Positions 1 through 64,000 of a stretch of DNA of 64,000 nt are shown here, piece after piece. The first letter of the stretch is position 1. The number at the start of each line of letters is the position of its first letter. The stretch is from a virus: the IMG/VR virus record IMGVR_UViG_3300025012_000031, positions 64,001 through 128,000 of that record; one strand, written 5' to 3'. The notes under the pieces are model-generated. The model made no database searches. It saw only the letters and a program-made list of their open reading frames with translations, and had not been told where the DNA came from. Position numbers and translations under genes: made by a program.

Positions 1-757
1 TCTCAGAATATACATTTGCTTCTGGTATTTTCTTCTCAATGCCCTTGACTATTCCATCGGCGGTCGACTTATGATCGTCTTTATGATAACATACTTTAAT
101 TTTTAACGGGTCTTCATTTACAACATCAACGAATATGACGCCCTTTTGCACTAGTGATTCTGCTGGGATAGCACCGGTCTTTGCGGCACCACGATCCATG
201 CCATCCCAATCTTCAAAATGTGGATGTTTTTCGAGGTATTCATCAATCGAAAGAATGTCACCCCTCCAATAGAATCCCTCAATGCTCTTCAACAAATCTT
301 TCAATCTAAGTGCAATTGGTAATGCCCCGACGGTAGATGATATTTTAATATGTGGATGTTTACCTAAGTACGATCGCAGTAAAGTCAAATCATGCCACGT
401 CAAGTGTTTGCCGATGATTTCTATTGCAAGCAAGTACTTACTCAGTGGTTTAACGGCCTTTGTATAAATTCGTTCTTCTGCTTCATGATCTTTATGTTTA
501 TATCCTGAAGTAGGAACAATTTTGTATTTATGAGAAAGTTTATCACCATCAATTACGAAACGAATATCAGAATTCTCATCTTTACCCGTTACTATCCAAA
601 ATCTCTTATCGCGAGAAAATGAAATCTGTTGAGCATGCGTCTTTAATTCATCATCAATCAATATCCTTCCAACATTTTCAGCCGGTGTAATATGATATAG
701 AAGTCCAACTTGTTTGCCTTCTTTAAGAAAATCTCTAAATCTAATTAAAGATGACAT
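1..757 (-). CDS. Partial ORF (runs off left edge); putative ADP-ribosyltransferase-fold protein with capsid-targeting-like N-terminus
   Basis: Read manually: MSSLIRFRDFLKEGKQVGLLYHIT...ISFSRD...EAEERI, an H-S-E-like ART motif spacing; open to position 1. Confidence 0.45.
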   Translation of the reverse strand, partial: MSSLIRFRDFLKEGKQVGLLYHITPAENVGRILIDDELKTHAQQISFSRDKRFWIVTGKDENSDIRFVIDGDKLSHKYKIVPTSGYKHKDHEAEERIYTKAVKPLSKYLLAIEIIGKHLTWHDLTLLRSYLGKHPHIKISSTVGALPIALRLKDLLKSIEGFYWRGDILSIDEYLEKHPHFEDWDGMDRGAAKTGAIPAESLVQKGVIFVDVVNEDPLKIKVCYHKDDHKSTADGIVKGIEKKIPEANVYSE

Positions 758-870
758 TCGTATTCCTTTTGTTGTAATTTAAGTGGCCCACCCTCACCGC
801 GTCCAATGAGTGATATCTGTTAATTCAGATCTGTAAGTGTGCATCGTTGAGAGGCCGGTAGGGCGATACT

Positions 871-949
871 TGGAGCGGGCTGGGGGAATCGAACCCCTTA
901 TTGCTGGTTTGGAAGACCAGTATTGCTACCTTACAACTTATCAGCCTGC
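871..949 (-). tRNA. tRNA-Gly(TCC)
   Basis: Cloverleaf; anticodon arm CTGGT-CT TCC AA-ACCAG; T-loop TTCGATT; encoded CCA. Confidence 0.85.
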
Positions 950-1126
950 ATTAAATTAATTGATCACCGGACAACCATCACAACGAAAAACATCCGAGTT
1001 GTGGCGCATCATCCATTCATCTTTCATCTCTAACCGTTCAGACTCAGTGATAACATCATTGCCAAGAGAAAGAAAATACTTTGCTTCATTGCATGCAGTT
1101 TCCATGTTTGTCTCCTTCGTTAGTTG

Positions 1127-1213
1127 TGGAAGAGAAGAGCGTACTTGAAACGCAGACCTTGCGGTCCGAACTGCTTAGCAGGCAGCCTCAGCAACCTTGC
1201 TGATTTCTTCTCC
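1127..1213 (-). tRNA. tRNA-Ser(GCT), long variable arm, 6-bp D-stem
   Basis: Anticodon arm GCTGC-CT GCT AA-GCAGT; variable arm GGACC-GCAA-GGTCT; CCA. Confidence 0.8.
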
Positions 1214-1220
1214 ATGATCT

Positions 1221-1297
1221 TGGTAGCCCCGCAGGGAATCAAACCCTGTTAATCCGCTTTGTAAGAGCGGCACCTCGTTCAACCGAGTCCCGAAGCT
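1221..1297 (-). tRNA. tRNA-Val(TAC)
   Basis: CCGCT-CT TAC AA-AGCGG; ACCA end. Confidence 0.85.
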
Positions 1298-1313
1298 ATG
1301 ATGTATTTGCTAG

Positions 1314-1385
1314 TCCCTTCGGAAGAAATCGAATCTTCGTCTGCCGATTATCAGTCGGCGGCTACTACCATTGAGCTACGAAGGG
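1314..1385 (-). tRNA. tRNA-Ile(GAT)
   Basis: GCCGA-CT GAT AA-TCGGC; acceptor CCCTTCG/CGAAGGG. Confidence 0.9.
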
Positions 1386-1527
1386 ATGAAATGTTTTGCC
1401 TGCAAGCATTTACCTATTTATGCTTGCATACCGTCCATAGAACGATACCCGTGGACATCTGGTTTGACGCACCAGGAATAGGATGGGTACGTCTACATGA
1501 GGGCTCCACGCAGTAAGCAAAATTTAA

Positions 1528-1599
1528 GTACGCCAAGAAAGATTCGAACTCTCATTATCCGGTAATCGGCCGGGTGTCCTACCATTGGACGATAGGCGC
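1528..1599 (-). tRNA. Atypical tRNA-Ile(GAT)-like (C33, U37)
   Basis: Canonical D and T arms; anticodon loop CC GAT TA. Confidence 0.6.
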
Positions 1600-1612
1600 A
1601 TGTAGTACAAAA

Positions 1613-1687
1613 TGGTATTCCTGACTCGAGTTGAACGAGTGTAGCCCTCTTATAAGGAAGGTCCTCTAACCGTTGAGGTACAGGAAC
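1613..1687 (-). tRNA. tRNA-Ile(TAT)
   Basis: CCTTC-CT TAT AA-GAGGG; ACCA end. Confidence 0.85.
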
Positions 1688-1698
1688 ATGTTTTTACT

Positions 1699-1772
1699 TG
1701 GTAGTCCCACCCGGAATCGGACCGGGGTATTCGGTACGTCAGACCGACACTCTACCATTGAGCTATGGGACC
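1699..1772 (-). tRNA. tRNA-Val(GAC)
   Basis: TCGGT-CT GAC GT-ACCGA; ACCA end. Confidence 0.85.
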
Positions 1773-1784
1773 ATGTTACACAAG

Positions 1785-1854
1785 AGACGATGTGGGGATT
1801 CGAACCCCAATCTTTAAGTTTTGCAGACTTAAGCCCCACCTTGAGGTCACCGTC
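1785..1854 (-). tRNA. tRNA-Cys(GCA)
   Basis: TAAGT-CT GCA AA-ACTTA; U73. Confidence 0.85.
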
Positions 1855-1866
1855 ACGTTTGACTAT

Positions 1867-2109
1867 TTACTTTCTTTTCCCAGCACGGAATTCGTCATCG
1901 ATGTCATCAAGACGTTGCCATTCTTTATTCAACTCTGGTACTTCGTGTTTAGTGTTGTCATATTTCTTACAAAAGCGAATCAGTTCCTTAATTCGCTGAA
2001 TCTTATCTTTTACTTCCTGATGCGTTTTCTCCGGCATATTTTTCCAAGCATCACCGGCACCCGAACCCTCTGACAGAACATCTTTAATCTTGTCAAAATT
2101 ATTCATCAT
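1867..2109 (-). CDS. MNNFD-family small protein (putative internal head protein)
   Basis: N-terminus MMNNFDKIKDVLSEG shared with four other ORFs in the window. Confidence 0.5.
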   Translation of the reverse strand: MMNNFDKIKDVLSEGSGAGDAWKNMPEKTHQEVKDKIQRIKELIRFCKKYDNTKHEVPELNKEWQRLDDIDDEFRAGKRK

Positions 2110-2111
2110 GA

Positions 2112-2486
2112 TTATTTCTTCTTGCTTGTAATCGTGACAAACTTCTTCGGGACATCAATTTCCCAAGACTTCATTCGAATGATGTAACAATCATCTTTTT
2201 CATCAACGATGCGAAGTTTACCATCGATATTGTTTGATGACTTAAGAACATCATTCAGGAGATCGGCGAGTTTACGATCTTTAAGAGTATTAAGTGCATA
2301 CTCCCAAAAATCAAAATCAACCTTTGCTTTCATCTTACCGAGTGCCGCCTCTTTTTCACGGGTAGCATCATCATGTTCAGATTGACGTTTCTTCTGTGCG
2401 TCTTGTCTTTGCTGGGCGCCTACACGGGCCTGTGCAGAATTCCGGCCGCCTAGACCTTCTAATACTAAATCAAAATTATTCATCAT
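2112..2486 (-). CDS. MNNFD-family small protein
   Basis: N-terminus MMNNFDLVLEG; GGAG RBS. Confidence 0.55.
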   Translation of the reverse strand: MMNNFDLVLEGLGGRNSAQARVGAQQRQDAQKKRQSEHDDATREKEAALGKMKAKVDFDFWEYALNTLKDRKLADLLNDVLKSSNNIDGKLRIVDEKDDCYIIRMKSWEIDVPKKFVTITSKKK

Positions 2487-2519
2487 ATTCCTCCAACAGA
2501 ATTTATGTTCTGTTGTTAT

Positions 2520-3305
2520 TTATCTGGTATGATATTCCCATAATGCTTTGAAGATTGCATTGACATCACAATCATAAAATCCGGAGGAGTTGATGCAGTT
2601 AAACTCAATCACCTTCATCTCTGACTCATTAATCAACGCAAGGTCCATCACACAACAAGAATTAGGCAACCACTTATCGGCAAATTCTTGTGCTTCAAGA
2701 ATGACACCTTTATCAACCTGTCTCTGGGAAAATAATTGTCCGTTATTTCGGTACATACTCCCGGTGATGACTTTTCCACCAACAATGAACCAACGATATT
2801 CGGCATCAATGTTTTGCGGTTCTGAAAGAACGATCATCGTATCAGGCTGAAGCTGATATGACCCAGACGATGCACAAAGAACTCTGTCCCGAAGCCAAAG
2901 AACCAATTCACCAGCAGTATCAACCAACCCCGTGTATTCTTTCAAATCCTTCGAAGGTCGAGTGAACCACATTTCATCTGAAGGTCTTGTCTCGAGGAAC
3001 TTAATAGCTTCATCTAATCTGATCGGCGAAGTGTTCAACATATCATCGCGATTTGACACAAATGCATCATAGTTCGCTTTAGACAGATCAAAATGTAATC
3101 CTGCCCAACCCAATTCTAATCCAACTTCTGTAAGCGATGTTGAACCGTATGGAATGAATTCTTTACCAACGATTGGTTCATCTGACATCAACTCATGAGA
3201 AAACGGAAGTAAACCAATGAACTCATGTGGATACGGCGAAACCGCTTCCTTAATTGCCAAAAGATGCTTTGGATTAATTAAGTTATGTTGGATCAAAAAT
3301 TTCAT
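2520..3305 (-). CDS. ATP-grasp protein (R2K/DUF4343-like)
   Basis: F.RP..D.K.F/YTG, EYRWFIV.G, VMDLA, VIEFNCINSSGFY motifs. Confidence 0.8.
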   Translation of the reverse strand: MKFLIQHNLINPKHLLAIKEAVSPYPHEFIGLLPFSHELMSDEPIVGKEFIPYGSTSLTEVGLELGWAGLHFDLSKANYDAFVSNRDDMLNTSPIRLDEAIKFLETRPSDEMWFTRPSKDLKEYTGLVDTAGELVLWLRDRVLCASSGSYQLQPDTMIVLSEPQNIDAEYRWFIVGGKVITGSMYRNNGQLFSQRQVDKGVILEAQEFADKWLPNSCCVMDLALINESEMKVIEFNCINSSGFYDCDVNAIFKALWEYHTR

Positions 3306-3324
3306 TTCATCATTCTTTCATAAG

Positions 3325-3398
3325 CTCCGGAGCCGAGCTTCGATCTCGGAACGATACGGTTAACAGCCGTACTCCCCTACCCTCAGGGACCCACCGGA
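3325..3398 (-). tRNA. tRNA-Asn(GTT)
   Basis: TACGG-CT GTT AA-CCGTA; G73. Confidence 0.8.
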
Positions 3399-3590
3399 AT
3401 AAAGTCTTTATTTCGTCATTCTAAGCAGCAGGGACCTCATATCCGTCGGTTCCTGTTTACTTAAAACTTTAACATCTTTACAGCCACACCAAGGACAGTC
3501 TACACCAACTGCGGGTGATTGCCATTCATGGTTGCATTGAATCTCTGTGTTCTTACAAAGTAGAATAAACATCTTTCATTCTTTCTTAAG

Positions 3591-3665
3591 CTCCGCCTAC
3601 AGGACTCGAACCTGTCTCAGTCTCGGTTAACAGCCGAGTGTCGTCGCCCGGACGACTCAAGCGGA
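3591..3665 (-). tRNA. tRNA-Asn(GTT), 5' end overlapped by endonuclease stop codon
   Basis: CTCGG-CT GTT AA-CCGAG; T-arm ACAGG TTCGAGT CCTGT. Confidence 0.9.
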
Positions 3666-4274
3666 ATGTATAAATGATATAGCCTTTGAAATTTCACCTT
3701 TGGTATTGCTCATCATATCTTTCCACTTAATACGATGAACGACCCAACCATGTTCATTTAAAAGTCTATCCTTTCTTATATCTCTTTCTTTAACATCTGT
3801 AAATCTTTCGTGTTGGTCTCCGTCGATTTCAATCGCCTTCTTTAAATGTGGCCAAGCAAAATCTATTGAGTAAATACCAACACAATGTTCTCTGTTGAAA
3901 TTTTTATCATCGAACTCATTTTCAATTACTCTCATGAAAAATTGTTCGGGCCAAGAAGGTTCATTATTCCATCTTGATTTACCGATGTTCCAGGCCTTTC
4001 CTGAAGAATGAGCCAGTTTCATTGATTCGCTAATTTTATTCTTTGTCTTAACGCTAAGAATCCTGCCTGTTCCTGCTATGCCTAACTTCCTACGAGTGTC
4101 TTCAGTAACAATAAACCGAAGACCATTATCTTTAGCCTTCATGAACTGATTAGTACCCTTCTTACCAGTCATACCGTTTTTGTAACGACGATTTGGATTA
4201 ACAGGACAACACCGCTCATGATTACGATGACTATTTTCGTTTTTACATTCCTTGGCACAGAATTGACAATACAC
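3657..4274 (-). mobile_element. Free-standing homing-type endonuclease, EDxHD/Vsr-like (DUF559) with Zn ribbon and NUMOD3-like repeats
   Basis: CxxC...HxxxC; IDFAW...AIEIDGDQH...D..L...GW.V.RI; TATAAATA late promoter at 4305-4312. Confidence 0.8.
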
Positions 4275-4322
4275 GATAAAGAACCTTTCTTGGTGTCTTT
4301 ATCGTATTTATAAATTCTATTT

Positions 4323-4355
4323 AAGTCAGCTGCTCTACCAATGAGCCACCTGGGA
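4323..4355 (-). pseudogene. 5' half of a tRNA (Asn-like), truncated at the anticodon loop
   Basis: TCCCAGG TG GCTC ATTGGTA GAGC A GCTGA CT, followed directly by the endonuclease promoter. Confidence 0.75.
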
Positions 4356-4571
4356 ATGTAATTTTGAAAAGGTAGATTGGTACCTTTCCTTTTTCAATAG
4401 TTCATACCCAACCGTACTAGACCAAATCATTTATCAGTCAGAAATCTCGAGGTCATTGCTTCAACGGCTCAAGGCCTCCACTACTCGGCATCACAGAATC
4501 AAAATCGTCGCATATAAAATAGTGAGCATATTTTATCGCCTAGAGCAGAAGCTCCGATTAATGTATTTGTT

Positions 4572-4648
4572 TGGTCGAGGCGGCCGGAATCGAACCGACA
4601 TCTACCTGGTTAAAAGCCAGATGTAAAACCAATTTTTACTACGCCCCG
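4572..4648 (-). tRNA. tRNA-Lys(TTT)
   Basis: TCTGG-CT TTT AA-CCAGG; ACCA. Confidence 0.9.
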
Positions 4649-4658
4649 ATAAAGCAAG

Positions 4659-4741
4659 TCAGGGCGGGGGGATTCGAACCCACGATGCGGTTTCCCGCTC
4701 TCGATTAAAAGTCGAGTGTAGTACCTCTCTACGACGCCCTG
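4659..4741 (-). tRNA. tRNA with Lys(TTT) anticodon and long variable arm
   Basis: CTCGA-CT TTT AA-TCGAG then GCGG-GAAA-CCGC arm. Confidence 0.75.
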
Positions 4742-4747
4742 AAGGTA

Positions 4748-4823
4748 TGGTGCGCGCAGTGGGAATTGAACCTACAACCTTCCGGTTAAGAGCCGGGTAC
4801 TCTGCCAATTGAGTTATGCGCGC
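4748..4823 (-). tRNA. tRNA-Lys(CTT)
   Basis: CCCGG-CT CTT AA-CCGGA; ACCA. Confidence 0.92.
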
Positions 4824-4941
4824 ATATTAAATTCTGTCTCCTGGTTTAGACCCAGGTTTCTGTTTGTATTTCATCTTGTGTACTCCTTGTTAATTATGAA
4901 GCTATTATATAACATTGTAATGAATATGTAAATAGAAAAGT

Positions 4942-5352
4942 TTATTTGAAAACGTAAGGTGTTCTTTTTTCTTTAAGACCGACATTGTTCGCCGTTTTTA
5001 CAATTTCACCTTTTTTAATCTGGATGATGTTTTGGATTTCAACTTCATCGCCTTGTCCACGATAACCGTTTCCAGTATCGATGATGTATGTTTTCTTTTC
5101 GCCCACCTTACCGTATTCTCCACCCGAACCGATGATGAAAACCTCTTGCCACTTGACAGGATAACCAGAGCCGCGTAGACAAACCATGACCGTCTGATCG
5201 TATTCTTTATCCATCGCGAGAATTTCTTCAATGGTCGTTTTACTCTTCGGGAAATGATAACCCTTCATGATGTACCAATCAGCACGTCTGACTGGCTTAT
5301 ATCCACCGGGACCTTCAGAAATGATTCCTAAAACTTTATCGAAATTATTCAT
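4942..5352 (-). CDS. MNNFD-family protein
   Basis: MNNFDKVLGIISEG; GGAG RBS. Confidence 0.55.
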   Translation of the reverse strand: MNNFDKVLGIISEGPGGYKPVRRADWYIMKGYHFPKSKTTIEEILAMDKEYDQTVMVCLRGSGYPVKWQEVFIIGSGGEYGKVGEKKTYIIDTGNGYRGQGDEVEIQNIIQIKKGEIVKTANNVGLKEKRTPYVFK

Positions 5353-5373
5353 AAGTAAATCTCCCTTGTTTGT

Positions 5374-5449
5374 TGGTACCGACGGTAGGATTCGAACCTA
5401 CGACCTTGGAGGTAGAAGCTCCCTGCTCTGTCCACTGGGCTACGACGGC
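5374..5449 (-). tRNA. tRNA-Arg(TCT)
   Basis: GGGAG-CT TCT AC-CTCCA; ACCA. Confidence 0.9.
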
Positions 5450-5459
5450 ATATGTAACT

Positions 5460-5795
5460 TTAATTTAATCTTGAATTGATATGAGTGACTGTCCCTAGTG
5501 TAGGATGTGTATACTCCGTGGTCCTATGATTGATTCGAGCAATCTCTTTTGTTCCGCGTGTTCCCTCCTTGAATCCTATCGTTTTCATAATATACGGGAC
5601 TTTATTGTCATCGCCGCCGGTGAATGTTCCAACAGTACGATCAGACGTGTCCAAGTATACACCGTGTCCTAATTTGAACTTAACAGGATCAAAAGAATCG
5701 CGCTTCAAATCTAATCCAACAAGATAATCCGACAGAGCCTTTTGTGTTGGCGCTGCTTCATTCAAAACTCTAACGATCTTATCAAAGTTATTCAT
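5460..5795 (-). CDS. MNNFD-family protein
   Basis: MNNFDKIVRVLNEA; AGGAG RBS. Confidence 0.55.
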   Translation of the reverse strand: MNNFDKIVRVLNEAAPTQKALSDYLVGLDLKRDSFDPVKFKLGHGVYLDTSDRTVGTFTGGDDNKVPYIMKTIGFKEGTRGTKEIARINHRTTEYTHPTLGTVTHINSRLN

Positions 5796-5818
5796 GTATG
5801 ATCTCCTTGTTAAATTGT

Positions 5819-5890
5819 TGGTGCCCCACGATTGAGTCGAACAATCTCTTCCTGGTTCGAAGCCAAGAGTCCGGTTCCGCCGGGTCGGGC
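5819..5890 (-). tRNA. tRNA-Arg(TCG), non-canonical D-arm
   Basis: CTTGG-CT TCG AA-CCAGG; D-stem CCGG/CCGG abuts acceptor. Confidence 0.75.
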
Positions 5891-5911
5891 ATATGTTTTA
5901 TTTATCAGCGG

Positions 5912-5983
5912 TCCCCTCGGGAGGAGTCGAGCCTCTCACGACCAGCGTTCGTAGCACCGGCGCCGCAGTCCCACGGCGAGGGG
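5912..5983 (-). tRNA. tRNA-Arg(ACG), non-canonical D-arm
   Basis: CGGTG-CT ACG AA-CGCTG; acceptor CCCCTCG/CGAGGGG. Confidence 0.75.
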
Positions 5984-6173
5984 ATAATCATTAATCAAAG
6001 AATGTGGTCTTTTTGTCTTTTCTTTGTCTGACCGTTGAGCCGCAGTGCGGACATTTACTTCCAACTTGAACGAGATCTAGGTCACAGTTCATACACCAAA
6101 ACTGAAATGCCTTTGAGGGGTTGCGAGCTTTTTCTCTGTTCGTTGGTCTGTAAGAAACATCTTCGACTTCCAT

Positions 6174-6548
6174 TCATTTCCCTTTATAAAATGCAACCTT
6201 ACCAAAAACCTTAACAGCACGATAGTAATTACGAGCAATCTCTAACCGAGTCAGGCGTAAGAATTTCGGATTGAACCAGGGTTTCTTGTTGATGATGTTT
6301 TTCATATTCAAATAGAAGACAACATCAGCATACTTTTTATCTTTGTCAGTTATGCCTTCCCTATACATCCAATCATGGATTTTACAGGCATCTTTAACAC
6401 TAAGAAAAAGAATTCTATCGGGAACTATATCAACTTTCCAACCGTTGGGTCCGCAACCGGCACTAACGATCTTTCTTACTTCTTCGCTTGCATTCCAATA
6501 ATTATCTGAAGCAATAATACCGAGTTGTTTAAGTTTTGTATCTGTCAA
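6174..6548 (-). CDS. Phospholipase A2-like / DUF1353-like protein
   Basis: GCG...ACKIHDWMY...K..AD..F..N pattern. Confidence 0.5.
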   Translation of the reverse strand: MTDTKLKQLGIIASDNYWNASEEVRKIVSAGCGPNGWKVDIVPDRILFLSVKDACKIHDWMYREGITDKDKKYADVVFYLNMKNIINKKPWFNPKFLRLTRLEIARNYYRAVKVFGKVAFYKGK

Positions 6549-6849
6549 AGGAGATTCCTAATTTACTTTTTATGAATCGGGTTGTCACAATCTCCACAAT
6601 GTACATAAACGAATTGGGCACTTGCATCAGAGAATTTTTTATCACAACTGGCTATGTATTTACATTTACCGATGGTGACGATTTCCCATGTTTTACCTTT
6701 TGATTTATCAACATACTTTTGGTAGTCTTTGATGTTGTTTGTGGCATTGTTCTTTGTATTATAAAGTTCTGATACCCAAACTATAACCAATGCCAACACT
6801 ATAAACCAAAATATGTTTTTCTTGCTCATTGATTACCTCATTCATTAGT

Positions 6850-6928
6850 TGGTAGGCCAGGTGGGAGTCGAACCCACAAAAACATCTGCTTTTGAAACAG
6901 ACCGCAATACCAGTTAGCGTACTGACCC
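6850..6928 (-). tRNA. tRNA-Leu(CAA), short variable loop
   Basis: TCTGT-TT CAA AA-GCAGA; ACCA. Confidence 0.85.
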
Positions 6929-7082
6929 ATGTTTAATTTTCACATAACGAACGTCTGGTTTAGTCTGTTTACATTTATCACAAGTTAATGTTCCGTCCCA
7001 ATTATCATAAAGGGACATTTCTTTAAAGGTTCCACCACAAGAACATTTCTCGTTTAATTTTACATTCATTCGTTTTTCTCCT

Positions 7083-7125
7083 TGGTAGCCACAGAGGGAT
7101 TCGAACCCATCACTGTCTGGCTTCT
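7083..7125 (-). pseudogene. 3' half of a displaced tRNA-Leu
   Basis: AGAA GCCAG ACAGT GATGGG TTCGAAT CCCTC TGTGGCT ACCA; acceptor strand pairs with the 5' remnant at 7755-7779. Confidence 0.8.
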
Positions 7126-7131
7126 TATGAG

Positions 7132-7206
7132 TGCGCCACCCGGGGGTCGAACCCGGAAGCAGCTGATTCTAAGTCAGCTAGGTATGCCAATTCCCTTCAG
7201 CGGCGC
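7132..7206 (-). tRNA. tRNA-Leu(TAG), overlapped by 3' end of HNH ORF
   Basis: GCTGA-CT TAG AA-TCAGC; acceptor GCGCCGC/GTGGCGC. Confidence 0.9.
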
Positions 7207-7698
7207 ATTTTTCTTTCTTCTAAACGTTGGTGTCTGTGAATGACAATTCGGACACAATATCCTCAAATTAAGTTTAGAATTGTCTTTGTTATTACCGTTT
7301 ATGTGATCTAATTCAAAAGATATCGGTTTTCCGTTCCAATCGCTAATACCACACCAAAGACAAGAATTATTCTGTTCTTCAAGAATAATTCGTCTTTTTA
7401 TTGCTTCTGAAAAATCTTCAAATTTACCAAAATTAATTTTTCGTTGTAAATTTTCTGATTTTTTATTTTTTGCTTTTTTACGATCTTCTATGGTAAAAAT
7501 TTTCCGCCTTTTATCAAAGCCTTTCTTAAAAGGACAACCACCGGAAGCAGATTGACGGCCCTTCAATTTTTCGCTGACGCGTTGATTAATTTCTTCTCTT
7601 TTGTTTTTAGTAGAAAATCCACGGGCACATATTGACGAACAGAATCTACCAGACCCATAAAGACCATCATGATCCTTATTACAGTTTTCACAAATCAT
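7174..7698 (-). mobile_element. Free-standing HNH homing endonuclease
   Basis: C..C...ELDHINGN..DN...NLR.LCPNCHSQT; TATAAATA at 7733-7740. Confidence 0.85.
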
Positions 7699-7754
7699 TT
7701 TTGAACTCCCAGAATATATTTTTATTTTATTTTATTTATATTCTGTGGGTTCAA

Positions 7755-7779
7755 TCTGCCGTAGTTGGGCTATGTGGCC
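7755..7779 (-). pseudogene. 5' part (acceptor strand and D-arm) of displaced tRNA-Leu
   Basis: GGCCACA TAGCCCAACTACGGCAGA, nearly identical to the D-arm of tRNA-Leu(TAA) at 8127-8203. Confidence 0.8.
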
Positions 7780-8126
7780 ATACTTTTACTATGTGATGCT
7801 ACAATTAGAGACTTCCCAATTGCAAAACGGATTCTCAATACAACGTCGAACCTTCTTCATGAGAATTCCAACCTTATCAACAGCATCTCCAAATCGAACG
7901 ATTGTGTCAGGACGATATAGTTGTCCGTTAACGAATAACGGAATCTTTTCAAATTCATCATTCGTCATTTCATCAAATGACGGTTCAATTTGAATGTGTT
8001 CGTTCTTTATCTCGGAAATGATTTCGCCTTCTGTTGCAATATGCTCAAAGTATCTGGCATTTGCTCTGTAGTAAAATCTTTCAAGTGATGTCATTTAATT
8101 TCACTCCATTTATAATTGTTTGTGAG

Positions 8127-8203
8127 TACCCGCAGGGAGATTCGAACTCACCACTTAGTAGGTCTTAAATCTACTGCCTCTGCCTTAGTTGGGCTATGCG
8201 GGC
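8127..8203 (-). tRNA. tRNA-Leu(TAA)
   Basis: GTAGA-TT TAA GA-CCTAC; bulged T-stem. Confidence 0.85.
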
Positions 8204-8212
8204 AAAATATTT

Positions 8213-8242
8213 GTGGAGCTGGCCGGGGTCGAACCGGCACTC
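8213..8242 (-). pseudogene. 3' fragment (T-arm plus acceptor strand) of an Ala-type tRNA
   Basis: GCCGG TTCGACC CCGGC CAGCTCC AC immediately after the endonuclease stop; U70 Ala determinant. Confidence 0.65.
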
Positions 8243-8911
8243 TTACCAATTTTCTATTTTAATTTTTAGTTCTTCCAAAGACAAAGAACACTTCATATTC
8301 TTTTTCATATTATCAGTGTGTGGCATCAAGATACAATTTGCGGGATGCGCTATGATCTCTGGAGAAATATCATTATTCCAACCGAACTTTATTGAAATAG
8401 CATGATCTCTTGAAATACCGTTCGGATTATCACCGCGATTCTTTGCTTTATACCAACCATGAACACCGATTAGACCAAAATCAAATTTATCAGGAAAATC
8501 ATTTAAAGAAAACTTGAATTGACAATCACGGCGATAATTCTTATAATCATCGCCTAAACATTTCTTCGCTCTTCTTTTGCCCCTCATAATGTTTGATAAT
8601 TTTATAGCGCTACTTGCTATAGATGGGTGATCTTTTTTCTGTTTTCCTTTATTCCAGATCGGAACATTATTTGGATTCAGATTATGTTGATTCCCAATAT
8701 CGGTATGCGATCTCCAATAATGAAAACTAATACCCATCTTTGGTCTTAACTTATTACAAATGGGACACTTATAGAGATCGCCAATCTGTTCAAACATGCT
8801 TAATGAAATCTGGTGATCTTTTTTATTACCGCATGAAATATTGTGACGGGCGATATTATTACTAGTAAAGTTCTTTAAACATTTTTCACATGTGATTTTG
8901 GTTCGATTCAT
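8243..8911 (-). mobile_element. Zn-finger/HNH-like homing-type endonuclease
   Basis: C2H2-like fingers, PIWNKG (NUMOD3-like), SRDH.IS...HPANC.L...N..KN; TATAAATA at 8930-8937. Confidence 0.7.
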
Positions 8912-8972
8912 AAAATATCCTTTTTAGAATATTTATAAATGCTCTACCAAAATCACTATAATTTTGTTTTTG

Positions 8973-9046
8973 TGGACCGAGAGGGAATCGAACCCTTCAA
9001 GTCAGGAAGCGTGCAAGGCCACCCCGTAACCCCATTACTTCAGCCC
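8973..9046 (-). tRNA. tRNA-Ala(TGC)
   Basis: G3:U70 acceptor GGGCTGA/TCGGTCC A; loop CT TGC AC. Confidence 0.8.
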
Positions 9047-9117
9047 ATCTAAAAATATTATTTATTGTTTTGGGTTTGTTCAGCTTTCGACGGCATATCA
9101 GAATCAGAACGAATTCA

Positions 9118-9489
9118 TTAACTTAATAATCGATCCTGCTTCACCACTGAACGTGAGTCGCGATTTGGTGTAACATCAATTCTTGGCATTACGCTCAGGT
9201 CACAATAATCTCGATTCTCATAATTATGTTTGTCCCAGTCAAAAGCATAAGCTTTTCTACCATGTGGTTTCTGTTGTCCAACATCCCACCAAACTCTCCA
9301 ACGGACGGCACCCGAGGCCTCAAAAACAGCAAAAGCTAAATCATCCGATGAAGCAGCATCAGAAGTCCACGGCACTGCGATCAAATCATAGTCTCTTGAA
9401 AGACTTCCGTGTACACCGATTGCATATCCAAGCGCTCTTGCTGCTTCTCTAATCTTTGGAAGCAGTTCGAGGAAACCTTCTTTTGTCAT
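9118..9489 (-). CDS. Minimal nucleotidyltransferase-like protein
   Basis: HGSLSRDYDLIAVPW (GS..RDxD) motif; start moved to MTKEG because the upstream part overlaps a tRNA-like RNA. Confidence 0.6.
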   Translation of the reverse strand: MTKEGFLELLPKIREAARALGYAIGVHGSLSRDYDLIAVPWTSDAASSDDLAFAVFEASGAVRWRVWWDVGQQKPHGRKAYAFDWDKHNYENRDYCDLSVMPRIDVTPNRDSRSVVKQDRLLS

Positions 9490-9499
9490 ATCATTCCTT

Positions 9500-9632
9500 A
9501 GCGGTGTTGGGCTTGATACCAACTCTCTTTCGTTCAAGAAAGACTACCTTCAGTTACTGAACCATCCAGCGGCATTATCCGGTTGAGGTCATTTCCAGAA
9601 GCTATCTCATGTGTCCATCCACATCGACCGCT
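9500..9632 (-). ncRNA. tRNA-like RNA with about 75-nt insert in place of anticodon arm
   Basis: AGCGGT/ACCGCT acceptor, ATGTG-GATGGA-CACAT D-like arm, GTTGG-TATCAAGC-CCAAC T-like arm. Confidence 0.55.
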
Positions 9633-9648
9633 TTTTTGTTATAGTGAG

Positions 9649-9720
9649 TCTCCAGGGCAGGAATCGAACCTGCATTTCCCGGGTAGGAGCCGAGCGCTCT
9701 GTCCATTGAGTTACAAGGAG
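9649..9720 (-). tRNA. tRNA-Arg(CCT)
   Basis: CTCGG-CT CCT AC-CCGGG. Confidence 0.85.
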
Positions 9721-9727
9721 ATGTTTT

Positions 9728-9799
9728 TGGCCACCGCGCTGGGAGTCGAACCCAGTCAATCAGATTCAGAGTCTGATCAGAAGGCCACTTCACGCGGCA
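9728..9799 (-). tRNA. tRNA-Gln(CTG)
   Basis: TCAGA-CT CTG AA-TCTGA; GCCA end. Confidence 0.85.
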
Positions 9800-10639
9800 A
9801 TGTTTTATGCATTTCATACCGACGAAACATCGAAATAATCATCTCTTCTGTCCAAAACACTGGAAATAGATAATCTTTCTTTGGTTGGATATTTGATCTT
9901 TTGACCTTGGGGCCGCTGTACTTGATGTAACCATAATCTTTAACAAATTCGTCCCACAACTTGAGCTGCATAATCTTTTCGAGTTCAGAAGTCATTATTC
10001 ATCCCTCCGTTTTGCGCACCTGATATCAGAAGCAAGATTCATTATCTCATTGGTGATCGGTTCAGAAATATCTTTAAGATTCTTTGAAACAGCTTCTTCT
10101 AACTCTAATTTCGATGCTATAATTTGTAAACGGATTCTAAGTTCTCTGGTGTTCATTCATTCACCGCCAAATCGGAAAGAGTGTAATGAATTCTGTTATT
10201 ACAATTTTAAGCTCTTCGAGAGCTTTTGGATTAGCGATGATATAAACGACATTCCCGAAAAAGCAACCAATGAAATAGAGAACACCGCCACCCAATGGAA
10301 TTAATGCTTCTATCTCTTCACTCCGACAAACCCAGCCAATGAATATTACAAGGGCAAAAACATGAGTCCAAAGGAAGGCGAAATATCCGAGAAAGGCTCC
10401 GAGGATAAAAAGTATCGTAAAGAAAATATGCATTATTTCATTCCCATCGGGAACTGGGTTCTGAACCGCATCTCTGTTTCAAGTTCTTTATATTTTCTAC
10501 CGTCTCCCGGTTTTATTCCGCTGATTCGATAACCGTCCTGTGTTACGTAAGAAGCATCACCGTTGACATCAAACTGAACGTTTGGAACATCTCTTCCGTC
10601 TTCCATGTTTGTTCCTCGCTTTCGTTAATTTAATTTTCG

Positions 10640-10724
10640 TCGCGATGGCGGGACTCGAACCCGCACGCCCTTTCGGACACCAGACTCTCATTCTGGCACG
10701 TTTCCCTAATTACATCACATCGCG
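10640..10724 (-). tRNA. tRNA-Leu(GAG), long variable arm
   Basis: CCAGA-AT GAG AG-TCTGG; variable arm TGTCC-GAAA-GGGCG. Confidence 0.85.
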
Positions 10725-10781
10725 ATACATGACAAGACGCTCAGGGAATACCCCGATACCTTTAGTCCTGCCCTCATTATG

Positions 10782-11288
10782 TTACCAAACACCCAACCTC
10801 ACTAATTCCGCTTCAAGATTTGAAACATTACCCCTGAACACTGAAAGGAATGATGGCATTTTCGGTGTTGTACGAAGTTTCATTTTTGCTTGTGTTGGTG
10901 TTCTATTATCTTTCTTGTTGTTGCAACTAAAGCAGGCTAATACTGTGTTCTCCCATGTTGATTTACCACCTTGTGCTCGTGGGATAATATGGTCAACAGT
11001 AACGTCCTGTCCTTGTAAATCTGACTTGCCGCAGTACTGACATGTATGATCATCTCGTAATGCAACACCCCTTTTTGTCCAAGGAACCTTTGTTTTTGAT
11101 TTTCGGAAAGTTTTAATGATTGTAAGTAAACGAATAACTTTTGGTAAGAAGAAGTTCTTCGCAAGTTGTACATTCGTGTTGACTAGAACCTCGGCTTTGT
11201 CAAGGAAAACAAGACGAACCGCCTCTTTCCAATGAATCTCATTTAGCGGATTCATATCAGCATTTAATACGATGACTGGCTCAAACAT
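10782..11288 (-). CDS. HNH endonuclease (McrA-like, VLNA..PL N-terminus type)
   Basis: RD.HTCQYCG...TVDHIIPRAQGG.STWEN.V.AC..CN.KK.NRTP. Confidence 0.9.
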   Translation of the reverse strand: MFEPVIVLNADMNPLNEIHWKEAVRLVFLDKAEVLVNTNVQLAKNFFLPKVIRLLTIIKTFRKSKTKVPWTKRGVALRDDHTCQYCGKSDLQGQDVTVDHIIPRAQGGKSTWENTVLACFSCNNKKDNRTPTQAKMKLRTTPKMPSFLSVFRGNVSNLEAELVRLGVW

Positions 11289-11349
11289 AATATCTTCCTT
11301 CCGTTGTTTACTCTATTTATTCATTTTAATTCCTCCTGATATTATTCAG

Positions 11350-11424
11350 AGATCGCGGTGGGAGTCGAACCCACTTTTCAAGCTTGAGAAGCAAGCGGCC
11401 TAACCATTCGTAGACGACGCGATC
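11350..11424 (-). tRNA. tRNA-Glu(CTC), weak anticodon stem; overlapped by GIY-YIG ORF end
   Basis: Glu-type D-arm GTCT...AGGC; CTTGC-TT CTC AA-GCTTG; acceptor GATCGCG/CGCGATC. Confidence 0.7.
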
Positions 11425-12092
11425 ATTAATCTTACTCTACCCTTTCTAAAACCTTCGGGTATTTTGTTACTATTTTTAATCTTCGTATTTTCTATACCGT
11501 TCGTAATCCACATTGTCCCAAACTGTGAATTACCACTACCCATCTGATGTTTTGAGTTAGTAGCGCCGATCTTTGCTTTTGTAGCATCAGTATGACGTTT
11601 GTTCTTAAATCCAATCTTTCCAATTTCAGAACAATGTTTGATGATCTTTTCTTTAAAAGCAGGATCATTTTTAAATTTATCGGAAAATGCAACAGAACCG
11701 TTCATTGCTCTTGATTTAAAAAATTTTCTGAATTCTGGATCATTCTTTAGTTTTTCTTGAAAGCCTTTCCTTGCCGCCGAGCAATCAGAACCGCCGCCCG
11801 TACCACCAATTTTCAAATTAATACACAACGGCATCTTTAAAAGATCTTCATTGATAATATCTTTCTCTCTCGCTGCTAATGATTTTCTATCAGAAAGATA
11901 TTCAAGAATTTCAAATGAGCAAGCTTCTTTACCGTACTTATTGATGATGTATCTGATTCGTTTTCCTGAACCCATATAACCATCATTGAGATTGTCTGTC
12001 GAATGCATACCAATATAAAATTTACCAGATGCAATATGGGTTGTCTTGTAGATGACGTGGAACTTTCTTCTGTCTGCTCTGTCAGTTTTCAT
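11400..12092 (-). mobile_element. Seg-like GIY-YIG homing endonuclease
   Basis: VIYKTT...GKFYIG.H...DGYMGSG; NUMOD3; MWITNG; GGAGG RBS and TATAAATA at 12112-12119. Confidence 0.9.
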
Positions 12093-12143
12093 AAATACCT
12101 CCGTATAGAAGTATTTATAAAAGTATGTCAGAAATGTTAGCGG

Positions 12144-12223
12144 CAAGCGCAGGAAGACTCGAACTCCTAGGTACCGGTTTTGGAGGCCGGCTTGTGTCCC
12201 TTCACAAATTAACCACTGCGCCT
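12144..12223 (-). tRNA. tRNA-Trp(CCA) with expanded acceptor-to-D connector
   Basis: CCGGC-CT CCA AA-ACCGG; G73. Confidence 0.75.
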
Positions 12224-12238
12224 ATGTTTTAAACTTTG

Positions 12239-12310
12239 TGCAACCGACGGGAGTCGGACCCGCATTGTCTAGGTTGAAAGCCTAGGTTCCTACCGTTAGA
12301 AGACGATTGC
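12239..12310 (-). tRNA. tRNA-Glu(TTC)
   Basis: CTAGG-CT TTC AA-CCTAG. Confidence 0.88.
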
Positions 12311-12315
12311 ATGTT

Positions 12316-12476
12316 ATTTGTTGACTCACGTGGAACGATCAAATAATCTTCCTTACACCAATCCACTTCCACATGGATGAGACGGCACAAATTCTCAACT
12401 CCCCGCATCTGGGCGCTGTTTTTCGGTGGAAGACGAGTGCCTAAATTATCTGATAATTCCGCGTCAATCAACAAAT
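12316..12476 (-). ncRNA. About 160-nt rod-like structured RNA (6S-like candidate)
   Basis: Ends pair: ATTTGTTGATT/AGTCAACAAAT, ATCAGATAATTT/AGATTATTTGAT, CTTCCAC/GTGGAAG; starts just after a sigma70 promoter. Confidence 0.55.
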
Positions 12477-12484
12477 GAAGGTGT

Positions 12485-12513
12485 ATTTTAACAAAGAACG
12501 ATGTTAATGTCAA
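12485..12513 (-). promoter_or_regulatory. sigma70 promoter for tRNA array 1
   Basis: TTGACA-17-TAAAAT. Confidence 0.8.
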
Positions 12514-12533
12514 TCATTATTTTACTACAAACT

Positions 12534-12562
12534 AAAAAGGTTCTAGCAAAAGCTAGAACCTT
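12534..12562 (-). terminator. Intrinsic terminator (attenuator 1)
   Basis: AAGGTTCTAGC-TTTT-GCTAGAACCTT-TTT. Confidence 0.85.
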
Positions 12563-12588
12563 GGATGAGGATTCACTTCTTGCTGTAA

Positions 12589-12696
12589 TTATGCGCCTTT
12601 GTCATTCTCCCATGCTTTACCCACGAGTGCGCGTTCTTCAAGACCTGTGGCTAAAAGAATATTGCAATTGAGTTGTGGGGAAATTCGCTGTGACAT
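12589..12696 (-). CDS. Leader peptide 1 (35 aa) MSQRISPQLNCNILLATGLEERALVGKAWENDKGA
   Basis: AGGA RBS, downstream of TATAAATA (12771-12778) and upstream of antiterminator/terminator. Confidence 0.75.
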   Translation of the reverse strand: MSQRISPQLNCNILLATGLEERALVGKAWENDKGA

Positions 12697-13020
12697 GAGT
12701 AATCCTGGCTATCGCCGATGAACGGTGATGTAACTGTTTCTACACTTGGTAGATCAGATGTTTAAAATTTTATTTATAACAGATGTAGATTTTACTTTGA
12801 TTTTCTTCCGCCAACAACTGCACCAAGAAGAACCGATGCATGTAAAAGGTCGGCGGGTGGTTGTTTCTTTTCTTTGAACCACGGCCCGAATTTGATGAGA
12901 GCCGCGACGATCAACAAGCAAGTAATGTAGATGAATAAATTCTGGTCAATCGTTTCCATTTTTATTTCTCCCATGTTGTAATTGATTATGGGTCAATTAT
13001 AACAAAGGATGAACCGAATG

Positions 13021-13302
13021 TCAACAACTTTTTTCTTTGTTTCTTGCTTCTATTTCATAGGGGTTTTTATCATACCCATATCGAATATTATACCAAAGAT
13101 ACTTTATTGAAAACTTAACGATTCCATCTCGCTTCCACTGTACCTTATGACAATCTTCATGGCGGCGCAATTCATCAGTAACACCATCTTTGTTTGAAGA
13201 GTACCATGTACATTGCCCAAGCGTGAATCCGAAAATAGTGGACCCCTCTTTAGCAACCGACTTAGCAAAAATCAAGGGTATTTTTGAATTATAGATGTCC
13301 AT
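13021..13302 (-). CDS. HExxH metallopeptidase-like protein (DUF4157-like)
   Basis: GFTLG...RHEDCHKVQW...Y..NPYEIEA. Confidence 0.65.
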   Translation of the reverse strand: MDIYNSKIPLIFAKSVAKEGSTIFGFTLGQCTWYSSNKDGVTDELRRHEDCHKVQWKRDGIVKFSIKYLWYNIRYGYDKNPYEIEARNKEKSC

Positions 13303-13310
13303 CGAACCTC

Positions 13311-13571
13311 TTATTCTTCCACGCTGTTAATCAATTCTTCAACATCTTTCATCCACACATCTTCACTTTGTTGTCCGAATGAGTTGACCGGAATCATCGT
13401 TGTTTTCATCAAGTCAACCATGTGCTTGACGTTCTCTGATGCTGTCTCTTTTGCATATAGATAGAAATATCCCTTTCCCTTTGTGAGAGCTAACCCAGGA
13501 TGTTTCTTTTCTAACTTCTTGTTGAATGAAATGAGTGATTCGGTTATGATAAATGTTTTGAATTTCTGCAA
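13311..13571 (-). CDS. Hypothetical protein with CTS-like N-terminus
   Basis: MQKFKTFIITE (TTG start). Confidence 0.45.
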   Translation of the reverse strand: MQKFKTFIITESLISFNKKLEKKHPGLALTKGKGYFYLYAKETASENVKHMVDLMKTTMIPVNSFGQQSEDVWMKDVEELINSVEE

Positions 13572-13583
13572 AGTATTTTCCTA

Positions 13584-13612
13584 TTGACAGGTCAATGAAT
13601 TCGTGTTATAAT
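13584..13612 (+). promoter_or_regulatory. Consensus sigma70 promoter in antisense orientation
   Basis: TTGACA-17-TATAAT on + strand within a minus-strand gene block. Confidence 0.7.
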
Positions 13613-13654
13613 AGAACCATGTTCGCCGGAAAAAAGATAATATAGATGAGTCAA

Positions 13655-14032
13655 TTAGTCGAAGAAATTCGGCTTTTCTTTTTTGAGGTCGGCTGTAATT
13701 TTTGAAATGATTTCTGATCTTTCTTTATTCCAGCGAGCCGCGGCCCAGACATAGTGTATGAGACCTTTCTTAACGATCTCTAGAGTACCACCATTGATCT
13801 TCTTATCACCAGCATAGCCAACCCATCGTTTGACCGTCTTATCCTTGATCGGATTGAGATCAGCATCGACACCTTCGGCCTTCAGCTTCGTGCCACGAAA
13901 ATCAGCTACCCAGCAATTTCCATCTTTGATGAATTTGATCTTCTCAATTTCTCGCTTGAACATATTGTGAGCCATGTCACGATAGCGAGAGTCATTGTTG
14001 TCTTCAGCAAAATATTTCTTGAATCCTAGCAT
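13655..14032 (-). CDS. Hypothetical protein with CTS-like N-terminus
   Basis: MLGFKKYFAE. Confidence 0.5.
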   Translation of the reverse strand: MLGFKKYFAEDNNDSRYRDMAHNMFKREIEKIKFIKDGNCWVADFRGTKLKAEGVDADLNPIKDKTVKRWVGYAGDKKINGGTLEIVKKGLIHYVWAAARWNKERSEIISKITADLKKEKPNFFD

Positions 14033-14108
14033 AATTAGACCACCTTAATCTCGATGACATAGAATTGCTTTTTCTGATTCTTGTCATCATGATATTTTCT
14101 TGATGTTG

Positions 14109-14366
14109 TCAAGTTGACACCGAAACGCTCAAAAAATATTTATTATAAACCCCGCCCTTAATCCAGTCATCAGCCAAATTTTCAAGTCGTTTTTTCTCGA
14201 AGAATGAGCAGGGGTACATAAGTTTTATCGTATCACCGCCAACAAGTTTCGCAAAACCATTGCCGCCACTCTCTGACATACCGAAGTCATCGCCCTGAAG
14301 TATTTTGAGTGCATCTTTAATACCGAAATTTTTATCTTCAGTAATCAATTCATAATGTCTTTTCAT
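14109..14366 (-). CDS. Hypothetical protein, possibly extended by -1 frameshift to 14035
   Basis: MKRHYELITE; T6 run at 14131-14136. Confidence 0.45.
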   Translation of the reverse strand: MKRHYELITEDKNFGIKDALKILQGDDFGMSESGGNGFAKLVGGDTIKLMYPCSFFEKKRLENLADDWIKGGVYNKYFLSVSVST

Positions 14367-14650
14367 AAATCATACTTTCTTCTACCGTTCTGTGGATGAA
14401 CAGTAGGGTCTGGTTTAATAGCTGACAGCGGTATAGTCTTCTTCCGTTCTTCGACATCAAAAACATCGCCGAATTTTCCACCAGCGGCTTTGGCCAACTC
14501 AATTACTTTTGCTTTTGCTGAACTACGAGAATTCGCCTCAATAGTACCATGTTGCTTTACCTTTTCGCCGTCAACATACCAATAGCTAAAAGTCTTTTCA
14601 GCTTTGCCTTCAGCAAGAACTGTTATAACCTTATCGAAGTTATTCAGCAC
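14363..14650 (-). CDS. MNNFD-family protein (GTG start)
   Basis: (M)LNNFDKVITVLAEG. Confidence 0.5.
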   Translation of the reverse strand: MLNNFDKVITVLAEGKAEKTFSYWYVDGEKVKQHGTIEANSRSSAKAKVIELAKAAGGKFGDVFDVEERKKTIPLSAIKPDPTVHPQNGRRKYDL

Positions 14651-14927
14651 GCTCGATCTCCTCAAGGAAAGCGTCATAAGCAGCAATAGCAGTCTTCAGT
14701 TTCCCGACGGTTCTAACGCTATAGTTCTCGTCTGTGATTTTTGCCCAACCCATGAGCGGCTTTGACTTCAGTAGGTGACCGATGCCATACATGAAGTCGG
14801 TTGCCGTAGCGCTATCATCAAACTCTTTCACCTTTGCGACTTTCTCAATGTTCCATTCTTCGTTGATCGGTGCGGGTTTAGTTCCTTCGGACTCCTTTAT
14901 CAATTCATCATGTCTTTTCATATTCAT
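14640..14927 (-). CDS. Hypothetical protein with CTS-like N-terminus
   Basis: MNMKRHDELIKE; AGGAG RBS. Confidence 0.5.
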   Translation of the reverse strand: MNMKRHDELIKESEGTKPAPINEEWNIEKVAKVKEFDDSATATDFMYGIGHLLKSKPLMGWAKITDENYSVRTVGKLKTAIAAYDAFLEEIERAE

Positions 14928-14934
14928 ATTCTCC

Positions 14935-16401
14935 TTAAGCGTAACGGTGGACGAGGTCTTGCCAACGAGCAACACCAGATTTTCTGATGCCGAGAGCGCC
15001 GAGGAATGTTCTCATATTGATCTGTTTATTATTGCCGCTTCCCTCTTTTTTGAGAAACTCAAGGACCTCAAGTTTCATCGCATGCTCAACATCTGGTTCG
15101 ATGTGGTCGAGAAGAGTCTCAATACGCTTGAAAATATCCTTGGCCGACAATGTAATGTCAATGGTGAAAGAACGGGAGAGGAGCGCCGGCTCCATCTTCG
15201 ACTGCGGAAGGTTCGAAATGAAGATAACCTGGCCGGAGAAGTCCACATAATTCGGGAGCTTTCCTTTCTTCGCCAAATCCAATTTTTCGTCCTCATCGAC
15301 ACCGTCAGGATCGTATGTATTCGCGTTGATCCAGGAGATACGGCGAATGGCCTTCGTGTCAAGAGCGGCCTTCAGAATGTTTCTTGCATCTGCATCCTTA
15401 AAGACGGAGTCACAGTCGTCGAATAGGATTAACTTGTTCGGACTCTTGACGAACCTAGCATACATACCGTATGCCGTAACGGAACCCGAGATGCTGAACC
15501 AATCCTCGTTTTCAACAAGACCGCTTTCTTTGATAACTTGTTCGATAACATATGTCTTACCGACACCCGCCATACCAGTGACGACCAGCGAGTTACGAAA
15601 CTTGCCAGTGACGAGCGTGGTGAGGTCTTCGAGGTCCTTGAATACAATATCTGGGTCGGCGGTTGGGGTTGCATCGAGTCTCTTCTGAGCAATATCGCCG
15701 ATATGAGAAACCTCGGGCTTACCGTGCTCACCGATAACCACAACGCCCCACTTTGCAAGGCTGATAGAATTATCAGTGGTGCGGTCAATAAGACCCTTCA
15801 GCGCCGGGTCTTTCGTTTTCATGTGCCGCCAACGGTTCGGAAGACCTTGCTTATAAACAGACTTGGTCGCAACTTTACCATTCACCGTCAATGTATATTC
15901 ACCGCTGCCGTCGGGGGCAAGGTCGATGTAACCGGTGTCTGGAAGTTCTGCTGCCGTTTCTTCAATAGGATCAACGAGATGCATCTTCAAAGATTCCTTT
16001 AGTTTGACGGGCCCGACCTTCGGGTCCTTAATTAGTTCAACAATCGCCCCAAGAACCTGGACAATGTTCTTATCTTTGAGGTCAACATGGATCGTCGGTT
16101 TGTCCCATTTTGCATTGACGTCCCAGATGTCAACGGAGTCAATTTGGTCCGACGTATTACCACGAAGCCAGTTGATTCTAAACTGCTTCTTTGCATCGTC
16201 CCCGACAAAATAACGGAGACCGTACTTCCTCTTTCCTTCGACAGAGAACTCATCAACAACACCGAATTGGTAAAGTGTTTTGTGAAGCTGCTTTTCGAGA
16301 ACTCTCTTAATGAGTTTAACGGCTCTCTCAAGTTTATCTCCAGAAAATTGGGCTTCGTTGATAATTTGCAAATAATTACTAAAGGAAAGAACTTGTCTCA
16401 T
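14935..16401 (-). CDS. AAA+ ATPase domain protein, late-expressed
   Basis: Walker A GMAGVGKT, Walker B ILFDDCD, IFISN sensor, ALLSR arginine finger; TATAAATA 16433-16440. Confidence 0.85.
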   Translation of the reverse strand: MRQVLSFSNYLQIINEAQFSGDKLERAVKLIKRVLEKQLHKTLYQFGVVDEFSVEGKRKYGLRYFVGDDAKKQFRINWLRGNTSDQIDSVDIWDVNAKWDKPTIHVDLKDKNIVQVLGAIVELIKDPKVGPVKLKESLKMHLVDPIEETAAELPDTGYIDLAPDGSGEYTLTVNGKVATKSVYKQGLPNRWRHMKTKDPALKGLIDRTTDNSISLAKWGVVVIGEHGKPEVSHIGDIAQKRLDATPTADPDIVFKDLEDLTTLVTGKFRNSLVVTGMAGVGKTYVIEQVIKESGLVENEDWFSISGSVTAYGMYARFVKSPNKLILFDDCDSVFKDADARNILKAALDTKAIRRISWINANTYDPDGVDEDEKLDLAKKGKLPNYVDFSGQVIFISNLPQSKMEPALLSRSFTIDITLSAKDIFKRIETLLDHIEPDVEHAMKLEVLEFLKKEGSGNNKQINMRTFLGALGIRKSGVARWQDLVHRYA

Positions 16402-16507
16402 ATATGACCTCTCTGGTGCAGGAATTTTTAATTATTTATATTTCCTGATTCCAGAGATTTTTTAAAGTAAAATAATTAAATATCAGGTTTCTTGATCGAA
16501 GTCAAAC

Positions 16508-16556
16508 ACTAAAAGGCCCAACAGTTCAATCAAGAATCCGTTGGGCCTTTTAGTTT
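16508..16556. terminator. Bidirectional terminator
   Basis: actaaaaggcccaac...gttgggccttttagt inverted repeat. Confidence 0.7.
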
Positions 16557-16559
16557 AGT

Positions 16560-16949
16560 TTAAGCAACCGGAATGAAAGTTGCCATGTCGGAATAATTGC
16601 CTTTATACTTGACGGTGTAGAACTCTCCATCGAGCATTACGAGTTCACCGTCGGTCAGCTCCTGAGCGTTGGCCCACTTGAGTGCTTCCCGCTCATAATA
16701 ACTTTTATCAGAACAGATACAAGCGGAGCATTGATTGATCCATGCAACTTCTGTTTTCCTTGGAACCGACTTGTCAATTTCGATTGACTGCTCAATCTTT
16801 GCCTTAATTTCAGCAGCAACCTCAGAAGGCGTTTTATCACCGCGGGTAAATTTGTTTGTATAGTCAGCAGCAAAGAAACCCTTGATAGTAGCAACCGAAC
16901 CTTTTTTCCCATTGAGGATTACGTTTTCGTTGTGCTTAAGGAATTTCAT
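16560..16949 (-). CDS. Early hypothetical protein
   Basis: Follows TTGACA-17-TATTGT promoter and AGGAG RBS. Confidence 0.6.
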   Translation of the reverse strand: MKFLKHNENVILNGKKGSVATIKGFFAADYTNKFTRGDKTPSEVAAEIKAKIEQSIEIDKSVPRKTEVAWINQCSACICSDKSYYEREALKWANAQELTDGELVMLDGEFYTVKYKGNYSDMATFIPVA

Positions 16950-17781
16950 TTTTCATCTCCTGTTGGTTGTTTGATTGTTTGTTGGATAAACAATAACAAA
17001 GAAGATGATTGGTGTCAATAGAAAAAATGCACTTTTTTCATATAGATGAATTTTTATTCTCCGTCGTCCTTTTCACCGAGTTGGATGTCATAGACGATCG
17101 TTAGAACATATGGGCGCTTTGGCTGGAGTGGATCAATGACGAGGTTGGTTGACTTGATGTCGACAACAGACCCCTTCTTTGCTCGACGCTCTAACCATCG
17201 CTTGATGTTCTTCTGCATACCGTTGAGATCGGTGCATCGGAAGAATCGTATGGTCGTCATGGTGGTTTCTTACTCAGCTGGTCGCTTGAACTTCTCAATG
17301 AGAGCATCTGCTTCCGCCTCATCTGCTACCGGAAGGCACATGTTGTGGCCGACTACGTACTGCTGTTCTTTGATCGTGATCTTTCGCATCGGCCCGGATG
17401 TATCGACCTCGACGCCGTCTTGCATCTTGACTGTCATGGCTACCTCCTTATCTACAACGAACGGGTTGGGGTATATACCCGGTGCCCGCAACTGATCCAA
17501 ATACTTGAACAATGGAGATGCCGATTCCCTCCTGGTCAGTTTCGCCGCGAATTGTTGCAATCGCAAACAAAAATCCGTTAAGACACTGGGTCTCAATAGC
17601 ACCGGTTGTACGATCGGGGATATAAATTTTCTTCTCTTCAGCACGTGCATATCCTGATGCCAGGACTAATGCAACCATAACTGCGAACATAACATTTGTT
17701 TTCACTAGTGGCCTCCATTAGTTAAGAGTTCTTACCTTGCGGATATAGAATATCAAACTTTTGTGTGGATGTCAATAAAAA

Positions 17782-18282
17782 TTATGCTGCCCGCTTAATT
17801 TTTTTAACAGCAGCAGAATGATACACACAACTCTTATGAAGCCATTTTGATATCTCAAGCATATTTTCGAGATCGTCAACTAGGAAAATGTTGTTATTAT
17901 TTGCTATTTCTTGCAGTTTGCTTTTAACAAGTTTCCTGGAGCGATTTGATTCGACAATCTGGGCCACACTTGCACTCGGATCGTTACACAGATCATCAAT
18001 CATAAAAATGAAATAGCGATGCTTGTTTGCTCGTAAAGCCGAGGCAATAGAAAATCCAATCTCCGCCAACGAACCTTGTCCAGTCGTCTCAGACGTGACG
18101 GGAAATAGAATTATATCATCTTCTATCAGATGTTTGTTTTCATCTGCAACCATGCCCGGGGACCACGTACCTTCAGCGACCTGTGGGTTAAAGAAATCAA
18201 TACCATTTTTCTCATATTCATTTATAAACGGTTCGCGCCACTTGCTTGAACCACATGTACCAAAAAGACCAATCGTTATCAT
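17782..18282 (-). CDS. Nucleoside 2-deoxyribosyltransferase-like (Nuc_deoxyri_tr2-type) protein
   Basis: GLFGTCG.S.WR...FFNPQV..W...E....DIILF...SLAEIG. Confidence 0.6.
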   Translation of the reverse strand: MITIGLFGTCGSSKWREPFINEYEKNGIDFFNPQVAEGTWSPGMVADENKHLIEDDIILFPVTSETTGQGSLAEIGFSIASALRANKHRYFIFMIDDLCNDPSASVAQIVESNRSRKLVKSKLQEIANNNNIFLVDDLENMLEISKWLHKSCVYHSAAVKKIKRAA

Positions 18283-18544
18283 TTAGTTTCTCCTTTAATC
18301 ATTCTTCAACGATTACATCAGGATTTAAGCGAAATTGTTCCACATCTTCGGCAACTAAAAGATCATCTGCAATTGCACTGTGTGTTACTTTCCTCCCATC
18401 AAATCTTCTATAGCGTTTACGAGCCGGTTCAATTACTACTAAGGGTGTTGACATAAGTTCTCCTTGTTAATTGTTTAATTAGATACTATGAAGGGTCTGT
18501 TAGTTTAATGATAAACAATTAACAGACCCTTCATAAATGGTTGA

Positions 18545-18615
18545 CGATGAAGTCCAGAATCGAACTGGAACCTGCTGCCGTCAGGGCAGCCGTGCGTCCA
18601 TACACTACATTCATC
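18545..18615 (-). pseudogene. Aberrant tRNA (loop CC TGA CG, bulged acceptor)
   Basis: D-arm GTG/CAC; GCTGC/GCAGC stem; T-arm TCCAG TTCGATT CTGGA. Confidence 0.5.
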
Positions 18616-18693
18616 TAATAGACAAGCTGCCCGCGAAGCAGAACACCCAAACAGACTATAATGTCACTCCCTGGGTTAGGAGTCTCGAGATGT

Positions 18694-19968
18694 TTAAACC
18701 GCGAAGTTATTTACACCATCTCCGTGGTCAATTGAAAAAATTCTAAAGAAGTCACTATCACCGATATCAGTACCAGTATCTTGTGGATGACGGGTCATGA
18801 AGTAACGCGAAATCAACATAAAGTGTTCCTGGAATGTATCTGGATCAACCGCTGTTGCAATAAGATTAGAATAAGGCGAATAAATCAAACCACAATCGCC
18901 CGTGCAATCTTTCTCCCCCATATATCCAATTAGCACATAATGATCTGTGCTATAAAAATCGCACATTAGTGGCAACGTACCAACTTTACCGACATAATAG
19001 GGATTCTCTTCGTCTGGCTTTGTTTTTGTGTGGAGTGGGTTTGTGAGTAGCAGAGCGCATGTTGACGAATCGGCTAAAACAAACATCTTTCTTGGCTTGC
19101 GGATTGCTCTTACGATTTGTTCCGCAGCATTGTAAATGTTGGTATAGATATCACTAGCAACGGCCATGATGTCGCCCTGAATACCATATGAATTGAGTAG
19201 AACAACATCATTCATTGGTGTGGCAATATCACGAAGATAAGCAATCGTCTCAATATCAATTTCTTGCTTGATTTCGGTTGAAAGTGTTTTGCCTGCTAGT
19301 TCGGTTCCCTCTACACCAAAGTAAGCCATATAATCTTGAAGCTTTTCTTTAGTGAATTTACTTTTGATTTTGCGGGACTTAACTTCTTTCAAGATTGTGC
19401 GAACTTCAAATTCAACATTCTTAACGAGTGAATTGTCGTCAAGGAACGGACCAGAATAATTCTTAAACACCTTCTTGATCGATGTTCTGTTAACAGATGA
19501 ATAGGTAACAGTACGAACATCCGGGACTTCTACTGTTCCGATGTCGGTTGTGTTGGTGACCAAAATTTTCGGAACGGCATTATCAACGATATCGATTCTT
19601 ACAAGAAGGAATGTACCTTCTTTAAAGATGACCTCGGCAACAGCACCAGCCGCTGAAAATGTCAATGAATCGCCAACGGCAATACCAGTCGTATCATCGA
19701 GAGCAATGATTCTACTCGTCTCAAGATGAATACCATCTGATAAAGATTTATCACCGGTGTAAATTGAGTACAGCGCCGCAATTTTTGCAGACGGAGACTT
19801 TGTTGGCTGCACATCAGCGATCTGGGTGATGAGCATTTCATTATAAAGATGATTGAGGAGCGGATAGATAAGTGGTTCCCAAGGAGCCATCGCAGTAGAA
19901 CCGCTTGATTCTTTGAGAGAATTATCTTTAAGAGTCTCAACTATTAATTTGTGATTCTGATTTTCCAT
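18694..19968 (-). CDS. T4 gp23/gp24-family capsid protein paralog (possible vertex protein)
   Basis: IADVQPT.SPS..I.AL, KSRKIK..FT.E..QD, EI..EID.E.I, GLIYSPY...DPDTFQ....SRY. Confidence 0.8.
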   Translation of the reverse strand: MENQNHKLIVETLKDNSLKESSGSTAMAPWEPLIYPLLNHLYNEMLITQIADVQPTKSPSAKIAALYSIYTGDKSLSDGIHLETSRIIALDDTTGIAVGDSLTFSAAGAVAEVIFKEGTFLLVRIDIVDNAVPKILVTNTTDIGTVEVPDVRTVTYSSVNRTSIKKVFKNYSGPFLDDNSLVKNVEFEVRTILKEVKSRKIKSKFTKEKLQDYMAYFGVEGTELAGKTLSTEIKQEIDIETIAYLRDIATPMNDVVLLNSYGIQGDIMAVASDIYTNIYNAAEQIVRAIRKPRKMFVLADSSTCALLLTNPLHTKTKPDEENPYYVGKVGTLPLMCDFYSTDHYVLIGYMGEKDCTGDCGLIYSPYSNLIATAVDPDTFQEHFMLISRYFMTRHPQDTGTDIGDSDFFRIFSIDHGDGVNNFAV

Positions 19969-20489
19969 GAATGTACCCCTTGTTGAAGTTTAAATTTATT
20001 TATCAACAAGGGAACTTCAGTATATGTGTTTTACTTTTTAAAATTCTTTCGTCATAAAGATTTCAATTATCATCGCATCAATCGCGCCGCGACTAACAAT
20101 ATTGAGTGAAAACGAATCACCATGACACGTGACAGCGCCACCATCGCCGAAAGATACGAATCCTGCGCTCAGTGGTTTATAGTGCGGAAATTTTTTCGTG
20201 AATGTTTCTGCAATGTCAGAGTGCTGTAATATCGAAGGAAAAAGAATCGGCACCTCGGCGTCAATCTTTGAATCAAACACAATATACTTCGTCTTAAGCA
20301 TCAGTGACAATCCTTTCTAAAGCATGTCTTTCAATTTTGCCTTGTTTTCATTTTTAACCTTTTGCATGCACTCCGCACACCCGTTTTCAAACACGGTTAT
20401 CTTCTTATCAGGGCTCATACATCGGCACTGACTAATGATTTTACCACAGGAACACTTATTTGTATAATGTTCGCCCAAGATGATTCTCC

Positions 20490-21422
20490 TTAATCCATGT
20501 CGTCAAGCAAATCGCTGCAACCGTAGAGTTTATTATCGAAGATGTATTCTGTCACTGCTGGGTAAAGTCTTTCATCAAAGAATCCTTGGTGAAATCCCCC
20601 CTTAAATCCAGCCCGGATTTCTGTTGAGGACAGTTCCATAATGTTTTCGCCGGCAAGAAAGACATGAGGCGCGGAAAGATACCAAGGGTTACGTGATACA
20701 TCAACCGTCTCCCCTTTTCTTGGGGCCACAACGAAACGAACTCGTTTCTCCAATTCTTCCCACTGAAACCAATCTTCAGCATGGTTCGCATTATCCATAC
20801 CCATGATGAATGCGAACCGATATGTATCTTTATACAGCGGGTCTTCATTCAGTGTATTCATGAAGTGAAGCGTTGTCCCACCGAACTTATTGGCTATTTC
20901 ATAATCGAACACTTTGATTCGTGGATCATCAATGGCGAGTTCACACATCCGAAGACGATGTTCAGCATTTTCCATCTTTTTACCGTACACAGATTTGTAG
21001 CAGGGGCACAACCAAACTTCATCAAATTCCTTGGCGGCCTTAAGAACTGTTTTTGCCACTTGAATATGGCCAAGATGAATCGGGTCAAAAGCACCACCCA
21101 TTAATGCGACGTTGATTTTCCTCCCCATTGATTTGTATTGGACGCGACGATTCTTTATCTTTTCCCAGTTCTCTTGAAGCAGAACTTCAACAGAGACACC
21201 CAACTCTTCAGCTGCAACAAAACACGAGGCAATGATATCACCCAGTTCTTCCCTGAAGTTTTTGATGTCGGTGAAGCGACTAAGTTCAATCGCTTCACCG
21301 AGGATATCATTGACTCTGGTTTTTATTGATGATCGGCCGAATGCTTCTTTGAAAACCTCAGCAGTGTGAGCTGATAAATGATCAACATTCTTCATTGATT
21401 TCTTGTCCTTGATTTTTATCAT
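20490..21422 (-). CDS. nadD: MazG-like domain fused to nicotinate-nucleotide adenylyltransferase
   Basis: GE..EL...EELGD (MazG-like); GGAFDPIHLGH, MGMDN...W, SST.IR (NadD). Confidence 0.85.
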   Translation of the reverse strand: MIKIKDKKSMKNVDHLSAHTAEVFKEAFGRSSIKTRVNDILGEAIELSRFTDIKNFREELGDIIASCFVAAEELGVSVEVLLQENWEKIKNRRVQYKSMGRKINVALMGGAFDPIHLGHIQVAKTVLKAAKEFDEVWLCPCYKSVYGKKMENAEHRLRMCELAIDDPRIKVFDYEIANKFGGTTLHFMNTLNEDPLYKDTYRFAFIMGMDNANHAEDWFQWEELEKRVRFVVAPRKGETVDVSRNPWYLSAPHVFLAGENIMELSSTEIRAGFKGGFHQGFFDERLYPAVTEYIFDNKLYGCSDLLDDMD

Positions 21423-21811
21423 GTCCGGCCAACTGATCTTCTAATTTTGCAATCAAGAAGGCCACGAGTTCTAGTCGGCGCCGGCCGTATTCACCCGACC
21501 ACATATCGTTGGCGCCCATTGTCGGTCGAGGAACAGGATACGAAACACTGCCACTATGTTTACCCCACCCGCATGCATAAATTCCAACGAATGGATATGC
21601 ATATTTACCGCTGATGTCGGAAAGATTAGAGCAAATCCCTGTAAATTTGTGCACTATCCTACCATCACGAATCTCTTTCAAACCGTCCAGGAAATTTTGC
21701 TTCTGATCATCTGTGAAAATCATAAATACTCCGATTTGGTTAGTTAGATCATTTCAAAATGAAAATGCGGCTGAACACAATGAAAAATGTTCAGCCGCAT
21801 TTTCATTTGGA

Positions 21812-22102
21812 TTAAACGCCGGTAGAAACCTGGGGGTTGAGAAGATTGGCCAAGGAGAGTTTCATGTTACGACCCTCGGCGATGGTGTTGGCGAGGTCGA
21901 AGTTTTCGCCTTCGATTTTTGCGGCGAATTTCTCGAATTCAATCCGGGCGGCGGCGAGAGCTTTGTTGTTTTCTTCGATCAGCGTCTCGGTTTCTTTGAT
22001 GCCGAGGTCAAGTTCACGGAGCTTGAGTTTGAAGTCGGCGAGGACATCAGCGATACGAGCTTTACCGGTTTTCTGTTTGACCAAAAAGGATGTAAATTTC
22101 AT
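21812..22102 (-). CDS. Coiled-coil hypothetical protein
   Basis: Heptad-rich sequence; followed by a long hairpin terminator at about 21757-21808. Confidence 0.5.
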   Translation of the reverse strand: MKFTSFLVKQKTGKARIADVLADFKLKLRELDLGIKETETLIEENNKALAAARIEFEKFAAKIEGENFDLANTIAEGRNMKLSLANLLNPQVSTGV

Positions 22103-22166
22103 GATTTGTTGCCTTTCGTTTGTTGGTTGATTGGATTATGTAACCCCTTATTAGGTTACATTAAAG

Positions 22167-22239
22167 TGGATGAGTGAGTTAGAATCAAACTAACGACCTC
22201 CGCCCGAATGGCGGTACTCTATCACTGAGCTATCACCCA
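22167..22239 (-). ncRNA. tRNA-like RNA with 5-nt anticodon loop
   Basis: Intact acceptor, D and T arms and CCA; CCGCC-ATTCG-GGCGG. Confidence 0.65.
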
Positions 22240-22247
22240 ATAAAATT

Positions 22248-22320
22248 TGGTGCGGTGGACAGGAGTCGAACCTGCATCTTCCGCTCTTATGCGGCTGATC
22301 TACCAATTTATCTACACCGC
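22248..22320 (-). ncRNA. tRNA-like RNA with 6-nt anticodon loop
   Basis: GCCGC-ATAAGA-GCGGA; canonical T-arm; ACCA. Confidence 0.65.
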
Positions 22321-22399
22321 GAGACGATGCCGCCGACGTACTTCCATAAAGGGGCGGACCTCGATAGAAATATCATCCATCGTCTTTTTCAAAAACTTT

Positions 22400-22520
22400 G
22401 CGTGTCATAAAGGATTCGAGCCTTTGTTTCTCCATGCGGAATTACGGCAACCGTTAAATGTGGGAATCGAACCCAGCGCCAACCCAGGTGGATTGTCCTT
22501 TCCTATAGACGAATGACACG
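22400..22520 (-). ncRNA. tRNA-like RNA with about 54-nt insert in anticodon loop containing a second T-arm
   Basis: CGTGTCA/TGACACG acceptor; TCCA/TGGA stem; insert has TGGG TTCGATT CCCA. Confidence 0.6.
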
Positions 22521-22831
22521 TTATAAACAAACTTCTAGTAGAGCGAGTTTAAATCGGAAGGGCGTCGGCCGTTCGCGAATCAAACTCAAACCCCACCTTA
22601 AGATCAATTCCGTATTGTGAAAGCCATTATAATTCATCCTTATGAAGATGTAAATGGTTAATTTACATTGGAAGCAATTTAAATTTCTTGATTTCCAAAT
22701 TTACACCGTAAGAACCTGCTGCTTTCACTGCGGCACCGGGACTCTTGTCCCATACTCTTCGGTTAGTGCCGCTTTGGAACCAAGATTTACATTTATGATC
22801 CCAGATCTTATAAACGAACTCTTCATTCATT

Positions 22832-23239
22832 TTAATAAGTCCTCCCAATTGTTAAATGGAATTTCCAATCACTCGGTCGCCCTGCTTCATCTCGCATCAT
22901 CTTGAGAAACGGTGCATCAACTTCAACGAACCAGTAATGATCCGGGCGATCCCAACCTGTAGTATCTCCGCTACGACGCACATCATGCTTATATCGAAAG
23001 TCAACGATTTCTCCATCATACTTTTTCCAGAACTCACCAACATTCTCTCCGCGGAAAATCGAAACATGCGCATCCCAAGAAGGCTGGTACAAATCAATAC
23101 CCATCATCCGTTTAACCCACCAACGATAGTAGCGGGTGATTTCTTTGTCTACATTAAGGACACACCAATGCTCCGTCTTCTTTTTCATTTCTCCACGAAA
23201 TGGATCATAGATGATTTTTCCTGTGCCCGGATGCCACAT
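22832..23239 (-). CDS. 2H phosphoesterase (Acb1/gp57B-like candidate)
   Basis: Two HxS/T motifs: AHVSI and FHLTIG. Confidence 0.7.
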   Translation of the reverse strand: MWHPGTGKIIYDPFRGEMKKKTEHWCVLNVDKEITRYYRWWVKRMMGIDLYQPSWDAHVSIFRGENVGEFWKKYDGEIVDFRYKHDVRRSGDTTGWDRPDHYWFVEVDAPFLKMMRDEAGRPSDWKFHLTIGRTY

Positions 23240-23454
23240 TTTCTAAACTCTCTTTGTTCAATTTGTATCAGAGTATTAAATCAAATTTCATCATTAATGT
23301 CAACAACATTTTTCTTTACAGTGCATTTCTTAGTGACATCATGCTTAATTACAGCATTGCACAATTCCCTAGAATTACATACACCTAGAAGTTCACAATC
23401 AAGACAACAGTCTGTCTTGTTATTTTCACATCTTGAACCATGACACTTCATATG

Positions 23455-24195
23455 TTATTTCTTTTTCGATTGTTTATCATAATCTATTCGAGTATGATAG
23501 ATACCGTCAAGTTCTCTGACGAGTTTCAATTGGACCTGCCGCAAGATACCGACCCGCATTTGGTCAAGTTGTTTGTCATCTCTCAATCGCTCAATGGTCT
23601 CCCTGACAACGTCGGTCCTGGCAATGGGCTCTAACATTCTATCAGCCCGGCCGCATGAAGTTGCCTCTACGGCATCGGTAATCATGAGGATGCTGGAGTA
23701 TTCACAATCGGGTTTGGGGCACTTATAGCGGAATTTGTCAATTGCCTTAGATTCTGTTTTGTTGCAGATGGCCATGAGCGGAGAGTCGCCGTGATGTTTA
23801 GCGATGACTTGGAGAACTTCCCTTGGCATATCTGTTTGTGTTAAAAGAATCATAACACTGTCAGATACGTGCCTTGTTAGTATTTGATAGGAGATGTGTG
23901 GTTCGAGGTTATCGTGGGGATTTTCTTCTTCTTGATTTTCGGTGAAATAATGTGGGTTGATGATTTTACCGATGTCATGATACATTGCACAGACCTTCAT
24001 AAATGTCTGGTCAAGACCAAGGTCAGCGGCAATAGCTTCAGCAAGAGTCGAGACATTCTGACAATGCCTGAATGTACCCGGGGCAGCAGCTTTGAATCTT
24101 CCTAGTAAAGGATAATCAGATTCGAGATATTGCTTTAAATTTTCACTGTTGAATTCATTCATTATTTGTTTCACCTTCGTTTGTTTTTGTATCAA
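23455..24195 (-). CDS. Stand-alone HDIG phosphohydrolase resembling the HD domain of PgpH/7TM-HD c-di-AMP phosphodiesterase
   Basis: APGT..H..NV..LAEA, YHDIGK..P.YF.ENQ...NPHD.L.P..S..I..HV, HHG, FRY..PKP, D.VEA. Confidence 0.85.
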   Translation of the reverse strand: MIQKQTKVKQIMNEFNSENLKQYLESDYPLLGRFKAAAPGTFRHCQNVSTLAEAIAADLGLDQTFMKVCAMYHDIGKIINPHYFTENQEEENPHDNLEPHISYQILTRHVSDSVMILLTQTDMPREVLQVIAKHHGDSPLMAICNKTESKAIDKFRYKCPKPDCEYSSILMITDAVEATSCGRADRMLEPIARTDVVRETIERLRDDKQLDQMRVGILRQVQLKLVRELDGIYHTRIDYDKQSKKK

Positions 24196-24234
24196 CGATG
24201 TACCGTTTTATGCATCTTTGTAATCAAAACCCGG

Positions 24235-24322
24235 CGGCGAGGAAGGGAATCGAACCCTTAAACCGATTCATCATCGGCTGGCTGCTTTCCAAGCAGCTGA
24301 CCTACCGTTAGTCAACCACGCC
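24235..24322 (-). tRNA. tRNA-Ser(GGA)
   Basis: GCTGC-TT GGA AA-GCAGC; long variable arm; G73. Confidence 0.88.
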
Positions 24323-24697
24323 AAATCTTTTTATTATAGTCTTTAGCTATTACTTGATGTATCTGGTCTTGCTTGTGGTCACATCTGATAGTATGGAATG
24401 ATATAACAATCATGCCGCATTCTATGATGGGTTCTGCATCATTTCTTTTATTTTGGTTTTTGCTTTCGTAAGTACGATCATCAACTCATCAAGCTCCCAG
24501 GGACTTAATGAAACCATGCTTGGGTCTTCCTTGTCAAGACCTTGACATATCTGAACCATTAATGCGGACGGACTGTTAACCGGCCTCATTTTTCGCTCTA
24601 TTCGGTTTAGTTCAACCCAGGTCATATCGTCATGACCTATTTTTTCTGTTAGATGATTTGTTATATTTGGATGTGTCATATCTGTTCCTTTCATCAG

Positions 24698-24768
24698 GCT
24701 CATGGGTTGGTTTCGAGGCCAACATCTCCCTTTTATGAAAGGGTATCCTATTGTTAAACGACCATGAG
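24698..24768 (-). pseudogene. Aberrant tRNA-Met-like (6-nt loop TCATAA)
   Basis: CTCATGG/CCATGAG acceptor; CCCTT/AAGGG stem; 8-nt T-loop. Confidence 0.55.
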
Positions 24769-25196
24769 GAGCAAATTATATCATTATTCGGCACTCGTGT
24801 CAATCTTTAATTTCTTTAAATCGGAAATAAGATCGGCCTTTGAATAAGCTTTCCCGACCCAGATCAGATCTGCATAGGTAGCATTTGCTTCGAGCTTTTT
24901 AAGAATTTCATTCAACAGTTCTTCGTTCATAATTTTCTCCACGTGTTGATTGTATAATAAAAGTTGCATCAAGATTATCAATGCAACTTCTAAGAATCAT
25001 TTTATGTATTTACTCTATTGGAACTCTTCCGCTTCCACCGCATACACGACACGTTCCGATGAAGGATTCGAATGGCGGAGTATATTCGTTCTGCTGTGTC
25101 TTACCGGCACCGTTACAATTCGGACAAGTTTTAACTTTGATTTTAATCGTCATTGTTTCGGCCATGATAATCTCCCGGGCTGTATAAATGGTCAAG

Positions 25197-25277
25197 AGGA
25201 AGATGAAGTAATCGAAACCTCGTGTTTTACCACGGCATAGCGTTCGAAGCTAATTTGCCACCTTGGCGCCACCTTCC
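25197..25277 (-). tRNA. tRNA-Ser(CGA)
   Basis: TTAGC-TT CGA AC-GCTAT; variable arm CGTG/CACG. Confidence 0.75.
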
Positions 25278-25522
25278 TTATTTCAATTCTTCAAGAAAAT
25301 CTAAATCAACTTCACCTCTATCTAAGACAAGATCAATGTCATCCCAGTTATGAGTCCATATTAATTTAGGATGCAACCAATCAGCGACACTGATTGTCTT
25401 TTCTTTGTGATTCACCGTGACATGCGGCAATGGCATCCATGTTACATGATCAAGAAAACTTACAAGAATCGCTTTTGGTGTTCTTTGTATAATTTTGTCA
25501 TACGAAACTTTTACTGGCATCT

Positions 25523-25900
25523 TTAATCTTTACGACTGCCCGGCGGATAAACCTTTTTCGGATCAGCCGTCTTCATTTCCATTTTAATGTCTTTGTCTGC
25601 ATCAATGAAAGAAAGTAATTCTTTCTCCGTCTTAAAGTAAACTCGATTGGAGAAGTATGAAATTCCGTATGGCCCGCCCGGAGCATTACTAACGCTCACG
25701 TTGAATTGCTTTTTATCTTTTGTGTAGTAAAGAGCACCACCATGATTCTCGGCTGTACCCCACTTGTCTTTATCTTTATGCGAACCTCTGAAGCCGTACT
25801 TTGTTTTAGTAAGGAGTTTTGTTAACATTTCGCTAAAATCATCAGCGGTGAATTTACCAGCGGATTCTTTTATAAACTCGCTAAATTTTTTGATTGTCAT
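25523..25900 (-). CDS. Late protein with CTS-like N-terminus
   Basis: MTIKKFSEFIKE; TATAAATA at 25947-25954. Confidence 0.6.
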   Translation of the reverse strand: MTIKKFSEFIKESAGKFTADDFSEMLTKLLTKTKYGFRGSHKDKDKWGTAENHGGALYYTKDKKQFNVSVSNAPGGPYGISYFSNRVYFKTEKELLSFIDADKDIKMEMKTADPKKVYPPGSRKD

Positions 25901-25968
25901 CTGTATAACTCCTTATGTGAATACCATCTTTAAAGTGCATATACGGTATTTATAAAGATGACATGTCT

Positions 25969-26053
25969 TGGAGGAAAGTAGAGGAATCAAACCCCGATGC
26001 TATTAACACCCCCTGGTGTTCAAAACCAGTTTGCCGTCTTGGCGGTACCTTCC
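25969..26053 (-). tRNA. tRNA-Ser(TGA)
   Basis: CTGGT-TT TGA AC-ACCAG; long variable arm; CCA. Confidence 0.85.
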
Positions 26054-26910
26054 ATATGTTTTACGAGTTCATGCCCTTCTGCTGACCGATGTCCCATGCA
26101 TAGTGCTGGGTGTATTGGTTCCAGAAGTCATAAGGGTTTTTTGTTATTCCTTGTTTCCCGGCAGTAACACCCTCATCATATTCGGGTGATAGATGTAATG
26201 CCATCGCTGTTCCCTTTGGAACTAGGGCACTTCTTCTACTCATTGTTTATTTCTTTCTTTAACATGCCAACGGATTATTGAAGATGTCCCAAATTTTAAG
26301 AGCATCATCTTTTATCATATTAGATGCATGTCTTTCACATTTGGTACATTTGATTTTCCATTCATAACCGCCAGGCGAATTTTGAAATTTGATGCGAGCT
26401 TCTGATCCACACCCACACCTCAATTGTTTAATTTCCTTTGACCATAGCTTCATTAAATTCTTTCCATTCTTTTGTTAGAAACAAGTCAATATAATAAAGA
26501 CCCGGTTCATAGCTTGCATATGAAACGTAATTAACCTGCTTATAGATTTTCTCTTCGCGGCCAGTTGGTACATAATGTTCGTACTTCATCAACGAACTCA
26601 TATTATTGATTCGCCAACGTTGATCATATGGAACTGACAATTCGCATCTTATCGATGATTCGCCGAATTCAACATAAGGACCGTGTGCGCCAACAACAAG
26701 ACGAACATAATCACCCGTAAGTAATGTTCCGTCTATTAGATGAAATTTTCTATTTTGTGACGGCAACCAATTGACGAAATCATGTAAGAGAATTTGCATT
26801 CTTCGGATACGATCTCGACCTAATGTTTTTGGGATATGCCATCCTCTGTCTTCTAACTGTTGACGATAAGCAGTAATCTCTTTTTCTATTTCATTCATTG
26901 TTAACCCGAG

Positions 26911-26979
26911 TGGCGATAGGCAGAATCGAACTGCCCCCGCGGACTTATGAAATCCATGGTCATAACCATACATACCGCC
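26911..26979 (-). tRNA. tRNA-Met(CAT) (or Ile2), reduced D-arm
   Basis: TGGAT-TT CAT AA-GTCCG; acceptor GGCGGTA/TATCGCC. Confidence 0.7.
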
Positions 26980-27151
26980 AAATTACCAACGACATCCTTT
27001 CGGACATACCGGACGATTTACTTTTGTTCTCCAAACTCGCTCAAAACATTTAGGACAGAATCCAAATGATGTGATGATTAGATTCTTGTAATATTTGAGC
27101 TGCGATTTAAATCTTGGATATTTAAAATTCATTAGTTTACCTTTCTTTGTG

Positions 27152-27225
27152 TGGAGGGAAGTATGGGGTTCGAACCCATGCTCGCCGGGTCACGGCCGAC
27201 GCGACTACCATTATCTTAACGACCC
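27152..27225 (-). tRNA. tRNA-His(GTG)
   Basis: GTCGG-CC GTG AC-CCGGC; CCA. Confidence 0.8.
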
Positions 27226-27626
27226 ATTAATCAAGATTCTTTTAATACTTCAAGATGCTTACGAATATACCGCATGAACAACATCGCCTTTTCTTCAGCG
27301 GGGAATGTTGCCTCACCGCAATCTTCAATCGGTACAGGGAACTCGAAGTTCTTATCAATGACTTCATAGTAAAGATTACCAGCCCGATAGCGAACAAAAC
27401 GAACGACTGTCCCTTTAACTAAATCTTTAATATTCAATTCACTCATCTTTGAAATATCCTTCCGTGTCGCTCATTGCATCGCTATAGCCGCTCCAATTGT
27501 CAACACCATATACTTCAAGACGATCAAGGGTATCAGCACTCTTCAGTAGGCTGTTATATTCTTTCTCAGTGATGGTTACCATTTTTTCTTCTGTTGGTTG
27601 AGACATTGAAGTCTCCTTTCATTACG

Positions 27627-27718
27627 TGGTGGTTCTAGGACGGAATTGAACCTCTTGCCCATACGGGGAATGTTCTACAGACATCCGGCAGCACCAGCTA
27701 CCCTTACTTGCAAGAACC
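27627..27718 (-). tRNA. tRNA-Tyr(GTA) with expanded connector
   Basis: GATGT-CT GTA GA-ACATT; variable arm; ACCA. Confidence 0.7.
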
Positions 27719-27899
27719 ATAAGTTATATTACTTCCAACCGTAAAGATCTTTTCCCTGGTACATCCAACGGTGTACCTTCTTTTCGTCGTGTAGTCGACG
27801 TGATCTTTCCTGTGCAGCTCCGAAGTGATGATAGAAAATTCGTTCTTCGTCAAACTCAATTATTGATATCTCCGGCATCATTCTTTCCTTTACTTAATA

Positions 27900-28044
27900 T
27901 GGTGGCCCGCGTTGGAATCGAACCAACATTCCCGGAGACAGTGTCCTCAGAGTCGCGACTAAGAGTTATGATATACCGACATACGTTTCGACATACCACA
28001 AGAAACACCATCCACATGGTCTTAACCGATTAGATGAGCAGGCC
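27900..28044 (-). ncRNA. 145-nt tRNA-like RNA with anticodon arm replaced by a long hairpin
   Basis: GGCCTGC/GCGGGCC-ACCA, D-loop AATCGGTTA, GTTGG TTCGATT CCAAC; insert GGATGGTGTT/GACACTGTCT. Confidence 0.7.
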
Positions 28045-28057
28045 GTGCTTTAATTTT

Positions 28058-28143
28058 TGGTGTACGTAACAGGAGTCGAACCTGTTCAGCATTAAGCAAC
28101 TGGGTTACAGCCAGTCCCGGCTCTCCAACTCCGGCGTACGCAC
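28058..28143 (-). tRNA. tRNA-Tyr(GTA)
   Basis: ACTGG-CT GTA AC-CCAGT; ACCA. Confidence 0.88.
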
Positions 28144-28285
28144 ATATAATTTTTATCCGTTGGTCGTTGGTCCATAACAAATCGGACAAATGACAGTCTT
28201 GTTATGATGACCGACTTTAAGCCGAAATGAACCGTGTACTTTACAAATTCGTTTGACTTCTATCTTCATTATTCATTCTCCTAAT

Positions 28286-28361
28286 TGGTCGAGTCTCGGG
28301 GTTTCGATCCCCGCTCTACTGCTTTTCAGACAGTTGCTTTCACCAGATTAGCTTAGACCCG
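28286..28361 (-). tRNA. tRNA-Phe(GAA)
   Basis: ACTGT-CT GAA AA-GCAGT; ACCA. Confidence 0.88.
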
Positions 28362-28697
28362 ATTGTGTTGTGCTTTATCCAACTATTGATTTGAATGCCC
28401 ATGCAAATGTTAAAACACCCACGAGAATAATGATAAATTGAACTGCTCTATATTGATGTTTCATTACTTCTTATCCGTTGCATCGAGTTTTCTCTTTTGA
28501 TATTTCCCGCAACATTTACATGTGCGATCCTCATATACAGATGTACGAATAATCGTTTCCCACCCAAAATGAAGTGGTACTGTTGTAGAAAACTTTGACC
28601 ACTTCTCCCAGTCATGGAAGAGGCGCCCTTCAAGACAACGGGCAAAGACTTTAAATATTCCTCTGAGTTTCATTCGTTTATTCCTTTTCTTTATGAG

Positions 28698-28770
28698 CGA
28701 GAATGACGGGATTCGAACCCGCGCTACAGGAGTGACAATCCTGCGTGCTAACCGCTAACACTACATCCCC
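28698..28770 (-). tRNA. tRNA-Asp(GTC)
   Basis: CAGGA-TT GTC AC-TCCTG; G73. Confidence 0.92.
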
Positions 28771-28942
28771 GTGTAAATTTTAATCTGCCTCTTTAAGAAA
28801 GACCACAACTATTTCTGCGGCCAATCCTGTAGCAAATGATCCCGATTCTTCATGACGAATCTCAAACGGTGATTCGCATTCGATGATCCAACCATGTCTT
28901 GCTAAAAGTTCTTCGGTCATTTGTTTACCTCATTTGAAAAAT

Positions 28943-29019
28943 TGGTCTATGTGGAGAGATTTGAACTCCCGTCCTCCTGCGTCCAAGGCAGGCCGTCTAC
29001 CAGGCTGACTTACACATAG
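28943..29019 (-). tRNA. tRNA-Pro(TGG)
   Basis: CCTGC-CT TGG AC-GCAGG; ACCA. Confidence 0.9.
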
Positions 29020-29033
29020 ATGATGAACATTAG

Positions 29034-29106
29034 CGAGCGCGACGGGATTCGAACCCGCAACAGTCTGATAGACAGTCAGACATCATTACCATTTGAAACC
29101 GTGCCC
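29034..29106 (-). tRNA. tRNA-Asp(GTC)
   Basis: TCTGA-CT GTC TA-TCAGA; G73. Confidence 0.85.
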
Positions 29107-29140
29107 GTACTTTTTTCTTCCGTTCAATCAATGGTGAAGT

Positions 29141-29169
29141 ATTATACAAAATCTTCCTCACTTTGTCAA
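29141..29169 (-). promoter_or_regulatory. sigma70 promoter inside tRNA array 2
   Basis: TTGACA-17-TATAAT. Confidence 0.85.
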
Positions 29170-29209
29170 ACAAAATCTTCACAGTACATCATTTTTATTT
29201 CAAAGAACT

Positions 29210-29284
29210 TGGTCGGGATGACAGGATTCGAACCTGCATGGCCTCCGCCCCAAACGGAGTGACTGACCGTTAGCCTACATCCCG
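29210..29284 (-). tRNA. tRNA-Pro(TGG)
   Basis: CTCCG-TT TGG GG-CGGAG; C1:G72, ACCA. Confidence 0.92.
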
Positions 29285-29297
29285 ATATTTTAAAACT

Positions 29298-29331
29298 AAA
29301 AAAGGAGCCTACCGATAAGATAGGCTCCCTT
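29298..29331 (-). terminator. Intrinsic terminator (attenuator 2)
   Basis: AAGGGAGCCTATC-TTATC-GGTAGGCTCCTTTTTT. Confidence 0.85.
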
Positions 29332-29360
29332 GAAATGGGGAAGGACTCTATACTTAAAGG

Positions 29361-29453
29361 TTAATCGGTGCTTACACCATAATCCACAGGCGACATCGGA
29401 TAATCAGAGTCGCTAAAAGCAAAATCAAAATGTGGGGATGAATGTGTAAACAT
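29361..29453 (-). CDS. Leader peptide 2 (30 aa) MFTHSSPHFDFAFSDSDYPMSPVDYGVSTD
   Basis: AGAGG RBS, downstream of TATAAATA (29488-29495) and upstream of antiterminator/terminator. Confidence 0.75.
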   Translation of the reverse strand: MFTHSSPHFDFAFSDSDYPMSPVDYGVSTD

Positions 29454-29647
29454 GATAAGACCTCTTGTAGTTTTTGTCCGTTTAAGTTATTTATAAAAGC
29501 ACTCTGGTTTTTAGCCAATTTCGTTGTAGGCAATGCCCTGTTCATCGAGGAAATCTTCGATAGCTTGCTTCTGTTCATCGTTCTCATCATCCAATTCGAT
29601 CTCGTAAATTACAATTCCCATATAGTATGTCCTCCTTTCGTTTATTT

Positions 29648-30100
29648 TTATTCCTGTAAAAGTCTGCGGTGAAGAATCTTGAATTCTTCGTCTTTGTTTA
29701 ATCCTTCGAGTGCCGCCAACACTCTTTCTTCTAAACCATAACCACTTCTTGTATAAAATATGACAGCGGCTAAGGTGTTAACTTCTTTACTATTCTTGAT
29801 GATGTTGGTGGTGATATTCTTTATCGTTTCACCACTACAACAGAAATCATCGATGATGATGTACCGCCCCCGGAGTCGACCAACATCACCCCCCGAATGA
29901 CTTGATTTTTTGTCTTCATCTTTACGAATGACATAGATGTTTTTATCCAAGAGGTGTGCCAAAACAAATCCTAATGCCATACCAGAAACACCCCGACACA
30001 CAATAGTGTCAAATTTAATTCCGCTGAGTAATTTCTCACAATCTATAATAGTCTTCTTCCGTTGACTTGGATCAATTGCCTCTTTGAAATAACTTGCCAT
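29648..30100 (-). CDS. Type I phosphoribosyltransferase
   Basis: RG.SG..LG..LA; VIRK; IIIDDFCCSGET PRPP-binding motif. Confidence 0.8.
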   Translation of the reverse strand: MASYFKEAIDPSQRKKTIIDCEKLLSGIKFDTIVCRGVSGMALGFVLAHLLDKNIYVIRKDEDKKSSHSGGDVGRLRGRYIIIDDFCCSGETIKNITTNIIKNSKEVNTLAAVIFYTRSGYGLEERVLAALEGLNKDEEFKILHRRLLQE

Positions 30101-30651
30101 GGTTTGTCTCCTCGGTGTTTTTATTCAATGAGGAGATTTTAATACAAAGCGATGATCAAGTCAATATTAAAATTCATCGCCTTACATTTTTATATTCTTC
30201 CTTTATAACGAACCTTACATCTTTTACATGTAGCCGACTGGGTTGATTCACGCCCAACATAAGCAAGTTCGCTTAACCGCCAGGACCAACGATGCCATCC
30301 GATGAAACAAAGAAATTTTCCCATTCATTCTCCTCTTGATTTCTGAAGTATTGCATATGCTTTGTTCCGAAGGTCCGCCTTAATAGCGTTGATCCTTTTT
30401 CTTTCGGCGCGTTCAGCGATAAGAATTTGCTTTTCATCACCTATCCCATCAACAATCTTTTCACAACGTAGACATATCTTAGTGGTGTAAACAAAACGAG
30501 ACTTGCCACTACCCCTACAGAGTTTCACCCAGTTTCCAGTCTCGTCATGTATGATGTCTTCCAGTATTTTAAAACCGTGTCTCTGTTTAACAACAACGTA
30601 TTTATGAATTCCGAATTTACACCAATTCATGATTATCTCCTTCAAGAAAGT

Positions 30652-31731
30652 TTATGCGTCAGAATCCTTTATCAGATAGCGATTAGATATCGCCTTGAAG
30701 CTTAATATCTTACCATAATAATTATTGAATGATTTATGAAAACCGCGGATAACGATACCCTCCCGCTCGTTTGTCGTTCCTTCATATTTCGATTCGGCCA
30801 ATTTAAGAAGGTCATCCATACTATATTCGAATGAATCACCGATTTTAAACAGCGGTACGCGCTTCAAATTGAGGGCATTACAGACAACACCCATATCGTG
30901 GTAATCGTAATACCGCTTCTGGGTTTTATCAAAGACATTGAAGACAAACATATCGATGGCTTTCAACCCAAGACGATTTTTCTGTATGCCCGGGCCGCAG
31001 ATTTCCCCCTGGATGACAAGATGACTAAATTCTTTATCTAACATGATTTCATCAAGACGATATTTTTTAGCAATATTCCAATAAACATTACCGCCTTCTT
31101 TAATCATCAAATTCCTGGAACAAGCAAAGAACCCATCTTCATCAATACCATAGGTTCCTGACGTACCATCACACTTGACGGTAATCTCATACGGCTTCCC
31201 GGTGATTCGTTCAATAAGACTTGGGTCAGATTGAACTCGTGTCTCGTCGGTCCTTGGGAGAATATGATCGGGGAATGATCCCTTGGCGTCACCGTTCTCA
31301 AATGTGATCGGTGGTTCATACTTATTTATCCCGAGAGCATCGGTGAAGTCAATTCCTTCCATGAGGTTGAGATACTCGCATGTGCCATCATTCTCGGACC
31401 TGGCCATACAGAAATGTCCGTTGTCATTCTCCATCAACCATCCATTGTCTTCAAGGATTTCTCGCACAACCGGAAATGGGATGACATAACCCTGGGAGAT
31501 CTGCCCGCGGAGTTTCATTGTGCGGATGCGACCCTTACAATTTTCAAGCTCAGGAAACCGATCAAGTGGAAGTACAGAGTCAATCTCGCAATAGATGACT
31601 AGATCACCTTCCCGATGATATCCCTTTCCAACAACACAATCCCAACCAAGAACCTTTGCAACCTCTATACGATCGGCGTTAGGAATTGGGCGTAAACTTT
31701 CAATCCTTTGAAGCGAGGCTAACTTTCTCAT
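30652..31731 (-). CDS. RNA ligase, DRB0094 (Rnl5) family
   Basis: MRKLAS..I.PIP.AD.IE, LRGQISQG, P.TDE.R.Q, KCDGTS, QGE.CGPGIQKN, EGIV.R, FKAISN.YL. Confidence 0.92.
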   Translation of the reverse strand: MRKLASLQRIESLRPIPNADRIEVAKVLGWDCVVGKGYHREGDLVIYCEIDSVLPLDRFPELENCKGRIRTMKLRGQISQGYVIPFPVVREILEDNGWLMENDNGHFCMARSENDGTCEYLNLMEGIDFTDALGINKYEPPITFENGDAKGSFPDHILPRTDETRVQSDPSLIERITGKPYEITVKCDGTSGTYGIDEDGFFACSRNLMIKEGGNVYWNIAKKYRLDEIMLDKEFSHLVIQGEICGPGIQKNRLGLKAIDMFVFNVFDKTQKRYYDYHDMGVVCNALNLKRVPLFKIGDSFEYSMDDLLKLAESKYEGTTNEREGIVIRGFHKSFNNYYGKILSFKAISNRYLIKDSDA

Positions 31732-32542
31732 TCGTTTCTCCTTTTCTGTATTCAAACAAGTCATCATGTTTGCCCTGTAATGAAAACAGCGCATCATCTC
31801 GTTGTTCTATCGTTTTATAACTTTTCCACTTTTTCCATTCACCCCATGATTTAAACACCGGGCGAGTCATCTTCCACTCGATTGTGAATGGTTTCTTTAT
31901 CTTTGCCCGACTTTTACGGTGTTTTGGAATCTCTTCATCATTCATCACGGTACCTCACTCAAACGGATATTCTTGCCCCTGACTTCCGTCAGGAAAGATT
32001 CGCCAATAACAACTTCGCCAATATGCACCATTATTCCCGCCGTTATCAACCTCGTGATTTGGACACCAAAATTGATATTCTTGGTGTTTATGTCCTCTTG
32101 GTAGACGATCGTAATAGGCACCGCACCCCCTACATCGATGTAATCTAAATTTGAAAGTCGGTATCTTAAACCAACTCTTGAGAAATCCGAACATCATTTC
32201 ACCGGCTCCTTGTTATACTTTTTAAGAAATCCGTATAGTGCACAAGCAAATCTCTCGGGGTGGATGAACCAATTAATTTTGTTGTCTATGGATGAGCAAC
32301 AATCATATAGGATTTCATATTCAAAGTCAACCCACCATTCTTGTTCCTGTGCCCACACCCAAAGTTTCCCGAAGCCGGGCCATGTATCATAATACTTTTT
32401 ATTTGCCAAACTTGGATTAACCGTGCTCGCTCCACATTTTAAACATTTCGTCGGTTCAATGAGGAGCTTATTGGGATAGTACTCGTGCCAACATTCGCCC
32501 ATCATCTCTGTTAGGAATCTGTTAATCCCGTCGAATTCCATG

Positions 32543-32941
32543 TTATACCGCCATGACATAGTAAGATACGACCGCGAGCAAGAAGTTGACAATCATATGA
32601 AGCCACTGATCAATCTTAATCTGCATCCACCACAGAGAATCCATTTCTCGATCGCCAATCATCTTGACTTTCTTCATGAGCCACTTAACAGCTTTGCGAT
32701 CATCAATCATAAAGTGAGTTCCGAACAGCGTCAACCAAATACAGAGACCCCACCACGTGCAGTAACCGAACAAGCTGATTAGAACATATGTCAGCGCCGA
32801 ATACTTGAATGCATGTCGTGCACGAATCCTCCAGTTATCAAATTTGCCTAGGCCTTCTTCAGCGGTTTGGTAAATCCAGTCAAATGCCATAGACATGTAA
32901 AGCAGGATGAATAGTGTCGTGTCAATATGAAGACTTGTCAT
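32543..32941 (-). CDS. DUF3307-like membrane protein
   Basis: D.I.Q..., H...Y, THF.ID, DQWLH. Confidence 0.7.
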   Translation of the reverse strand: MTSLHIDTTLFILLYMSMAFDWIYQTAEEGLGKFDNWRIRARHAFKYSALTYVLISLFGYCTWWGLCIWLTLFGTHFMIDDRKAVKWLMKKVKMIGDREMDSLWWMQIKIDQWLHMIVNFLLAVVSYYVMAV

Positions 32942-33060
32942 TTAACCCTTCTTTCTGAAGTTGTTGCAGTATTTCCCATACTGCTCGTAATACCAATAGC
33001 GGCCATAGCGAATGTTTGATTCTTTCAACATATGCGATTTCCACTCATGAAATGGCAACA

Positions 33061-33213
33061 TCATTGTCTCTTCCTCTTCCGCTTTCTTTCAATTGAATCT
33101 TTTGATGATATGTAGAAATCAGGAGCTTTATGTTCAACCCACTCGATGAATTTTTGAATGTCAGGGTGTTCTTTGATTCTTTCCCATGTATGATAGTAGT
33201 TATGGAGTTCTCT
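33061..33213 (-). pseudogene. 3' half of a split small HNH-like gene
   Basis: RELHNYYHTWERIKEHPDIQKFIEWVEHK...RKRKRQ*; no in-frame start. Confidence 0.7.
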
Positions 33214-34108
33214 CCCAATCTCGTTCCCAAATACTCACTACATTAAAGCCCTCCTGTTTAAAGGAGTTTTCATATTCTATTGTTTCTTTATAAAGTATCC
33301 CAGCCGTCTTACCAACACGCATATTGAGGAAGTCTGATTCATAAACTTCTGGGTTACCATGCCAATAATCACCATGAAAAAGATAAATCGTATTCGTGTT
33401 CGGATCAAAACCATCGACGATCCTAACCCTATCATTTATTGTAAATTTTACTTGTCTATGACCTTTATCAAATGGTATGCCGATCTCGGACAACCAAATA
33501 TCTTCTTTTTTCTGTTCACATATAAAACACCCAACCCGCAAATGATCCTTTGGTGTTATTTCTATTATTCCATGTTGTTCGCATATCAACTGAATCGATG
33601 TATTGCAGTCTTTATATTCAACCAACTCATATGAAAATTTAGTCAAAAATTTCTTTCTTGACGCCTTAATGAAATTAGTTAATCTAAAATTTTTATTTTC
33701 TTCAACCGAGCATTTTTTACATCCACCACTATCAAATTGAAGATGGTGTTGCGCCTTATTTAATTTAAATTTTCCATGTTTTTTACAAACTAAAATTATT
33801 GGTTTAGTGATCCCCTCGTAATTTTCTATTTGTGTATAATCAAAAGATGAAAACTTCAGTTTCCCCCTATTGATAAATTCTTGTTTATCTAAAGCGCGAT
33901 TCTTTGATTGTTTAAGTTGTCCGCAGTGCGGACAATCCCAACGTCTTTCTATATGATGTCTTGCTATCTGTTTGAAATCACCGTGTTCTTTACACCCAAT
34001 CGAAACGTGTCCACACCAACTATAATAATTATCTTTGTTATACGAATACTTGTCACCGTGAACTTCAATTGCCCGTTTTTTAAAAGTTTCAAATGTAATC
34101 TTTTCCAT
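33200..34108 (-). mobile_element. Homing-type endonuclease with DUF723-like repeats and Vsr/EDxHD-like nuclease domain
   Basis: Three F...HG.KY.Y...C..HG.F repeats; VDGF...FHGDYWHGNP...IWE.DW; TATAAATA 34137-34144. Confidence 0.8.
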
Positions 34109-34196
34109 ACATACCTCCATTTGTCATCTATAAAATTATTTATAAAATGACATACAGAAGTATGATAAATCTTATGGTATCAAGTGTTTTGGAAAT

Positions 34197-34337
34197 TTAA
34201 TTTACATGTATCTTTCGGTGACAGATCTTATGGAGGGGGCTCTTAATCTTTCCTCCAAACGTCTTCGGTAGCAGGTGATGACGGTCAATCAATCTACCAA
34301 GGGTTCGGGCGCATATAGGACATTTTTCTTCATTCAT
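34197..34337 (-). pseudogene. 5' half of a split small HNH-like gene
   Basis: MNEEKCPICARTLGRLIDRHHLLPKTFGGKIKSPLHKICHRKIH|VN*. Confidence 0.75.
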
Positions 34338-34415
34338 GATCAATAGACCTTAAAGAAAAAATCAGGGTGGCAACCTACACCACCCTGATTTTTGTTTGCG
34401 ACGTGATGTTGATTT

Positions 34416-34979
34416 TTACTTTCGGAGCTTCATACCGTTTTCAACACCGGTCTTCTGGGCTTCGACGGCCATGCCCGACTTGATGACTTTCATGTCATCC
34501 ATGTTGATCTTCGGAAAACCGAACAGACCTTTGAGGACGAAGTTGTTGGGAAACGTATCAAGCATCGTTTCGTATTGAGCTTTCATATCAAGCAACTTCT
34601 TCTGTTCGTTTTCAAAGGCATTACGGCCGGCGACGATCTCTGTTTGAATATTTGCATAGAGAGAAGAATCGAAATCGATGTTGCGTTCTTTGAGCCACAA
34701 CATTGCCTGCTCGGAACCATTCGGGCCGTACGTTCCGCTGATTGCCCCCTTCAGAACATCGCCGTAGTCAGCTTTGTACATTTCGGGAATTTGCGCCATC
34801 TCGACGATCTTGTTGCTGTACTGCGAGAGGTTGTTCAGCTTCTGTTCGTTCTGTGCAAAGAGGCGTTTCTCGGTTCCGGTGGCGGTGTTGTAGGCGCCGA
34901 TGAGTTTGCCGGCCATAAGTACGCCGACACAGGTAAGAGCTCCAACAATGCACAGGGCGATGATAGTACCTTTTTTCAT
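34416..34979 (-). CDS. LemA-like membrane-anchored protein
   Basis: N-terminal TM, GR..F...Q..L.D...Y....FP motif; paired with the next gene. Confidence 0.55.
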   Translation of the reverse strand: MKKGTIIALCIVGALTCVGVLMAGKLIGAYNTATGTEKRLFAQNEQKLNNLSQYSNKIVEMAQIPEMYKADYGDVLKGAISGTYGPNGSEQAMLWLKERNIDFDSSLYANIQTEIVAGRNAFENEQKKLLDMKAQYETMLDTFPNNFVLKGLFGFPKINMDDMKVIKSGMAVEAQKTGVENGMKLRK

Positions 34980-35013
34980 TTGTGTTCCTTTCGTTCTCTG
35001 TTTGGGGTTGATG

Positions 35014-36135
35014 TTACCAGCGACGTTTCATATCGCCAGAAGTCTTGTTCCATGTTTTTCGTTCAGTGCCGAAAACATCATTTTTGTAGAAGAAGAATGT
35101 TAATCCAATACTACCTCCGATCGAAACGATTGCTGCCAAAATAAGGACCCATGTTGGTGGTTCAATGTTATCTTTTAGATATTCATAATCCTCCATGTTC
35201 ATTTTTTTGTAGTGCTTTTCGATGTTCGCTTTCATTACGGCTGGTGCTAATTGAACGGTATCTTCATTCAGCTCTTTGAACTTTTCGAGATTGGCTCGGA
35301 GATTTGCCTTAAGATGTTCATTATCCCATGACATAATCCTAACCCAGTCGATCTTCGGATAATTTGGAACACCGAAAACAACAACCACATCATTCTTCTT
35401 GCCGCCCACCCATTCTTTTTCGAGTGCGTGGATGTACGCTGAATTGTTTGACTTGACGAAAATCGTTGACAGATTGACCTTTTTCTTCGGACCTAACTTC
35501 TTGTTGATGTCGTTGATTGCAGAGTTCCATTCTTTAAAATCTTTTAGTGGAACACCCATCGAAACAACACTGTCTTTTCGATAATAGTCATAAATTTTAT
35601 CAGGATATGGCGGGATCAGCCCAGCAAATTCTTCGGTACTAAACTCTGAATCATTAAACAGTGAACCGGATGATGCCCTGATGTAATTTGTATATGTTCG
35701 AGACGAGGAGAACGGATCACCAATCCTTGCAGCCGTCCATCGGGGTGGTTCTTTTACTCCTCTTTCATCAATTCGGTTAATCCTTACACCGATTCCGGTT
35801 GATGCGTACACATTCCAATCGAAGTCATTGTCATGATCATAACAGGTTTGGCAGGTTGTAATTGAACCGCCTTTCGAGTCGGTCGGTATCGTGACACAGT
35901 TACATTGGTATGAATGTTCACATGAAACCGTTTCTCGCGTTTTCTCGACAACCTCATCATTCCAAACTTCCGTATCAGTCATCGCCGAGGAACGACCCAT
36001 GGCAACAATGCCGACACAAACAACAGTGATGATGACGAGCTGTAGGCCGAGTTCTTTCCAACAAATCTTGTGGGGCCAAATCATTTTTGTAATCCAGGCC
36101 CAGATGATTGGAAACAAGAGGATCAGATAAATCAT
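35014..36135 (-). CDS. Membrane protein with Cys-rich periplasmic domain
   Basis: TM segments; C.HSY.CNC...C.TCY.H; W.GGKKNDVV. Confidence 0.6.
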   Translation of the reverse strand: MIYLILLFPIIWAWITKMIWPHKICWKELGLQLVIITVVCVGIVAMGRSSAMTDTEVWNDEVVEKTRETVSCEHSYQCNCVTIPTDSKGGSITTCQTCYDHDNDFDWNVYASTGIGVRINRIDERGVKEPPRWTAARIGDPFSSSRTYTNYIRASSGSLFNDSEFSTEEFAGLIPPYPDKIYDYYRKDSVVSMGVPLKDFKEWNSAINDINKKLGPKKKVNLSTIFVKSNNSAYIHALEKEWVGGKKNDVVVVFGVPNYPKIDWVRIMSWDNEHLKANLRANLEKFKELNEDTVQLAPAVMKANIEKHYKKMNMEDYEYLKDNIEPPTWVLILAAIVSIGGSIGLTFFFYKNDVFGTERKTWNKTSGDMKRRW

Positions 36136-36765
36136 TGATGTTTTCTCCTAACTTGATTTATGTTCCGTTAATTGTCAGAGTAAAATATCAAAGAATGCGG
36201 TGAATGTAAATAGAAAAATGCACCATGATGTAATTTATGTTATCGAAGATAAATGGAGCTATCATCTTGATATCCGCACGTCGGACACGCCATGATACAC
36301 ACCCTCCCAATATAAATTTCGGTGTCACCGTTTGAACAATAAGGGTCTTTGCATGTAGAGAATTCTTCAAGTTCAATGTTGCAGTTTGGGCACGTCATTT
36401 CTTTTCCTTTATAATGTTGGGCTTGCTCGGAAATGTTGTCTTAATTGACCTTTAATTGGGGGATGGCATCCCCCAATTGTTTGCGGGCCGCATTTACAAA
36501 ATCGTAGCTGGCACCCTTGCCCGCTAGAACGGCTTTACACAATGTATTGATGTTATTACGAATCATATCTTGTGTAGCAATAACAAGATACTGTTTGTGG
36601 TCTTCTTTCTCCTGGAGAGCTCTGTTATACTCAATCTCGTTCATTCGCTTTTGGTGCTGAAGTTGTTCTTCACGTTCAGCAATCTCAAGACGGCGACACT
36701 CTTTTTCATAATTTTCTACTTCCATCATTATAACCTTTCGTTTGAGCGAGCAAGCCCATTACATC

Positions 36766-37257
36766 TTACAGTTGACCGAAGGCAGCAGCAATTGCCCAAC
36801 AATCATTTTCTTTATCAAGCAGGTCCCTGAGTTTATGTAGGCGACCACAAAATTCTGAAGTCGTGAGAACTGTTTCGTTCGTCTTCCTCTTCCCCATTGA
36901 GTGACAAAAGACGGCGTTCCCTGAAGCGCGTAGTGCATTACGGAATCCTTCGTTCTGAAGAAACATGGAAAGATATGCGCTGTCGAGGAGACGTTGATAC
37001 CCATCGCTATCACGGTGATATTTGACACCGTCCCAATAGAGAGTTTGTGTTCTGTACCAATTCTTTTTCTTCCCACGAAACTTCGCAGCCTTTCCGACGA
37101 GCTTACAGACTTCCTTTTGGATTTCCGGATTCTCAAACTTAAAACTTTGTAACAGCCCCTCCATCCCCGCGCATTCAACGCCACGAAAGACAAACGGATG
37201 AACCGCGAAGTTACTCAACTTATTTGATGGGAACGAACCACCCGATGATATGTCCAT
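36766..37257 (-). CDS. NADAR family protein (T4 gp30.3-like)
   Basis: LSNF..HPF...G....EG.LQS.K...LYW.G...R.S..YQ...TVLT..EF. Confidence 0.85.
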   Translation of the reverse strand: MDISSGGSFPSNKLSNFAVHPFVFRGVECAGMEGLLQSFKFENPEIQKEVCKLVGKAAKFRGKKKNWYRTQTLYWDGVKYHRDSDGYQRLLDSAYLSMFLQNEGFRNALRASGNAVFCHSMGKRKTNETVLTTSEFCGRLHKLRDLLDKENDCWAIAAAFGQL

Positions 37258-38742
37258 TATTTATCCTTCATCTTTCTGTCTACCAAGACGCGGTGATTTC
37301 GGCTATCCATACTTCCATGCCGTCCCACGGATCATCTATTCCAGAGGAGTGGTGTGTATAATTATCAAGTCTTGTGTTAATAGTAAAACCATCGCTTTGT
37401 AGTTTTGAAAAGAATGATTTTAAGTCGCCGTTTTTTATTGCCGAATAGACCGTGCTCTCCATGAATTCATGTTTATTGCAGTCCATCACAAATTTATTTT
37501 TACCAGCTGCAATTGCCTTCTTCACATTCTCATCAAAAGACTTGGTTTGATATCCAATGTAGTCAATGAGAAACTTTTCATAATATGACTTTGAAATAGC
37601 AAGTTGTTTTTTTCGCTTTTCTTGCTCTTCTTTTTGTTTTTTATTAATTTCTTCATCTAATAATTGTCTTGCATCCGATGCTTTCATGATCTACTCCTTA
37701 TTTTCTTTGAGCAAGGATATTAACTAAACGTTCGAACTGTAAGATGATACTCACCAGATGTTGGGCGGAGTCGTCACCTTCATATGCCAACTTTTCTAAG
37801 TTAAGCATTGCTGTTTTAACCTTAACAAGTTCAACCCCGCCGTCGGTACACGCAAACACATCGATAATTCTAACGATAGAATTTTGTATCGGAGATTCTT
37901 TAATGAATGTCGACATTTTTAATGATCCTCGATTGGATTTTCCTTCTCGTATTTCTTGTATAGGTCGGCTACATAATTTGGGTTCTCACAATGATTGTAT
38001 GCATACCCAAATCCAAAACCAAAGAACCTGATGACGCCCGCACAGATATAATCCCAACTTTTTCTGTTAGAGTAAACGATCGCGGTCTGAAAGAAGATCG
38101 CCTTTTGAATTTTACTCCGAACAATAAGTGGCCAATATATTTCAACCGAATGCAGCTTGCAGAAAATTTGTACTCTATCAGAGCAGATGTAACAGTGTTT
38201 AAACCTTTTGAGTATCATGTTAGTTCCTTTCAGATTGGTTTAGAGACATCTTTATATTGATAAAACCCCTGCTTGTATCTTTGGTAGTACATTGTATTGT
38301 CACCAAGTAGGTCCATATCAATTCCTCTACGAATCTCATCAAAGAACGAGTATCCGCATACACATGTGTATTTGTTTTTATGAACTAAAATCAATCCATC
38401 CTTTGTCTTTCTTACATAGGGATAAGGATGTTCCACCAAAGGAACATGATCTTCTTTTCCACAGTATGGGCAAATTGGTTTGTTCATTATATAGTCCACG
38501 TGATGCAGTCAACATTATTTTTCTTATAGAAAGAGATGATAACTTCCTTGGCAATGGGGTGCATTTTGTAGGCGGTCCCTTCTATTTCGCTAAGGTCCCA
38601 ACAAATTGTTCCATCACCATCACTCGGTAAGAAATCACTTTCGTTAGCGATAAATTCATGAAGCTCGTTCCAGTCATGACCCAATTCTTGACCGTGCTCT
38701 AAGAGTTCGCTCCAATCAGCAAGGTTAACTGTTTTCATTTAT

Positions 38743-39042
38743 CTATGTCTCCTTATTTAAGTAAGCCGCATACCTAGCGAGGATTTCTCCATGACATGGT
38801 AGGGGAGCACAAAAGCAGACAAGAATCTTACCATGAAGGTCCTTGACTGCCTTTGCAAATTCAACATCTTTTGTGATTTTATCTTTAAGATAAGTTTCGT
38901 ATTTGCGGAGGGTTGATCCGCGAGCAGATTCTTTTGGGAGATGATATGGATTACCGAATATGCTTGGTCTGGCGATGTAGACGTACCGCGGGTCATTCTT
39001 CCAACCACGCGGTGCATCTACAATATTAATTACATGCGTCAA
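38743..39042 (-). CDS. DUF4326 protein
   Basis: VYI.RPS.FGNPY...L.GK.L.CFCAP.PCHG..L. Confidence 0.85.
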   Translation of the reverse strand: MTHVINIVDAPRGWKNDPRYVYIARPSIFGNPYHLPKESARGSTLRKYETYLKDKITKDVEFAKAVKDLHGKILVCFCAPLPCHGEILARYAAYLNKET

Positions 39043-40105
39043 TTTTGTATGTCTCGTCAGGCAAACTATTCAGCACGGATTTATTGAATGTAACCAACTT
39101 CTTGTTACACCCATAAAGACATTTAGCCGACATCACCTTATGAACGCTGAATTTCTTTGCTCGGCGAAACACCGATTCTAACGGCCAATCAGCGATGTTA
39201 TCACCGGTGTGAGATGTTCCGTCGCGATACAAGTGCGAGCAGTTAGCAACATCACCGTATTCATTCACGACGAGTTCTGACAACTGAAGATAACACGGAA
39301 CATGGCGATTGTCTTCAAAGCGAACACCAGCCGTGAATGTAGTCTTGTCGTGAGAAGCATTAAACAAAAACTTTGATTCCCCATCTTCGTGTGCCTCGAA
39401 TAGAAAATCAAGTTCTGGCTTGATGTCATTAAACAAATGATCGATGCTTTCTTCTGTGAATACGAATCGCTCGTTCGTTCCTTTGTATGCCGAAAAGAAT
39501 GCTGCATACAGATTCGGTAGCTCGTTATAATACATCTTAAGGAACGGAACAATGTGATCCAGATTCTCCCTGGTCATCGTATATGTAATAGAGGTGATCG
39601 GACGAATATCTTCCGGTAATTTATTGATACGACGAAGATTTGTCAGGACACTATAGAATGATCCTTGTATACCCACCAACGAATCAAAGTAACCGGCATC
39701 ATGAGAATCAAGAGAAACTTTCAATCTCTTAATATAACGGAGTGTTTCCATCGGGATGAATGTGACAAGATTTGTGTTAAGATGAAACTGCACCGAGGGA
39801 AACATCCTTCCCAACCGAGCAATGTCACTATATAGCCAAGGAACACAGGAAGGTTCCCCACCGGTGATATGAAGAATACCCCCACCCATTTCATGATATT
39901 CACGAACGAGTTCACTGAACAGACGCCGATCAAGACTCTTCGGGGAACGCTCTTCATTGCAGTAGCTGCACTTGAGATTACAAGCAGAAGTTATATGTAA
40001 AGATAATCTTCTAAGATTTGGAAGTTCGTTCTTCAATAGACTATCAATTGTCTCCCCTATTCGCATTTCAAATAAATCCCAATATTTCGCTCCCGGATTG
40101 CTCAT
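39026..40105 (-). CDS. Radical SAM protein with C-terminal Cys (SPASM/twitch-like) domain
   Basis: CNLKCSYC, ITGGEP, VSLD, C-terminal C...C...C.YGC. Confidence 0.9.
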   Translation of the reverse strand: MSNPGAKYWDLFEMRIGETIDSLLKNELPNLRRLSLHITSACNLKCSYCNEERSPKSLDRRLFSELVREYHEMGGGILHITGGEPSCVPWLYSDIARLGRMFPSVQFHLNTNLVTFIPMETLRYIKRLKVSLDSHDAGYFDSLVGIQGSFYSVLTNLRRINKLPEDIRPITSITYTMTRENLDHIVPFLKMYYNELPNLYAAFFSAYKGTNERFVFTEESIDHLFNDIKPELDFLFEAHEDGESKFLFNASHDKTTFTAGVRFEDNRHVPCYLQLSELVVNEYGDVANCSHLYRDGTSHTGDNIADWPLESVFRRAKKFSVHKVMSAKCLYGCNKKLVTFNKSVLNSLPDETYKIDACN

Positions 40106-40922
40106 TTTCTAATTCCTTCCTTATTTTATTATTTCGTTTTGTCTCTGCTATTTTTCTTTTTGTTTCTTCTGTATGTTTTCTCCTAGGCCTATTTTTTAAT
40201 TTCATTCTTGTTTCTTCAGAAATTCCTGGCCTATTTTTTGCTGATTCTGATTGTTTTCTTTTTGTTTCTGGTGAAAATGTTTTTCCTATATTACTAATTC
40301 CAATTTTCTTTCGATGTTCCTCCGTTAAACAAATACCCTTTGTAGACTTCCCCACCTTTTTCCCAACTTCCTTAAATTTTTCTTTCATAACATCAGTCAT
40401 GAATCTACCCAACACCCACCCGTTTTTTATTAGATCATCGATTTCTGTTAAATGCGCCGGGCGAGATATGACTCCATTATTCAACCAAGATGTTCCTTTA
40501 TTCCCACCCGGATATGTATTTCTATCTCTATTTTTGTGAGACAGTTTTATTTTTTCTATATGATCATTTTTTAATTTGTCTGTACCATTTTTTTCTCTCG
40601 TTAATCTTTTCCTATTTTTACATTCGTCACTCTTTTGATATGTATTATATTGTTTTTTTAACCATTCATAATTTCTACTATTATATTTTTTGAAATTACT
40701 CATCATCACGGCTGCACAACATAAACTAGAATTTTTATATATCTTTGCTAATAATAAATGACACACGAAATGTTCTCTTAATGTTAAATATGCAAAATTA
40801 TCTTCTATATCTGAACCACCGATACATCGTGGTAAAATATGATGTCTTTCGTATTTTACTTCGGATTTTATTCTATTAACACTATTTGAAATTATCAGCT
40901 CGTAAATTTTTGTGTAATTCAT
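40068..40922 (-). mobile_element. MobE-like HNH homing endonuclease with NUMOD3 repeats, overlapping radical SAM start
   Basis: YERHHILPRC.GG.D...N...LT.REHFVCHLLL; TATAAATA 40946-40953. Confidence 0.9.
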
Positions 40923-40981
40923 ATAATAGGCTCCTGTTTTATTTTTATTTATAAAACAGTTAACCAATTAGTGCATTATGC

Positions 40982-41017
40982 AAAGCTGCACTTAAGATTG
41001 CATTTATTTATGATATG
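40982..41017 (-). pseudogene. Remnant of former radical SAM 5' end
   Basis: Encodes HIINKCNLKCSF, versus HITSACNLKCSY in the current gene. Confidence 0.75.
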
Positions 41018-41378
41018 TCAAATTCATAGAGGCGAATTATATCACACTTTGGGTGTGGTGTCAACAACTAAAAAGGCCACCAGAAGGCAGCCTAAAGTTT
41101 AATAAGGAAATTTTTAATTAAACTTTATTCATAAAATAAACACCCAGACGGCAATCAGAATCTTCCGCTTCAATTTGGCCGAAATCATGACAAGGAAGAT
41201 CTTTGTAGTAAGGTCTGTCATGTAAAGCACAAAGGTATTCTCCGTATGTTGTTGTTTGTTGTTCGTGATTAAACAATAACAAAATACGAAGATGGTGTCA
41301 ATAGATTTTTTCATATAGATGATTTTTATTTTGAAATGAAAAAGGACTTCAAGGAAATTAATCCAAGAAGTCCTTTTT

Positions 41379-41699
41379 TCATTTGCCCTTCATTGTTCTG
41401 TACCAATGGCGATAAAGCGCCTTCCAATCGGGTTCATCCCTTTTATCGGTAAGACTACGGGGATTGAAGGCGTGACCGAATTTCTTCATGTCACGATTGA
41501 CGCCCTCTACCTCTTGTTGCCATGTTCTTGACCAGCCCCAATCACGAATGTCATATTGACAGTAGGCCTTTTTGTAATTTGATCCGTCGGCAAATGTCTT
41601 GCCGCCACGCATCATTGCTCTGACTTTCCCATTAGCCAACCGTTTCCCAACAGTTGGGCAATCTCCACAGAACGGATGTTTCTTGAAACTTCTGCTCAT
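41379..41699 (-). CDS. Basic hypothetical protein (MSRSFKK type) with leader-controlled RBS
   Basis: GAGGAGG RBS in hairpin; terminator at 41339-41378. Confidence 0.65.
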   Translation of the reverse strand: MSRSFKKHPFCGDCPTVGKRLANGKVRAMMRGGKTFADGSNYKKAYCQYDIRDWGWSRTWQQEVEGVNRDMKKFGHAFNPRSLTDKRDEPDWKALYRHWYRTMKGK

Positions 41700-41730
41700 A
41701 AAAGTACCTCCTCGGATTGTATTAGTGTAA

Positions 41731-41775
41731 CTACAAACCGTGAGTGCATTTTCCTTTTACAAGATAGTGACGCAT
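41731..41775 (-). CDS. 14-aa upstream leader MRHYLVKGKCTHGL
   Basis: GGAG RBS; TAG stop lies in the 5' arm of the hairpin that masks the next RBS. Confidence 0.5.
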   Translation of the reverse strand: MRHYLVKGKCTHGL

Positions 41776-42625
41776 ATTTGCGCTCCGTTGTTTAAGGGCG
41801 GTTATATTTCACGAAGGTCTTTTTGACCTCATCCCGGAATTCGCCGAGAGTCAATTGCCTGAAATAATACGAGCAGCTGACGGTAAAGTTATTTATGGCG
41901 GCCCGGAGAATGTAATGGCGGTCACAGTCTTTGTTCGGGTTGATGTAGATCACGGGCTTTCCAGTAAGGGCGTTTTGAATGGCGATCTCCCGGCCGGTTT
42001 CTTTCACGAACGTGTCGCCGTGATTGATGAGCGCCAAACCGAATTTGATTTTCCCATCGTCATCAATGACGGCTGCGAGTGTACCGATGCCTTTGCCGTC
42101 ATAATTGCGGATGTGGGCGATCTTCATTTGTCTTTTACCTTTGGTTTCCATCTGTTTATTTCCCTTCGTTAGTTTGGCCAACAGACACTTGAAAATCATC
42201 ATGTATGAGGGCGGTTGTTTATTGGGGTCGAATGAAAACATGATTACACCCGAGCCATGACAAAGTTTTCGTACTGTGGTCCGAGAAAATATTTCTTTGC
42301 ACTTCGGCAGAATGTCACCAGCCCCGCATGTTTAAGAACACGGAATGTCGTTGAGTGGCACCCGTTCATCACCATGCCCTGCGTATTGTAACCAAGCCGA
42401 ACGAGGATTTCGTTCTTTGACATCGGTCCGTGTTTCTCGATGCTTTCCATCATCCGCAAGTAAACAGACTTCTTTCCGTCGGCGGTAACAGGCCGATTGA
42501 GATTGAATTCTTTGCATCCCGGTACGTCCGGTGATTGGAATCTGTTTTCACTTCTTGTCATGATTTTGTTGATCTCCTTCGTTCGTTGATTGATTAAAGC
42601 AATTTATCAAAATTTGCTTGCGATG

Positions 42626-43234
42626 TCAACCACTTTTTGCTATGATATAGACATCTTTATTTTTGAGTTGTCTTTCATATTCAAGAACATCATCGGCATA
42701 TCTTGCACATACCTTCCATCGTAGGCCGGCGTGCCCGCCATTATAGAAACGTAGGGCATCTCGCTTATTTGGATACTCGCTCATCAGTGTATTCATGATG
42801 AAGTCACAGGCTGCGAGATTTTGCTCAATCTTATAATAATCATCCATTCCACGTATGATGCCCGCCTTCTTTAATGCCTTATGCCAGTATCGTGGAATGA
42901 TGCCCGTTAAACCTTTTGCTCCCTTATGACTAATTGCACTCTTGTTGAAAGAAGATTCTCGTAAAGTAATAGCGATGATTAATTCCGGTTGAGATGTTTT
43001 CATCGCGGCGATTACGATACGATCAATGTATTCTTCGCTGAGGGTCGGATCAAAGTCATATATGAAATCTGCTATTCGTTCTTTTCTTACGAAGAACTGG
43101 TTGCTGATGTCGCCCGCAACCAGTTCTTCGGCGGATTTCATACTTGGTATATTTTGTCTTTTCATCACCGTATTGATACCTAGAATAGTAAAGATACCTA
43201 TCAGGCACAAGATGATAAAATTACGATTTTTCAT
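42626..43234 (-). CDS. SLT-family lytic transglycosylase
   Basis: AI..RESSF...A.S..GA.GL..I...N...AL..YNGG. Confidence 0.85.
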   Translation of the reverse strand: MKNRNFIILCLIGIFTILGINTVMKRQNIPSMKSAEELVAGDISNQFFVRKERIADFIYDFDPTLSEEYIDRIVIAAMKTSQPELIIAITLRESSFNKSAISHKGAKGLTGIIPRYWHKALKKAGIIRGMDDYYKIEQNLAACDFIMNTLMSEYPNKRDALRFYNGGHAGLRWKVCARYADDVLEYERQLKNKDVYIIAKSG

Positions 43235-44109
43235 TATCCTGATACTCCGTGAACGATGACCTCCCGCGGGATGTTAAACGGATTGTCTCGTTTGAATTTT
43301 GTTGCGTTATGGCGCTTGATGACAGGGCAGCCGGGAATCACGTCATTCTTGTTGATGCAGAATGCAAGGAGTCGACAATCGACCTCTGCATACGAATCGA
43401 CCCCAAGTTGGTCAAGATCAGAATTTGTGATACCAAGACCGTCGGTCGGCGTCGCATCAATGCAGGCATAAAGAGCTTCAGCAGGACGAAGTGCAATTAG
43501 ATCGCCGCTAAGACCAGCTTCTCTGCGGTATTCATCGGCCATGAATTTCGCGAGACCATAAACTTCAGTCTTCCAAAGCTGTTGAATCATGCCGTAGTCG
43601 CCGACGTCACCGTGTAGTGTCCAGAATCCGAGTGCGAGTTCGGTGAGATTGTCTGTCGAAAGGACAAGACCTTTATACATCGATGCGATATGGTAGAGCT
43701 GAATCATCCGCACTCGAGCTTTGACGTTGCCGCGCCGAATCTTGATGCCGAACTCGATTTCATCTTCGGTCGCATCGTCCGAAATATAAAAAGCGGCTTC
43801 TTCATAATTTTCCATCGGGTCATAAAGACCACGGAACGACCTCGTCATATCAATTGTCGCAAAATCTTGGCAGAAGTGCAAACCGATAGCCGTGCCCCTG
43901 GCGGTTTCTTCCTTTGAGTTCGTTTCAATCGGTAGGCATCGACCGATGACGGGAACACCGCATTCTGAAGCAAGGGCCGCCACGAGTGCCGAGTCAATTC
44001 CTCCAGATAATCCGATAACGAGGGCCTGGATGTTATTTGCTGCAATGTACTCTTTGGTCTCGCGAAGGATGTTCTCCTTCATCTTTGCATAGTCTGTTCT
44101 GAATTTCAT
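43234..44109 (-). CDS. nadE: NH3-dependent NAD+ synthetase
   Basis: IGLSGGIDSA, GNVKARVRM, TDN.TE..LGFWTLHGD, KTEV, PTDGL. Confidence 0.93.
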   Translation of the reverse strand: MKFRTDYAKMKENILRETKEYIAANNIQALVIGLSGGIDSALVAALASECGVPVIGRCLPIETNSKEETARGTAIGLHFCQDFATIDMTRSFRGLYDPMENYEEAAFYISDDATEDEIEFGIKIRRGNVKARVRMIQLYHIASMYKGLVLSTDNLTELALGFWTLHGDVGDYGMIQQLWKTEVYGLAKFMADEYRREAGLSGDLIALRPAEALYACIDATPTDGLGITNSDLDQLGVDSYAEVDCRLLAFCINKNDVIPGCPVIKRHNATKFKRDNPFNIPREVIVHGVSG

Positions 44110-44120
44110 TCTTTTCTCCT

Positions 44121-44630
44121 TTACAGATTTAGTTTACGAGCGATTTCATCTGTTCTCACGCTGAGAACATCTGTTCTCAAATTGAGAACATAGGCCAGTT
44201 CATAAGGTGTCGGTGCTGTCCAACTTTTCGCCATATTACTTAGTATTTCTTTAGGAACCTGTCTTTCACGCAAATTTTGGAGTTTCATTGCCGCATCAAT
44301 ATCTGGTGCAAACAACACAAACTTGAACTTGGCGCCGAACTCTCTACCAACAACCAACCAATCTTTTCTTGCCTTCGGTGAAGTATGAGTGTTGGTTATT
44401 CCAATATGAGTGATGTTCGGATCAGTAAGCGCCTGTGTGTACAAGGCACGACAACGATCGGTTACTTGTCTTTCATGTGTAAAGCAATCTTCTCTACCAG
44501 TCAATATCTTTCGCATGTCATCCCTATTGATAATAACATGCGGTGTATCTTTAAGCATTTCCGCAACGAACGTTGACTTACCACATGATGGTATGCCGAT
44601 CGTTATGATAACTGTTTTTTCCATATTCAT
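44121..44630 (-). CDS. Polynucleotide kinase-like P-loop protein (AAA_33)
   Basis: GIPSCGKST, NRDD.R, R..R.VP. Confidence 0.8.
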   Translation of the reverse strand: MNMEKTVIITIGIPSCGKSTFVAEMLKDTPHVIINRDDMRKILTGREDCFTHERQVTDRCRALYTQALTDPNITHIGITNTHTSPKARKDWLVVGREFGAKFKFVLFAPDIDAAMKLQNLRERQVPKEILSNMAKSWTAPTPYELAYVLNLRTDVLSVRTDEIARKLNL

Positions 44631-45187
44631 ATCTCCATATTAATTCAATGAATTCGTTATGTCAACAACTTTATTTTAAAATTTCATAAACGTGCCGATG
44701 TTCAATTTGGGCCGATATCTTCCTAAGTTTCCACCGCTCGTATAACTGTTGCCGACTAGCCATTCCCTGAAACCCCGTCGACCTTAGTCGTGTCGGCATC
44801 GTCAAGATCGCATAAACGACTTATATCATCAACAGAAAGTTTCTTGGCATATGTTTTGAAGTAATCAATGAAAATGCCGATCCCCGCCCTATGATCATAT
44901 TGGTTTTCTTCCTTCTCGTATAAAGAAACAATCACATTACGAAATTTTAGCAGCGTATCAATACTAAAAATTTCTTTGGGTAACTTCACTGCTATATTGT
45001 TGTACCGATCAATGTACAGGTCTTTAAGGATGACCCCGTCAATCTCAACCGAGTCGTCGGTTCTTTTAATATAGCCAACATTCAGAACATTGGCTACCTC
45101 GATATTAATCCGCCGATTCATCACTTCTAACGCTTCACGTTCAATCGTCTTTATGCTTTCACGTAGTCCGTTCATTCGTTTTCTCCT

Positions 45188-46228
45188 TTACATACGAAGT
45201 TTATCTTTGAGATATGTGATCGGAATCATCTTCACTGCTTTATCTTTTTCTTCGTCATCACGGTATAATTGCTGGGCATTAGTTCCGATACATCTGTTGA
45301 CAAATTCATCATAGATTTTTTTCTGTTCATCTCTTGGAAATCTATATTTGATAACTTCACATAGATCAATGAAACTCCACATCCGATCTTTTGTTGTATG
45401 CGTGGTAAATAATATATCTGAAATTTCTGATAGATCAGTTGTATATGATGATTCCGCTACAGACAGTTCACCCAATAGACGGCCGTTTAGTGCCGGTGAA
45501 TTCTCCATGATAACTTTGTATTTTTTCCGAAGGCCATGTGTCACCGAAAATGCATGTGGGTGGACTTCTATGTAAGTCGGTATACCCTTTTTACACTTAG
45601 CAACATATTCATATTGACTGTTGGCGAAATCAATGGAACCCAACAGATACTTATGGAAGACACCCTTGATTCCTTTAGTGATATCATTCCAATCGCTATA
45701 GTGCGAGAATATCGCCCACTCTGTTGGAATACACGCAGCATCACAGTCAACAGGAACGAAGTCAAATTGAATGTTGCCAATTGGAGTTTTGAATAATGCC
45801 GAAATTTGAGAGATGGACGTTTGACTAATACCAAAGCATTCAAACGAACCGATCTGTTTATTGTCCCTTAGAAATTGTCTTAGAGAATGATAGTCACGTT
45901 TGTCAATGAAAACATCAACATCACCGAACTGCGGTTTAAACTCGGCAAGTTCGATATTGGCTATTGCATAATCAAAAAGAAATCGCGATGAACCGGCGAA
46001 ACGATACTTACTTGGTATTACTATGTTCGGCCAAAGTGGAACAGCATCAATCCACTTTTGCTCGAACTCGGCATTTAGTACACCCAATAGTTCATTGATG
46101 ACCGTTGTGACTTGGTGCCTTGGATAAACTAAAAGGTCGACACAATCTGCGCCGACCCCATTGACTTGAATGTTTCCGCCCATGTGATCGTCTCCTTTAG
46201 GATTCGTAATGAACGGCCATTTTATCAA
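45188..46228 (-). CDS. Pol-beta-superfamily nucleotidyltransferase
   Basis: GSS...FGDVDV...IQFDF...G.KGVFHKYLL. Confidence 0.65.
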   Translation of the reverse strand: MIKWPFITNPKGDDHMGGNIQVNGVGADCVDLLVYPRHQVTTVINELLGVLNAEFEQKWIDAVPLWPNIVIPSKYRFAGSSRFLFDYAIANIELAEFKPQFGDVDVFIDKRDYHSLRQFLRDNKQIGSFECFGISQTSISQISALFKTPIGNIQFDFVPVDCDAACIPTEWAIFSHYSDWNDITKGIKGVFHKYLLGSIDFANSQYEYVAKCKKGIPTYIEVHPHAFSVTHGLRKKYKVIMENSPALNGRLLGELSVAESSYTTDLSEISDILFTTHTTKDRMWSFIDLCEVIKYRFPRDEQKKIYDEFVNRCIGTNAQQLYRDDEEKDKAVKMIPITYLKDKLRM

Positions 46229-46539
46229 TTTTTTAGAAGAATGTCAATAACTTTATACTCCACGCCTACGAGATTTGAGATCACGCATCAACCGATCGAA
46301 TTGGTCCTCGGCAATCCAAACAACAACAGTCTTCCCCGTGCCAGGGTCCTTCTGGTGAATTGCCACACCGACCGCGGATGTTCCACCGACAAAGAGTGTT
46401 GGGACTGATGTATTAGAGATGATCTTTGTGAACTCATCGCCGAATGAAGTTGTGGGGAGCACTTCGGCTTCTGTGACCGGTTTGGCACCGAGAACCTCAG
46501 CTGCTTTAAGATGTCGTGAGAATTTATCTTTTGTGATCA

Positions 46540-46974
46540 TTATTCTATCTCCACTATTGTCAATTTTTTAAACTCTATGATAGTACCGTTCATATCTTCA
46601 ACGACAACCTTTTCTGTTCCTGGTTTTGGAAATGATCGACCCGGTGGAAGAAACGTAATTAAGCTAAGATTGCCATTGGCATCGACCCCAGAAACAAATC
46701 CCTGATTAAGAGACTTGGAGAAGAAAAGAATCTCATCTCCAGCTTTTGCGGTCATCGTCTTAAACTGTTCTATTGCATTAATGAATAGTGTTTTGATATC
46801 ATCCGTGGTTAATGTTGTCCTTTGAATGATTCTATCAAGACCGTGCTTTGTATTGAGGAGCCAGAGATTCTTCCAAAAGAAAAGAAACTTACTACCAAGA
46901 TTAAGCACGCCATCAAGCAAGCCTTCATCTATTTCTGTTTGTCTTTGTTTGAAAGATTTTATCATCTTCATCAA
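46540..46974 (-). CDS. Hypothetical protein, CTS-like N-terminus, H...R..QR motif (possible RelE-like nuclease fold)
   Basis: MIKSFKQRQTEIDE; TKHGLDRIIQR; LITF. Confidence 0.4.
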   Translation of the reverse strand: MMKMIKSFKQRQTEIDEGLLDGVLNLGSKFLFFWKNLWLLNTKHGLDRIIQRTTLTTDDIKTLFINAIEQFKTMTAKAGDEILFFSKSLNQGFVSGVDANGNLSLITFLPPGRSFPKPGTEKVVVEDMNGTIIEFKKLTIVEIE

Positions 46975-46982
46975 TACCGATC

Positions 46983-47639
46983 TTATGCAAACAATACACC
47001 CAGCTCTGCTTGTTTACCACCCTTGCTAACACGAACTTCATAGCGAAGGTTCGGAGAAAATTGACGATTGATCTTGTCCTTATAAGCGACAAATGCTTTG
47101 ATGTTGTCAACATCCGTGTCATCAAACTTACGCTTGTCTCGGCGAGAGATGATGCTTGGCATTGTACCAAACGTATCATAGTCCTTTTCGGCCATTTCAT
47201 CTGGATCACAGTCAGCAACTTTATAAACATCATCTTCTTTTATGACATAGAACTCTTCAAAATCGTTGAGATCATATTCACTGAACTTCCCACCCATTGT
47301 AAATGCAGGAGCGAAGAGTTTGTCACGAGCCGCATCTTTGAGAGATTCGAAGCTACGAGGATTATATTCATCATATTCCTTGTTACGAAACTTCTTTTTC
47401 AATTGTTTACGACGCGATTGGCCCTTCTCAAGAGCGACCTCTCCACCGCCGCTATTAGGATCATTTCCTATGACGACGTCTTCTGCCGCGGTATCATCAA
47501 GATCAAGTTTATTATACCACTTGAAAAATTCATCCCATGTAGTAAATCCGAACATCCCTTCAAATTCCTTAAGCGGTGGGACTGACACTTTCTTACCACG
47601 ACCTTCGGTGAGATAGACTTTAAAGCCCTTTATCTTCAT
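46983..47639 (-). CDS. Hypothetical protein with CTS-like N-terminus
   Basis: MKIKGFKVYLTE; GGAAGG RBS. Confidence 0.5.
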   Translation of the reverse strand: MKIKGFKVYLTEGRGKKVSVPPLKEFEGMFGFTTWDEFFKWYNKLDLDDTAAEDVVIGNDPNSGGGEVALEKGQSRRKQLKKKFRNKEYDEYNPRSFESLKDAARDKLFAPAFTMGGKFSEYDLNDFEEFYVIKEDDVYKVADCDPDEMAEKDYDTFGTMPSIISRRDKRKFDDTDVDNIKAFVAYKDKINRQFSPNLRYEVRVSKGGKQAELGVLFA

Positions 47640-47643
47640 ATTA

Positions 47644-48552
47644 TTACCTTCCTCTGAATGTATCACTTATCACTTTAAATTTGAAAGTATCAGCAACGGT
47701 GCAGACGATTCCTTCGACTTCATCCCCGAACTTATAATCATTCACACTATCAAAGATGTCTTTAGCAAACGAGTTGCCGTACTCAAGCATCAGATCATAT
47801 AGCTCTTGTTTTACTTCCTTATGTCGATGTTTTCGACTTTGGAGAATAAAGGACGGCATATCATCTAATTTTATTTTATTTATACTTTCAATGAATTCAG
47901 AAAATGGCTTTGTGATCTTGATCGGTTTCTGTCTGATAAATGGGTCGCTATAAATCGCTCGTTCATTATTTAATCTCTTGATCGAATTAATCAGAAACAT
48001 TTGAACATTTGGCTGTATGGCGCCATCAAACCCACCAAAATCATTGTTCCCAATAACAGCATGATTGACTATAGTCATCATGTGGCCAAGTTTTCCCATG
48101 TCATAATCTGTCTTAATGAAACGGATAGACCCATTCGGTTGAATCGTACCCAATGGATTATAAAGACATTCAGCGACAAATTTAATACCACGATGACTAC
48201 GAAATGCATATTTGTTCAAACTCAAGAATTTCTGTAGCCTCGCATCATTCAACATCATATCAAAGATGTGATCATACGCATCGGCGATTTCATTTGACTG
48301 CCCATATTTTTGTATGGCATATTCAGAGAAGGACCCGTGTTTATGTTGGGGACCAGACCTAGATGATTCGATAAAAAATCTATCATGTTCATCTAACCCA
48401 TACCGAAGACCAAAGCCATCGATCTTGAGTTGAATGTGCGGTGTAAAGCCGGGTAGATTACCGAAAGAATTCATCGAAAATAACATACGAAGTAAATCAT
48501 TCTTTTGCATCGTTTCGATATGCGGTATGCCTTTTCTTGGTGTCGGTTCCAT
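47644..48552 (-). CDS. ATP-dependent ligase-fold (covalent nucleotidyltransferase) protein
   Basis: Motif I KIDG, motif IV EGIV, motif V FKFKV. Confidence 0.6.
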   Translation of the reverse strand: MEPTPRKGIPHIETMQKNDLLRMLFSMNSFGNLPGFTPHIQLKIDGFGLRYGLDEHDRFFIESSRSGPQHKHGSFSEYAIQKYGQSNEIADAYDHIFDMMLNDARLQKFLSLNKYAFRSHRGIKFVAECLYNPLGTIQPNGSIRFIKTDYDMGKLGHMMTIVNHAVIGNNDFGGFDGAIQPNVQMFLINSIKRLNNERAIYSDPFIRQKPIKITKPFSEFIESINKIKLDDMPSFILQSRKHRHKEVKQELYDLMLEYGNSFAKDIFDSVNDYKFGDEVEGIVCTVADTFKFKVISDTFRGR

Positions 48553-49326
48553 GTGTTCACCTCAAATGAAAATGGCCACCTTTTCAGATGGCCATGATTG
48601 AATTAATCAGTTAATGATTATTGCAAATTGGCGCGGATGTATCTTTTCACCGCCGCCGAATCAACCTTGAAGTTCGGTTTGTTAAGTTCTGCGGCAATGT
48701 TAACTGAACCCGCTTCGGGACCAAAAAGTACAGGCAAACCGCGGATCGCAATTTCACCATTCGGTCCATTCATCGTGATTGACTTGCGTTCTTTGTTGAC
48801 TGTGTACTGCCATTCTTGATCACCAACTTTTACGGATGAAATCATGTGAATCTCCTTTGATGCTATGTGGGTTGATGATAGTGAGATATTAATACAAACG
48901 ATGAATCAAGTCAATATTAAACTGACCTCATGTTGCTTTTCAAAATGCGGATGAATTTTATCCATTCCGTCAGCAAAGAAATCCGGGCGGGAACGGTAGA
49001 AACCGGGTCGTCACAAAAGGCATCGTGTATAGAGTAAAATTTTCTGGGAAGGCTCCGGGCCCACAAATTACACACGGCGTCATTGCCGCTTTCCTGCCAT
49101 AATTGGTGCTCAAGAATACCCCACACACAATTAAGTCGACATTTCTCTACTTCAATTCCTCTGTCTTGAACCCTTTCACATAATGGACAATCACCGCCGA
49201 CTGCGCTAAAATCATTCTTCTTATATGCCCGACGCATCTTTATCAGCGTCGGTAAAAACAGCACCAGCCGATTAATGTCTTCCTTTGATAATTCTCTATC
49301 GGTATAATCTGACATATTTGTCTCTC

Positions 49327-50037
49327 CTAACCCCGACCGTTGATGATGTGTTTGAATGAATTTTTCGCCTTGATGTAATCAATTAATTCATCTTCATTTG
49401 TGATAGGTGTCTTTGACTCCATGTAACACACCTCTAACAATTTGGAATGATGCGCATCAGAACTACATAACTGAACTTTTCTTTTCATTCCCCAAGGAAT
49501 CATCCGCCATCTCCAAAACGGAATGTGGCTTGGATGGAAATGATCAGTGCCACCGTTGACGCGTTCGAAGCCATCAATGATATCAGCAGCCCCTCTTTTA
49601 ACCCATCGCTTTGGTTGATTTGGGTGCGCCATGATAACGGCACATTTGTATTTGTTGCGAATCATTCTGATATCGTCGACAGTCATTAACCCTGTAATTA
49701 AATCAAAGCCCGTTATTAAACGTGCATCTCGTAAATGAAGAATCTCTTTGATTGCCTCCTCTCCGAAGATAAGACATTCTTCCATGCGACCGACGCTAAT
49801 CTCGATGCCGCAGATGATAGGAATACCAACTACCCGCGACGCCGAGGCCACAACATCAATTTGGTCAATATACTTGTTAAGATTCAGACTACATGTATCT
49901 TTTGAATACACATGATCCGTCAAAACACATGCAGTGAATCCGAGGCGTTTACATTCCATGGCCATCTCTGTGACAGTGTTTTTACCGTCGGAGTAAACAC
50001 TATGGGCGTGCATATTAATGTAATTCATATTCACCAC
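49327..50037 (-). CDS. PHP-family phosphoesterase
   Basis: H.HS.YSDG, TDH, GIE, AHP, SSDAH. Confidence 0.88.
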   Translation of the reverse strand: MVNMNYINMHAHSVYSDGKNTVTEMAMECKRLGFTACVLTDHVYSKDTCSLNLNKYIDQIDVVASASRVVGIPIICGIEISVGRMEECLIFGEEAIKEILHLRDARLITGFDLITGLMTVDDIRMIRNKYKCAVIMAHPNQPKRWVKRGAADIIDGFERVNGGTDHFHPSHIPFWRWRMIPWGMKRKVQLCSSDAHHSKLLEVCYMESKTPITNEDELIDYIKAKNSFKHIINGRG

Positions 50038-50699
50038 CGCTCAAACGGCAAGACCGCCATCGCCGAATTCGTATACTTCATATCATGAGTGATCTCATCA
50101 CCGATCCATAGCGCATGACAAAACGGCGACGGCCTTTCTTTACCAAACTCCATCTCGGCCACAATGAGGCCTCTATTCTCGTCTAGAAACTCGTCGACCT
50201 CGTAATAGAGGTTATTCGTATACGGAATAATATTGCGGACCTTACGGACCCTTCCAGCATCCAGAACCGCCACAATATCATATGCCAGGTCAAGATCGGC
50301 GGGAAAATTAAATTCGTCTCTCTCGTAACCACAACCACCTTTGAAAGTTAGTTCTGCTTTCTTTCCTTCGGTGATGCGAATCCTGATCGCCGTTTCGTTG
50401 GTATCAATCGCCCACACCCTAATGTTAGCCCCGGTCTCACTTATTCTCTTGGGTCGGAGAACACTTATCATCTCCATTGCATCACTGGGTTTAACGACAA
50501 AGCTGAAACTAATCTCGGCACCATCACGTTCGTCGGCGAACGTGATCTCGGCAGCGCCTATTATAAGATTGCCGATCATACCTACTGTTATCTTTGTGTT
50601 TTCGTTGAAGTACCATTGCTCGATGATCTTTGCTTCTTTGATATGATTTCGCCACTCCGGGGAGCAGACGAGAAATTTCTGTTCACGTTCTTTTGCCAT
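50031..50699 (-). CDS. CYTH-family triphosphatase
   Basis: E.E.KFLV, RIR..., R.EF, K.R, EVDEF...GL.VAE.E, W.G.EIT...Y.N. Confidence 0.85.
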   Translation of the reverse strand: MAKEREQKFLVCSPEWRNHIKEAKIIEQWYFNENTKITVGMIGNLIIGAAEITFADERDGAEISFSFVVKPSDAMEMISVLRPKRISETGANIRVWAIDTNETAIRIRITEGKKAELTFKGGCGYERDEFNFPADLDLAYDIVAVLDAGRVRKVRNIIPYTNNLYYEVDEFLDENRGLIVAEMEFGKERPSPFCHALWIGDEITHDMKYTNSAMAVLPFERW

Positions 50700-50721
50700 T
50701 CATTTTTTCTCCAAAAGGTTA

Positions 50722-51912
50722 TTATGCAGATAGTGCCAATTGAAAAGTGTCTCTCAGCATCACCATGTAATTACGATCCTCGCACATGCTTTTCCCGGGG
50801 GAGTCAGAAAGTTTGGCCACGGGTTTTCCATCGCAGTTGACCATCTTCATTACGATAGATAGAGCTTTGCTTGAATCGAAGTCATTGGTCAGATTGGTGC
50901 CGATTCCGAAGACGATGGTTGGAAAGGCCAGACCGAGATGTTGATTATATTCGCCACAGCTAAACATAATCGACGATGCCGTCTCAACATCAAGTCCATC
51001 ACTGAAAATGAATGTCTTTGTGGAGGGATCAACACCAAGTTCAGCAAGACGATTAATCAGTGTCATATACCAAATCATGGTGTTTCCAGAATCATGGCGG
51101 AAGCCGCGGTATCGCTTGGCGTTTTCAACAGAGAGATCGCGACAAAATGCATCAATACCAACGATGTCTGTTAGAGCAACGGCGAGCTTATCGCCATACT
51201 CATCGTACCAAACATTGAGGGCATTCTTCTGAAAGTCGATGAGTTTGGGAGAAAGAGCCTGATATGCCTGGAACCACTCGTGGGCTTGGGTACCTTTACA
51301 GGGAATGCCGAGTTTCCAGGCGAGGTAGACGTTAGAGGTGCCACCAAAATTTTTCAGATTGTCTTTGAGATACGAAACGACCTCGTACTGCCAACGACGT
51401 GAGCGGCGACGGCGGGTTCCCATCTCAATGATCGGCATACCAACCTCATTAGCATCGTTGATCTTTTCACGGAGGTTAAACATTGCACTGGTGTAATCGG
51501 GGTGGGGGTCCTCATTGCGGAAGTAAACCTCGTTAACGATGGCAAGAACCGGGACCTCAAAGAGGATCGTATTGACCCAATGACCTCGGATGCGGATAAC
51601 GATGTCATTCCAATCCCAGGAGATGAAAACCGTCTTCGGATCAAGCTGGAAGTCTTTGAGATAGTCAAGAAAGTCTTCAGCGAAGATATCCAAAGATCGA
51701 AGGTACTCAATTTCTTCGGACTTGAATTTCAATGCACAATACCATCTGATCTGATTCTCGATCAGCTCGATATATTTCGTCAGATTTACTCCTTCCGACC
51801 GGCACTTAAATGCATAATCAACAATCGGATTTTCTGTCTGATGAAATGCTGCTTGCATCTGTGTGAGTTTGTATAAGTCATTATCTAACAACGAAGGTTC
51901 TAACATAAACAT
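50722..51912 (-). CDS. pncB: Nicotinate phosphoribosyltransferase
   Basis: LLDNDLYKL, EMGTRRR, GTSNV, GTQAHEW, RHDSG, FSDGL, FGIGT, KLSD. Confidence 0.95.
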   Translation of the reverse strand: MFMLEPSLLDNDLYKLTQMQAAFHQTENPIVDYAFKCRSEGVNLTKYIELIENQIRWYCALKFKSEEIEYLRSLDIFAEDFLDYLKDFQLDPKTVFISWDWNDIVIRIRGHWVNTILFEVPVLAIVNEVYFRNEDPHPDYTSAMFNLREKINDANEVGMPIIEMGTRRRRSRRWQYEVVSYLKDNLKNFGGTSNVYLAWKLGIPCKGTQAHEWFQAYQALSPKLIDFQKNALNVWYDEYGDKLAVALTDIVGIDAFCRDLSVENAKRYRGFRHDSGNTMIWYMTLINRLAELGVDPSTKTFIFSDGLDVETASSIMFSCGEYNQHLGLAFPTIVFGIGTNLTNDFDSSKALSIVMKMVNCDGKPVAKLSDSPGKSMCEDRNYMVMLRDTFQLALSA

Positions 51913-52541
51913 TTAATGATTCTCCATCCCTTATGTTTCTTATTGTTTGTTAACGTGCGTTGCATATGGGCACGATGAAGGTTATGTTCTCTACAAAATG
52001 CATTCATTCCAGATGTTGTATTATACAAATTTCCGTCTTGATCTTCAACTAAATAATTCTTTATATTAATTTTTCCGGTTGATGTTGCACTACATTTTTT
52101 TCTTGTTTCATCTGTTGTTATTCTTGCCTTTCTAGCTATCGAAAGATTTGATTTATGTTCCTCTGAAAAGAGGACACCCATCTTCCCTTTACTTATATTT
52201 TCGCGATGTTCTTTAGAAAACTTTCGACCGATTCTTTTCTCGGCCATCTTTCTTTGCATCTCTTCAGTGAATCCCGAAAAGCCGTCGCCGCCAATAGATA
52301 AATTATATCCAACGTCTGCATTCCGAGAATTTAATTTCTCTATCCAAAATATCTCTCTTTGGTTTAATTCTTCAAAAGAAAAACATTCTTCGAGAATTTC
52401 TTTAGAAAAACTTTCTTTACCGTATTTCTTTATTGCATGTGATAACACAATACCAGAACCAAGATAATCTTTTCTCTTTGATGATTGTTTCCCAACATAA
52501 ATTTTCCCATTGATATTATTCGTCGTCTTATAAATGAACAT
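51900..52541 (-). mobile_element. Seg-like GIY-YIG homing endonuclease overlapping pncB start
   Basis: FIYKTTN.INGKIYVG...YLGSG; GYN...GG.G; NUMOD3; TATAAATA 52567-52574. Confidence 0.92.
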
Positions 52542-52584
52542 ACAAACCGCCTTTCTGGTTTGTATGTATTTATAAAAGTCTTTA

Positions 52585-52638
52585 TCAAATTAAGAGTTTA
52601 TATAAGTCATTGTCGAGAAGACTGTGTTCAAGTATCAT
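52585..52638 (-). pseudogene. Orphaned original 5' end of pncB
   Basis: GGAG RBS plus MILEHSLLDNDLYKL|LI*, matching current PncB MLEPSLLDNDLYKL. Confidence 0.9.
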
Positions 52639-53715
52639 TTCTTTCTCCATTTCAAAAGATTATGGGCCTTCCTAAAAACAATATATCAGGAAGGCCCATA
52701 GATGTAAATGGTTAAATTGCGTCGGGGAAAAGTTTATCCCATTCATCGGCGAGCTTGTGCATGGCCTTTTCATCGTTGTCCCAGAAACCGATTTTCTTCG
52801 CCGCGGCATAAAGTCTGTTGCCTTCGGTGAACATTGGTTCTGGTGCAATGACAACTTTACACGGGTCAGAACAACAAGAGCTTCCTTCAAAGAGAAGTTC
52901 GCAATCCGGGAAGTGTACTTTCAATATCTCAATTGCCCGCTGTCTGACATCATCTTCAGTGTCAAACCGCTCTGTCAAATCGCCGACTTTATACGAATCC
53001 CAGTTGTCTTTTTTGTTGAGGGTGTCAACTTCTTCCCGTGACATCGGTTTTGAAACTTCAACTTTAGAGTGCGGGGAATTGCATGTCAGCGATCCGTAAA
53101 AATGTTCGGCACCTATTGATACACCGGCCCAGGAAGTGATTCTTAGATACACGGCTTTCATGATTAAACCTTTGGCCTTTCCTTGACCTCGAGAAGATCA
53201 TATTTATAGTCGTTACCACCACGACGATCAAACTTGATGTCGACGAAGCGGAAACCCTCAAGAGTGTTGAACATGCTGATGTCTTTCGGAGCAACCTTCA
53301 ATTTATCAGGCAAATGATTCTGCACTTCATCACAGAGAGCAAAGTAAGTGGATGATATCTTCCGCAGACCGTCAGATCGCCAACAGGAGTCATGGTTAGA
53401 TGTGTTCTCCCATTCCTCCATCGGCAAGATGTTCCCAAAGAATAGTTTACCTATTGTGTGGCCACACCACACATGGACATTGCCATGGAAGATGAAGTTC
53501 AGATTGGCATATGCCGACTTTGCATCGTAGCCGCTAAGGGTGTTCCCGTCCTCAAGATACCCCCAATAGTTGGCGCGGAGTTCAACAGAGACAAGCAGCG
53601 CGGTTTGGTATTCGCCGTCTCGTCTTGATTTGAAGTTATGATCAATCTCTTTACGAAAAAAATCGACAATCGTTGCAACGGTGTGTTCGGCATCAAGCCC
53701 ACATACGCCCATGAT

Positions 53716-54363
53716 TTAGTTCCTCAGTTCGTCGGATGATGCAATGATCAGAACACCAGCCACCCGCATTTCTTCTAATGCTGTTGCGGCGGTCTCCTCG
53801 GAAACTGCCCGGCAGGCTGCGAGATTTACGATGACCCGGAAACCCGCGGCGACCAATTGGATAGCCGTTGTCTTGACGCAGTAGTCAAGGGCGAGGCCTC
53901 CAACGACGACGGTATCAACGGCGGAATCTTGTAGATATTCGATGACACCGGTTGAGATGTCTTCTCGGAGATCATGGAAGCAGGCGCCGTATGGGTGCAT
54001 GTCTCGTTCAATGCCCTTATAGACAAAGAAATCATACATCGAAACTTTAGGGAGACCGTCAATCAGTTCGAATCCCTCAGTGCCGACGATGCAGTGTGCA
54101 TTCCAGGCAAGATCGATGTCAGGACCAAAGAAACCACGAAGATCAGAAAACTGGGGGAGTCCGGCATTGGCAATCCAGAATGCATTGGGTGGGTGCGCAT
54201 CTTTACTTCCGACCCTGTATGCAGCAAATCGCGCCTGTGCCTCGAGTTCACCGACGATGTTGTGTCCATCGGGTACCGGGAGTTCGTTGGGACAAAGAGG
54301 AGTGAAACCCTTTTGGGCATCAACATCAAAAGTTGCGGTGTTCATCAGGCTGAGTGTTATCAT
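53716..54363 (-). CDS. pncA: Nicotinamidase
   Basis: DVDAQKGF, KDAH, W.AHC..GT.G, KG, GLALDYCVKTTA. Confidence 0.92.
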   Translation of the reverse strand: MITLSLMNTATFDVDAQKGFTPLCPNELPVPDGHNIVGELEAQARFAAYRVGSKDAHPPNAFWIANAGLPQFSDLRGFFGPDIDLAWNAHCIVGTEGFELIDGLPKVSMYDFFVYKGIERDMHPYGACFHDLREDISTGVIEYLQDSAVDTVVVGGLALDYCVKTTAIQLVAAGFRVIVNLAACRAVSEETAATALEEMRVAGVLIIASSDELRN

Positions 54364-57300
54364 CTTATCCTCCGACCTTCACAAGATACCCGAGTGCATT
54401 CAGAAAATTGAAACCGCTCCATAATGTCATTGTGAAGAAAGTAAACTTGATTGAAAAATTGGACCAACCTTTTGTTGACCAAATAATGGCCAACAACATG
54501 AAAATAATTGTAGCAACACCCGTGTAAAATATCATTCTCGTTTCCTCCGTTTATTTTGTCAAATTGTATTCTATATCAGTGAAGATGTCAACAACTTATT
54601 TCTCGTTAATAAGATAAACATTGATGGGCAAACAAGAACACCCGACATTATCAGTGTCACTCAATTTGACGGTTTCTAACCCGGCAGCGATGCAAGATTT
54701 CTTGTTTGGCCAAGCGGTGTACACTATCTGATGCACACGTTCTTTATTGTTACCGGTATAAATCACCGTGATGAGATTATGTGGTGTGTCGCCTACTTCT
54801 ACCGATGTACGAAACTGCTTCGCTTGGGCAATATTTGCAATCATGACAAACATAACTAAAAGGACGATGATATTTTTCATGTGGTTCCTCCGTTAAAGAT
54901 AAATTTAAAAATATGATATCTTGATCGACCTTGCACTCAATATTTGTCCGTCACTTTCATGTTCCTCATAAAAGAATTCGTGGTTGCAGTTATAGCAGAT
55001 CATATCAACAATCGTTCGTCTTTCGCAGATCGGACATTTTTCCTTTTCATCCGATTCTTCCCGTGATTTACCATTAAGCAACCAATCAATGAGGAGGGCG
55101 AGGAGAACGCCCGATGCAACACCGAGGCAGATACCGAATGATAACGTGATAAAGTTGATCGATGGTGCCAGTAAAGTATCAATGGATACGTCATATAAGT
55201 TTGTCATCGTATCTCCTAAAACCCGCGCTGTTCTTTTTCAGTCGGAACATACCCGTCTTCAACTTCTTTGAAACCGGCAAAGGCAACCATGAACCGCTTG
55301 TCTTCGATGTGGATGATGTCGCCGCAAGAAACGGAACGAATCGGAAGAGGCTGAAAATCATTCTGACCGTACTTGTAAATCTCATCAAGAAGATTATCAG
55401 GTTTGTCTTTGTTCTTCTCGACGATTGCATCGGTCAGTTCAACTTCGCGAATTGCCCCATTAGAACCGAATGCCCAGAGTTGAACTTTGAATTTCTTTCC
55501 CATGACCCGTCCTCCTAGCAGTTAAGTGAATAGTTATAAAGTTTTGCTTCAAGATCGGCAAGATCATCGGAAAGCCAATCCTCATTACAAAGCAACAAAT
55601 AATATTTGCCTTTCGATGGGTCTTTCTCGATTTCGATGTAATAACCATCTTCATAAACAAGAACCGTTGCCGCTTCGGAGAAAACGTCTTCATCGGAGCC
55701 GATCAAATTGGCAAAGTCAACAACCGACATTTCCCGTTTTGTTGCGACGAATTCGTCAAATGAAAGTTTTTTCGAAGGATCGTAAACAATTTCGATCGGT
55801 GTACGAAGCGAATGCTCTTTGCTGTAATGATAAGCAAACAGATCAGCACTACTTTGAGCGGAAATGCCTTTGAACTCTGCCTCCATGACGGTTTGATCGG
55901 CGGCGGTGAGTGTCACGGTTGTTTTCTCGGCACTGATAGTTTTTATTGTCAAGATCTGTTTTTCATTCATTGTTTTGCTCCTTTGTTGTTTGTTGGATAT
56001 ACAATAACAAAAGAGCACAATGATGTCAACAAAAATAATGATTATTTTCTTTAGATGATGTTTTTATTTTTCAAAGAACGTACCAGCCAACGGACGTATG
56101 CACCCACCACCTTTTTTGTGTGTTTGGAAGTACAGTGAAACCGAAAGAACATCGAGACCTTGAAGACGGCCCCTGACTGTATTTTCAAAATTCACAACCG
56201 AATCGAGAGTCTTCACGAACTCGATTTGCCGCTGAAGAAATATTGGATCGGTGTCAATACTGAACTTAAAGCGAATCTCTGTAGGAGTGATGGTGATCTT
56301 TGATTTATATGCCGGCCATTCACTTTTTCCTTGAAGAACAATTTCACGGTTCATCTCACTCTCCCCTGAATAATCTGATGTTTGGGCCACTGTGAATGCA
56401 TTCAATCACTCTCAGCGAGCCGCATATGATCGTGCCCGGGGGTGTGTCCACAAATCTTACACCGAGGTTATCTAAGACCACCCTGATCTCGTCTATAGCG
56501 GCGTCTTCACCTTTTGATATGGCATCCCAGTACAAAGACACCACCTCGTTATCATATAGTGATCCGACGGCGAGAATAAATGGTGGTGTTGATTTGATAT
56601 CATACGCCTCACACCTGCATAGCGCATCACCAACACCATATTTTTGTGCAGAAGCCACCGAATCAAAAACGAACAAACCGCCGACGGTTGGTAAGATTGT
56701 ATCGCCGACATTATATTGTATTGTCATTTCAGCAGCACCATTAATTGATACCATGTAACCGTCATACTCCACACAGAGAGCCTTATAAACAATATTGCTC
56801 ATCGTTATCTTCCTTTCAAGTATTCACTGATTGACTTACAGACGGCATTTCTTATTGATGAACACCCATAACCAAGACCATCATGAATTCTAAGTTCATG
56901 AACATTATGTCCTGCCATTTTATAACTCAGCAGCTTATATTCAATGTTCTTCTCCGTCAGTTTATCAAGGAGTTGAAGAATGACGGTTGGATTATCAAAC
57001 TTCGGATTTTTGTAACGAATGCAACGAACAACATTCGTTACGCCACATATACACATACTATGTACACCCGTAGGTTCGTGCCATGCCACACCAAGGAATT
57101 CGGCAAGAGCTCTCTTATCATCGTTTGTTAGAAATTCATTTACCATTTTTGTTTATCCTGTTTGAGAAAGAATCTTTGTATTGTTTACAGACACTAGTAA
57201 TAGTAAAATAAAATGGAATCATTAAATCTTTCCAAAAAATACTCTTGATATCATATTGGTCAAAAATAAATCGTAAGAGAACGAATATTCTTTCGGCAAC

Positions 57301-58157
57301 ACAAAATGCCATCAGAAAGAAGATATAAAAATTTGGGTCTGTCAACGGGTTAAAGTTTACTGTCATATAAAGCTCCTTTAGAAAGACGAAGTTGTATCAG
57401 TTGCATGACCTTCTGCAACGTCATGAATATAATCATATAATGCAATATAAGCAAGGTAAATACCAAGACCACCATAAACGGTCATCCATACGAAATCATT
57501 CTGTTGGTGACCGATGACGTTACAAAACTTCTCGATGGCAAAACTGAAGTTAAGGAAGCAAGCGACTATCAAGACTTTCATATTTCGTTTTGCATCGCTT
57601 GAAAGACGATCAGCTTTGATAAGGTGTATGAAATACTTATATGGGTTTCTATTCTTTTTCATCATCACCTTCGCGCCAACCAAGATATCTTGCAACCAAT
57701 AATGGGAACGTGTTGAAATCTATGTTTATCAGAATATCATTTTGGCTCATTAATTTTCTACCAAAGCAATATTCGATAAAGTTCTGATGCCAACCTTCCC
57801 CGACAATCTTGTTCTTCAAAAGAAAGAAGCCTTTTTCTGTGAAGAAGTTTTTGTTATTTCTGTAGGGGCGGGGGGGATTTAATGACATCATTCGTTTGAG
57901 TGCCTTTTCTGCATCCTCTTTACACAGAAAACTTCCCTCTACGACATCGTCGCCGCACCGACATTTTAAGACAATGTCACAACCTTTAAAAGAGACATTA
58001 CTTGAATCAGAATACTCTTCCCCAACCACTGGCGTATATTCATGCCAACACCGATTGTAGAGAGTCACCGTAAGAAAACGATTGACAGATTCTTCCATTT
58101 TTAATCTTGCTTGATATTTTGGATCGGCCGTGTCGGGTATAACTATGCAGTCTCCCA

Positions 58158-59261
58158 TTATAGCAACACCTTCTCAATGTATGATTCTGATTTACGCCAC
58201 AGGTGATCTAACTGTTCATCCGTAACCTCCGTTCCGTACTGCTTCCTTAGATCAAACAGAAGGCCGCTGAACGGAGTTGGATTCTTCTTGGTGATGTGAA
58301 TCGCAAAAGCCTTCTGTTCAACGATCTCCCGTGACTCATAGAAGACCTGCATCAATTGTGCATATGCAGCATCAACTTTGACTTTGAGTTTTTCGTAGTA
58401 CGGTTTAACTTCGGGGAAATATGCAAAGAGCTCATCTTCTTCACCTTTAAGTAGCCAGGGAAGAATATTTTTAGGGTTAAAGATGTTTCCGTTGTCTTTG
58501 AGATGATGAAGACTCATATACATTTTACTTTTGATCTTGAGTCGCATTCCATACTGGTCCATAACGACAACACCTTCAAAAGTCGGATCATTTACTTCCT
58601 GGTACTCAATGAACTTCTCGATTTCCTTTAGAGAATTGAATGTGTGCTTGGTCGGTCTACGAATGCCATAATCCTCTGCATAGATATCAACCGACATGGG
58701 GTAAACTTCTTCCATGGTTTGATTATTGAATATCGCAAGAAGAATGAGTTGGGTTTCAGCATAGTGACGGACAACTTTGTTATGAACCGAACAGAATTCA
58801 AAAACATACGTGTAGTTTTTATTTAAAGAAGACAAATTGAAATCTATTACTTCAAATGCCAACTGCTTCCAGGTCTTCCCTGAGAAACCGGGGTCACCGT
58901 CTGCAAAGGAACCACGGGTGTTGACATGCCACTCGCCGTTCCAATAATACATTGGCATCAATGATCCGTCTTCCTTTGTGTAAACAGTAAGCGGACCGTT
59001 CCAATCAAACTTATCGGTGAGGTCAAGCATTTCACCGAAGTTGAAAAAACGATCGAAAGATTTTGAAACAACATCCCAACCATCTTGATGAAGCGTCAGA
59101 CCACGACATTCACGAACAATCGGATGGGCCTTTGGTGAATTAATTTGACAGTAATTCAAGATCACACGACCATCTTCATGTTTGACATTCTTGATGCCGA
59201 ACTGTTCGTTTAGTGTGTCAAGCGTACCGCCGTTCCGCAGGAACTTCTGAACTTCCATCAT
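58158..59261 (-). CDS. rnlA: RNA ligase 1 (T4 RnlA family)
   Basis: ECRGL, F.RFFN.GE, KEDGSL, TRGSF, FEF...N.VV.Y, EGVV, KIKS..Y..LH. Confidence 0.9.
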   Translation of the reverse strand: MMEVQKFLRNGGTLDTLNEQFGIKNVKHEDGRVILNYCQINSPKAHPIVRECRGLTLHQDGWDVVSKSFDRFFNFGEMLDLTDKFDWNGPLTVYTKEDGSLMPMYYWNGEWHVNTRGSFADGDPGFSGKTWKQLAFEVIDFNLSSLNKNYTYVFEFCSVHNKVVRHYAETQLILLAIFNNQTMEEVYPMSVDIYAEDYGIRRPTKHTFNSLKEIEKFIEYQEVNDPTFEGVVVMDQYGMRLKIKSKMYMSLHHLKDNGNIFNPKNILPWLLKGEEDELFAYFPEVKPYYEKLKVKVDAAYAQLMQVFYESREIVEQKAFAIHITKKNPTPFSGLLFDLRKQYGTEVTDEQLDHLWRKSESYIEKVLL

Positions 59262-59530
59262 ATCTAATTCTCCTAGTTATTTCTCTGTAAAATTAATTGA
59301 TGCATTATAACGATCGAATGTCAACGAAAAGGAACGCAATTTTCCATATGTGAAGATGTTTATTATCATCCAATCCGAATATAAGTTTATGATTTTGAAA
59401 TCAGAAATTTTTGATTTATTCAAAGCATTTCTTAATACATCAACTAATTCGGCTTGTAGGGAATGCACCATCATATCGGTGTAATTTCTACCTCTATATG
59501 AGTTGAGTAATTCTATGATATCATCAACTA

Positions 59531-60193
59531 TCACTTCTTTACTGCTTCGGCGAATTCGTGGGCGTATTCGAGGAGGGCGATTTGCCGCTCGAGCGAATGC
59601 TGAATGTTGATGAAGATCATGTAATATTGGGGCCATTTTTCTCGGGCCGCTCGAAGCATCGGATAGAAGTAACTCTTGACTTCTTCAATGTAGTACTTCT
59701 GTTTGACGATACCGAATGCACGAGCCATTGACTGAATGTTGTGCATTCGGTCGCCGCCCTTAACCATCACTGAGAATGCATCTTCGAGAATTGCCATGTA
59801 GTAGGCATGTTTATGTTCGGTATCTCTTTTGTTGAAATTGGCCGGCTTGGAAACTCGTTTGATGATTCCGTGAACGGCCTCTCCGAAATTTTCAAGAACT
59901 TCTTCGAGGGAATACTTATCAGGATAATCTTCAACTAGATCATGTAGGAAGGCGGCGGCGATGATGATGTCGAGTTCGTCATTGGGAATCTTGTTCTCGA
60001 GTACTTGAATAAGATACCCAGCAATTTCGATTTGGTGCGATACTTCTTCCCGGCCATCAGATCGTTTGCCGATGTGGAACTTGAGAGCCAACTCGAGAGC
60101 ACGAATTGATTTGAGCATGTTACGACCGACAAAATAACCTTTGAAGAAGATGATTTGTTTCTTAAGTCTGTCTTTTGATTTCTCGATCGTCAT
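59531..60193 (-). CDS. RelA/SpoT-type HD hydrolase (small alarmone hydrolase-like)
   Basis: H.G.R.DG...H..E.A, AAFLHDLVED, VK..DR.HN. Confidence 0.8.
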   Translation of the reverse strand: MTIEKSKDRLKKQIIFFKGYFVGRNMLKSIRALELALKFHIGKRSDGREEVSHQIEIAGYLIQVLENKIPNDELDIIIAAAFLHDLVEDYPDKYSLEEVLENFGEAVHGIIKRVSKPANFNKRDTEHKHAYYMAILEDAFSVMVKGGDRMHNIQSMARAFGIVKQKYYIEEVKSYFYPMLRAAREKWPQYYMIFINIQHSLERQIALLEYAHEFAEAVKK

Positions 60194-60533
60194 TTCATCA
60201 CCTCGTTTATTTGTTTAGATAAGCATTGTATACCAATCCGTCATACAAGTCAATAATAAAACAAAAGAGCAGACGATTATTTTTATCGTCTGCTCCTTTG
60301 TTTGGGTGTTATATATTTTTAGTTATCGGATTATTCATCCTCCTCGAAAGTAGTACCCGCGATACTTTTCAGTCGGTGCGACATATTGCCGGGACGACTA
60401 TAACGCTCCCGATCAAATTCATGCCGATGAGGACGAGACTTCGGTCCGCCGCTGTTTTTGAAAAATTTGTTCCGTCCCTTTTCGTTGCTGAGGTCAACAC
60501 AGCCGTCCATGATCTTTTTCTCCTGTTAGTTGT

Positions 60534-61808
60534 TTACGAAATGACCGCTACAAGGCGGCTCTTGAAATCCTTCTCTGCGTGTGCAAAGGCCTGGACATAT
60601 TGATTGAATGCCGCTTCTCGTGGATTCTTTGCATTGGTGACATCGATCACTGCATGTTTTGCTACCGCGGTTGCCATCCTCCACCGATGATCTTGCTCGG
60701 AGGTTAACGGATGATCACACATACAACATGCATGATATTCTGGCCATTGCTCGGAGCGGATTGCTTTAACGAGGGCCATTACTTTCCGACCTTTCATCTC
60801 TGCAATGTAATGCATCTGCATATGATATCTTGCAACCGTGAGAACGAGTTTATTTGTGTGGCGATCAAATGTCTGATCCTTCAACCACTCTTCGGCGATG
60901 TCTTTACTCCTGAGCTCATGACCATAATGATGTGGGAGAATTTCGGGTTTGGTTGTTGCTTTCCCAAAGTCATGACACATGCAGGCGATGAAGCAAGAGA
61001 AGCTGTACTCATTTTCCTGGCATCGGTCAATCACTTCCATCGTATGTTCAAATGCCGTGTTACCGTGATGCCACTGAATCGGACCAGCGGTGACATAACG
61101 AAGATCATCGAGCGGTTTGATGATGTACTTAAGAGCATCAATTTCCGCAAGTACTTTGAAGAAAGAAGATGCCGGGAACTTATTCTGGGCTTTCCACAAT
61201 TTCTCGAGCTCCAGAACAATTCTTTCCTTTGTAACAAATTGCAGCTTATGAGCGGCCGCCTTCATCAGAGACAATGTGTTGTCGTCAAAGGTGAATCCTA
61301 AACGTGCATGCAATCTTGCACCACGAAGGATGCGGACGGGGTCTTCAAGAAATGCCTTTTCAAAAACGGTCCTTAAGATGCCGGCCTTACAATCGGGAAT
61401 ACCACCGAAGGGATCAACGAATGTTTCTGTTTGCATGTGCCAAGCAATCGAGTTGACTGTGAAGTCACGACGGCCGAGGTCTTCAATCAGAGGAACACCG
61501 ACGCGATCAACAACGAAGTCTCCATATCCATCACCGGTGGAACGCTCGGTGCGGGTCAGCGCAATCTCTGACTTGAAGTCGGACATAAACACCGGGAAAT
61601 CTTTACCAACCCTGGGCCATGCCGGAAACGCTTCCCTGAGTTGCTCTTCCGTTGCTTCAACTACGATGTCCATGTCATTGGGCATCAGGCCGATATGCTT
61701 GTCTCGGCAAAATCCACCAACGATGTATGTCATTGGATGAAGAGCGCCGAGCAAATGTTTTCTTCCATATATTTCTTCGGTCGTTACGTGCATTGTGTTT
61801 CCTTTCAT
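60534..61808 (-). CDS. cca: CCA-adding tRNA nucleotidyltransferase with HD domain
   Basis: VGG..RD...D.D.VV, VGKDFPVF, DL.RRDFT.N, EDP.R.LR..R, ER...E..K, HD.GK, H.GHE. Confidence 0.93.
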   Translation of the reverse strand: MKGNTMHVTTEEIYGRKHLLGALHPMTYIVGGFCRDKHIGLMPNDMDIVVEATEEQLREAFPAWPRVGKDFPVFMSDFKSEIALTRTERSTGDGYGDFVVDRVGVPLIEDLGRRDFTVNSIAWHMQTETFVDPFGGIPDCKAGILRTVFEKAFLEDPVRILRGARLHARLGFTFDDNTLSLMKAAAHKLQFVTKERIVLELEKLWKAQNKFPASSFFKVLAEIDALKYIIKPLDDLRYVTAGPIQWHHGNTAFEHTMEVIDRCQENEYSFSCFIACMCHDFGKATTKPEILPHHYGHELRSKDIAEEWLKDQTFDRHTNKLVLTVARYHMQMHYIAEMKGRKVMALVKAIRSEQWPEYHACCMCDHPLTSEQDHRWRMATAVAKHAVIDVTNAKNPREAAFNQYVQAFAHAEKDFKSRLVAVIS

Positions 61809-61923
61809 TGTTGGGTAAATTATATATCATTACTTTTCATATGTAAATAGAAAAATACATCACTCCTATTATTTTCTTTTGATAAATAATCTAAATTTCT
61901 AATCACATTGGGAGTATACATAA

Positions 61924-64000
61924 ATGAAGAAACATCTTAACAATTATCTTATCGAGAATTCGATGTTCACCGATGCTGCAGGCAGAGCAAAGCTTGTACC
62001 AAAGGACCCAGATAAAACTCTCGGTAACCTTTTCGTTATTAACTTCCTTGGATTTTTAGCGCTCTATCAGGTCAACCCAAAACACTCCAGATTAGTTAAC
62101 TATCTCCGCAAGTATCCCGTTAAAATCGGGAGCATCGATGATACAGGTAGTGACCTTACTCTTATTATCAAAATTCTTAATGATGAAGGTATCTTGAATG
62201 ATGCCTACACCACGAGATACACAAAACTACTTGCCCTTATGAAGCAGGGGTCTATTGATAAGCTTGATGAAGAGGTGATCAAAGATCTTCTCAAACCAAT
62301 CAAATTCTCTCAGATGTGGACCAGCCCAAAACTATACTCTCTTGTGAATAGTTTTAAAAAGGGCGATACGAACCTCCTCGGTATGATCAAGCCGATCTAT
62401 GAACATGCCCGTCGTCTAAAATACGCTGATGAGTTTAGAGATGTCGCTCGCCATGTTGTTCATGACATCAATGACCCAAAATCTCCGATTGTGGCGGCCG
62501 TTGATACCGGTAAACCCGCAGCTCCTGTCACCCAGCCTGCAGTCGGAAACTCGAATACACAACAAACGGTACCAACACAAGCTGCTGCTCCAGTAACACC
62601 AATCAATCCCCCGCCTCAACCAGTCAAAGTAAGGTTCTCTGGTACCGGCATTGATGAGCTTGATTATAATGACCTCTCCAAAAAATTACCAATTAGTAAT
62701 GCTGAAGACGGCGCAACTATCTTCATGCGATTAATTGATTCTAATGGGGCCGCGGCCTTCACTAGTGTGTTAGAGACAGTGAAAATATCGCTCGCTGAAT
62801 TATCAACGAATGTTTTTGTCAGGGCAGCAGCGATTCGGATCGTCGATAAAAATAACGATCCAACTAACGGCCCAATTCTTACTGCGGCAATCAAACTATT
62901 CCATGACGATTATATTTCGTATGATGTGATCAACGGTCCACTCACAAGAATGTCCCCATATGGGTTCTCTAACATCTACAATGCGACCGTTAAACTTTGG
63001 TTCAACGAAGGTCGTTTTGATGCAAAAAATCTTGATCACTTAAGAATGATTGTTATAACTGGGGCCGCTTTAACACAACCAATATTCATTGCACGTGGTG
63101 ATAATGTTAAGGGTGGTCTTGATGTTATTGATAAATGTAAAAAAAGATTACTAAATGACACGGTAGAATTTTTAAAGGACCTTTTCTCGATTGATAATGG
63201 TTACGGAACTTGGATTGTACAAAGACTTCGATTGAACAGTTCACTTTATGGTAACTATCAGACATGGAAGTTCTTTCTCATAGATACACTTGTTAGAAAT
63301 ATCGCCGTGGATGGGGATAACATCGATTGGAATGTTGTACTTAAAGCATGCCAAAGTGATCCGACTATGTTTGAAGAATTTGGACTCCTATATGCGCGGA
63401 TGTTCGATTTTAGAAAAGATACATTCGAAAGTATGAAGGGCGCTGTTAAGGCTGCTGGTCTGTTTGGCACAGGCAACTTTGCACATGGGGCTACTATTAC
63501 TGACTTCCCGACATTCCAAATAAACGAGTTCCTCGTTAGATACATCGCCGGTGAGATCGGCGCTGGTAATTTTGATTATTCTTTTAAAGATGAACTCATT
63601 AAACAAGGTGGAATTCTTAAAGTCTTAAAAGAAGATGGTCGCTTTTATGATAAGTTCTGTTCGATGTTGACGAAAGATGCTATTCAATATAGTCGCGTGC
63701 AGGATATATGGAAGCGCGGGGGACCAATTGAAATATTAAACTTTGATGATGGGTTGATGATTTCAGTTATTGGCCAAATTAATATTGCCAAACATATTTA
63801 CATGTCTGGTTATGCAGAAGCAATGATCACTAATCTCCAACGAGGATTTGAAAAATCACCAGCTTTCAAAGAGGCATTCATTGCAAGAGCAAAACCGCTC
63901 GACAGCAATCCATCTGGTGTTTATAATGTCGGTTATGGCGATGTGCTTATTGGCGCAAAAACAATGAAAAGACTCTTTGGGAAAGATTATCTCCAACAGT
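61924..64000 (+). CDS. Large late protein, partial (runs off right edge), CTS-like N-terminus
   Basis: GGAG RBS; MKKHLNNYLIE...; GATAAATA late-like promoter near 61881; Pro/Ala/Thr-rich linker near 62500-62620. Confidence 0.6.
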   Translation, partial: MKKHLNNYLIENSMFTDAAGRAKLVPKDPDKTLGNLFVINFLGFLALYQVNPKHSRLVNYLRKYPVKIGSIDDTGSDLTLIIKILNDEGILNDAYTTRYTKLLALMKQGSIDKLDEEVIKDLLKPIKFSQMWTSPKLYSLVNSFKKGDTNLLGMIKPIYEHARRLKYADEFRDVARHVVHDINDPKSPIVAAVDTGKPAAPVTQPAVGNSNTQQTVPTQAAAPVTPINPPPQPVKVRFSGTGIDELDYNDLSKKLPISNAEDGATIFMRLIDSNGAAAFTSVLETVKISLAELSTNVFVRAAAIRIVDKNNDPTNGPILTAAIKLFHDDYISYDVINGPLTRMSPYGFSNIYNATVKLWFNEGRFDAKNLDHLRMIVITGAALTQPIFIARGDNVKGGLDVIDKCKKRLLNDTVEFLKDLFSIDNGYGTWIVQRLRLNSSLYGNYQTWKFFLIDTLVRNIAVDGDNIDWNVVLKACQSDPTMFEEFGLLYARMFDFRKDTFESMKGAVKAAGLFGTGNFAHGATITDFPTFQINEFLVRYIAGEIGAGNFDYSFKDELIKQGGILKVLKEDGRFYDKFCSMLTKDAIQYSRVQDIWKRGGPIEILNFDDGLMISVIGQINIAKHIYMSGYAEAMITNLQRGFEKSPAFKEAFIARAKPLDSNPSGVYNVGYGDVLIGAKTMKRLFGKDYLQQ

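Follow-up and report, generated by a model that had tools for sequence, protein, structure and literature searches.

Predicted leader-peptide attenuators ahead of phage tRNA gene blocks

The trpL, hisL, leuL, and pheL leaders contain tandem runs of one regulatory codon, and sense the charging of one tRNA species. In the trp attenuator, the terminator has roughly double the stability of the antiterminator. Other enterobacterial attenuators are multivalent: the ilvGMEDA leader covers Ile, Leu, and Val, and the thr leader covers Thr and Ile. The pheST genes, preceded by the pheM leader, place phenylalanyl-tRNA synthetase under attenuation control, and T-box riboswitches bind uncharged tRNA directly and need no ORF. 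For phage tRNA genes, both purpose and expression have been debated for decades, with codon compensation as one proposal. A newer proposal is that phage tRNAs allow escape from tRNA-cleaving defences (PMC10264068, PMC11555353). A full-text search of the literature turned up no account of tRNA genes, phage or bacterial, under leader-peptide attenuation.

Analysis of a 155-kb contig that derives from an uncultured virus in groundwater metagenomes, together with the closest relative found, now points to such control. The window (a 64,000-nucleotide stretch of that contig) contains two candidate units, W1 and W2. The relative, a 96.7-kb Logan contig (L020/L021/L105) whose ATPase is 58% identical, contains two more, R1 and R2. 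The four units share their sequence elements; leader composition tracks the tRNAs encoded behind the leader, most clearly at W2, R1, and R2; and in three of the four, the spacer between leader and terminator is complementary to the terminator 5' arm. With a probability of roughly 0.6, the four units are ribosome-mediated transcription attenuators that gate upstream transcription into tRNA gene blocks. The phage would then probably make more tRNA when decoding slows. W1, with which the analysis is chiefly concerned, is the weakest of the four.

These units resemble the ilvGMEDA and thr leaders in having a short leader, here predicted to be translated, that is rich in several regulatory amino acids, and an intrinsic terminator preceded by a candidate pairing that would exclude it. 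The proposed logic also is shared: a ribosome at the stop codon would lead to termination, and a stalled ribosome to read-through. However, the ilvGMEDA and thr leaders regulate biosynthetic enzymes, whereas the genes here encode tRNAs; the leaders here draw on as many as 13 amino acids, for the most part not in runs; they contain no significant 1:2 protector (pause) hairpin; and the phage units lie under a T4-type late promoter, with a further promoter after the terminator at W1 and R1. As in trpL, hisL, leuL, and pheL, the 5' strand of the antiterminator begins a few nucleotides past the leader stop, and the terminator has about twice its stability; here, in contrast, the cognate residues are spread over the ORF body. 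In the pheST example, too, the output serves translation and not amino-acid synthesis, although that output is the synthetase for one amino acid and here would be the sensed tRNA species themselves (a related paper concerns pheL: PMC3082878).

T-box riboswitches likewise couple tRNA status to a terminator/antiterminator choice before translation-related genes. No T-box match to Rfam was found in window positions 12150-12850, where the only matches were to tRNA, plus two sub-threshold, snoRNA-like chance matches. The T4 tRNA cluster, also from a phage of the gp55 type, similarly interleaves its tRNAs with genes for homing endonucleases and for small stable RNAs (rnaC, rnaD), but has no short ORF with a T-run terminator ahead of its first tRNA.

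W1 occupies window positions 12778-12537 on the minus strand. The initial annotation had read here, in order, a T4-type late promoter, a ribosome-binding site, a 35-codon ORF, and an intrinsic terminator, and all four are present: the motif TATAAATA (12778-12771), 74 nt 5' of the leader ATG; the Shine-Dalgarno sequence AGGA (12706-12703), with 6-nt spacing to the ATG; the 35-codon leader ORF (12696-12589), which ends in TAA (12591-12589); and, past a 26-nt spacer (12588-12563), the terminator (12562-12532), with an 11-bp stem (12562-12537), a UUUU loop, a T run, and dG -16.7. This is the top-listed terminator-like site in window positions 1-20000. Nucleotides 9-21 of the spacer (12580-12568) form a candidate, albeit weak, antiterminator strand.

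The window contains 13 copies of TATAAATA, all on the minus (gene) strand, where 3.2 would be expected over both strands; several of them stand before ORF starts. The genome also encodes a homologue of gp55, the T4 late sigma factor (genome 134289-134663, E 6e-18), and 2,167 phage records contain annotated late sigma factors that match it. Because of this gene-strand enrichment and the gp55 homologue, it is reasonable to regard TATAAATA as a T4-type late promoter. Farther upstream, a sigma70-type promoter (TTGACA-17-TATAAT, 12/12, with TG before the -10; 13024-12996, minus strand) heads a small unit consisting of a 55/60-aa ORF and the W1 leader, so the leader would be transcribed early as well as late. 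The 55/60-aa ORF (12974-12792, minus strand), which has a hydrophobic centre and sits between the early and late promoters, serves as context only; the related phage lacks a counterpart there.

The W1 leader region had no DNA match in the phage collection, and a degenerate pattern of the leader peptide had none in viral contigs. Related phages had been proposed as the place to find conserved leaders with covarying hairpins. Leaders did emerge there, in the form of R1 and R2; the W1 leader and terminator are invariant across strain variants (97.6-100% identity), and therefore provide no covariation evidence.

The sister units come from a scan of the contig and its relative for terminators with TATAAATA no more than 400 nt upstream, which returned the four units, with ORFs of 25-35 codons, and two sites with ORFs of 6 and 13 codons. 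W1, W2, R1, and R2 have a common build: TATAAATA, 23-74 nt, a Shine-Dalgarno sequence, ATG, 25-35 codons, TAA, a 26-29-nt spacer, an 11-13-bp terminator, and tRNA genes. The Shine-Dalgarno sequence stands 5-8 nt from the ATG in all four units, and every ORF ends in TAA. (The 26-29-nt distance from stop to terminator was dropped as evidence, being not unusual in comparison with ordinary gene terminators. A TATAAATA site before tRNA-Leu(CAA) in the relative was rejected as a unit; it lies antisense within a resolvase gene.)

W2 (window 29495-29301, minus strand, 30 codons) comprises TATAAATA (29495-29488), AAGAGG, the ORF (29453-29361), a 29-nt spacer, and a 13-bp terminator (29331-29301). Its tRNAs are Pro, Asp, Pro, Asp, Phe, Tyr, His, Ser, Glu, and Ser. 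The tRNA-Pro gene directly behind it (29284-29210, minus strand) begins 16 nt past the terminator hairpin, and the next sigma70-type promoter comes only after that gene (29169-29141). Since no promoter lies between terminator and tRNA-Pro, this gene would be reachable by W2 read-through only.

R1 (L021 2891-3088, 34 codons) precedes tRNAs Ser, Ala, Thr, Val, Gln, His, Gln, Asn, Met, Thr, Thr, Val, and Cys. It occupies the position equivalent to that of W1, downstream of the gene for the ATPase, and the two leader peptides are unrelated. As at W1, the R1 terminator is followed by a sigma70-type promoter. R1 is also followed by tRNA-like RNAs, in a region that matched no Rfam family. R2 (L021 18813-18976, 25 codons) precedes tRNAs Leu (four), Arg, and Met and, at some distance, a fifth Leu. 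The sequence behind the R2 terminator, read directly, shows a TATAAT-like -10 preceded by TG.

Leader composition tracks the unit's own array. Own-array residues make up 22 of 29 in W2 (9.8 expected, P 4e-6; 0 of 25,933 proteome windows), 24 of 33 in R1 (12.6 expected, P 6e-5), and 10 of 24 in R2 (3.9 expected, P 3e-3). When leaders and arrays were swapped, 12 of 12 pairs gave P > 0.17, and several were depleted; W1 and R1, for example, each fit their own, differing tRNA set. Against a null of 1,015 short ORFs from all six frames, P is 0.03, 0.001, 0.005, and 0.016 (W1, W2, R1, and R2, respectively). A further test takes the best prefix of the tRNA order as the array, which removes analyst freedom in setting array boundaries; the corresponding values are 0.067, 5e-5, 1.4e-3, and 1.9e-3.

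Codon-level counts rank the units identically, and are no stronger than those at the amino-acid level. The R1 Ser codons mostly misfit its single tRNA-Ser; the R2 leader has five different Leu codons, and a cognate codon for seven of its seven tRNA genes. Within the ORFs, cognate residues account for 78 of 100 positions in the body versus 7 of 20 in the last five codons (Fisher P 3e-4, in a post hoc test). Such placement in the body is what the model predicts: had it stalled close to the stop, the ribosome would keep the spacer covered.

Taken alone, the composition match at W1 is marginal. The 31/35 residues credited to its array set become 28/35 with the tool-called set, or 29/34 once the initiator Met is dropped and the set is widened by the Met and Thr tRNAs past the window edge (24.3 expected, P 0.05, empirical 0.06). 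Tested against proteome windows, W1 reaches P 0.01-0.02 with the tRNA set of the initial annotation and 0.03-0.06 with the called sets. The proposed comparison with the phage proteome supports the idea clearly at W2, R1, and R2 and marginally at W1. The W1 test has low power, because the amino acids served by array 1 constitute 63-71% of the proteome. The leader does hold all 12 non-Met amino-acid types of array 1 (joint P with the in-set count, 6e-3), which upholds the idea that every array amino acid is represented. The reported absence of F, Y, and H is confirmed. The asserted match of codons to anticodons is partial: array tRNAs could read 25 of 34 leader codons versus 20.8 expected (P 0.09), and three that occur in the leader (CGA, CGC, and TGG) have no cognate tRNA in array 1.

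When the 3' arm of the terminator is left out of the fold, all four spacers pair with the remaining 5' arm (-5.8, -10.0, -8.4, and -9.7 kcal/mol for W1, W2, R1, and R2). In W1, the partner of spacer nucleotides 9-21 is the terminator 5' arm and loop. Compared with shuffled spacers, the duplex is more stable in W2 (P 0.018), R1 (P 0.006), and R2 (P 0.012), and not better than chance in W1 (P about 0.2). Moreover, when 47 terminator hairpins from three phage sequences are compared, the lowest z scores belong to R2 (-3.0), R1 (-2.8), and W2 (-2.3); the rank of W1 (-0.8) is unremarkable. The pairing strand begins 1-9 nt past the stop codon, and masking 13 nt after the stop weakens the antiterminator to -3.1, -5.3, -0.9, and -4.1 kcal/mol (W1, W2, R1, and R2). 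Hence the antiterminator originally drawn for W1 does form when the 3' arm is withheld, and does weaken when the spacer is masked, with a stability that shuffled spacers match.

Terminator stabilities (-16 to -20 kcal/mol) are about double those of the antiterminators (-6 to -10 kcal/mol). Within the ORFs, no significant protector/pause hairpin was found (folding z +0.2, -2.0, +0.1, and -1.5), and including the ORF in the fold produced no structure that competes with the antiterminator.

Between the W1 terminator and its array lies a second sigma70-type promoter (TTGACA-17-TAAAAT, 11/12, with an extended -10 (TG); 12513-12485, minus strand), whose hexamers are invariant in the strain variants. 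Next, between this promoter and tRNA-Glu, comes a structured RNA of about 160 nt (12476-12316, minus strand), which has a long closing helix, four compensatory pairs among strain variants, and no Rfam family. The tRNA-Glu(UUC) gene (12310-12238, minus strand; ARAGORN and Rfam) is the first of array 1. The array extends to position 871 in the window, and onward to a terminator at genome 59565-59535; across approximately 11 kb, the tRNAs are interspersed with homing-endonuclease and other protein genes. (A hairpin at genome 63286 was rejected as a false hit; it is inside a coding frame.) Further TATAAATA sites stand inside the array at 12112, 8930, 7733, and 4305. The tRNAs are Glu, Leu (four), Gln (two), Arg (two), Ala, Lys (three), Asn, Cys, Val (two), Ile (three), Gly (two), Met, and Thr; the last four, including Met and Thr, lie past the window edge. 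Most species listed for this array in the initial annotation were called. The exceptions are tRNA-Trp, absent from window and contig according to ARAGORN and Rfam, and tRNA-Ser, which is not called at default thresholds in array 1 and appears only at a relaxed one. The promoter at 12513-12485, the structured RNA, and the protein genes mixed into the array had been overlooked.

The genes behind W1 thus are reachable by a route other than its terminator, since the promoter at 12513-12485 intervenes. Describing the array as under attenuator control, as was first done, is therefore too strong. Because a near-consensus promoter separates the terminator from the first RNA genes, a W1 attenuator can only add conditional read-through to what would be unconditional transcription.

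Could W1 then be an ordinary small gene, or a chance ORF, whose terminator simply insulates the unit from the RNA genes driven by the promoter at 12513-12485, with a composition match that arose by chance? Several features are as this reading would have them: the strong promoter directly behind the terminator; a composition P of only about 0.05 where the array amino acids make up about 71% of the proteome; an antiterminator not above shuffled controls; and the arrangement in phages KVP40, CZ01, and Atu_ph07, where a small ORF, 28 nt, and a terminator occur near tRNAs with no antiterminator signal. Nevertheless, an insulated small gene leaves unexplained the three sister units, which combine array-specific composition with spacer complementarity. 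It also does not account for R1, the positional counterpart of W1, whose unrelated peptide matches a different array, nor for the joint coverage-and-count P of W1 itself. It is an unlikely explanation.

Two other explanations fit less well than the insulated small gene for W1 alone. The leaders may be translated and sense decoding, with an output other than terminator read-through, such as translation-dependent changes in how stable the upstream transcript is or how it is processed, or a functional peptide. This would suit terminators that are far more stable than the antiterminators; a match at the amino-acid, not the codon, level; and promoters downstream of W1, R1, and R2, which make read-through needless for most tRNAs. 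However, within the set of 47 terminators, spacer/5'-arm complementarity singles out these units, the tRNA-Pro behind W2 has no other visible promoter, the trp attenuator has an equal stability ratio, and the W1 and R1 peptides share no sequence conservation, all of which makes an alternative output improbable. Still more improbable is that the W1 ORF is untranslated, the region being the 3' untranslated end of the 55/60-aa gene with TATAAATA and AGGA as chance motifs. Indeed, about 20 contigs carry the neighbouring gene, and gene calling reported W1 on only 2 of them. Yet the TATAAATA sites are on the gene strand in 13 of 13 cases, several before ORF starts; Shine-Dalgarno spacing and the TAA end are alike in all four units; and composition tracking needs a reading frame.

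Ribosome-mediated attenuation, then, is the preferred reading. The trp/his-type attenuator with an array-matching leader, as first suggested for W1, draws strong, albeit indirect, support from the composition and spacer complementarity of W2, R1, and R2; the signals of W1 itself are weak (composition P about 0.05, antiterminator at chance). W1 also lacks two features of a classical attenuator: the protector hairpin is absent, and a promoter is present behind the terminator.

From these sequence features we infer translation of the leader ORF, stalling, read-through, and their timing, as follows. The TATAAATA late promoter and the upstream sigma70-type promoter would yield transcripts that carry the 25-35-codon ORF. 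A fast ribosome that reaches the UAA would cover the first 10-15 nt of the 26-29-nt spacer, allowing the terminator to fold and leaving the tRNA genes off. If a charged tRNA is scarce, the ribosome would stall in the ORF body, the free spacer would hold the terminator 5' arm, and polymerase would read through. Because the leader is spelled in the amino acids that the downstream tRNAs carry, the result would be negative feedback on tRNA supply. At W1 and R1, the sigma70-type promoter after the terminator would provide unconditional, presumably early, transcription. At W1, this downstream promoter would drive the structured RNA and the array, and the attenuator would add only conditional, mainly late, transcription.

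If this model is correct, then phages regulate tRNA supply on demand, through a closed loop in which the molecules sensed and the products regulated are the same tRNAs. Classical attenuation would be extended from amino-acid and synthetase genes to tRNA genes. In addition, leader composition would constitute a sequence signature for predicting the tRNAs that a phage treats as limiting. A broader proposal, for which the odds seem slightly better than even, is that phages of several lineages gate tRNA blocks with multi-amino-acid leaders, each a roster of the tRNAs behind it, such that slow decoding (through codon-usage mismatch, starvation, or host tRNA-cleaving defences) switches on those tRNA genes. 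A specific link to anticodon nucleases is speculation.

The four units are known from two phages, the window phage (W1 and W2) and its relative (R1 and R2). The genes neighbouring W1 have distant relatives or none in viral contigs, and both metagenome scans were empty. Homologues of a 93-aa neighbour (47-62% identical) occur in unrelated contexts without synteny, and no tRNAs lie near the ATPase homologues in the more distant contigs L103 and L104 or in BUDD. The KVP40, CZ01, and Atu_ph07 arrangements were not counted as units, given the lack of spacer complementarity; their arrays are too broad for the composition test. Contig L023, whose ATPase is 37% identical, has a 31-codon ORF with all 20 amino acids (as in 3 of 32,097 windows); behind this ORF come a terminator and an array of 22 tRNAs. 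The arrangement was not accepted as a fifth unit, since it lacks an exact TATAAATA and shows neither an antiterminator signal nor set-specific enrichment, and is retained as a candidate only.

A cultured phage, phiCbK, contains three promoter / short-ORF / terminator units before tRNA blocks. The composition of two of these is not significant. In the other, a 45-aa leader at L130 3041-3178 precedes tRNAs Pro (two), Lys (two), Leu (three), Ala, and Ser (two), and 31 of 44 residues belong to this set (empirical P 2e-4). Because phiCbK is cultured and has a unit of the same logic, the idea is testable at the bench.

Short ORFs also precede tRNA genes or lie among them in other phages. The more distant phage L023 (ATPase 37% identical) carries a 31-codon ORF (12793-12888), after which come a spacer of 32 nt, a terminator, and an array of 22 tRNAs. 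All 20 amino acids are present in this ORF, a composition matched by only 3 of 32,097 proteome windows. Two Vibrio schizoT4-like phages, KVP40 (L115, 6418-6256) and CZ01 (L116, 8705-8543), encode within their tRNA clusters a 37-aa ORF, a 28-nt spacer, and a terminator. The ORF is conserved between the two and the terminator stem is identical; complementarity between spacer and terminator arm is absent from these units.

In the window, the interval from the sigma70-type promoter to tRNA-Glu contains a structured RNA roughly 160 nt long (12316-12476, minus strand). Its closing helix is long, with four compensatory base-pair changes across strain variants, and it matches no Rfam family. This element may be a small stable RNA, similar to the T4 rnaC and rnaD species. 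The corresponding interval in the closest related phage, between the promoter that follows its R1 leader unit and the first tRNA, holds three tRNA-like elements (L020, 3900-4380) with acceptor-like ends and GGTTCGATTCC motifs that resemble a T arm. They are called by neither ARAGORN nor Rfam and may be tRNA mimics.

After tRNA-Glu, the window array contains a GIY-YIG-type endonuclease gene (11400-12146, minus strand). This gene is missing from two strain variants (L004 and L005), and two others (L006 and L007) have different ORFs in its place, of 290 and 230 aa. These differences suggest turnover of mobile endonucleases within the array. The end of the endonuclease ORF is overlapped by a tRNA-like gene (11350-11424, minus strand; Rfam, 37.5 bits), which reads Glu(CUC), has an anticodon stem with two mismatches, and is not called by ARAGORN at default settings. 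All three related phages have, close to the tRNA array, a tRNA of the amber-suppressor type with anticodon CUA (genome C1:51422-51496, beyond the window; L021, 11709-11783; L108, 3379-3453). The tRNA genes of the closest related phage also surround a gene for a Ro60/TROVE-vWA protein (L021, 10001-11371).

Small ORFs lie near both window leader units. Immediately upstream of the W2 late promoter is a very acidic 36-aa ORF (29511-29621, minus strand) with a strong AAAGGAGG ribosome-binding site. Near W1, a 93-aa ORF (13021-13302, minus strand) encodes an HExxH-like motif. Its homologues (47-62% identity) are spread over unrelated phage contexts, and it appears to be a small mobile gene.

Follow-up and report, generated by a model that had tools for sequence, protein, structure and literature searches.

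A leader peptide matched to the tRNA genes behind it: a candidate transcription attenuator in a T4-like groundwater phage

The tRNA genes of phages are usually viewed as a static supplement to codon usage or as spares against the tRNA-cleaving defences of the host. The locus described here raises the question of whether such genes could be placed under feedback control. A short open reading frame (leader 2), composed mainly of codons for seven amino acids, stands ahead of an intrinsic terminator, and the terminator is followed by tRNA genes for the same amino acids. An earlier note on this DNA proposed that these elements form a leader-peptide attenuator, the second of two in the genome.

The window analysed is a stretch of 64,000 nucleotides, positions 64001–128000 of a 155-kb IMG/VR record. 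All coordinates below are window positions, and the features lie on the minus strand, which carries all genes and about 40 tRNA genes. The phage originates from aquifer groundwater metagenomes and is T4-like, with a gp23-family major capsid protein encoded. Ten further contigs from aquifer groundwater metagenomes cover the region; they are 99.9–100% identical to it, and the leader is unchanged in all of them. Variation within the population includes a 28-nt deletion near 28447 in one variant contig, located where small ORFs separate tRNA-Asp from tRNA-Phe, and clusters of SNPs at 26270–26352 and 28031–28063 in other contigs.

Outside this population the phage stands apart. No close relative was found among GenBank phages by megablast. 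IMG/VR, scanned with the PRTase-like, RNA-ligase and gp23 proteins, contained relatives of at most 41% identity without syntenic tRNAs; a JGI metagenome scan gave relatives of at most 43% identity with no tRNAs nearby, and a search of 5.8 billion proteins returned the same population only. The best protein identities to any GenBank or IMG/VR phage are 40–43%.

The elements at the head of the array are as follows.

29488–29495, minus strand: T4-type late promoter motif TATAAATA, recognized by copy number, strand and position
29461–29466, minus strand: Shine-Dalgarno sequence AAGAGG, 7 nt before the ATG, read from the sequence
29361–29453, minus strand: leader ORF 2, 30 codons and TAA (ATG at 29453, TAA at 29363–29361)
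29341–29356, minus strand: putative 5' arm of an antiterminator, beginning 4 nt after the stop codon, with its partner at 29331–29316
29296–29331, minus strand: intrinsic terminator with a 13-bp stem (29331–29301), a 5-nt loop and a T6 tail, -20.2 kcal/mol
29210–29284, minus strand: tRNA-Pro(UGG), the first of the array, found by ARAGORN and by Rfam (48 bits), starting 14 nt after the T tract
29141–29169, minus strand: sigma-70-type promoter TTGACA-17-TATAAT, a 12/12 consensus match, directly after the first tRNA-Pro

The promoter, Shine-Dalgarno sequence, ORF and terminator listed in the earlier note are all present on this strand, at the positions given there. In this phage, TATAAATA clearly behaves as a promoter motif: it occurs in 13 copies in the window versus 3.2 +/- 2.0 in shuffled sequences, all on the minus (coding) strand and none on the other, each 20–70 nt upstream of a Shine-Dalgarno sequence and an ATG. 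It agrees with the textbook late promoter of T4. The copy ahead of leader 2 lies 35 nt upstream of its ATG, and the ORF is equipped with this promoter and a well-spaced Shine-Dalgarno sequence in the same way as 12 other late genes.

The peptide encoded by leader 2 was claimed to mirror the tRNA set behind the terminator and to be complementary to leader 1, and both parts of this claim hold under calibrated nulls. The counts given for it are correct: 24 of the 30 residues (23 of 29 without the start residue) belong to the set P, D, F, Y, H, M and S, and Q, R, I, L, N, C, E, K and W are absent altogether. The six residues outside the set are T, A, V and G. Phage anticodons could read 21 of the 23 in-set codons; the other two are AGC codons, for which there is no phage tRNA.

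The strength of this match depends on the null against which it is measured. An iid binomial calculation gives 7e-8. This figure overstates the match, because pairings with decoy arrays, taken from other contigs, produce values of 1e-6 at a rate of about 7e-4 per ORF, the small decoy values stemming from low-complexity ORFs; it was discarded as a measure. In an exact test, in which the peptide was held fixed and random sets of seven amino acids were drawn, the value is 3.0e-4. Among the 1424 small ORFs of the 155-kb record, leader 2 ranks first with an in-set fraction of 0.76 versus a mean of 0.31 (sd 0.09), five standard deviations out, the next ORF reaching 0.62. In 155 long ORFs, windows of 29 residues have at most 17 residues in the set. 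When leader 2 was compared with decoys consisting of 177 array heads from 63 viral contigs, none of the 177 arrays matched as well; on the binomial scale the best decoy (2e-4) and leader 2 (7e-8) are at least three orders apart. An unbiased scan of the ORFs that precede tRNAs also places leader 2 first, and none of the 512 candidate ORFs in a random sample scores as high. Under these calibrated nulls, the match between leader 2 and its tRNA set is genuine.

A second cassette of the same layout lies further along the strand.

12485–12778, minus strand: leader 1 cassette, comprising TATAAATA (12778–12771), a 35-codon ORF (12696–12589), a terminator (12562–12537) and a TTGACA-17-TAAAAT promoter (12513–12485)

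Here the next tRNAs cover 12 amino acids, to which 29 of 34 residues belong (exact p 1.1e-3, with 0 of 177 decoys as good), and this set is complementary to that of leader 2. Both leaders carry TCC CCA CA at codons 6–8, as the earlier note had observed. A common origin of the two cassettes by duplication was considered and rejected: in an alignment, the promoter and the T tract alone are shared. From the decoy rates and the 15 well-formed candidates in the record, the chance that one genome has both of these leaders is put at about 2e-4. The significance implied in the earlier note was overstated, the realistic per-ORF chance being about 3e-4 and not 1e-8.

The match does not extend to phage tRNA arrays at large. 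In a prevalence sample of 119 random IMG/VR loci with 68 viral tRNA arrays, true pairings are barely above decoys: 3 versus 0.75 at 1e-3 and 0 versus 0.25 at 3e-4. The architecture is therefore not general, as there is no clear excess over decoys in the 68 arrays. No matched leader ORF was found in T5 and KVP40, which were scanned as well, and a search for single-tRNA mini-leaders of the Ser and Glu units of the phage gave none.

The array behind the terminator includes the following features.

26911–29106, minus strand: tRNA genes for Asp, Pro, Asp, Phe and Tyr, a tRNA-like gene, and tRNA genes for His and Met(CAT), with interspersed small ORFs (ARAGORN, Rfam)
26911–26979, minus strand: tRNA-Met(CAT), the last of these (Rfam 31.7 bits)
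25969–26053 (TGA) and 25196–25277 (CGA), minus strand: two low-scoring tRNA-Ser genes, reported by ARAGORN at a relaxed threshold only and absent from the Rfam output
24961–24989, minus strand: weak terminator-like hairpin, next on the coding strand, -11 kcal/mol
24775–24803, minus strand: second perfect sigma-70 promoter, after this hairpin
24233–24322, minus strand: tRNA-Ser(GGA), downstream of the two low-scoring Ser genes
22167–22239, minus strand: tRNA-Glu, further down the same strand

The tRNA list of the earlier note is thus essentially right: ARAGORN and Rfam give Pro (two genes), Asp (two genes), Phe, Tyr, His and Met(CAT), to which Ser(GGA) and, at the relaxed threshold of ARAGORN, Ser(TGA) and Ser(CGA) are added. 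The extent of the unit depends on the hairpin at 24989–24961. A functional hairpin would limit the unit to exactly Pro, Asp, Phe, Tyr, His, Met and Ser; without termination there, tRNA-Glu, for which leader 2 has no codon, would belong to it as well. Ser(GGA) is followed in turn by a tRNA whose anticodon loop has 6 nt, by Glu, by the capsid gene and by Ser(TGA).

Two features of the array bear on its transcription, and they point in different directions. The first tRNA-Pro is intact and lacks its own promoter, for which there is no room between the terminator and the promoter that comes next. Its transcripts must therefore cross the terminator, and this placement favours intended read-through. 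The perfect promoter directly behind it makes the rest of the array independent of any switch at the terminator, and further sigma-70 promoters are present downstream at 24803 and 22654. Because of these promoters, the switch cannot be the sole control of the array. Neither the perfect promoter at 29169–29141 nor the tRNA-Glu gene was mentioned in the earlier note.

The element that would connect the leader to the terminator is a pairing between 29356–29341 and 29331–29316. It exists as drawn in the earlier note, 4 nt after the stop codon, and a terminating ribosome would cover this segment; its calculated energy is a mere -5.9 kcal/mol as drawn, -10.0 kcal/mol as an MFE variant and -12.5 kcal/mol if extended, versus -20.2 kcal/mol for the terminator. 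Compared with shuffles the z value is -1.3 to -1.6 (16 of 200 as good at z -1.57), and a separate shuffle test gave p 0.10; with an overall p of 0.08–0.10, the antiterminator is not significantly better than shuffled sequence. Of the 13 nt in the terminator 5' arm, the alternative hairpin takes up 11, the highest fraction among the 22 terminators of the record. For leader 1 the alternative hairpin does no better than chance (p 0.6), and the fold of the RNA has a z value of +0.7. The statement that both leaders have the same RNA architecture could not be upheld: the likeness rests on layout and not on demonstrable structure, because the shuffle tests fail to support the pairing.

Ahead of the terminator, the RNA of leader 2 has more structure than its shuffles (z -2.4, 3 of 200). 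In the predicted fold of 29332–29480 (minus strand), the Shine-Dalgarno sequence and the start region are paired with the 3' end of the ORF and the post-stop segment. Such a fold could restrict translation to the first ribosome, and the pairing of the Shine-Dalgarno sequence with the post-stop segment could, by analogy, act like the 1:2 pairing in trp. Neither a leader family of Rfam (His, Leu, Thr, Trp, Phe) nor the T-box (RF00230) was detected by cmscan in 12000–30000 at E<=1, where tRNAs and noise alone were returned.

A comparable layout occurs in other phages. A pattern search with the 25-nt 3' end of tRNA-Pro mostly returned unrelated tRNA-Pro genes and att sites; one match led to an unrelated complete phage of 181 kb (IMGVR_UViG_3300045988_172743). 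In this phage, a 36-aa ORF with a Shine-Dalgarno sequence, in which 25 of 35 residues belong to the nine amino acids of the array, stands ahead of a 12-tRNA array and is followed by two near-identical hairpins, the second of which is the terminator. These twin hairpins permit 2:3 pairing. A repeat, GATCTT(T)CGTATAT...GGA, precedes both the leader ORF (3241, minus strand, in the stretch examined) and the terminator hairpin, and may be a promoter of this phage.

In the Caulobacter phage phiCbK, 31 of the 44 residues of a leader ORF belong to the set of the downstream Pro-Pro-Lys-Lys-Leu-Leu-Leu-Ala-Ser-Ser block. Behind the ORF stands a hairpin; its GGAGCCGC and the GCGGCTCC in the 5' arm of the terminator can form a clean 8-bp helix. 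Homologous 39-aa ORFs occupy the position of the phiCbK leader in CcrColossus (29 of 38 residues in the set) and CcrSC (33 of 38). These leaders of 39–45 aa, all ahead of Pro-headed arrays, are 37–38% identical across three genera, and Trp is used solely where the block has a tRNA-Trp. The architecture is thus conserved in at least one lineage, since the leader ORF is kept across three genera of Caulobacter phages. In a cross-matrix of leaders and arrays, 4 of 4 leaders fit their own array best. The phiCbK leader (3541–3675 in the stretch examined) also has six Thr and three His codons, though its block is without tRNAs for Thr and His; the CcrSC block has both. The phiCbK leader may preserve a record of an ancestral array.

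The best explanation of the locus, to which a probability of about 0.6 is assigned, is that leader 2, matched in its codons to the tRNA genes, controls whether transcription reads through into them, as a leader-peptide transcription attenuator. This reading rests on the sequence elements, the calibrated composition match, the read-through needed for the first tRNA-Pro and the recurrence of the layout. We infer that leader 2 is translated, that the antiterminator forms and that the device responds to a shortage of tRNA. Transcripts bearing the ORF would start at the late promoter or come from the upstream operon. The ORF would then serve as a translated sensor of tRNA supply, using codons of the downstream Pro, Asp, Phe, Tyr, His, Met and Ser tRNAs. 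When decoding is fast, the ribosome at the stop codon would cover the post-stop segment, the terminator would fold, and transcription would stop before the first tRNA-Pro. Slow decoding of any codon of the set, which could be caused by depletion of host tRNA, tRNA cleavage or a late mismatch of codon usage, would stall the ribosome upstream and leave the post-stop segment free. The freed segment would pair with the 5' arm of the terminator, and RNA polymerase would continue into the tRNA genes.

The promoter behind the terminator could be accommodated in this scheme. During early infection, the array except the first tRNA-Pro would be transcribed from the consensus sigma-70 promoter, and the attenuator would provide a late, demand-driven top-up. 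The most economical model would thus combine early constitutive expression by sigma-70 with late conditional expression via the attenuator. A wider proposal concerns both cassettes. Two complementary "roster" leaders would gauge the speed of translation at codons of the phage's own tRNAs, and the depletion or cleavage of host tRNAs would open the matching tRNA blocks to late transcription, forming a demand-driven supply circuit that possibly counters host anticodon nucleases. This proposal is tentative, with odds slightly below even; the RNA ligase gene about 1.2 kb upstream is consistent with it.

The main competitor of the attenuator reading is ordinary transcriptional punctuation, which is considered unlikely. 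The terminator would close the upstream operon and late transcripts and insulate an early promoter, the real driver of the tRNAs; the ORF would be a chance occurrence or an unrelated small late gene, and its match to the array a coincidence. The upstream operon (from the RNA ligase to the PRTase-like gene) may simply end at this terminator. A terminator followed within 20–160 nt by a consensus or near-consensus sigma-70 promoter is found at the heads of three tRNA units (29301/29169, 24961/24803 and 12537/12513), which speaks for punctuation. The antiterminator is within chance, and leader 2 was left uncalled by gene callers on 10 of 10 contigs. The sample of random arrays is without a general signal, and decoys reach very small binomial p values, so that a large scan yields striking matches; a look-elsewhere discount applies, because such a scan selects extremes. 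Coincidence, however, has to be reconciled with the calibrated chance of about 2e-4 for two matched leaders in one genome, and a chance ORF with the late promoter and well-spaced Shine-Dalgarno sequence that 12 other late genes share. An intact tRNA-Pro between the terminator and the promoter would be silent without read-through, and the conservation of the layout over three genera of Caulobacter phages also argues against punctuation.

A second alternative retains the sensor and replaces its output. Leader 2 could be genuinely codon-matched and act on Rho access, RNase processing or the stability of the precursor, or the first tRNA-Pro alone could be regulated. A strong composition match combined with a weak antiterminator would be explained in this way, as would the long-range fold that sequesters the Shine-Dalgarno sequence against the post-stop segment (z -2.4), which lies outside the model of the earlier note. 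Nevertheless, the ORF and the first tRNA are separated by precisely the simplest output device, a strong intrinsic terminator, and in phiCbK the terminator arm has a clean 8-bp alternative partner; this second reading is judged improbable. Least probable is that the ORF encodes a functional small acidic, aromatic late peptide, for example a protein-binding tail mimic or an inhibitor, whose composition reflects its function: disordered acidic peptides rich in Ser, Asp, Phe, Tyr and Pro are a common motif type, the late promoter and Shine-Dalgarno sequence are those of other late genes, and the adjoining 36-aa ORF is acidic too, but the exact coincidence of the enriched residue types with the downstream tRNA set (exact p 3e-4) and the complementary set in the second cassette would be left unexplained.

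The proposed attenuator resembles those of enterobacteria (ilvGMEDA, thr; trp, his, phe, leu) in its short ORF with a Shine-Dalgarno sequence, its regulatory codons of several amino acids and its intrinsic terminator. To these may be added a competing hairpin a few nt past the stop codon, putative in the present locus, with which the position of the ribosome would decide on termination. The controlled genes are, however, phage tRNA genes and small ORFs here, and not biosynthetic or synthetase genes. The leader samples six to seven amino acids versus one to three and has no long runs of a single codon; the antiterminator is weak and statistically unsupported; and a T4-type late promoter is combined with a second, constitutive promoter behind the switch. 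With T-box riboswitches the locus would share terminator read-through set by the state of specific tRNAs. T-boxes differ in that they bind uncharged tRNA via a specifier codon and the T-box sequence, involve no translation and control synthetase and amino-acid genes.

The closest parallel is provided by the phiCbK-like Caulobacter phages (Dolichocephalovirinae), in which a mini-ORF built from the amino acids of the block stands at the head of the tRNA block and is followed by hairpins and a terminator. The lineage and the sequence are unrelated to those of the present phage, and phiCbK differs in having the clean 8-bp pairing and an ORF conserved across three genera. Phage T4 shares with the present phage the gp23 capsid, late promoters with TATAAATA and a tRNA region in which small ORFs and homing-endonuclease-like genes are interspersed. 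The eight tRNAs of T4 are described as early or middle transcripts and are not known to have a leader peptide. Within the incomplete coverage of the full-text literature, no description was found of leader-peptide control of phage tRNA genes or of leader ORFs of the phiCbK type, which is an absence of evidence only.

If the attenuator reading is right, the locus is a new variant of leader-peptide attenuation and contributes a T4-like case in which a late promoter is part of a two-promoter design. By sampling the codons of the tRNAs behind it, such a leader peptide would act as a feedback sensor for the capacity to decode them, and attenuation of the trp/his type, known for amino-acid and synthetase genes, would extend to the tRNA genes themselves. 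Compact, programmable switches for "tRNA shortage" would then be conceivable. Since phiCbK and its host can be cultivated, the Caulobacter case is the most feasible for a first experiment.

Several minor observations concern the genes of the region. Among the tRNA genes at 20490–31797 (minus strand) are an RNA ligase (PF09414), a 150-aa PRTase-CE-like protein, an HD-domain protein and a cytidylyltransferase/MazG-like protein; this gene context suggests tRNA repair or nucleotide salvage. tRNA-Pro(UGG) and tRNA-Asp(GUC) are each present twice (28943–29284 and 28697–29106, respectively), with clearly different sequences, and are no recent duplicates. The tRNA-like gene at 27900–28044 (minus strand) combines a good acceptor stem, a T arm and CCA with an insert of about 46 nt in the region around the anticodon; ARAGORN reports it as Lys(CTT) with an intron at a relaxed threshold only. 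The two low-scoring tRNA-Ser-like genes (TGA and CGA) are paralogous, have weak D arms with 2-bp D stems and fit exactly into intergenic gaps. Beside tRNA-Glu, a tRNA at 22248–22320 (minus strand; Rfam 35 bits) has a 6-nt anticodon loop and is given as "???" by ARAGORN, and a candidate intron-containing tRNA lies at 22452–22585. The tRNA-Met(CAT) gene overlaps the first 20 codons of a 181-aa ORF (26428–26973), the true start of which probably lies further down.

Follow-up and report, generated by a model that had tools for sequence, protein, structure and literature searches.

A putative disrupt-and-replace homing cassette at the 5′ end of pncB in a T4-like phage

A GIY-YIG endonuclease gene at the pncB locus of a T4-like phage is probably (by our own estimate, at roughly 0.7) part of a “disrupt-and-replace” homing cassette, an element that interrupts its target gene and carries a working copy of the severed gene end. 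Outside intergenic DNA, free-standing homing endonucleases are thought to depend on an intron, an intein, gene splitting or translational bypass to save the host gene; a cassette of this kind would represent another solution in phages. To our knowledge, gene-end replacement was known before only from the 3′ ends of fungal mitochondrial genes. The locus lies in what we call the window, the whole stretch of 64,000 nucleotides that was analysed (positions 64,001 to 128,000 of IMG/VR record IMGVR_UViG_3300025012_000031), and the phage is uncultured. The initial annotation, made from the letters of the window, had proposed that an endonuclease inserted into pncB supplies a substitute 5′ end, a proposal borne out by the anatomy of the locus and by the same layout in six relatives.

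All features of the locus are on the minus strand. The ORF of the upstream gene (53161-52712) is followed, 3′ of its stop codon, by an 11-bp inverted repeat and a short T-run (52662..52699, read from the sequence), and the repeat overlaps a promoter-like, sigma-70-like site (TTTACA-17-TATATT; 52708-52680); the two are probably the native terminator/promoter region of the old pncB. Next comes the orphan pncB start (52585..52648), which consists of a GGAG ribosome-binding site (RBS; 52648-52645), an ATG at 52638 with 15 codons of the pncB N-terminus down to 52594, two further codons that belong to the cassette and a TGA stop (52587-52585), 17 codons in total. The left end of the cassette is marked by a target-like box (52566..52586) that is identical at 16/21 positions to the live pncB D-N-D-L-Y-K-L codons and contains a T4-type late promoter motif, TATAAATA (52567..52574). 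The last base of this motif begins the 5′ arm of a hairpin (52538..52567; 11 bp stem, 8-nt loop), with the endonuclease RBS in the loop and its AUG in the 3′ arm. The free-standing, Seg-like GIY-YIG ORF (51900..52541; 213 aa) has its own start and stop and is contained in neither a self-splicing intron nor an intein. Its 3′ end holds a new pncB RBS, again a GGAG read from the sequence (51922..51925, 9 nt before the pncB ATG), and overlaps the start of an intact pncB encoding a 396-aa nicotinate phosphoribosyltransferase (50722..51912), the endonuclease stop codon TAG (51902-51900) falling within pncB codons 3-4. The first 16 codons of this gene (51865..51912) form the replacement, endonuclease-linked 5′ end. 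The insert has a G+C content of 0.29-0.31 against ~0.45 in the flanks. Nine extra bases separate the Tyr-Lys codons from the conserved left cassette end, and the junction can therefore not be placed with single-base precision.

The endonuclease scores 25.6 bits against the Pfam GIY-YIG family (PF01541; cut-off 22.6) and matches phrog_314 (“homing endonuclease”; 1.7e-45) over residues 2-211; aligned with the catalytic domain of I-TevI (1LN0), it has the GIY, YVG, Arg, Glu and Asn (GYN) positions. Its C-terminal region has no Pfam NUMOD3 match here; many relatives carry PF07460, and the C-terminal ~55 residues look alike by eye across the seven lineages described below. In one population variant, L014, a 23-nt deletion at 52208-52230 shifts the reading frame of the endonuclease gene.

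The downstream pncB begins at its own ATG (ORF start 51912) and matches NAPRTase_N (Pfam; 1e-32) over profile positions 1-125 of 125 and NAPRTase at 4.2e-64; because the gene is complete, with the whole NAPRTase_N profile covered, the 15-codon orphan is redundant. A new in-frame start that overlaps the end of the endonuclease gene had been recognized from the outset, although it was placed at the second ATG (51906); we favor the first (51912), which has the better-placed GGAG (51925-51922) and matches the start used in a relative, L019. To judge from this arrangement, pncB stays functional because the cassette, not splicing, supplies the missing part. Rfam gave no intron match at E<=1 over 50600-53300, barring one chance snoRNA hit, in line with the absence of an intron core in the first reading, and the sole strong structure is the 11-bp RBS hairpin. 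An intron of group I or II, and with it a group I intron-encoded endonuclease, was rejected for want of an Rfam match, and a split gene of the nrdA/mobE type was rejected since the upstream 15 codons are already contained in the downstream gene. The same 2.5 kb is 100% identical in nine contigs assembled independently, from several samples and by several assemblers, which shows that the locus is not an assembly artefact; the contigs derive from groundwater sequencing runs, SRR1658462, SRR1658465 and SRR1658467 among them. These results, set against only the general habit of GIY-YIG genes of living in group I introns, leave next to no credence for an intron, a split gene or protein, or a chimeric assembly, in which the old 5′ end would be spliced or the pieces would work together.

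The orphan and live starts are alike in 12/13 residues and in 26/39 bases, so that 13 base differences yield a single residue change; the peptides had been described at first as nearly the same with differing codons, and the counts bear this out. In the 155-kb genome, the pair is the best among nearby same-strand peptide repeats, and its flank-to-flank alignment score of 58 exceeds those of all 300 random placements (maximum 52). Since the differences are nearly all synonymous, both copies appear to have evolved as working pncB starts. Four of the five Leu codons of the orphan are the genome-preferred CTT/CTC; the live copy uses AT-rich Leu codons typical of the endonuclease genes of this genome. 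The orphan reads as a recently displaced start. The initial annotation called the live copy “synonymously recoded”, which holds for the near-exclusively synonymous differences but not for recoding as an act of the element: the live 5′ end is more aptly seen as an allele that has diverged and is linked to the endonuclease. Composition is a weak sign of a foreign pncB 5′ end, as the segment spans 15 codons and GC3, low in the first ~45 pncB codons, is also low at codons 271-301. A segment of 15 codons is likewise too short for a tree; the facts relevant to a foreign origin are the synonymous differences, the Leu usage and the overlap found in L019.

The association is conserved. The six closest endonuclease relatives checked, on other metagenomic phage contigs (P0127, P0128, P0129, P0130, P0133 and P0135; 43-57% identity), all lie directly upstream of a NAPRTase (pncB) gene and make up, with this phage, seven lineages; in 6/6 a relic of the pncB 5′ end is found upstream of the endonuclease and ends at the same codons (D-x-D-L/F-Y-K). 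Across all seven, the relic lies <=120 nt upstream of the endonuclease ATG and ends ...[DN][LF]YK, a motif with a background of 2.9e-5 per position, or 0.0035 expected per locus. Relic decay varies, from intact here to frameshifted in L019 and shortened in L021, L023 and L104, which fits displaced gene starts, not a selected peptide. This phage and L019 have the same overlap between the endonuclease end and the pncB ATG in spite of a pncB protein identity of only 40%, which would place the first codons of pncB in the cassette. The endonuclease is sporadic: it occupies one pncB site in seven lineages and is absent from 79/80 other IMG/VR pncB loci (1/80 with it), and 13 other pncB starts that we read are contiguous, except L031.

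Such a layout could in principle be a one-off repair scar, left when an intergenic endonuclease was gained once by one-sided illegitimate recombination and the start was duplicated by accident. One-sided homing with illegitimate microhomology joins is documented in T4 (PMC2988022), and the nine extra bases at the left junction resemble an untidy join; yet the order orphan-endonuclease-pncB, with the same end codons, is found in all seven lineages, analogous layouts exist at other genes of this genome, and protein identities of 43-57% mean that the contigs are not one recently spread segment. We consider this account very improbable. A scar of this kind may explain the first origin of the cassette, not its present distribution.

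Searches for an empty site in a close relative found none. In a set of 50,697 phage records, the 2.5-kb region drew no megablast match and pncB found nothing above 41% identity with tblastn; an IMG/VR scan with a single protein revealed no close endonuclease-less relative, and neither did a search of 5.8 billion proteins, where the next-best pncB reaches 48% identity. Across the collections searched, empty sites are seen only in pncB genes of 40-46% identity, and the comparison with endonuclease-less relatives proposed at the outset had to rest on such distant genes. Within the phage population, the cassette is found in each of the ten contigs with the upstream gene, and its presence in every contig is one of several observations that would suit an ancient, fixed insertion, with a single entry in a common ancestor, vertical descent, an endonuclease that is no longer mobile and a relic kept as a promoter/operator. 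Trees built from the endonuclease and from pncB largely agree, apart from some conflicts with weak support (L104 and L107, with L105, cluster in both, as do this phage and L021); the architecture of the left and right junctions is common to the lineages; and the ~12 junction-proximal relic bases survive in 7/7 lineages, even where the remainder has decayed, with the target-like box overlapping the late promoter. Tree congruence is not decisive, because homing that co-converts much of pncB would move pncB sequence along with the endonuclease gene and is expected to produce congruent trees as well. Congruence also fits long co-descent without current mobility. Against an ancient insertion, if the relic dated back to the ~45% pncB divergence, 45 nt of neutral sequence should have become unrecognizable, but the orphan is complete with RBS and ATG and differs almost only synonymously; moreover, distances are shorter for the endonuclease than for pncB (51-57.5% vs 40-47% identity to this phage; median terminal branch 0.45 vs 0.70). 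On balance, we find an ancient and fixed insertion unlikely, and the endonuclease of the disrupt-and-replace cassette would still be mobile.

The sequence around the endonuclease start has the features of T4-type control. The window contains TATAAATA 13 times, in every case on the coding strand, vs 3.2 expected; among the proteins encoded by the genome is a gp55-like late sigma factor (phrog_234, 1.2e-42); the hairpin has a folding z of -2.9; and the motif is so placed that late transcripts lack the 5′ arm of the hairpin. Promoter and hairpin are combined in the same design at most other endonuclease cassettes of the genome. Together, the predicted late promoter, the RBS hairpin and the homologue of gp55 agree with what is described for the control of I-TevI, segB and mobE (PMC2988022), and expression from this locus would be confined to late transcripts. 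The operator of I-TevI overlaps its late promoter and resembles its homing site at 15/20 positions (PMC2988022); here, too, TATAAATA stands directly before an RBS/AUG hairpin and the promoter lies within a target-like box (16/21), a likeness that could allow autorepression. In contrast to I-TevI, this control is predicted, and the promoter box may descend from an older pncB relic, since it takes one or two changes to get from the Leu-Tyr-Lys codons to the late-promoter motif. Target-like boxes are also present in L019 (14/21) and L021 (16/21), which brings the number of lineages to three. This second, shorter box overlapping the late promoter in three lineages, and the precedent of exactly such an operator in I-TevI (PMC2988022), are what an account of pncB as never disrupted can draw on, with an intergenic endonuclease, a native downstream start and an “orphan” that is a target-site mimic serving as operator. 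The orphan, however, outreaches the core box: its RBS, ATG and residues 2-8 are kept, with synonymous-only differences; it sits behind a terminator/promoter-like region; the relics of L019 and L107 also extend upstream of the core; and in two lineages the 3′ end of the endonuclease gene overlaps the pncB start, tying that start to the element. A mere mimic is thus extremely improbable.

For the disrupt-and-replace cassette, we posit the following course. The enzyme would belong to a Seg-like GIY-YIG family specialized on phage pncB, with a conserved insertion point just past the Tyr-Lys codons of the N-terminal LLDxDLYK motif, at about codon 14. From left to right, the cassette would bring the target-like box with its T4-type late promoter, the hairpin, the endonuclease ORF and, in or directly after the 3′ end of that ORF, a new RBS, an ATG and the first ~15 pncB codons, which run into the gene body; the hairpin would mask the endonuclease RBS and AUG on read-through transcripts. 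The first insertion probably took place via one-sided homing with an illegitimate left join, and would have severed the native start (promoter, RBS, ATG and 15 codons), leaving an orphan that ends inside the cassette. The enzyme would then cut endonuclease-less pncB alleles near the insertion site, repair would copy the cassette, with homology provided on the left by the orphan together with upstream DNA and on the right by the body of pncB, and the linked 5′ allele would be different enough not to be cut. Of the 21 bases adjoining the junction, only 2 distinguish the live copy from the orphan, and the heavily changed codons 3-8 are further upstream of it in the live copy; immunity, if real, therefore rests on those two bases or on codons 3-8.

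Among known systems, the locus most resembles the mobile-ORF (mORF) hybrid genes of fungal mitochondria, namely atp6 of Allomyces macrogynus and atp6, atp9, cox2 and nad3 of Glomus (PMC3630166 and references there). In both systems a free-standing ORF (GIY-YIG or LAGLIDADG) near a gene end brings a copy of that end, foreign in the fungi and putatively so here, in frame with the body, and the native end remains as a duplicate, presumably unexpressed in our case. The end copies have diverged to a similar degree, with base vs residue identities of 63.5% vs 91% in Glomus atp6 (PMC3630166) and 67% vs 92% in pncB. All described fungal cases replace the C-terminus. At pncB it is the N-terminus, which obliges the cassette to provide translation start signals as well, and these are located in the endonuclease 3′ end; and the host is a T4-like phage, not an organelle, with phage late-promoter and hairpin control. 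Intronless homing by T4 SegB, SegF and SegG likewise involves Seg-like GIY-YIG enzymes encoded outside introns in a T4-like genome, with a neighboring gene as the presumed target and a linked, diverged flank that is co-inherited (PMC2988022; PMC2330249), but the T4 seg genes lie between genes and duplicate no gene end, whereas here the insertion is inside an ORF and the displaced native start remains. Endonuclease genes are found in coding regions with neither intron nor intein, and with a functional host gene, in the cases of mobE in Aeh1 nrdA, mobA with T4 genes 39/60 and the gene 60 bypass, and seg in gene 43 of phage 25 (PMC2988022); those give rise to two reassembling polypeptides or to ribosomal bypass, whereas at pncB the fragment is discarded and a duplicate replaces it. 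In the literature, of which our coverage was incomplete, we found no earlier pncB-associated endonucleases or duplicated gene ends flanking phage endonuclease genes. New features of the cassette would be a 5′-end form with start signals, a fixed site in seven diverged lineages, and a predicted T4-style late expression with a target-like promoter box.

The terminal-replacement layout, an endonuclease ORF near a gene end with two diverged copies of that end, occurs not only at the 5′ end of pncB, where (by sequence) the cassette-linked copy reads into the gene body and the native copy is cut off after 17 codons, but also in mirror image at the 3′ end of a radical SAM gene (55-kb locus) of the same genome, a case that recurs in one other lineage, L108, and is the direct counterpart of the fungal form. 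The recurrence across several phage loci asserted initially is thus confirmed for the radical SAM 3′ case and, by eye and with partial checks, extends to three further replacement-type cassettes in the genome, at HNH/radical SAM, tRNA-Leu and tRNA-Asn. Ten endonuclease genes of the genome were screened for flank duplications, and among these only the pncB and 55-kb radical SAM loci exceed the random maximum; being based on peptides, the screen misses the decayed HNH/radical SAM relic and the tRNA cases.

It is tempting, though we hold it only tentatively and at somewhat less than even odds, to regard terminal-replacement cassettes as a third general route by which phage homing endonucleases enter genes, besides introns and inteins, with the pncB cassette actively homing in at least seven lineages and at least five cassettes built on different nuclease families in one T4-like genome. 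If so, such cassettes would carry a substitute gene end or a whole substitute tRNA, together with start/stop signals and a target-derived promoter/operator, and each homing event would swap in a foreign gene-end allele, steadily generating mosaic genes. What annotation shows as short orphan ORFs or tRNA halves adjoining endonuclease genes would be displaced gene ends and not new genes, and in phylogenies the terminal codons of such genes, first or last, may be of foreign origin. Within ~800 bp, the locus combines a defined target with a putative immune allele and a putative operator, and is well suited to studies of how GIY-YIG enzymes tell self from target.

The pncB locus, read on the minus strand, is best explained as a disrupt-and-replace homing cassette. 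After an upstream gene (53161-52712) and an 11-bp inverted repeat that overlaps a sigma-70-like promoter (52708-52662), a GGAG and an ATG at 52638 introduce an orphan start: 15 codons of the pncB N-terminus that run on for two more codons to a TGA. A late-promoter motif at 52574-52567 and a hairpin presenting the RBS in its loop and the AUG in its 3′ arm (52567-52538) then lead into a GIY-YIG gene (52541-51900; 213 aa), whose catalytic positions align with those of I-TevI and whose last four codons are overlapped by intact pncB (51912-50722; 396 aa), a protein that covers the NAPRTase_N and NAPRTase profiles end to end. The insert is AT-rich, with a G+C content of 0.29-0.31 vs ~0.45 in the flanks. 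The initial annotation had described just such an order, an orphan start, an endonuclease gene and an intact pncB beginning at a new start, with no intron core; the order is evident in the sequence, and none of the Rfam models searched reports an intron at the locus. A chimeric assembly is ruled out because nine independent assemblies carry an identical 2.5 kb of the locus; groundwater metagenomes are the source of the contigs identical to this stretch. The surroundings (50031-54363) form an NAD-salvage neighborhood in the order isochorismatase-family gene (53716-54363, a probable nicotinamidase), two unknown genes, pncB, a phrog_6660 protein and a PHP-domain protein, and the GC3 of the pncB body (0.5-0.67) exceeds the genome mean of 0.43.

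In a scan of the whole genome, the orphan and the live start of pncB emerged as the top nearby same-strand peptide repeat, their flank-pair score of 58 comparing with a maximum of 52 among 300 random flank pairs. The live start had been regarded as a recoded duplicate, and the near-identity of the peptides in different codons stands: they agree at 12/13 residues and at just 26/39 bases. The differences, on which any immunity of the resident allele to cleavage would rest, amount to 11 of 18 bases across codons 3-8 and only 2 of the 21 bases beside the junction. Had one copy drifted as noncoding DNA, most changes would alter residues; since the 13 base differences yield a single residue change, the two copies evolved as functional pncB starts during almost all the time since they diverged, and the redundancy of the orphan is recent. 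The orphan also retains native-looking expression signals, and CTT/CTC, which the genome prefers, make up four of its five Leu codons, vs the TTA/TTG of the live start, typical of the genome's endonuclease genes. The "recoding" is therefore natural divergence, the live 5′ end being a different allele brought in together with the endonuclease gene.

Six relatives of the endonuclease (43-57% identity) were looked up, each in a different phage-like contig (L019/L020, L021/L022, L023, L104, L105/L106 and L107). In 6/6, a NAPRTase gene lies directly downstream, and the 120 nt preceding the endonuclease ATG contain a relic of the pncB 5′ end that always ends, as in the phage studied here, on the codons ...D-x-D-L/F-Y-K. 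The short motif by which relics were scored has 9 matches in 310,192 six-frame genome positions, so 0.0035 matches would be expected per locus. The six share both the NAPRTase adjacency and the relic end, so the target gene and the insertion point of the family are both conserved, as is characteristic of a homing site. The relic is complete in the phage studied here, has its ATG out of frame in L019 and is shortened in L021, L023 and L104, states that fit displaced gene starts of different ages. The overlap of the endonuclease end with the pncB ATG is common to our phage and L019 despite only 40% identity between their pncB proteins; the cassette thus includes the first codons of pncB. L023 has a similar order, isochorismatase-endonuclease-pncB, plus NAD synthase.

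Among 80 other IMG/VR pncB loci, this endonuclease is found only in the contig of L023. Contiguous pncB starts had been predicted for endonuclease-less relatives; in this comparison, which covers distant pncB genes, the collections searched holding no close relative of the phage, the 13 starts read among the remaining loci bear this out with one exception, L031. That 49,284-bp contig, which has no endonuclease gene, has a pncB (L031:2458-2520) with an 8-nt insertion precisely where the Tyr codon of the D-x-D-L/F-Y-K motif meets the Lys codon, at the center of a natural palindrome; a stop follows after 13 codons, and the ORF restarts at a downstream Met-Met. The extra bases may be a scar left by misrepair or excision at the presumed cleavage/insertion site.

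The origin of the cassette fits one-sided homing with an illegitimate join, a route documented in T4 (PMC2988022); once formed, the orphan with its upstream DNA would serve as one homology arm and the pncB body as the other in ordinary homing. Co-descent of endonuclease and pncB also fits the broadly congruent trees of the two, but co-conversion would move pncB sequence too, endonuclease distances are smaller than pncB distances, and the orphan in our phage is fresh. The cassette also has a frameshifted form: in the L014 contig, a 23-nt deletion (L014:4019-4055; 52208-52230 in the window) frameshifts the endonuclease to 109 aa, with one base difference elsewhere in the locus, which fits endonuclease decay after fixation of the element in the population.

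The promoter-plus-hairpin design of the cassette is the one known from I-TevI, I-TevII, I-TevIII, segB and mobE; in these systems folding hides the RBS of early read-through transcripts, whereas late transcripts, starting within the 5′ arm, are translated (PMC2988022). It recurs in most of the genome's other endonuclease cassettes. Here, the late promoter lies within a 21-base box (52586-52566) identical at 16/21 positions to the pncB D-N-D-L-Y-K-L codons; equivalent boxes score 14/21 in L019 and 16/21 in L021. Likewise, the I-TevI operator overlaps its own late promoter and matches the homing site at 15/20 positions (PMC2988022), and by this parallel the box is a candidate operator. Alternatively, it may have been left behind by a previous round of insertion, as Leu-Tyr-Lys codons resemble the late-promoter motif.

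The phage is T4-like. Genes for a DNA polymerase of the gp43 type (phrog_262, 1.2e-238) and for a late sigma factor of the gp55 type (phrog_234, 1.2e-42) are present in its 155,098-bp IMG/VR record (estimated completeness 65%), of which the window covers bases 64001-128000. Within the window, TATAAATA, the T4 late-promoter motif, has 13 matches vs 3.2 expected, all of them on the coding (minus) strand. A more complete genome may exist in public assemblies because the second endonuclease, P0247, is also recorded on a 170,495-bp contig. ARAGORN finds 31 tRNA genes at 871-29284, all on the minus strand, with duplicates of Ile-GAT, Lys-TTT, Asp-GTC, Pro-TGG and Glu-TTC and an odd call at 22248-22320 with a two-base anticodon.

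The claim that such replacement recurs across phage loci is upheld within this genome. Outside the window, on the minus strand (genome 55456-57202; L006:1398-3144), a 266-aa radical SAM gene has a 3′ tail that is met again beyond a second GIY-YIG gene (11/15 residues identical; flank score 66); the replacement 3′ end precedes the endonuclease and the native one follows it, a mirror image of the pncB case, and the stop of the old tail still overlaps the ATG of the next gene. The closest relative of this endonuclease (49% identity; L108:145-1880) has the same arrangement, except that there the old tail and the endonuclease form one in-frame fusion. Three further replacement-type cassettes, checked by eye, each have a late-promoter motif: an HNH gene between a decayed radical SAM cysteine-motif relic (17/19 bases) and the live gene (39950-41030); an HNH gene and a complete tRNA-Leu between two halves of an older tRNA-Leu (~7040-7830); and a tRNA-Asn 5′ half, after which come a promoter, a nuclease ORF and an entire tRNA-Asn (~3560-4400).

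Searches of an incompletely covered literature turned up no account of such an arrangement in phages, nor of endonucleases specific to pncB. Fungal mitochondrial hybrid genes, suggested at the outset as an analogue, are indeed the closest parallel: in these mORF genes the C-terminus is replaced (PMC3630166), the form taken by the radical SAM 3′ end. The pncB arrangement differs from the gene-splitting insertions of phages (PMC2988022) and combines features of Seg intronless homing with I-TevI-type control.
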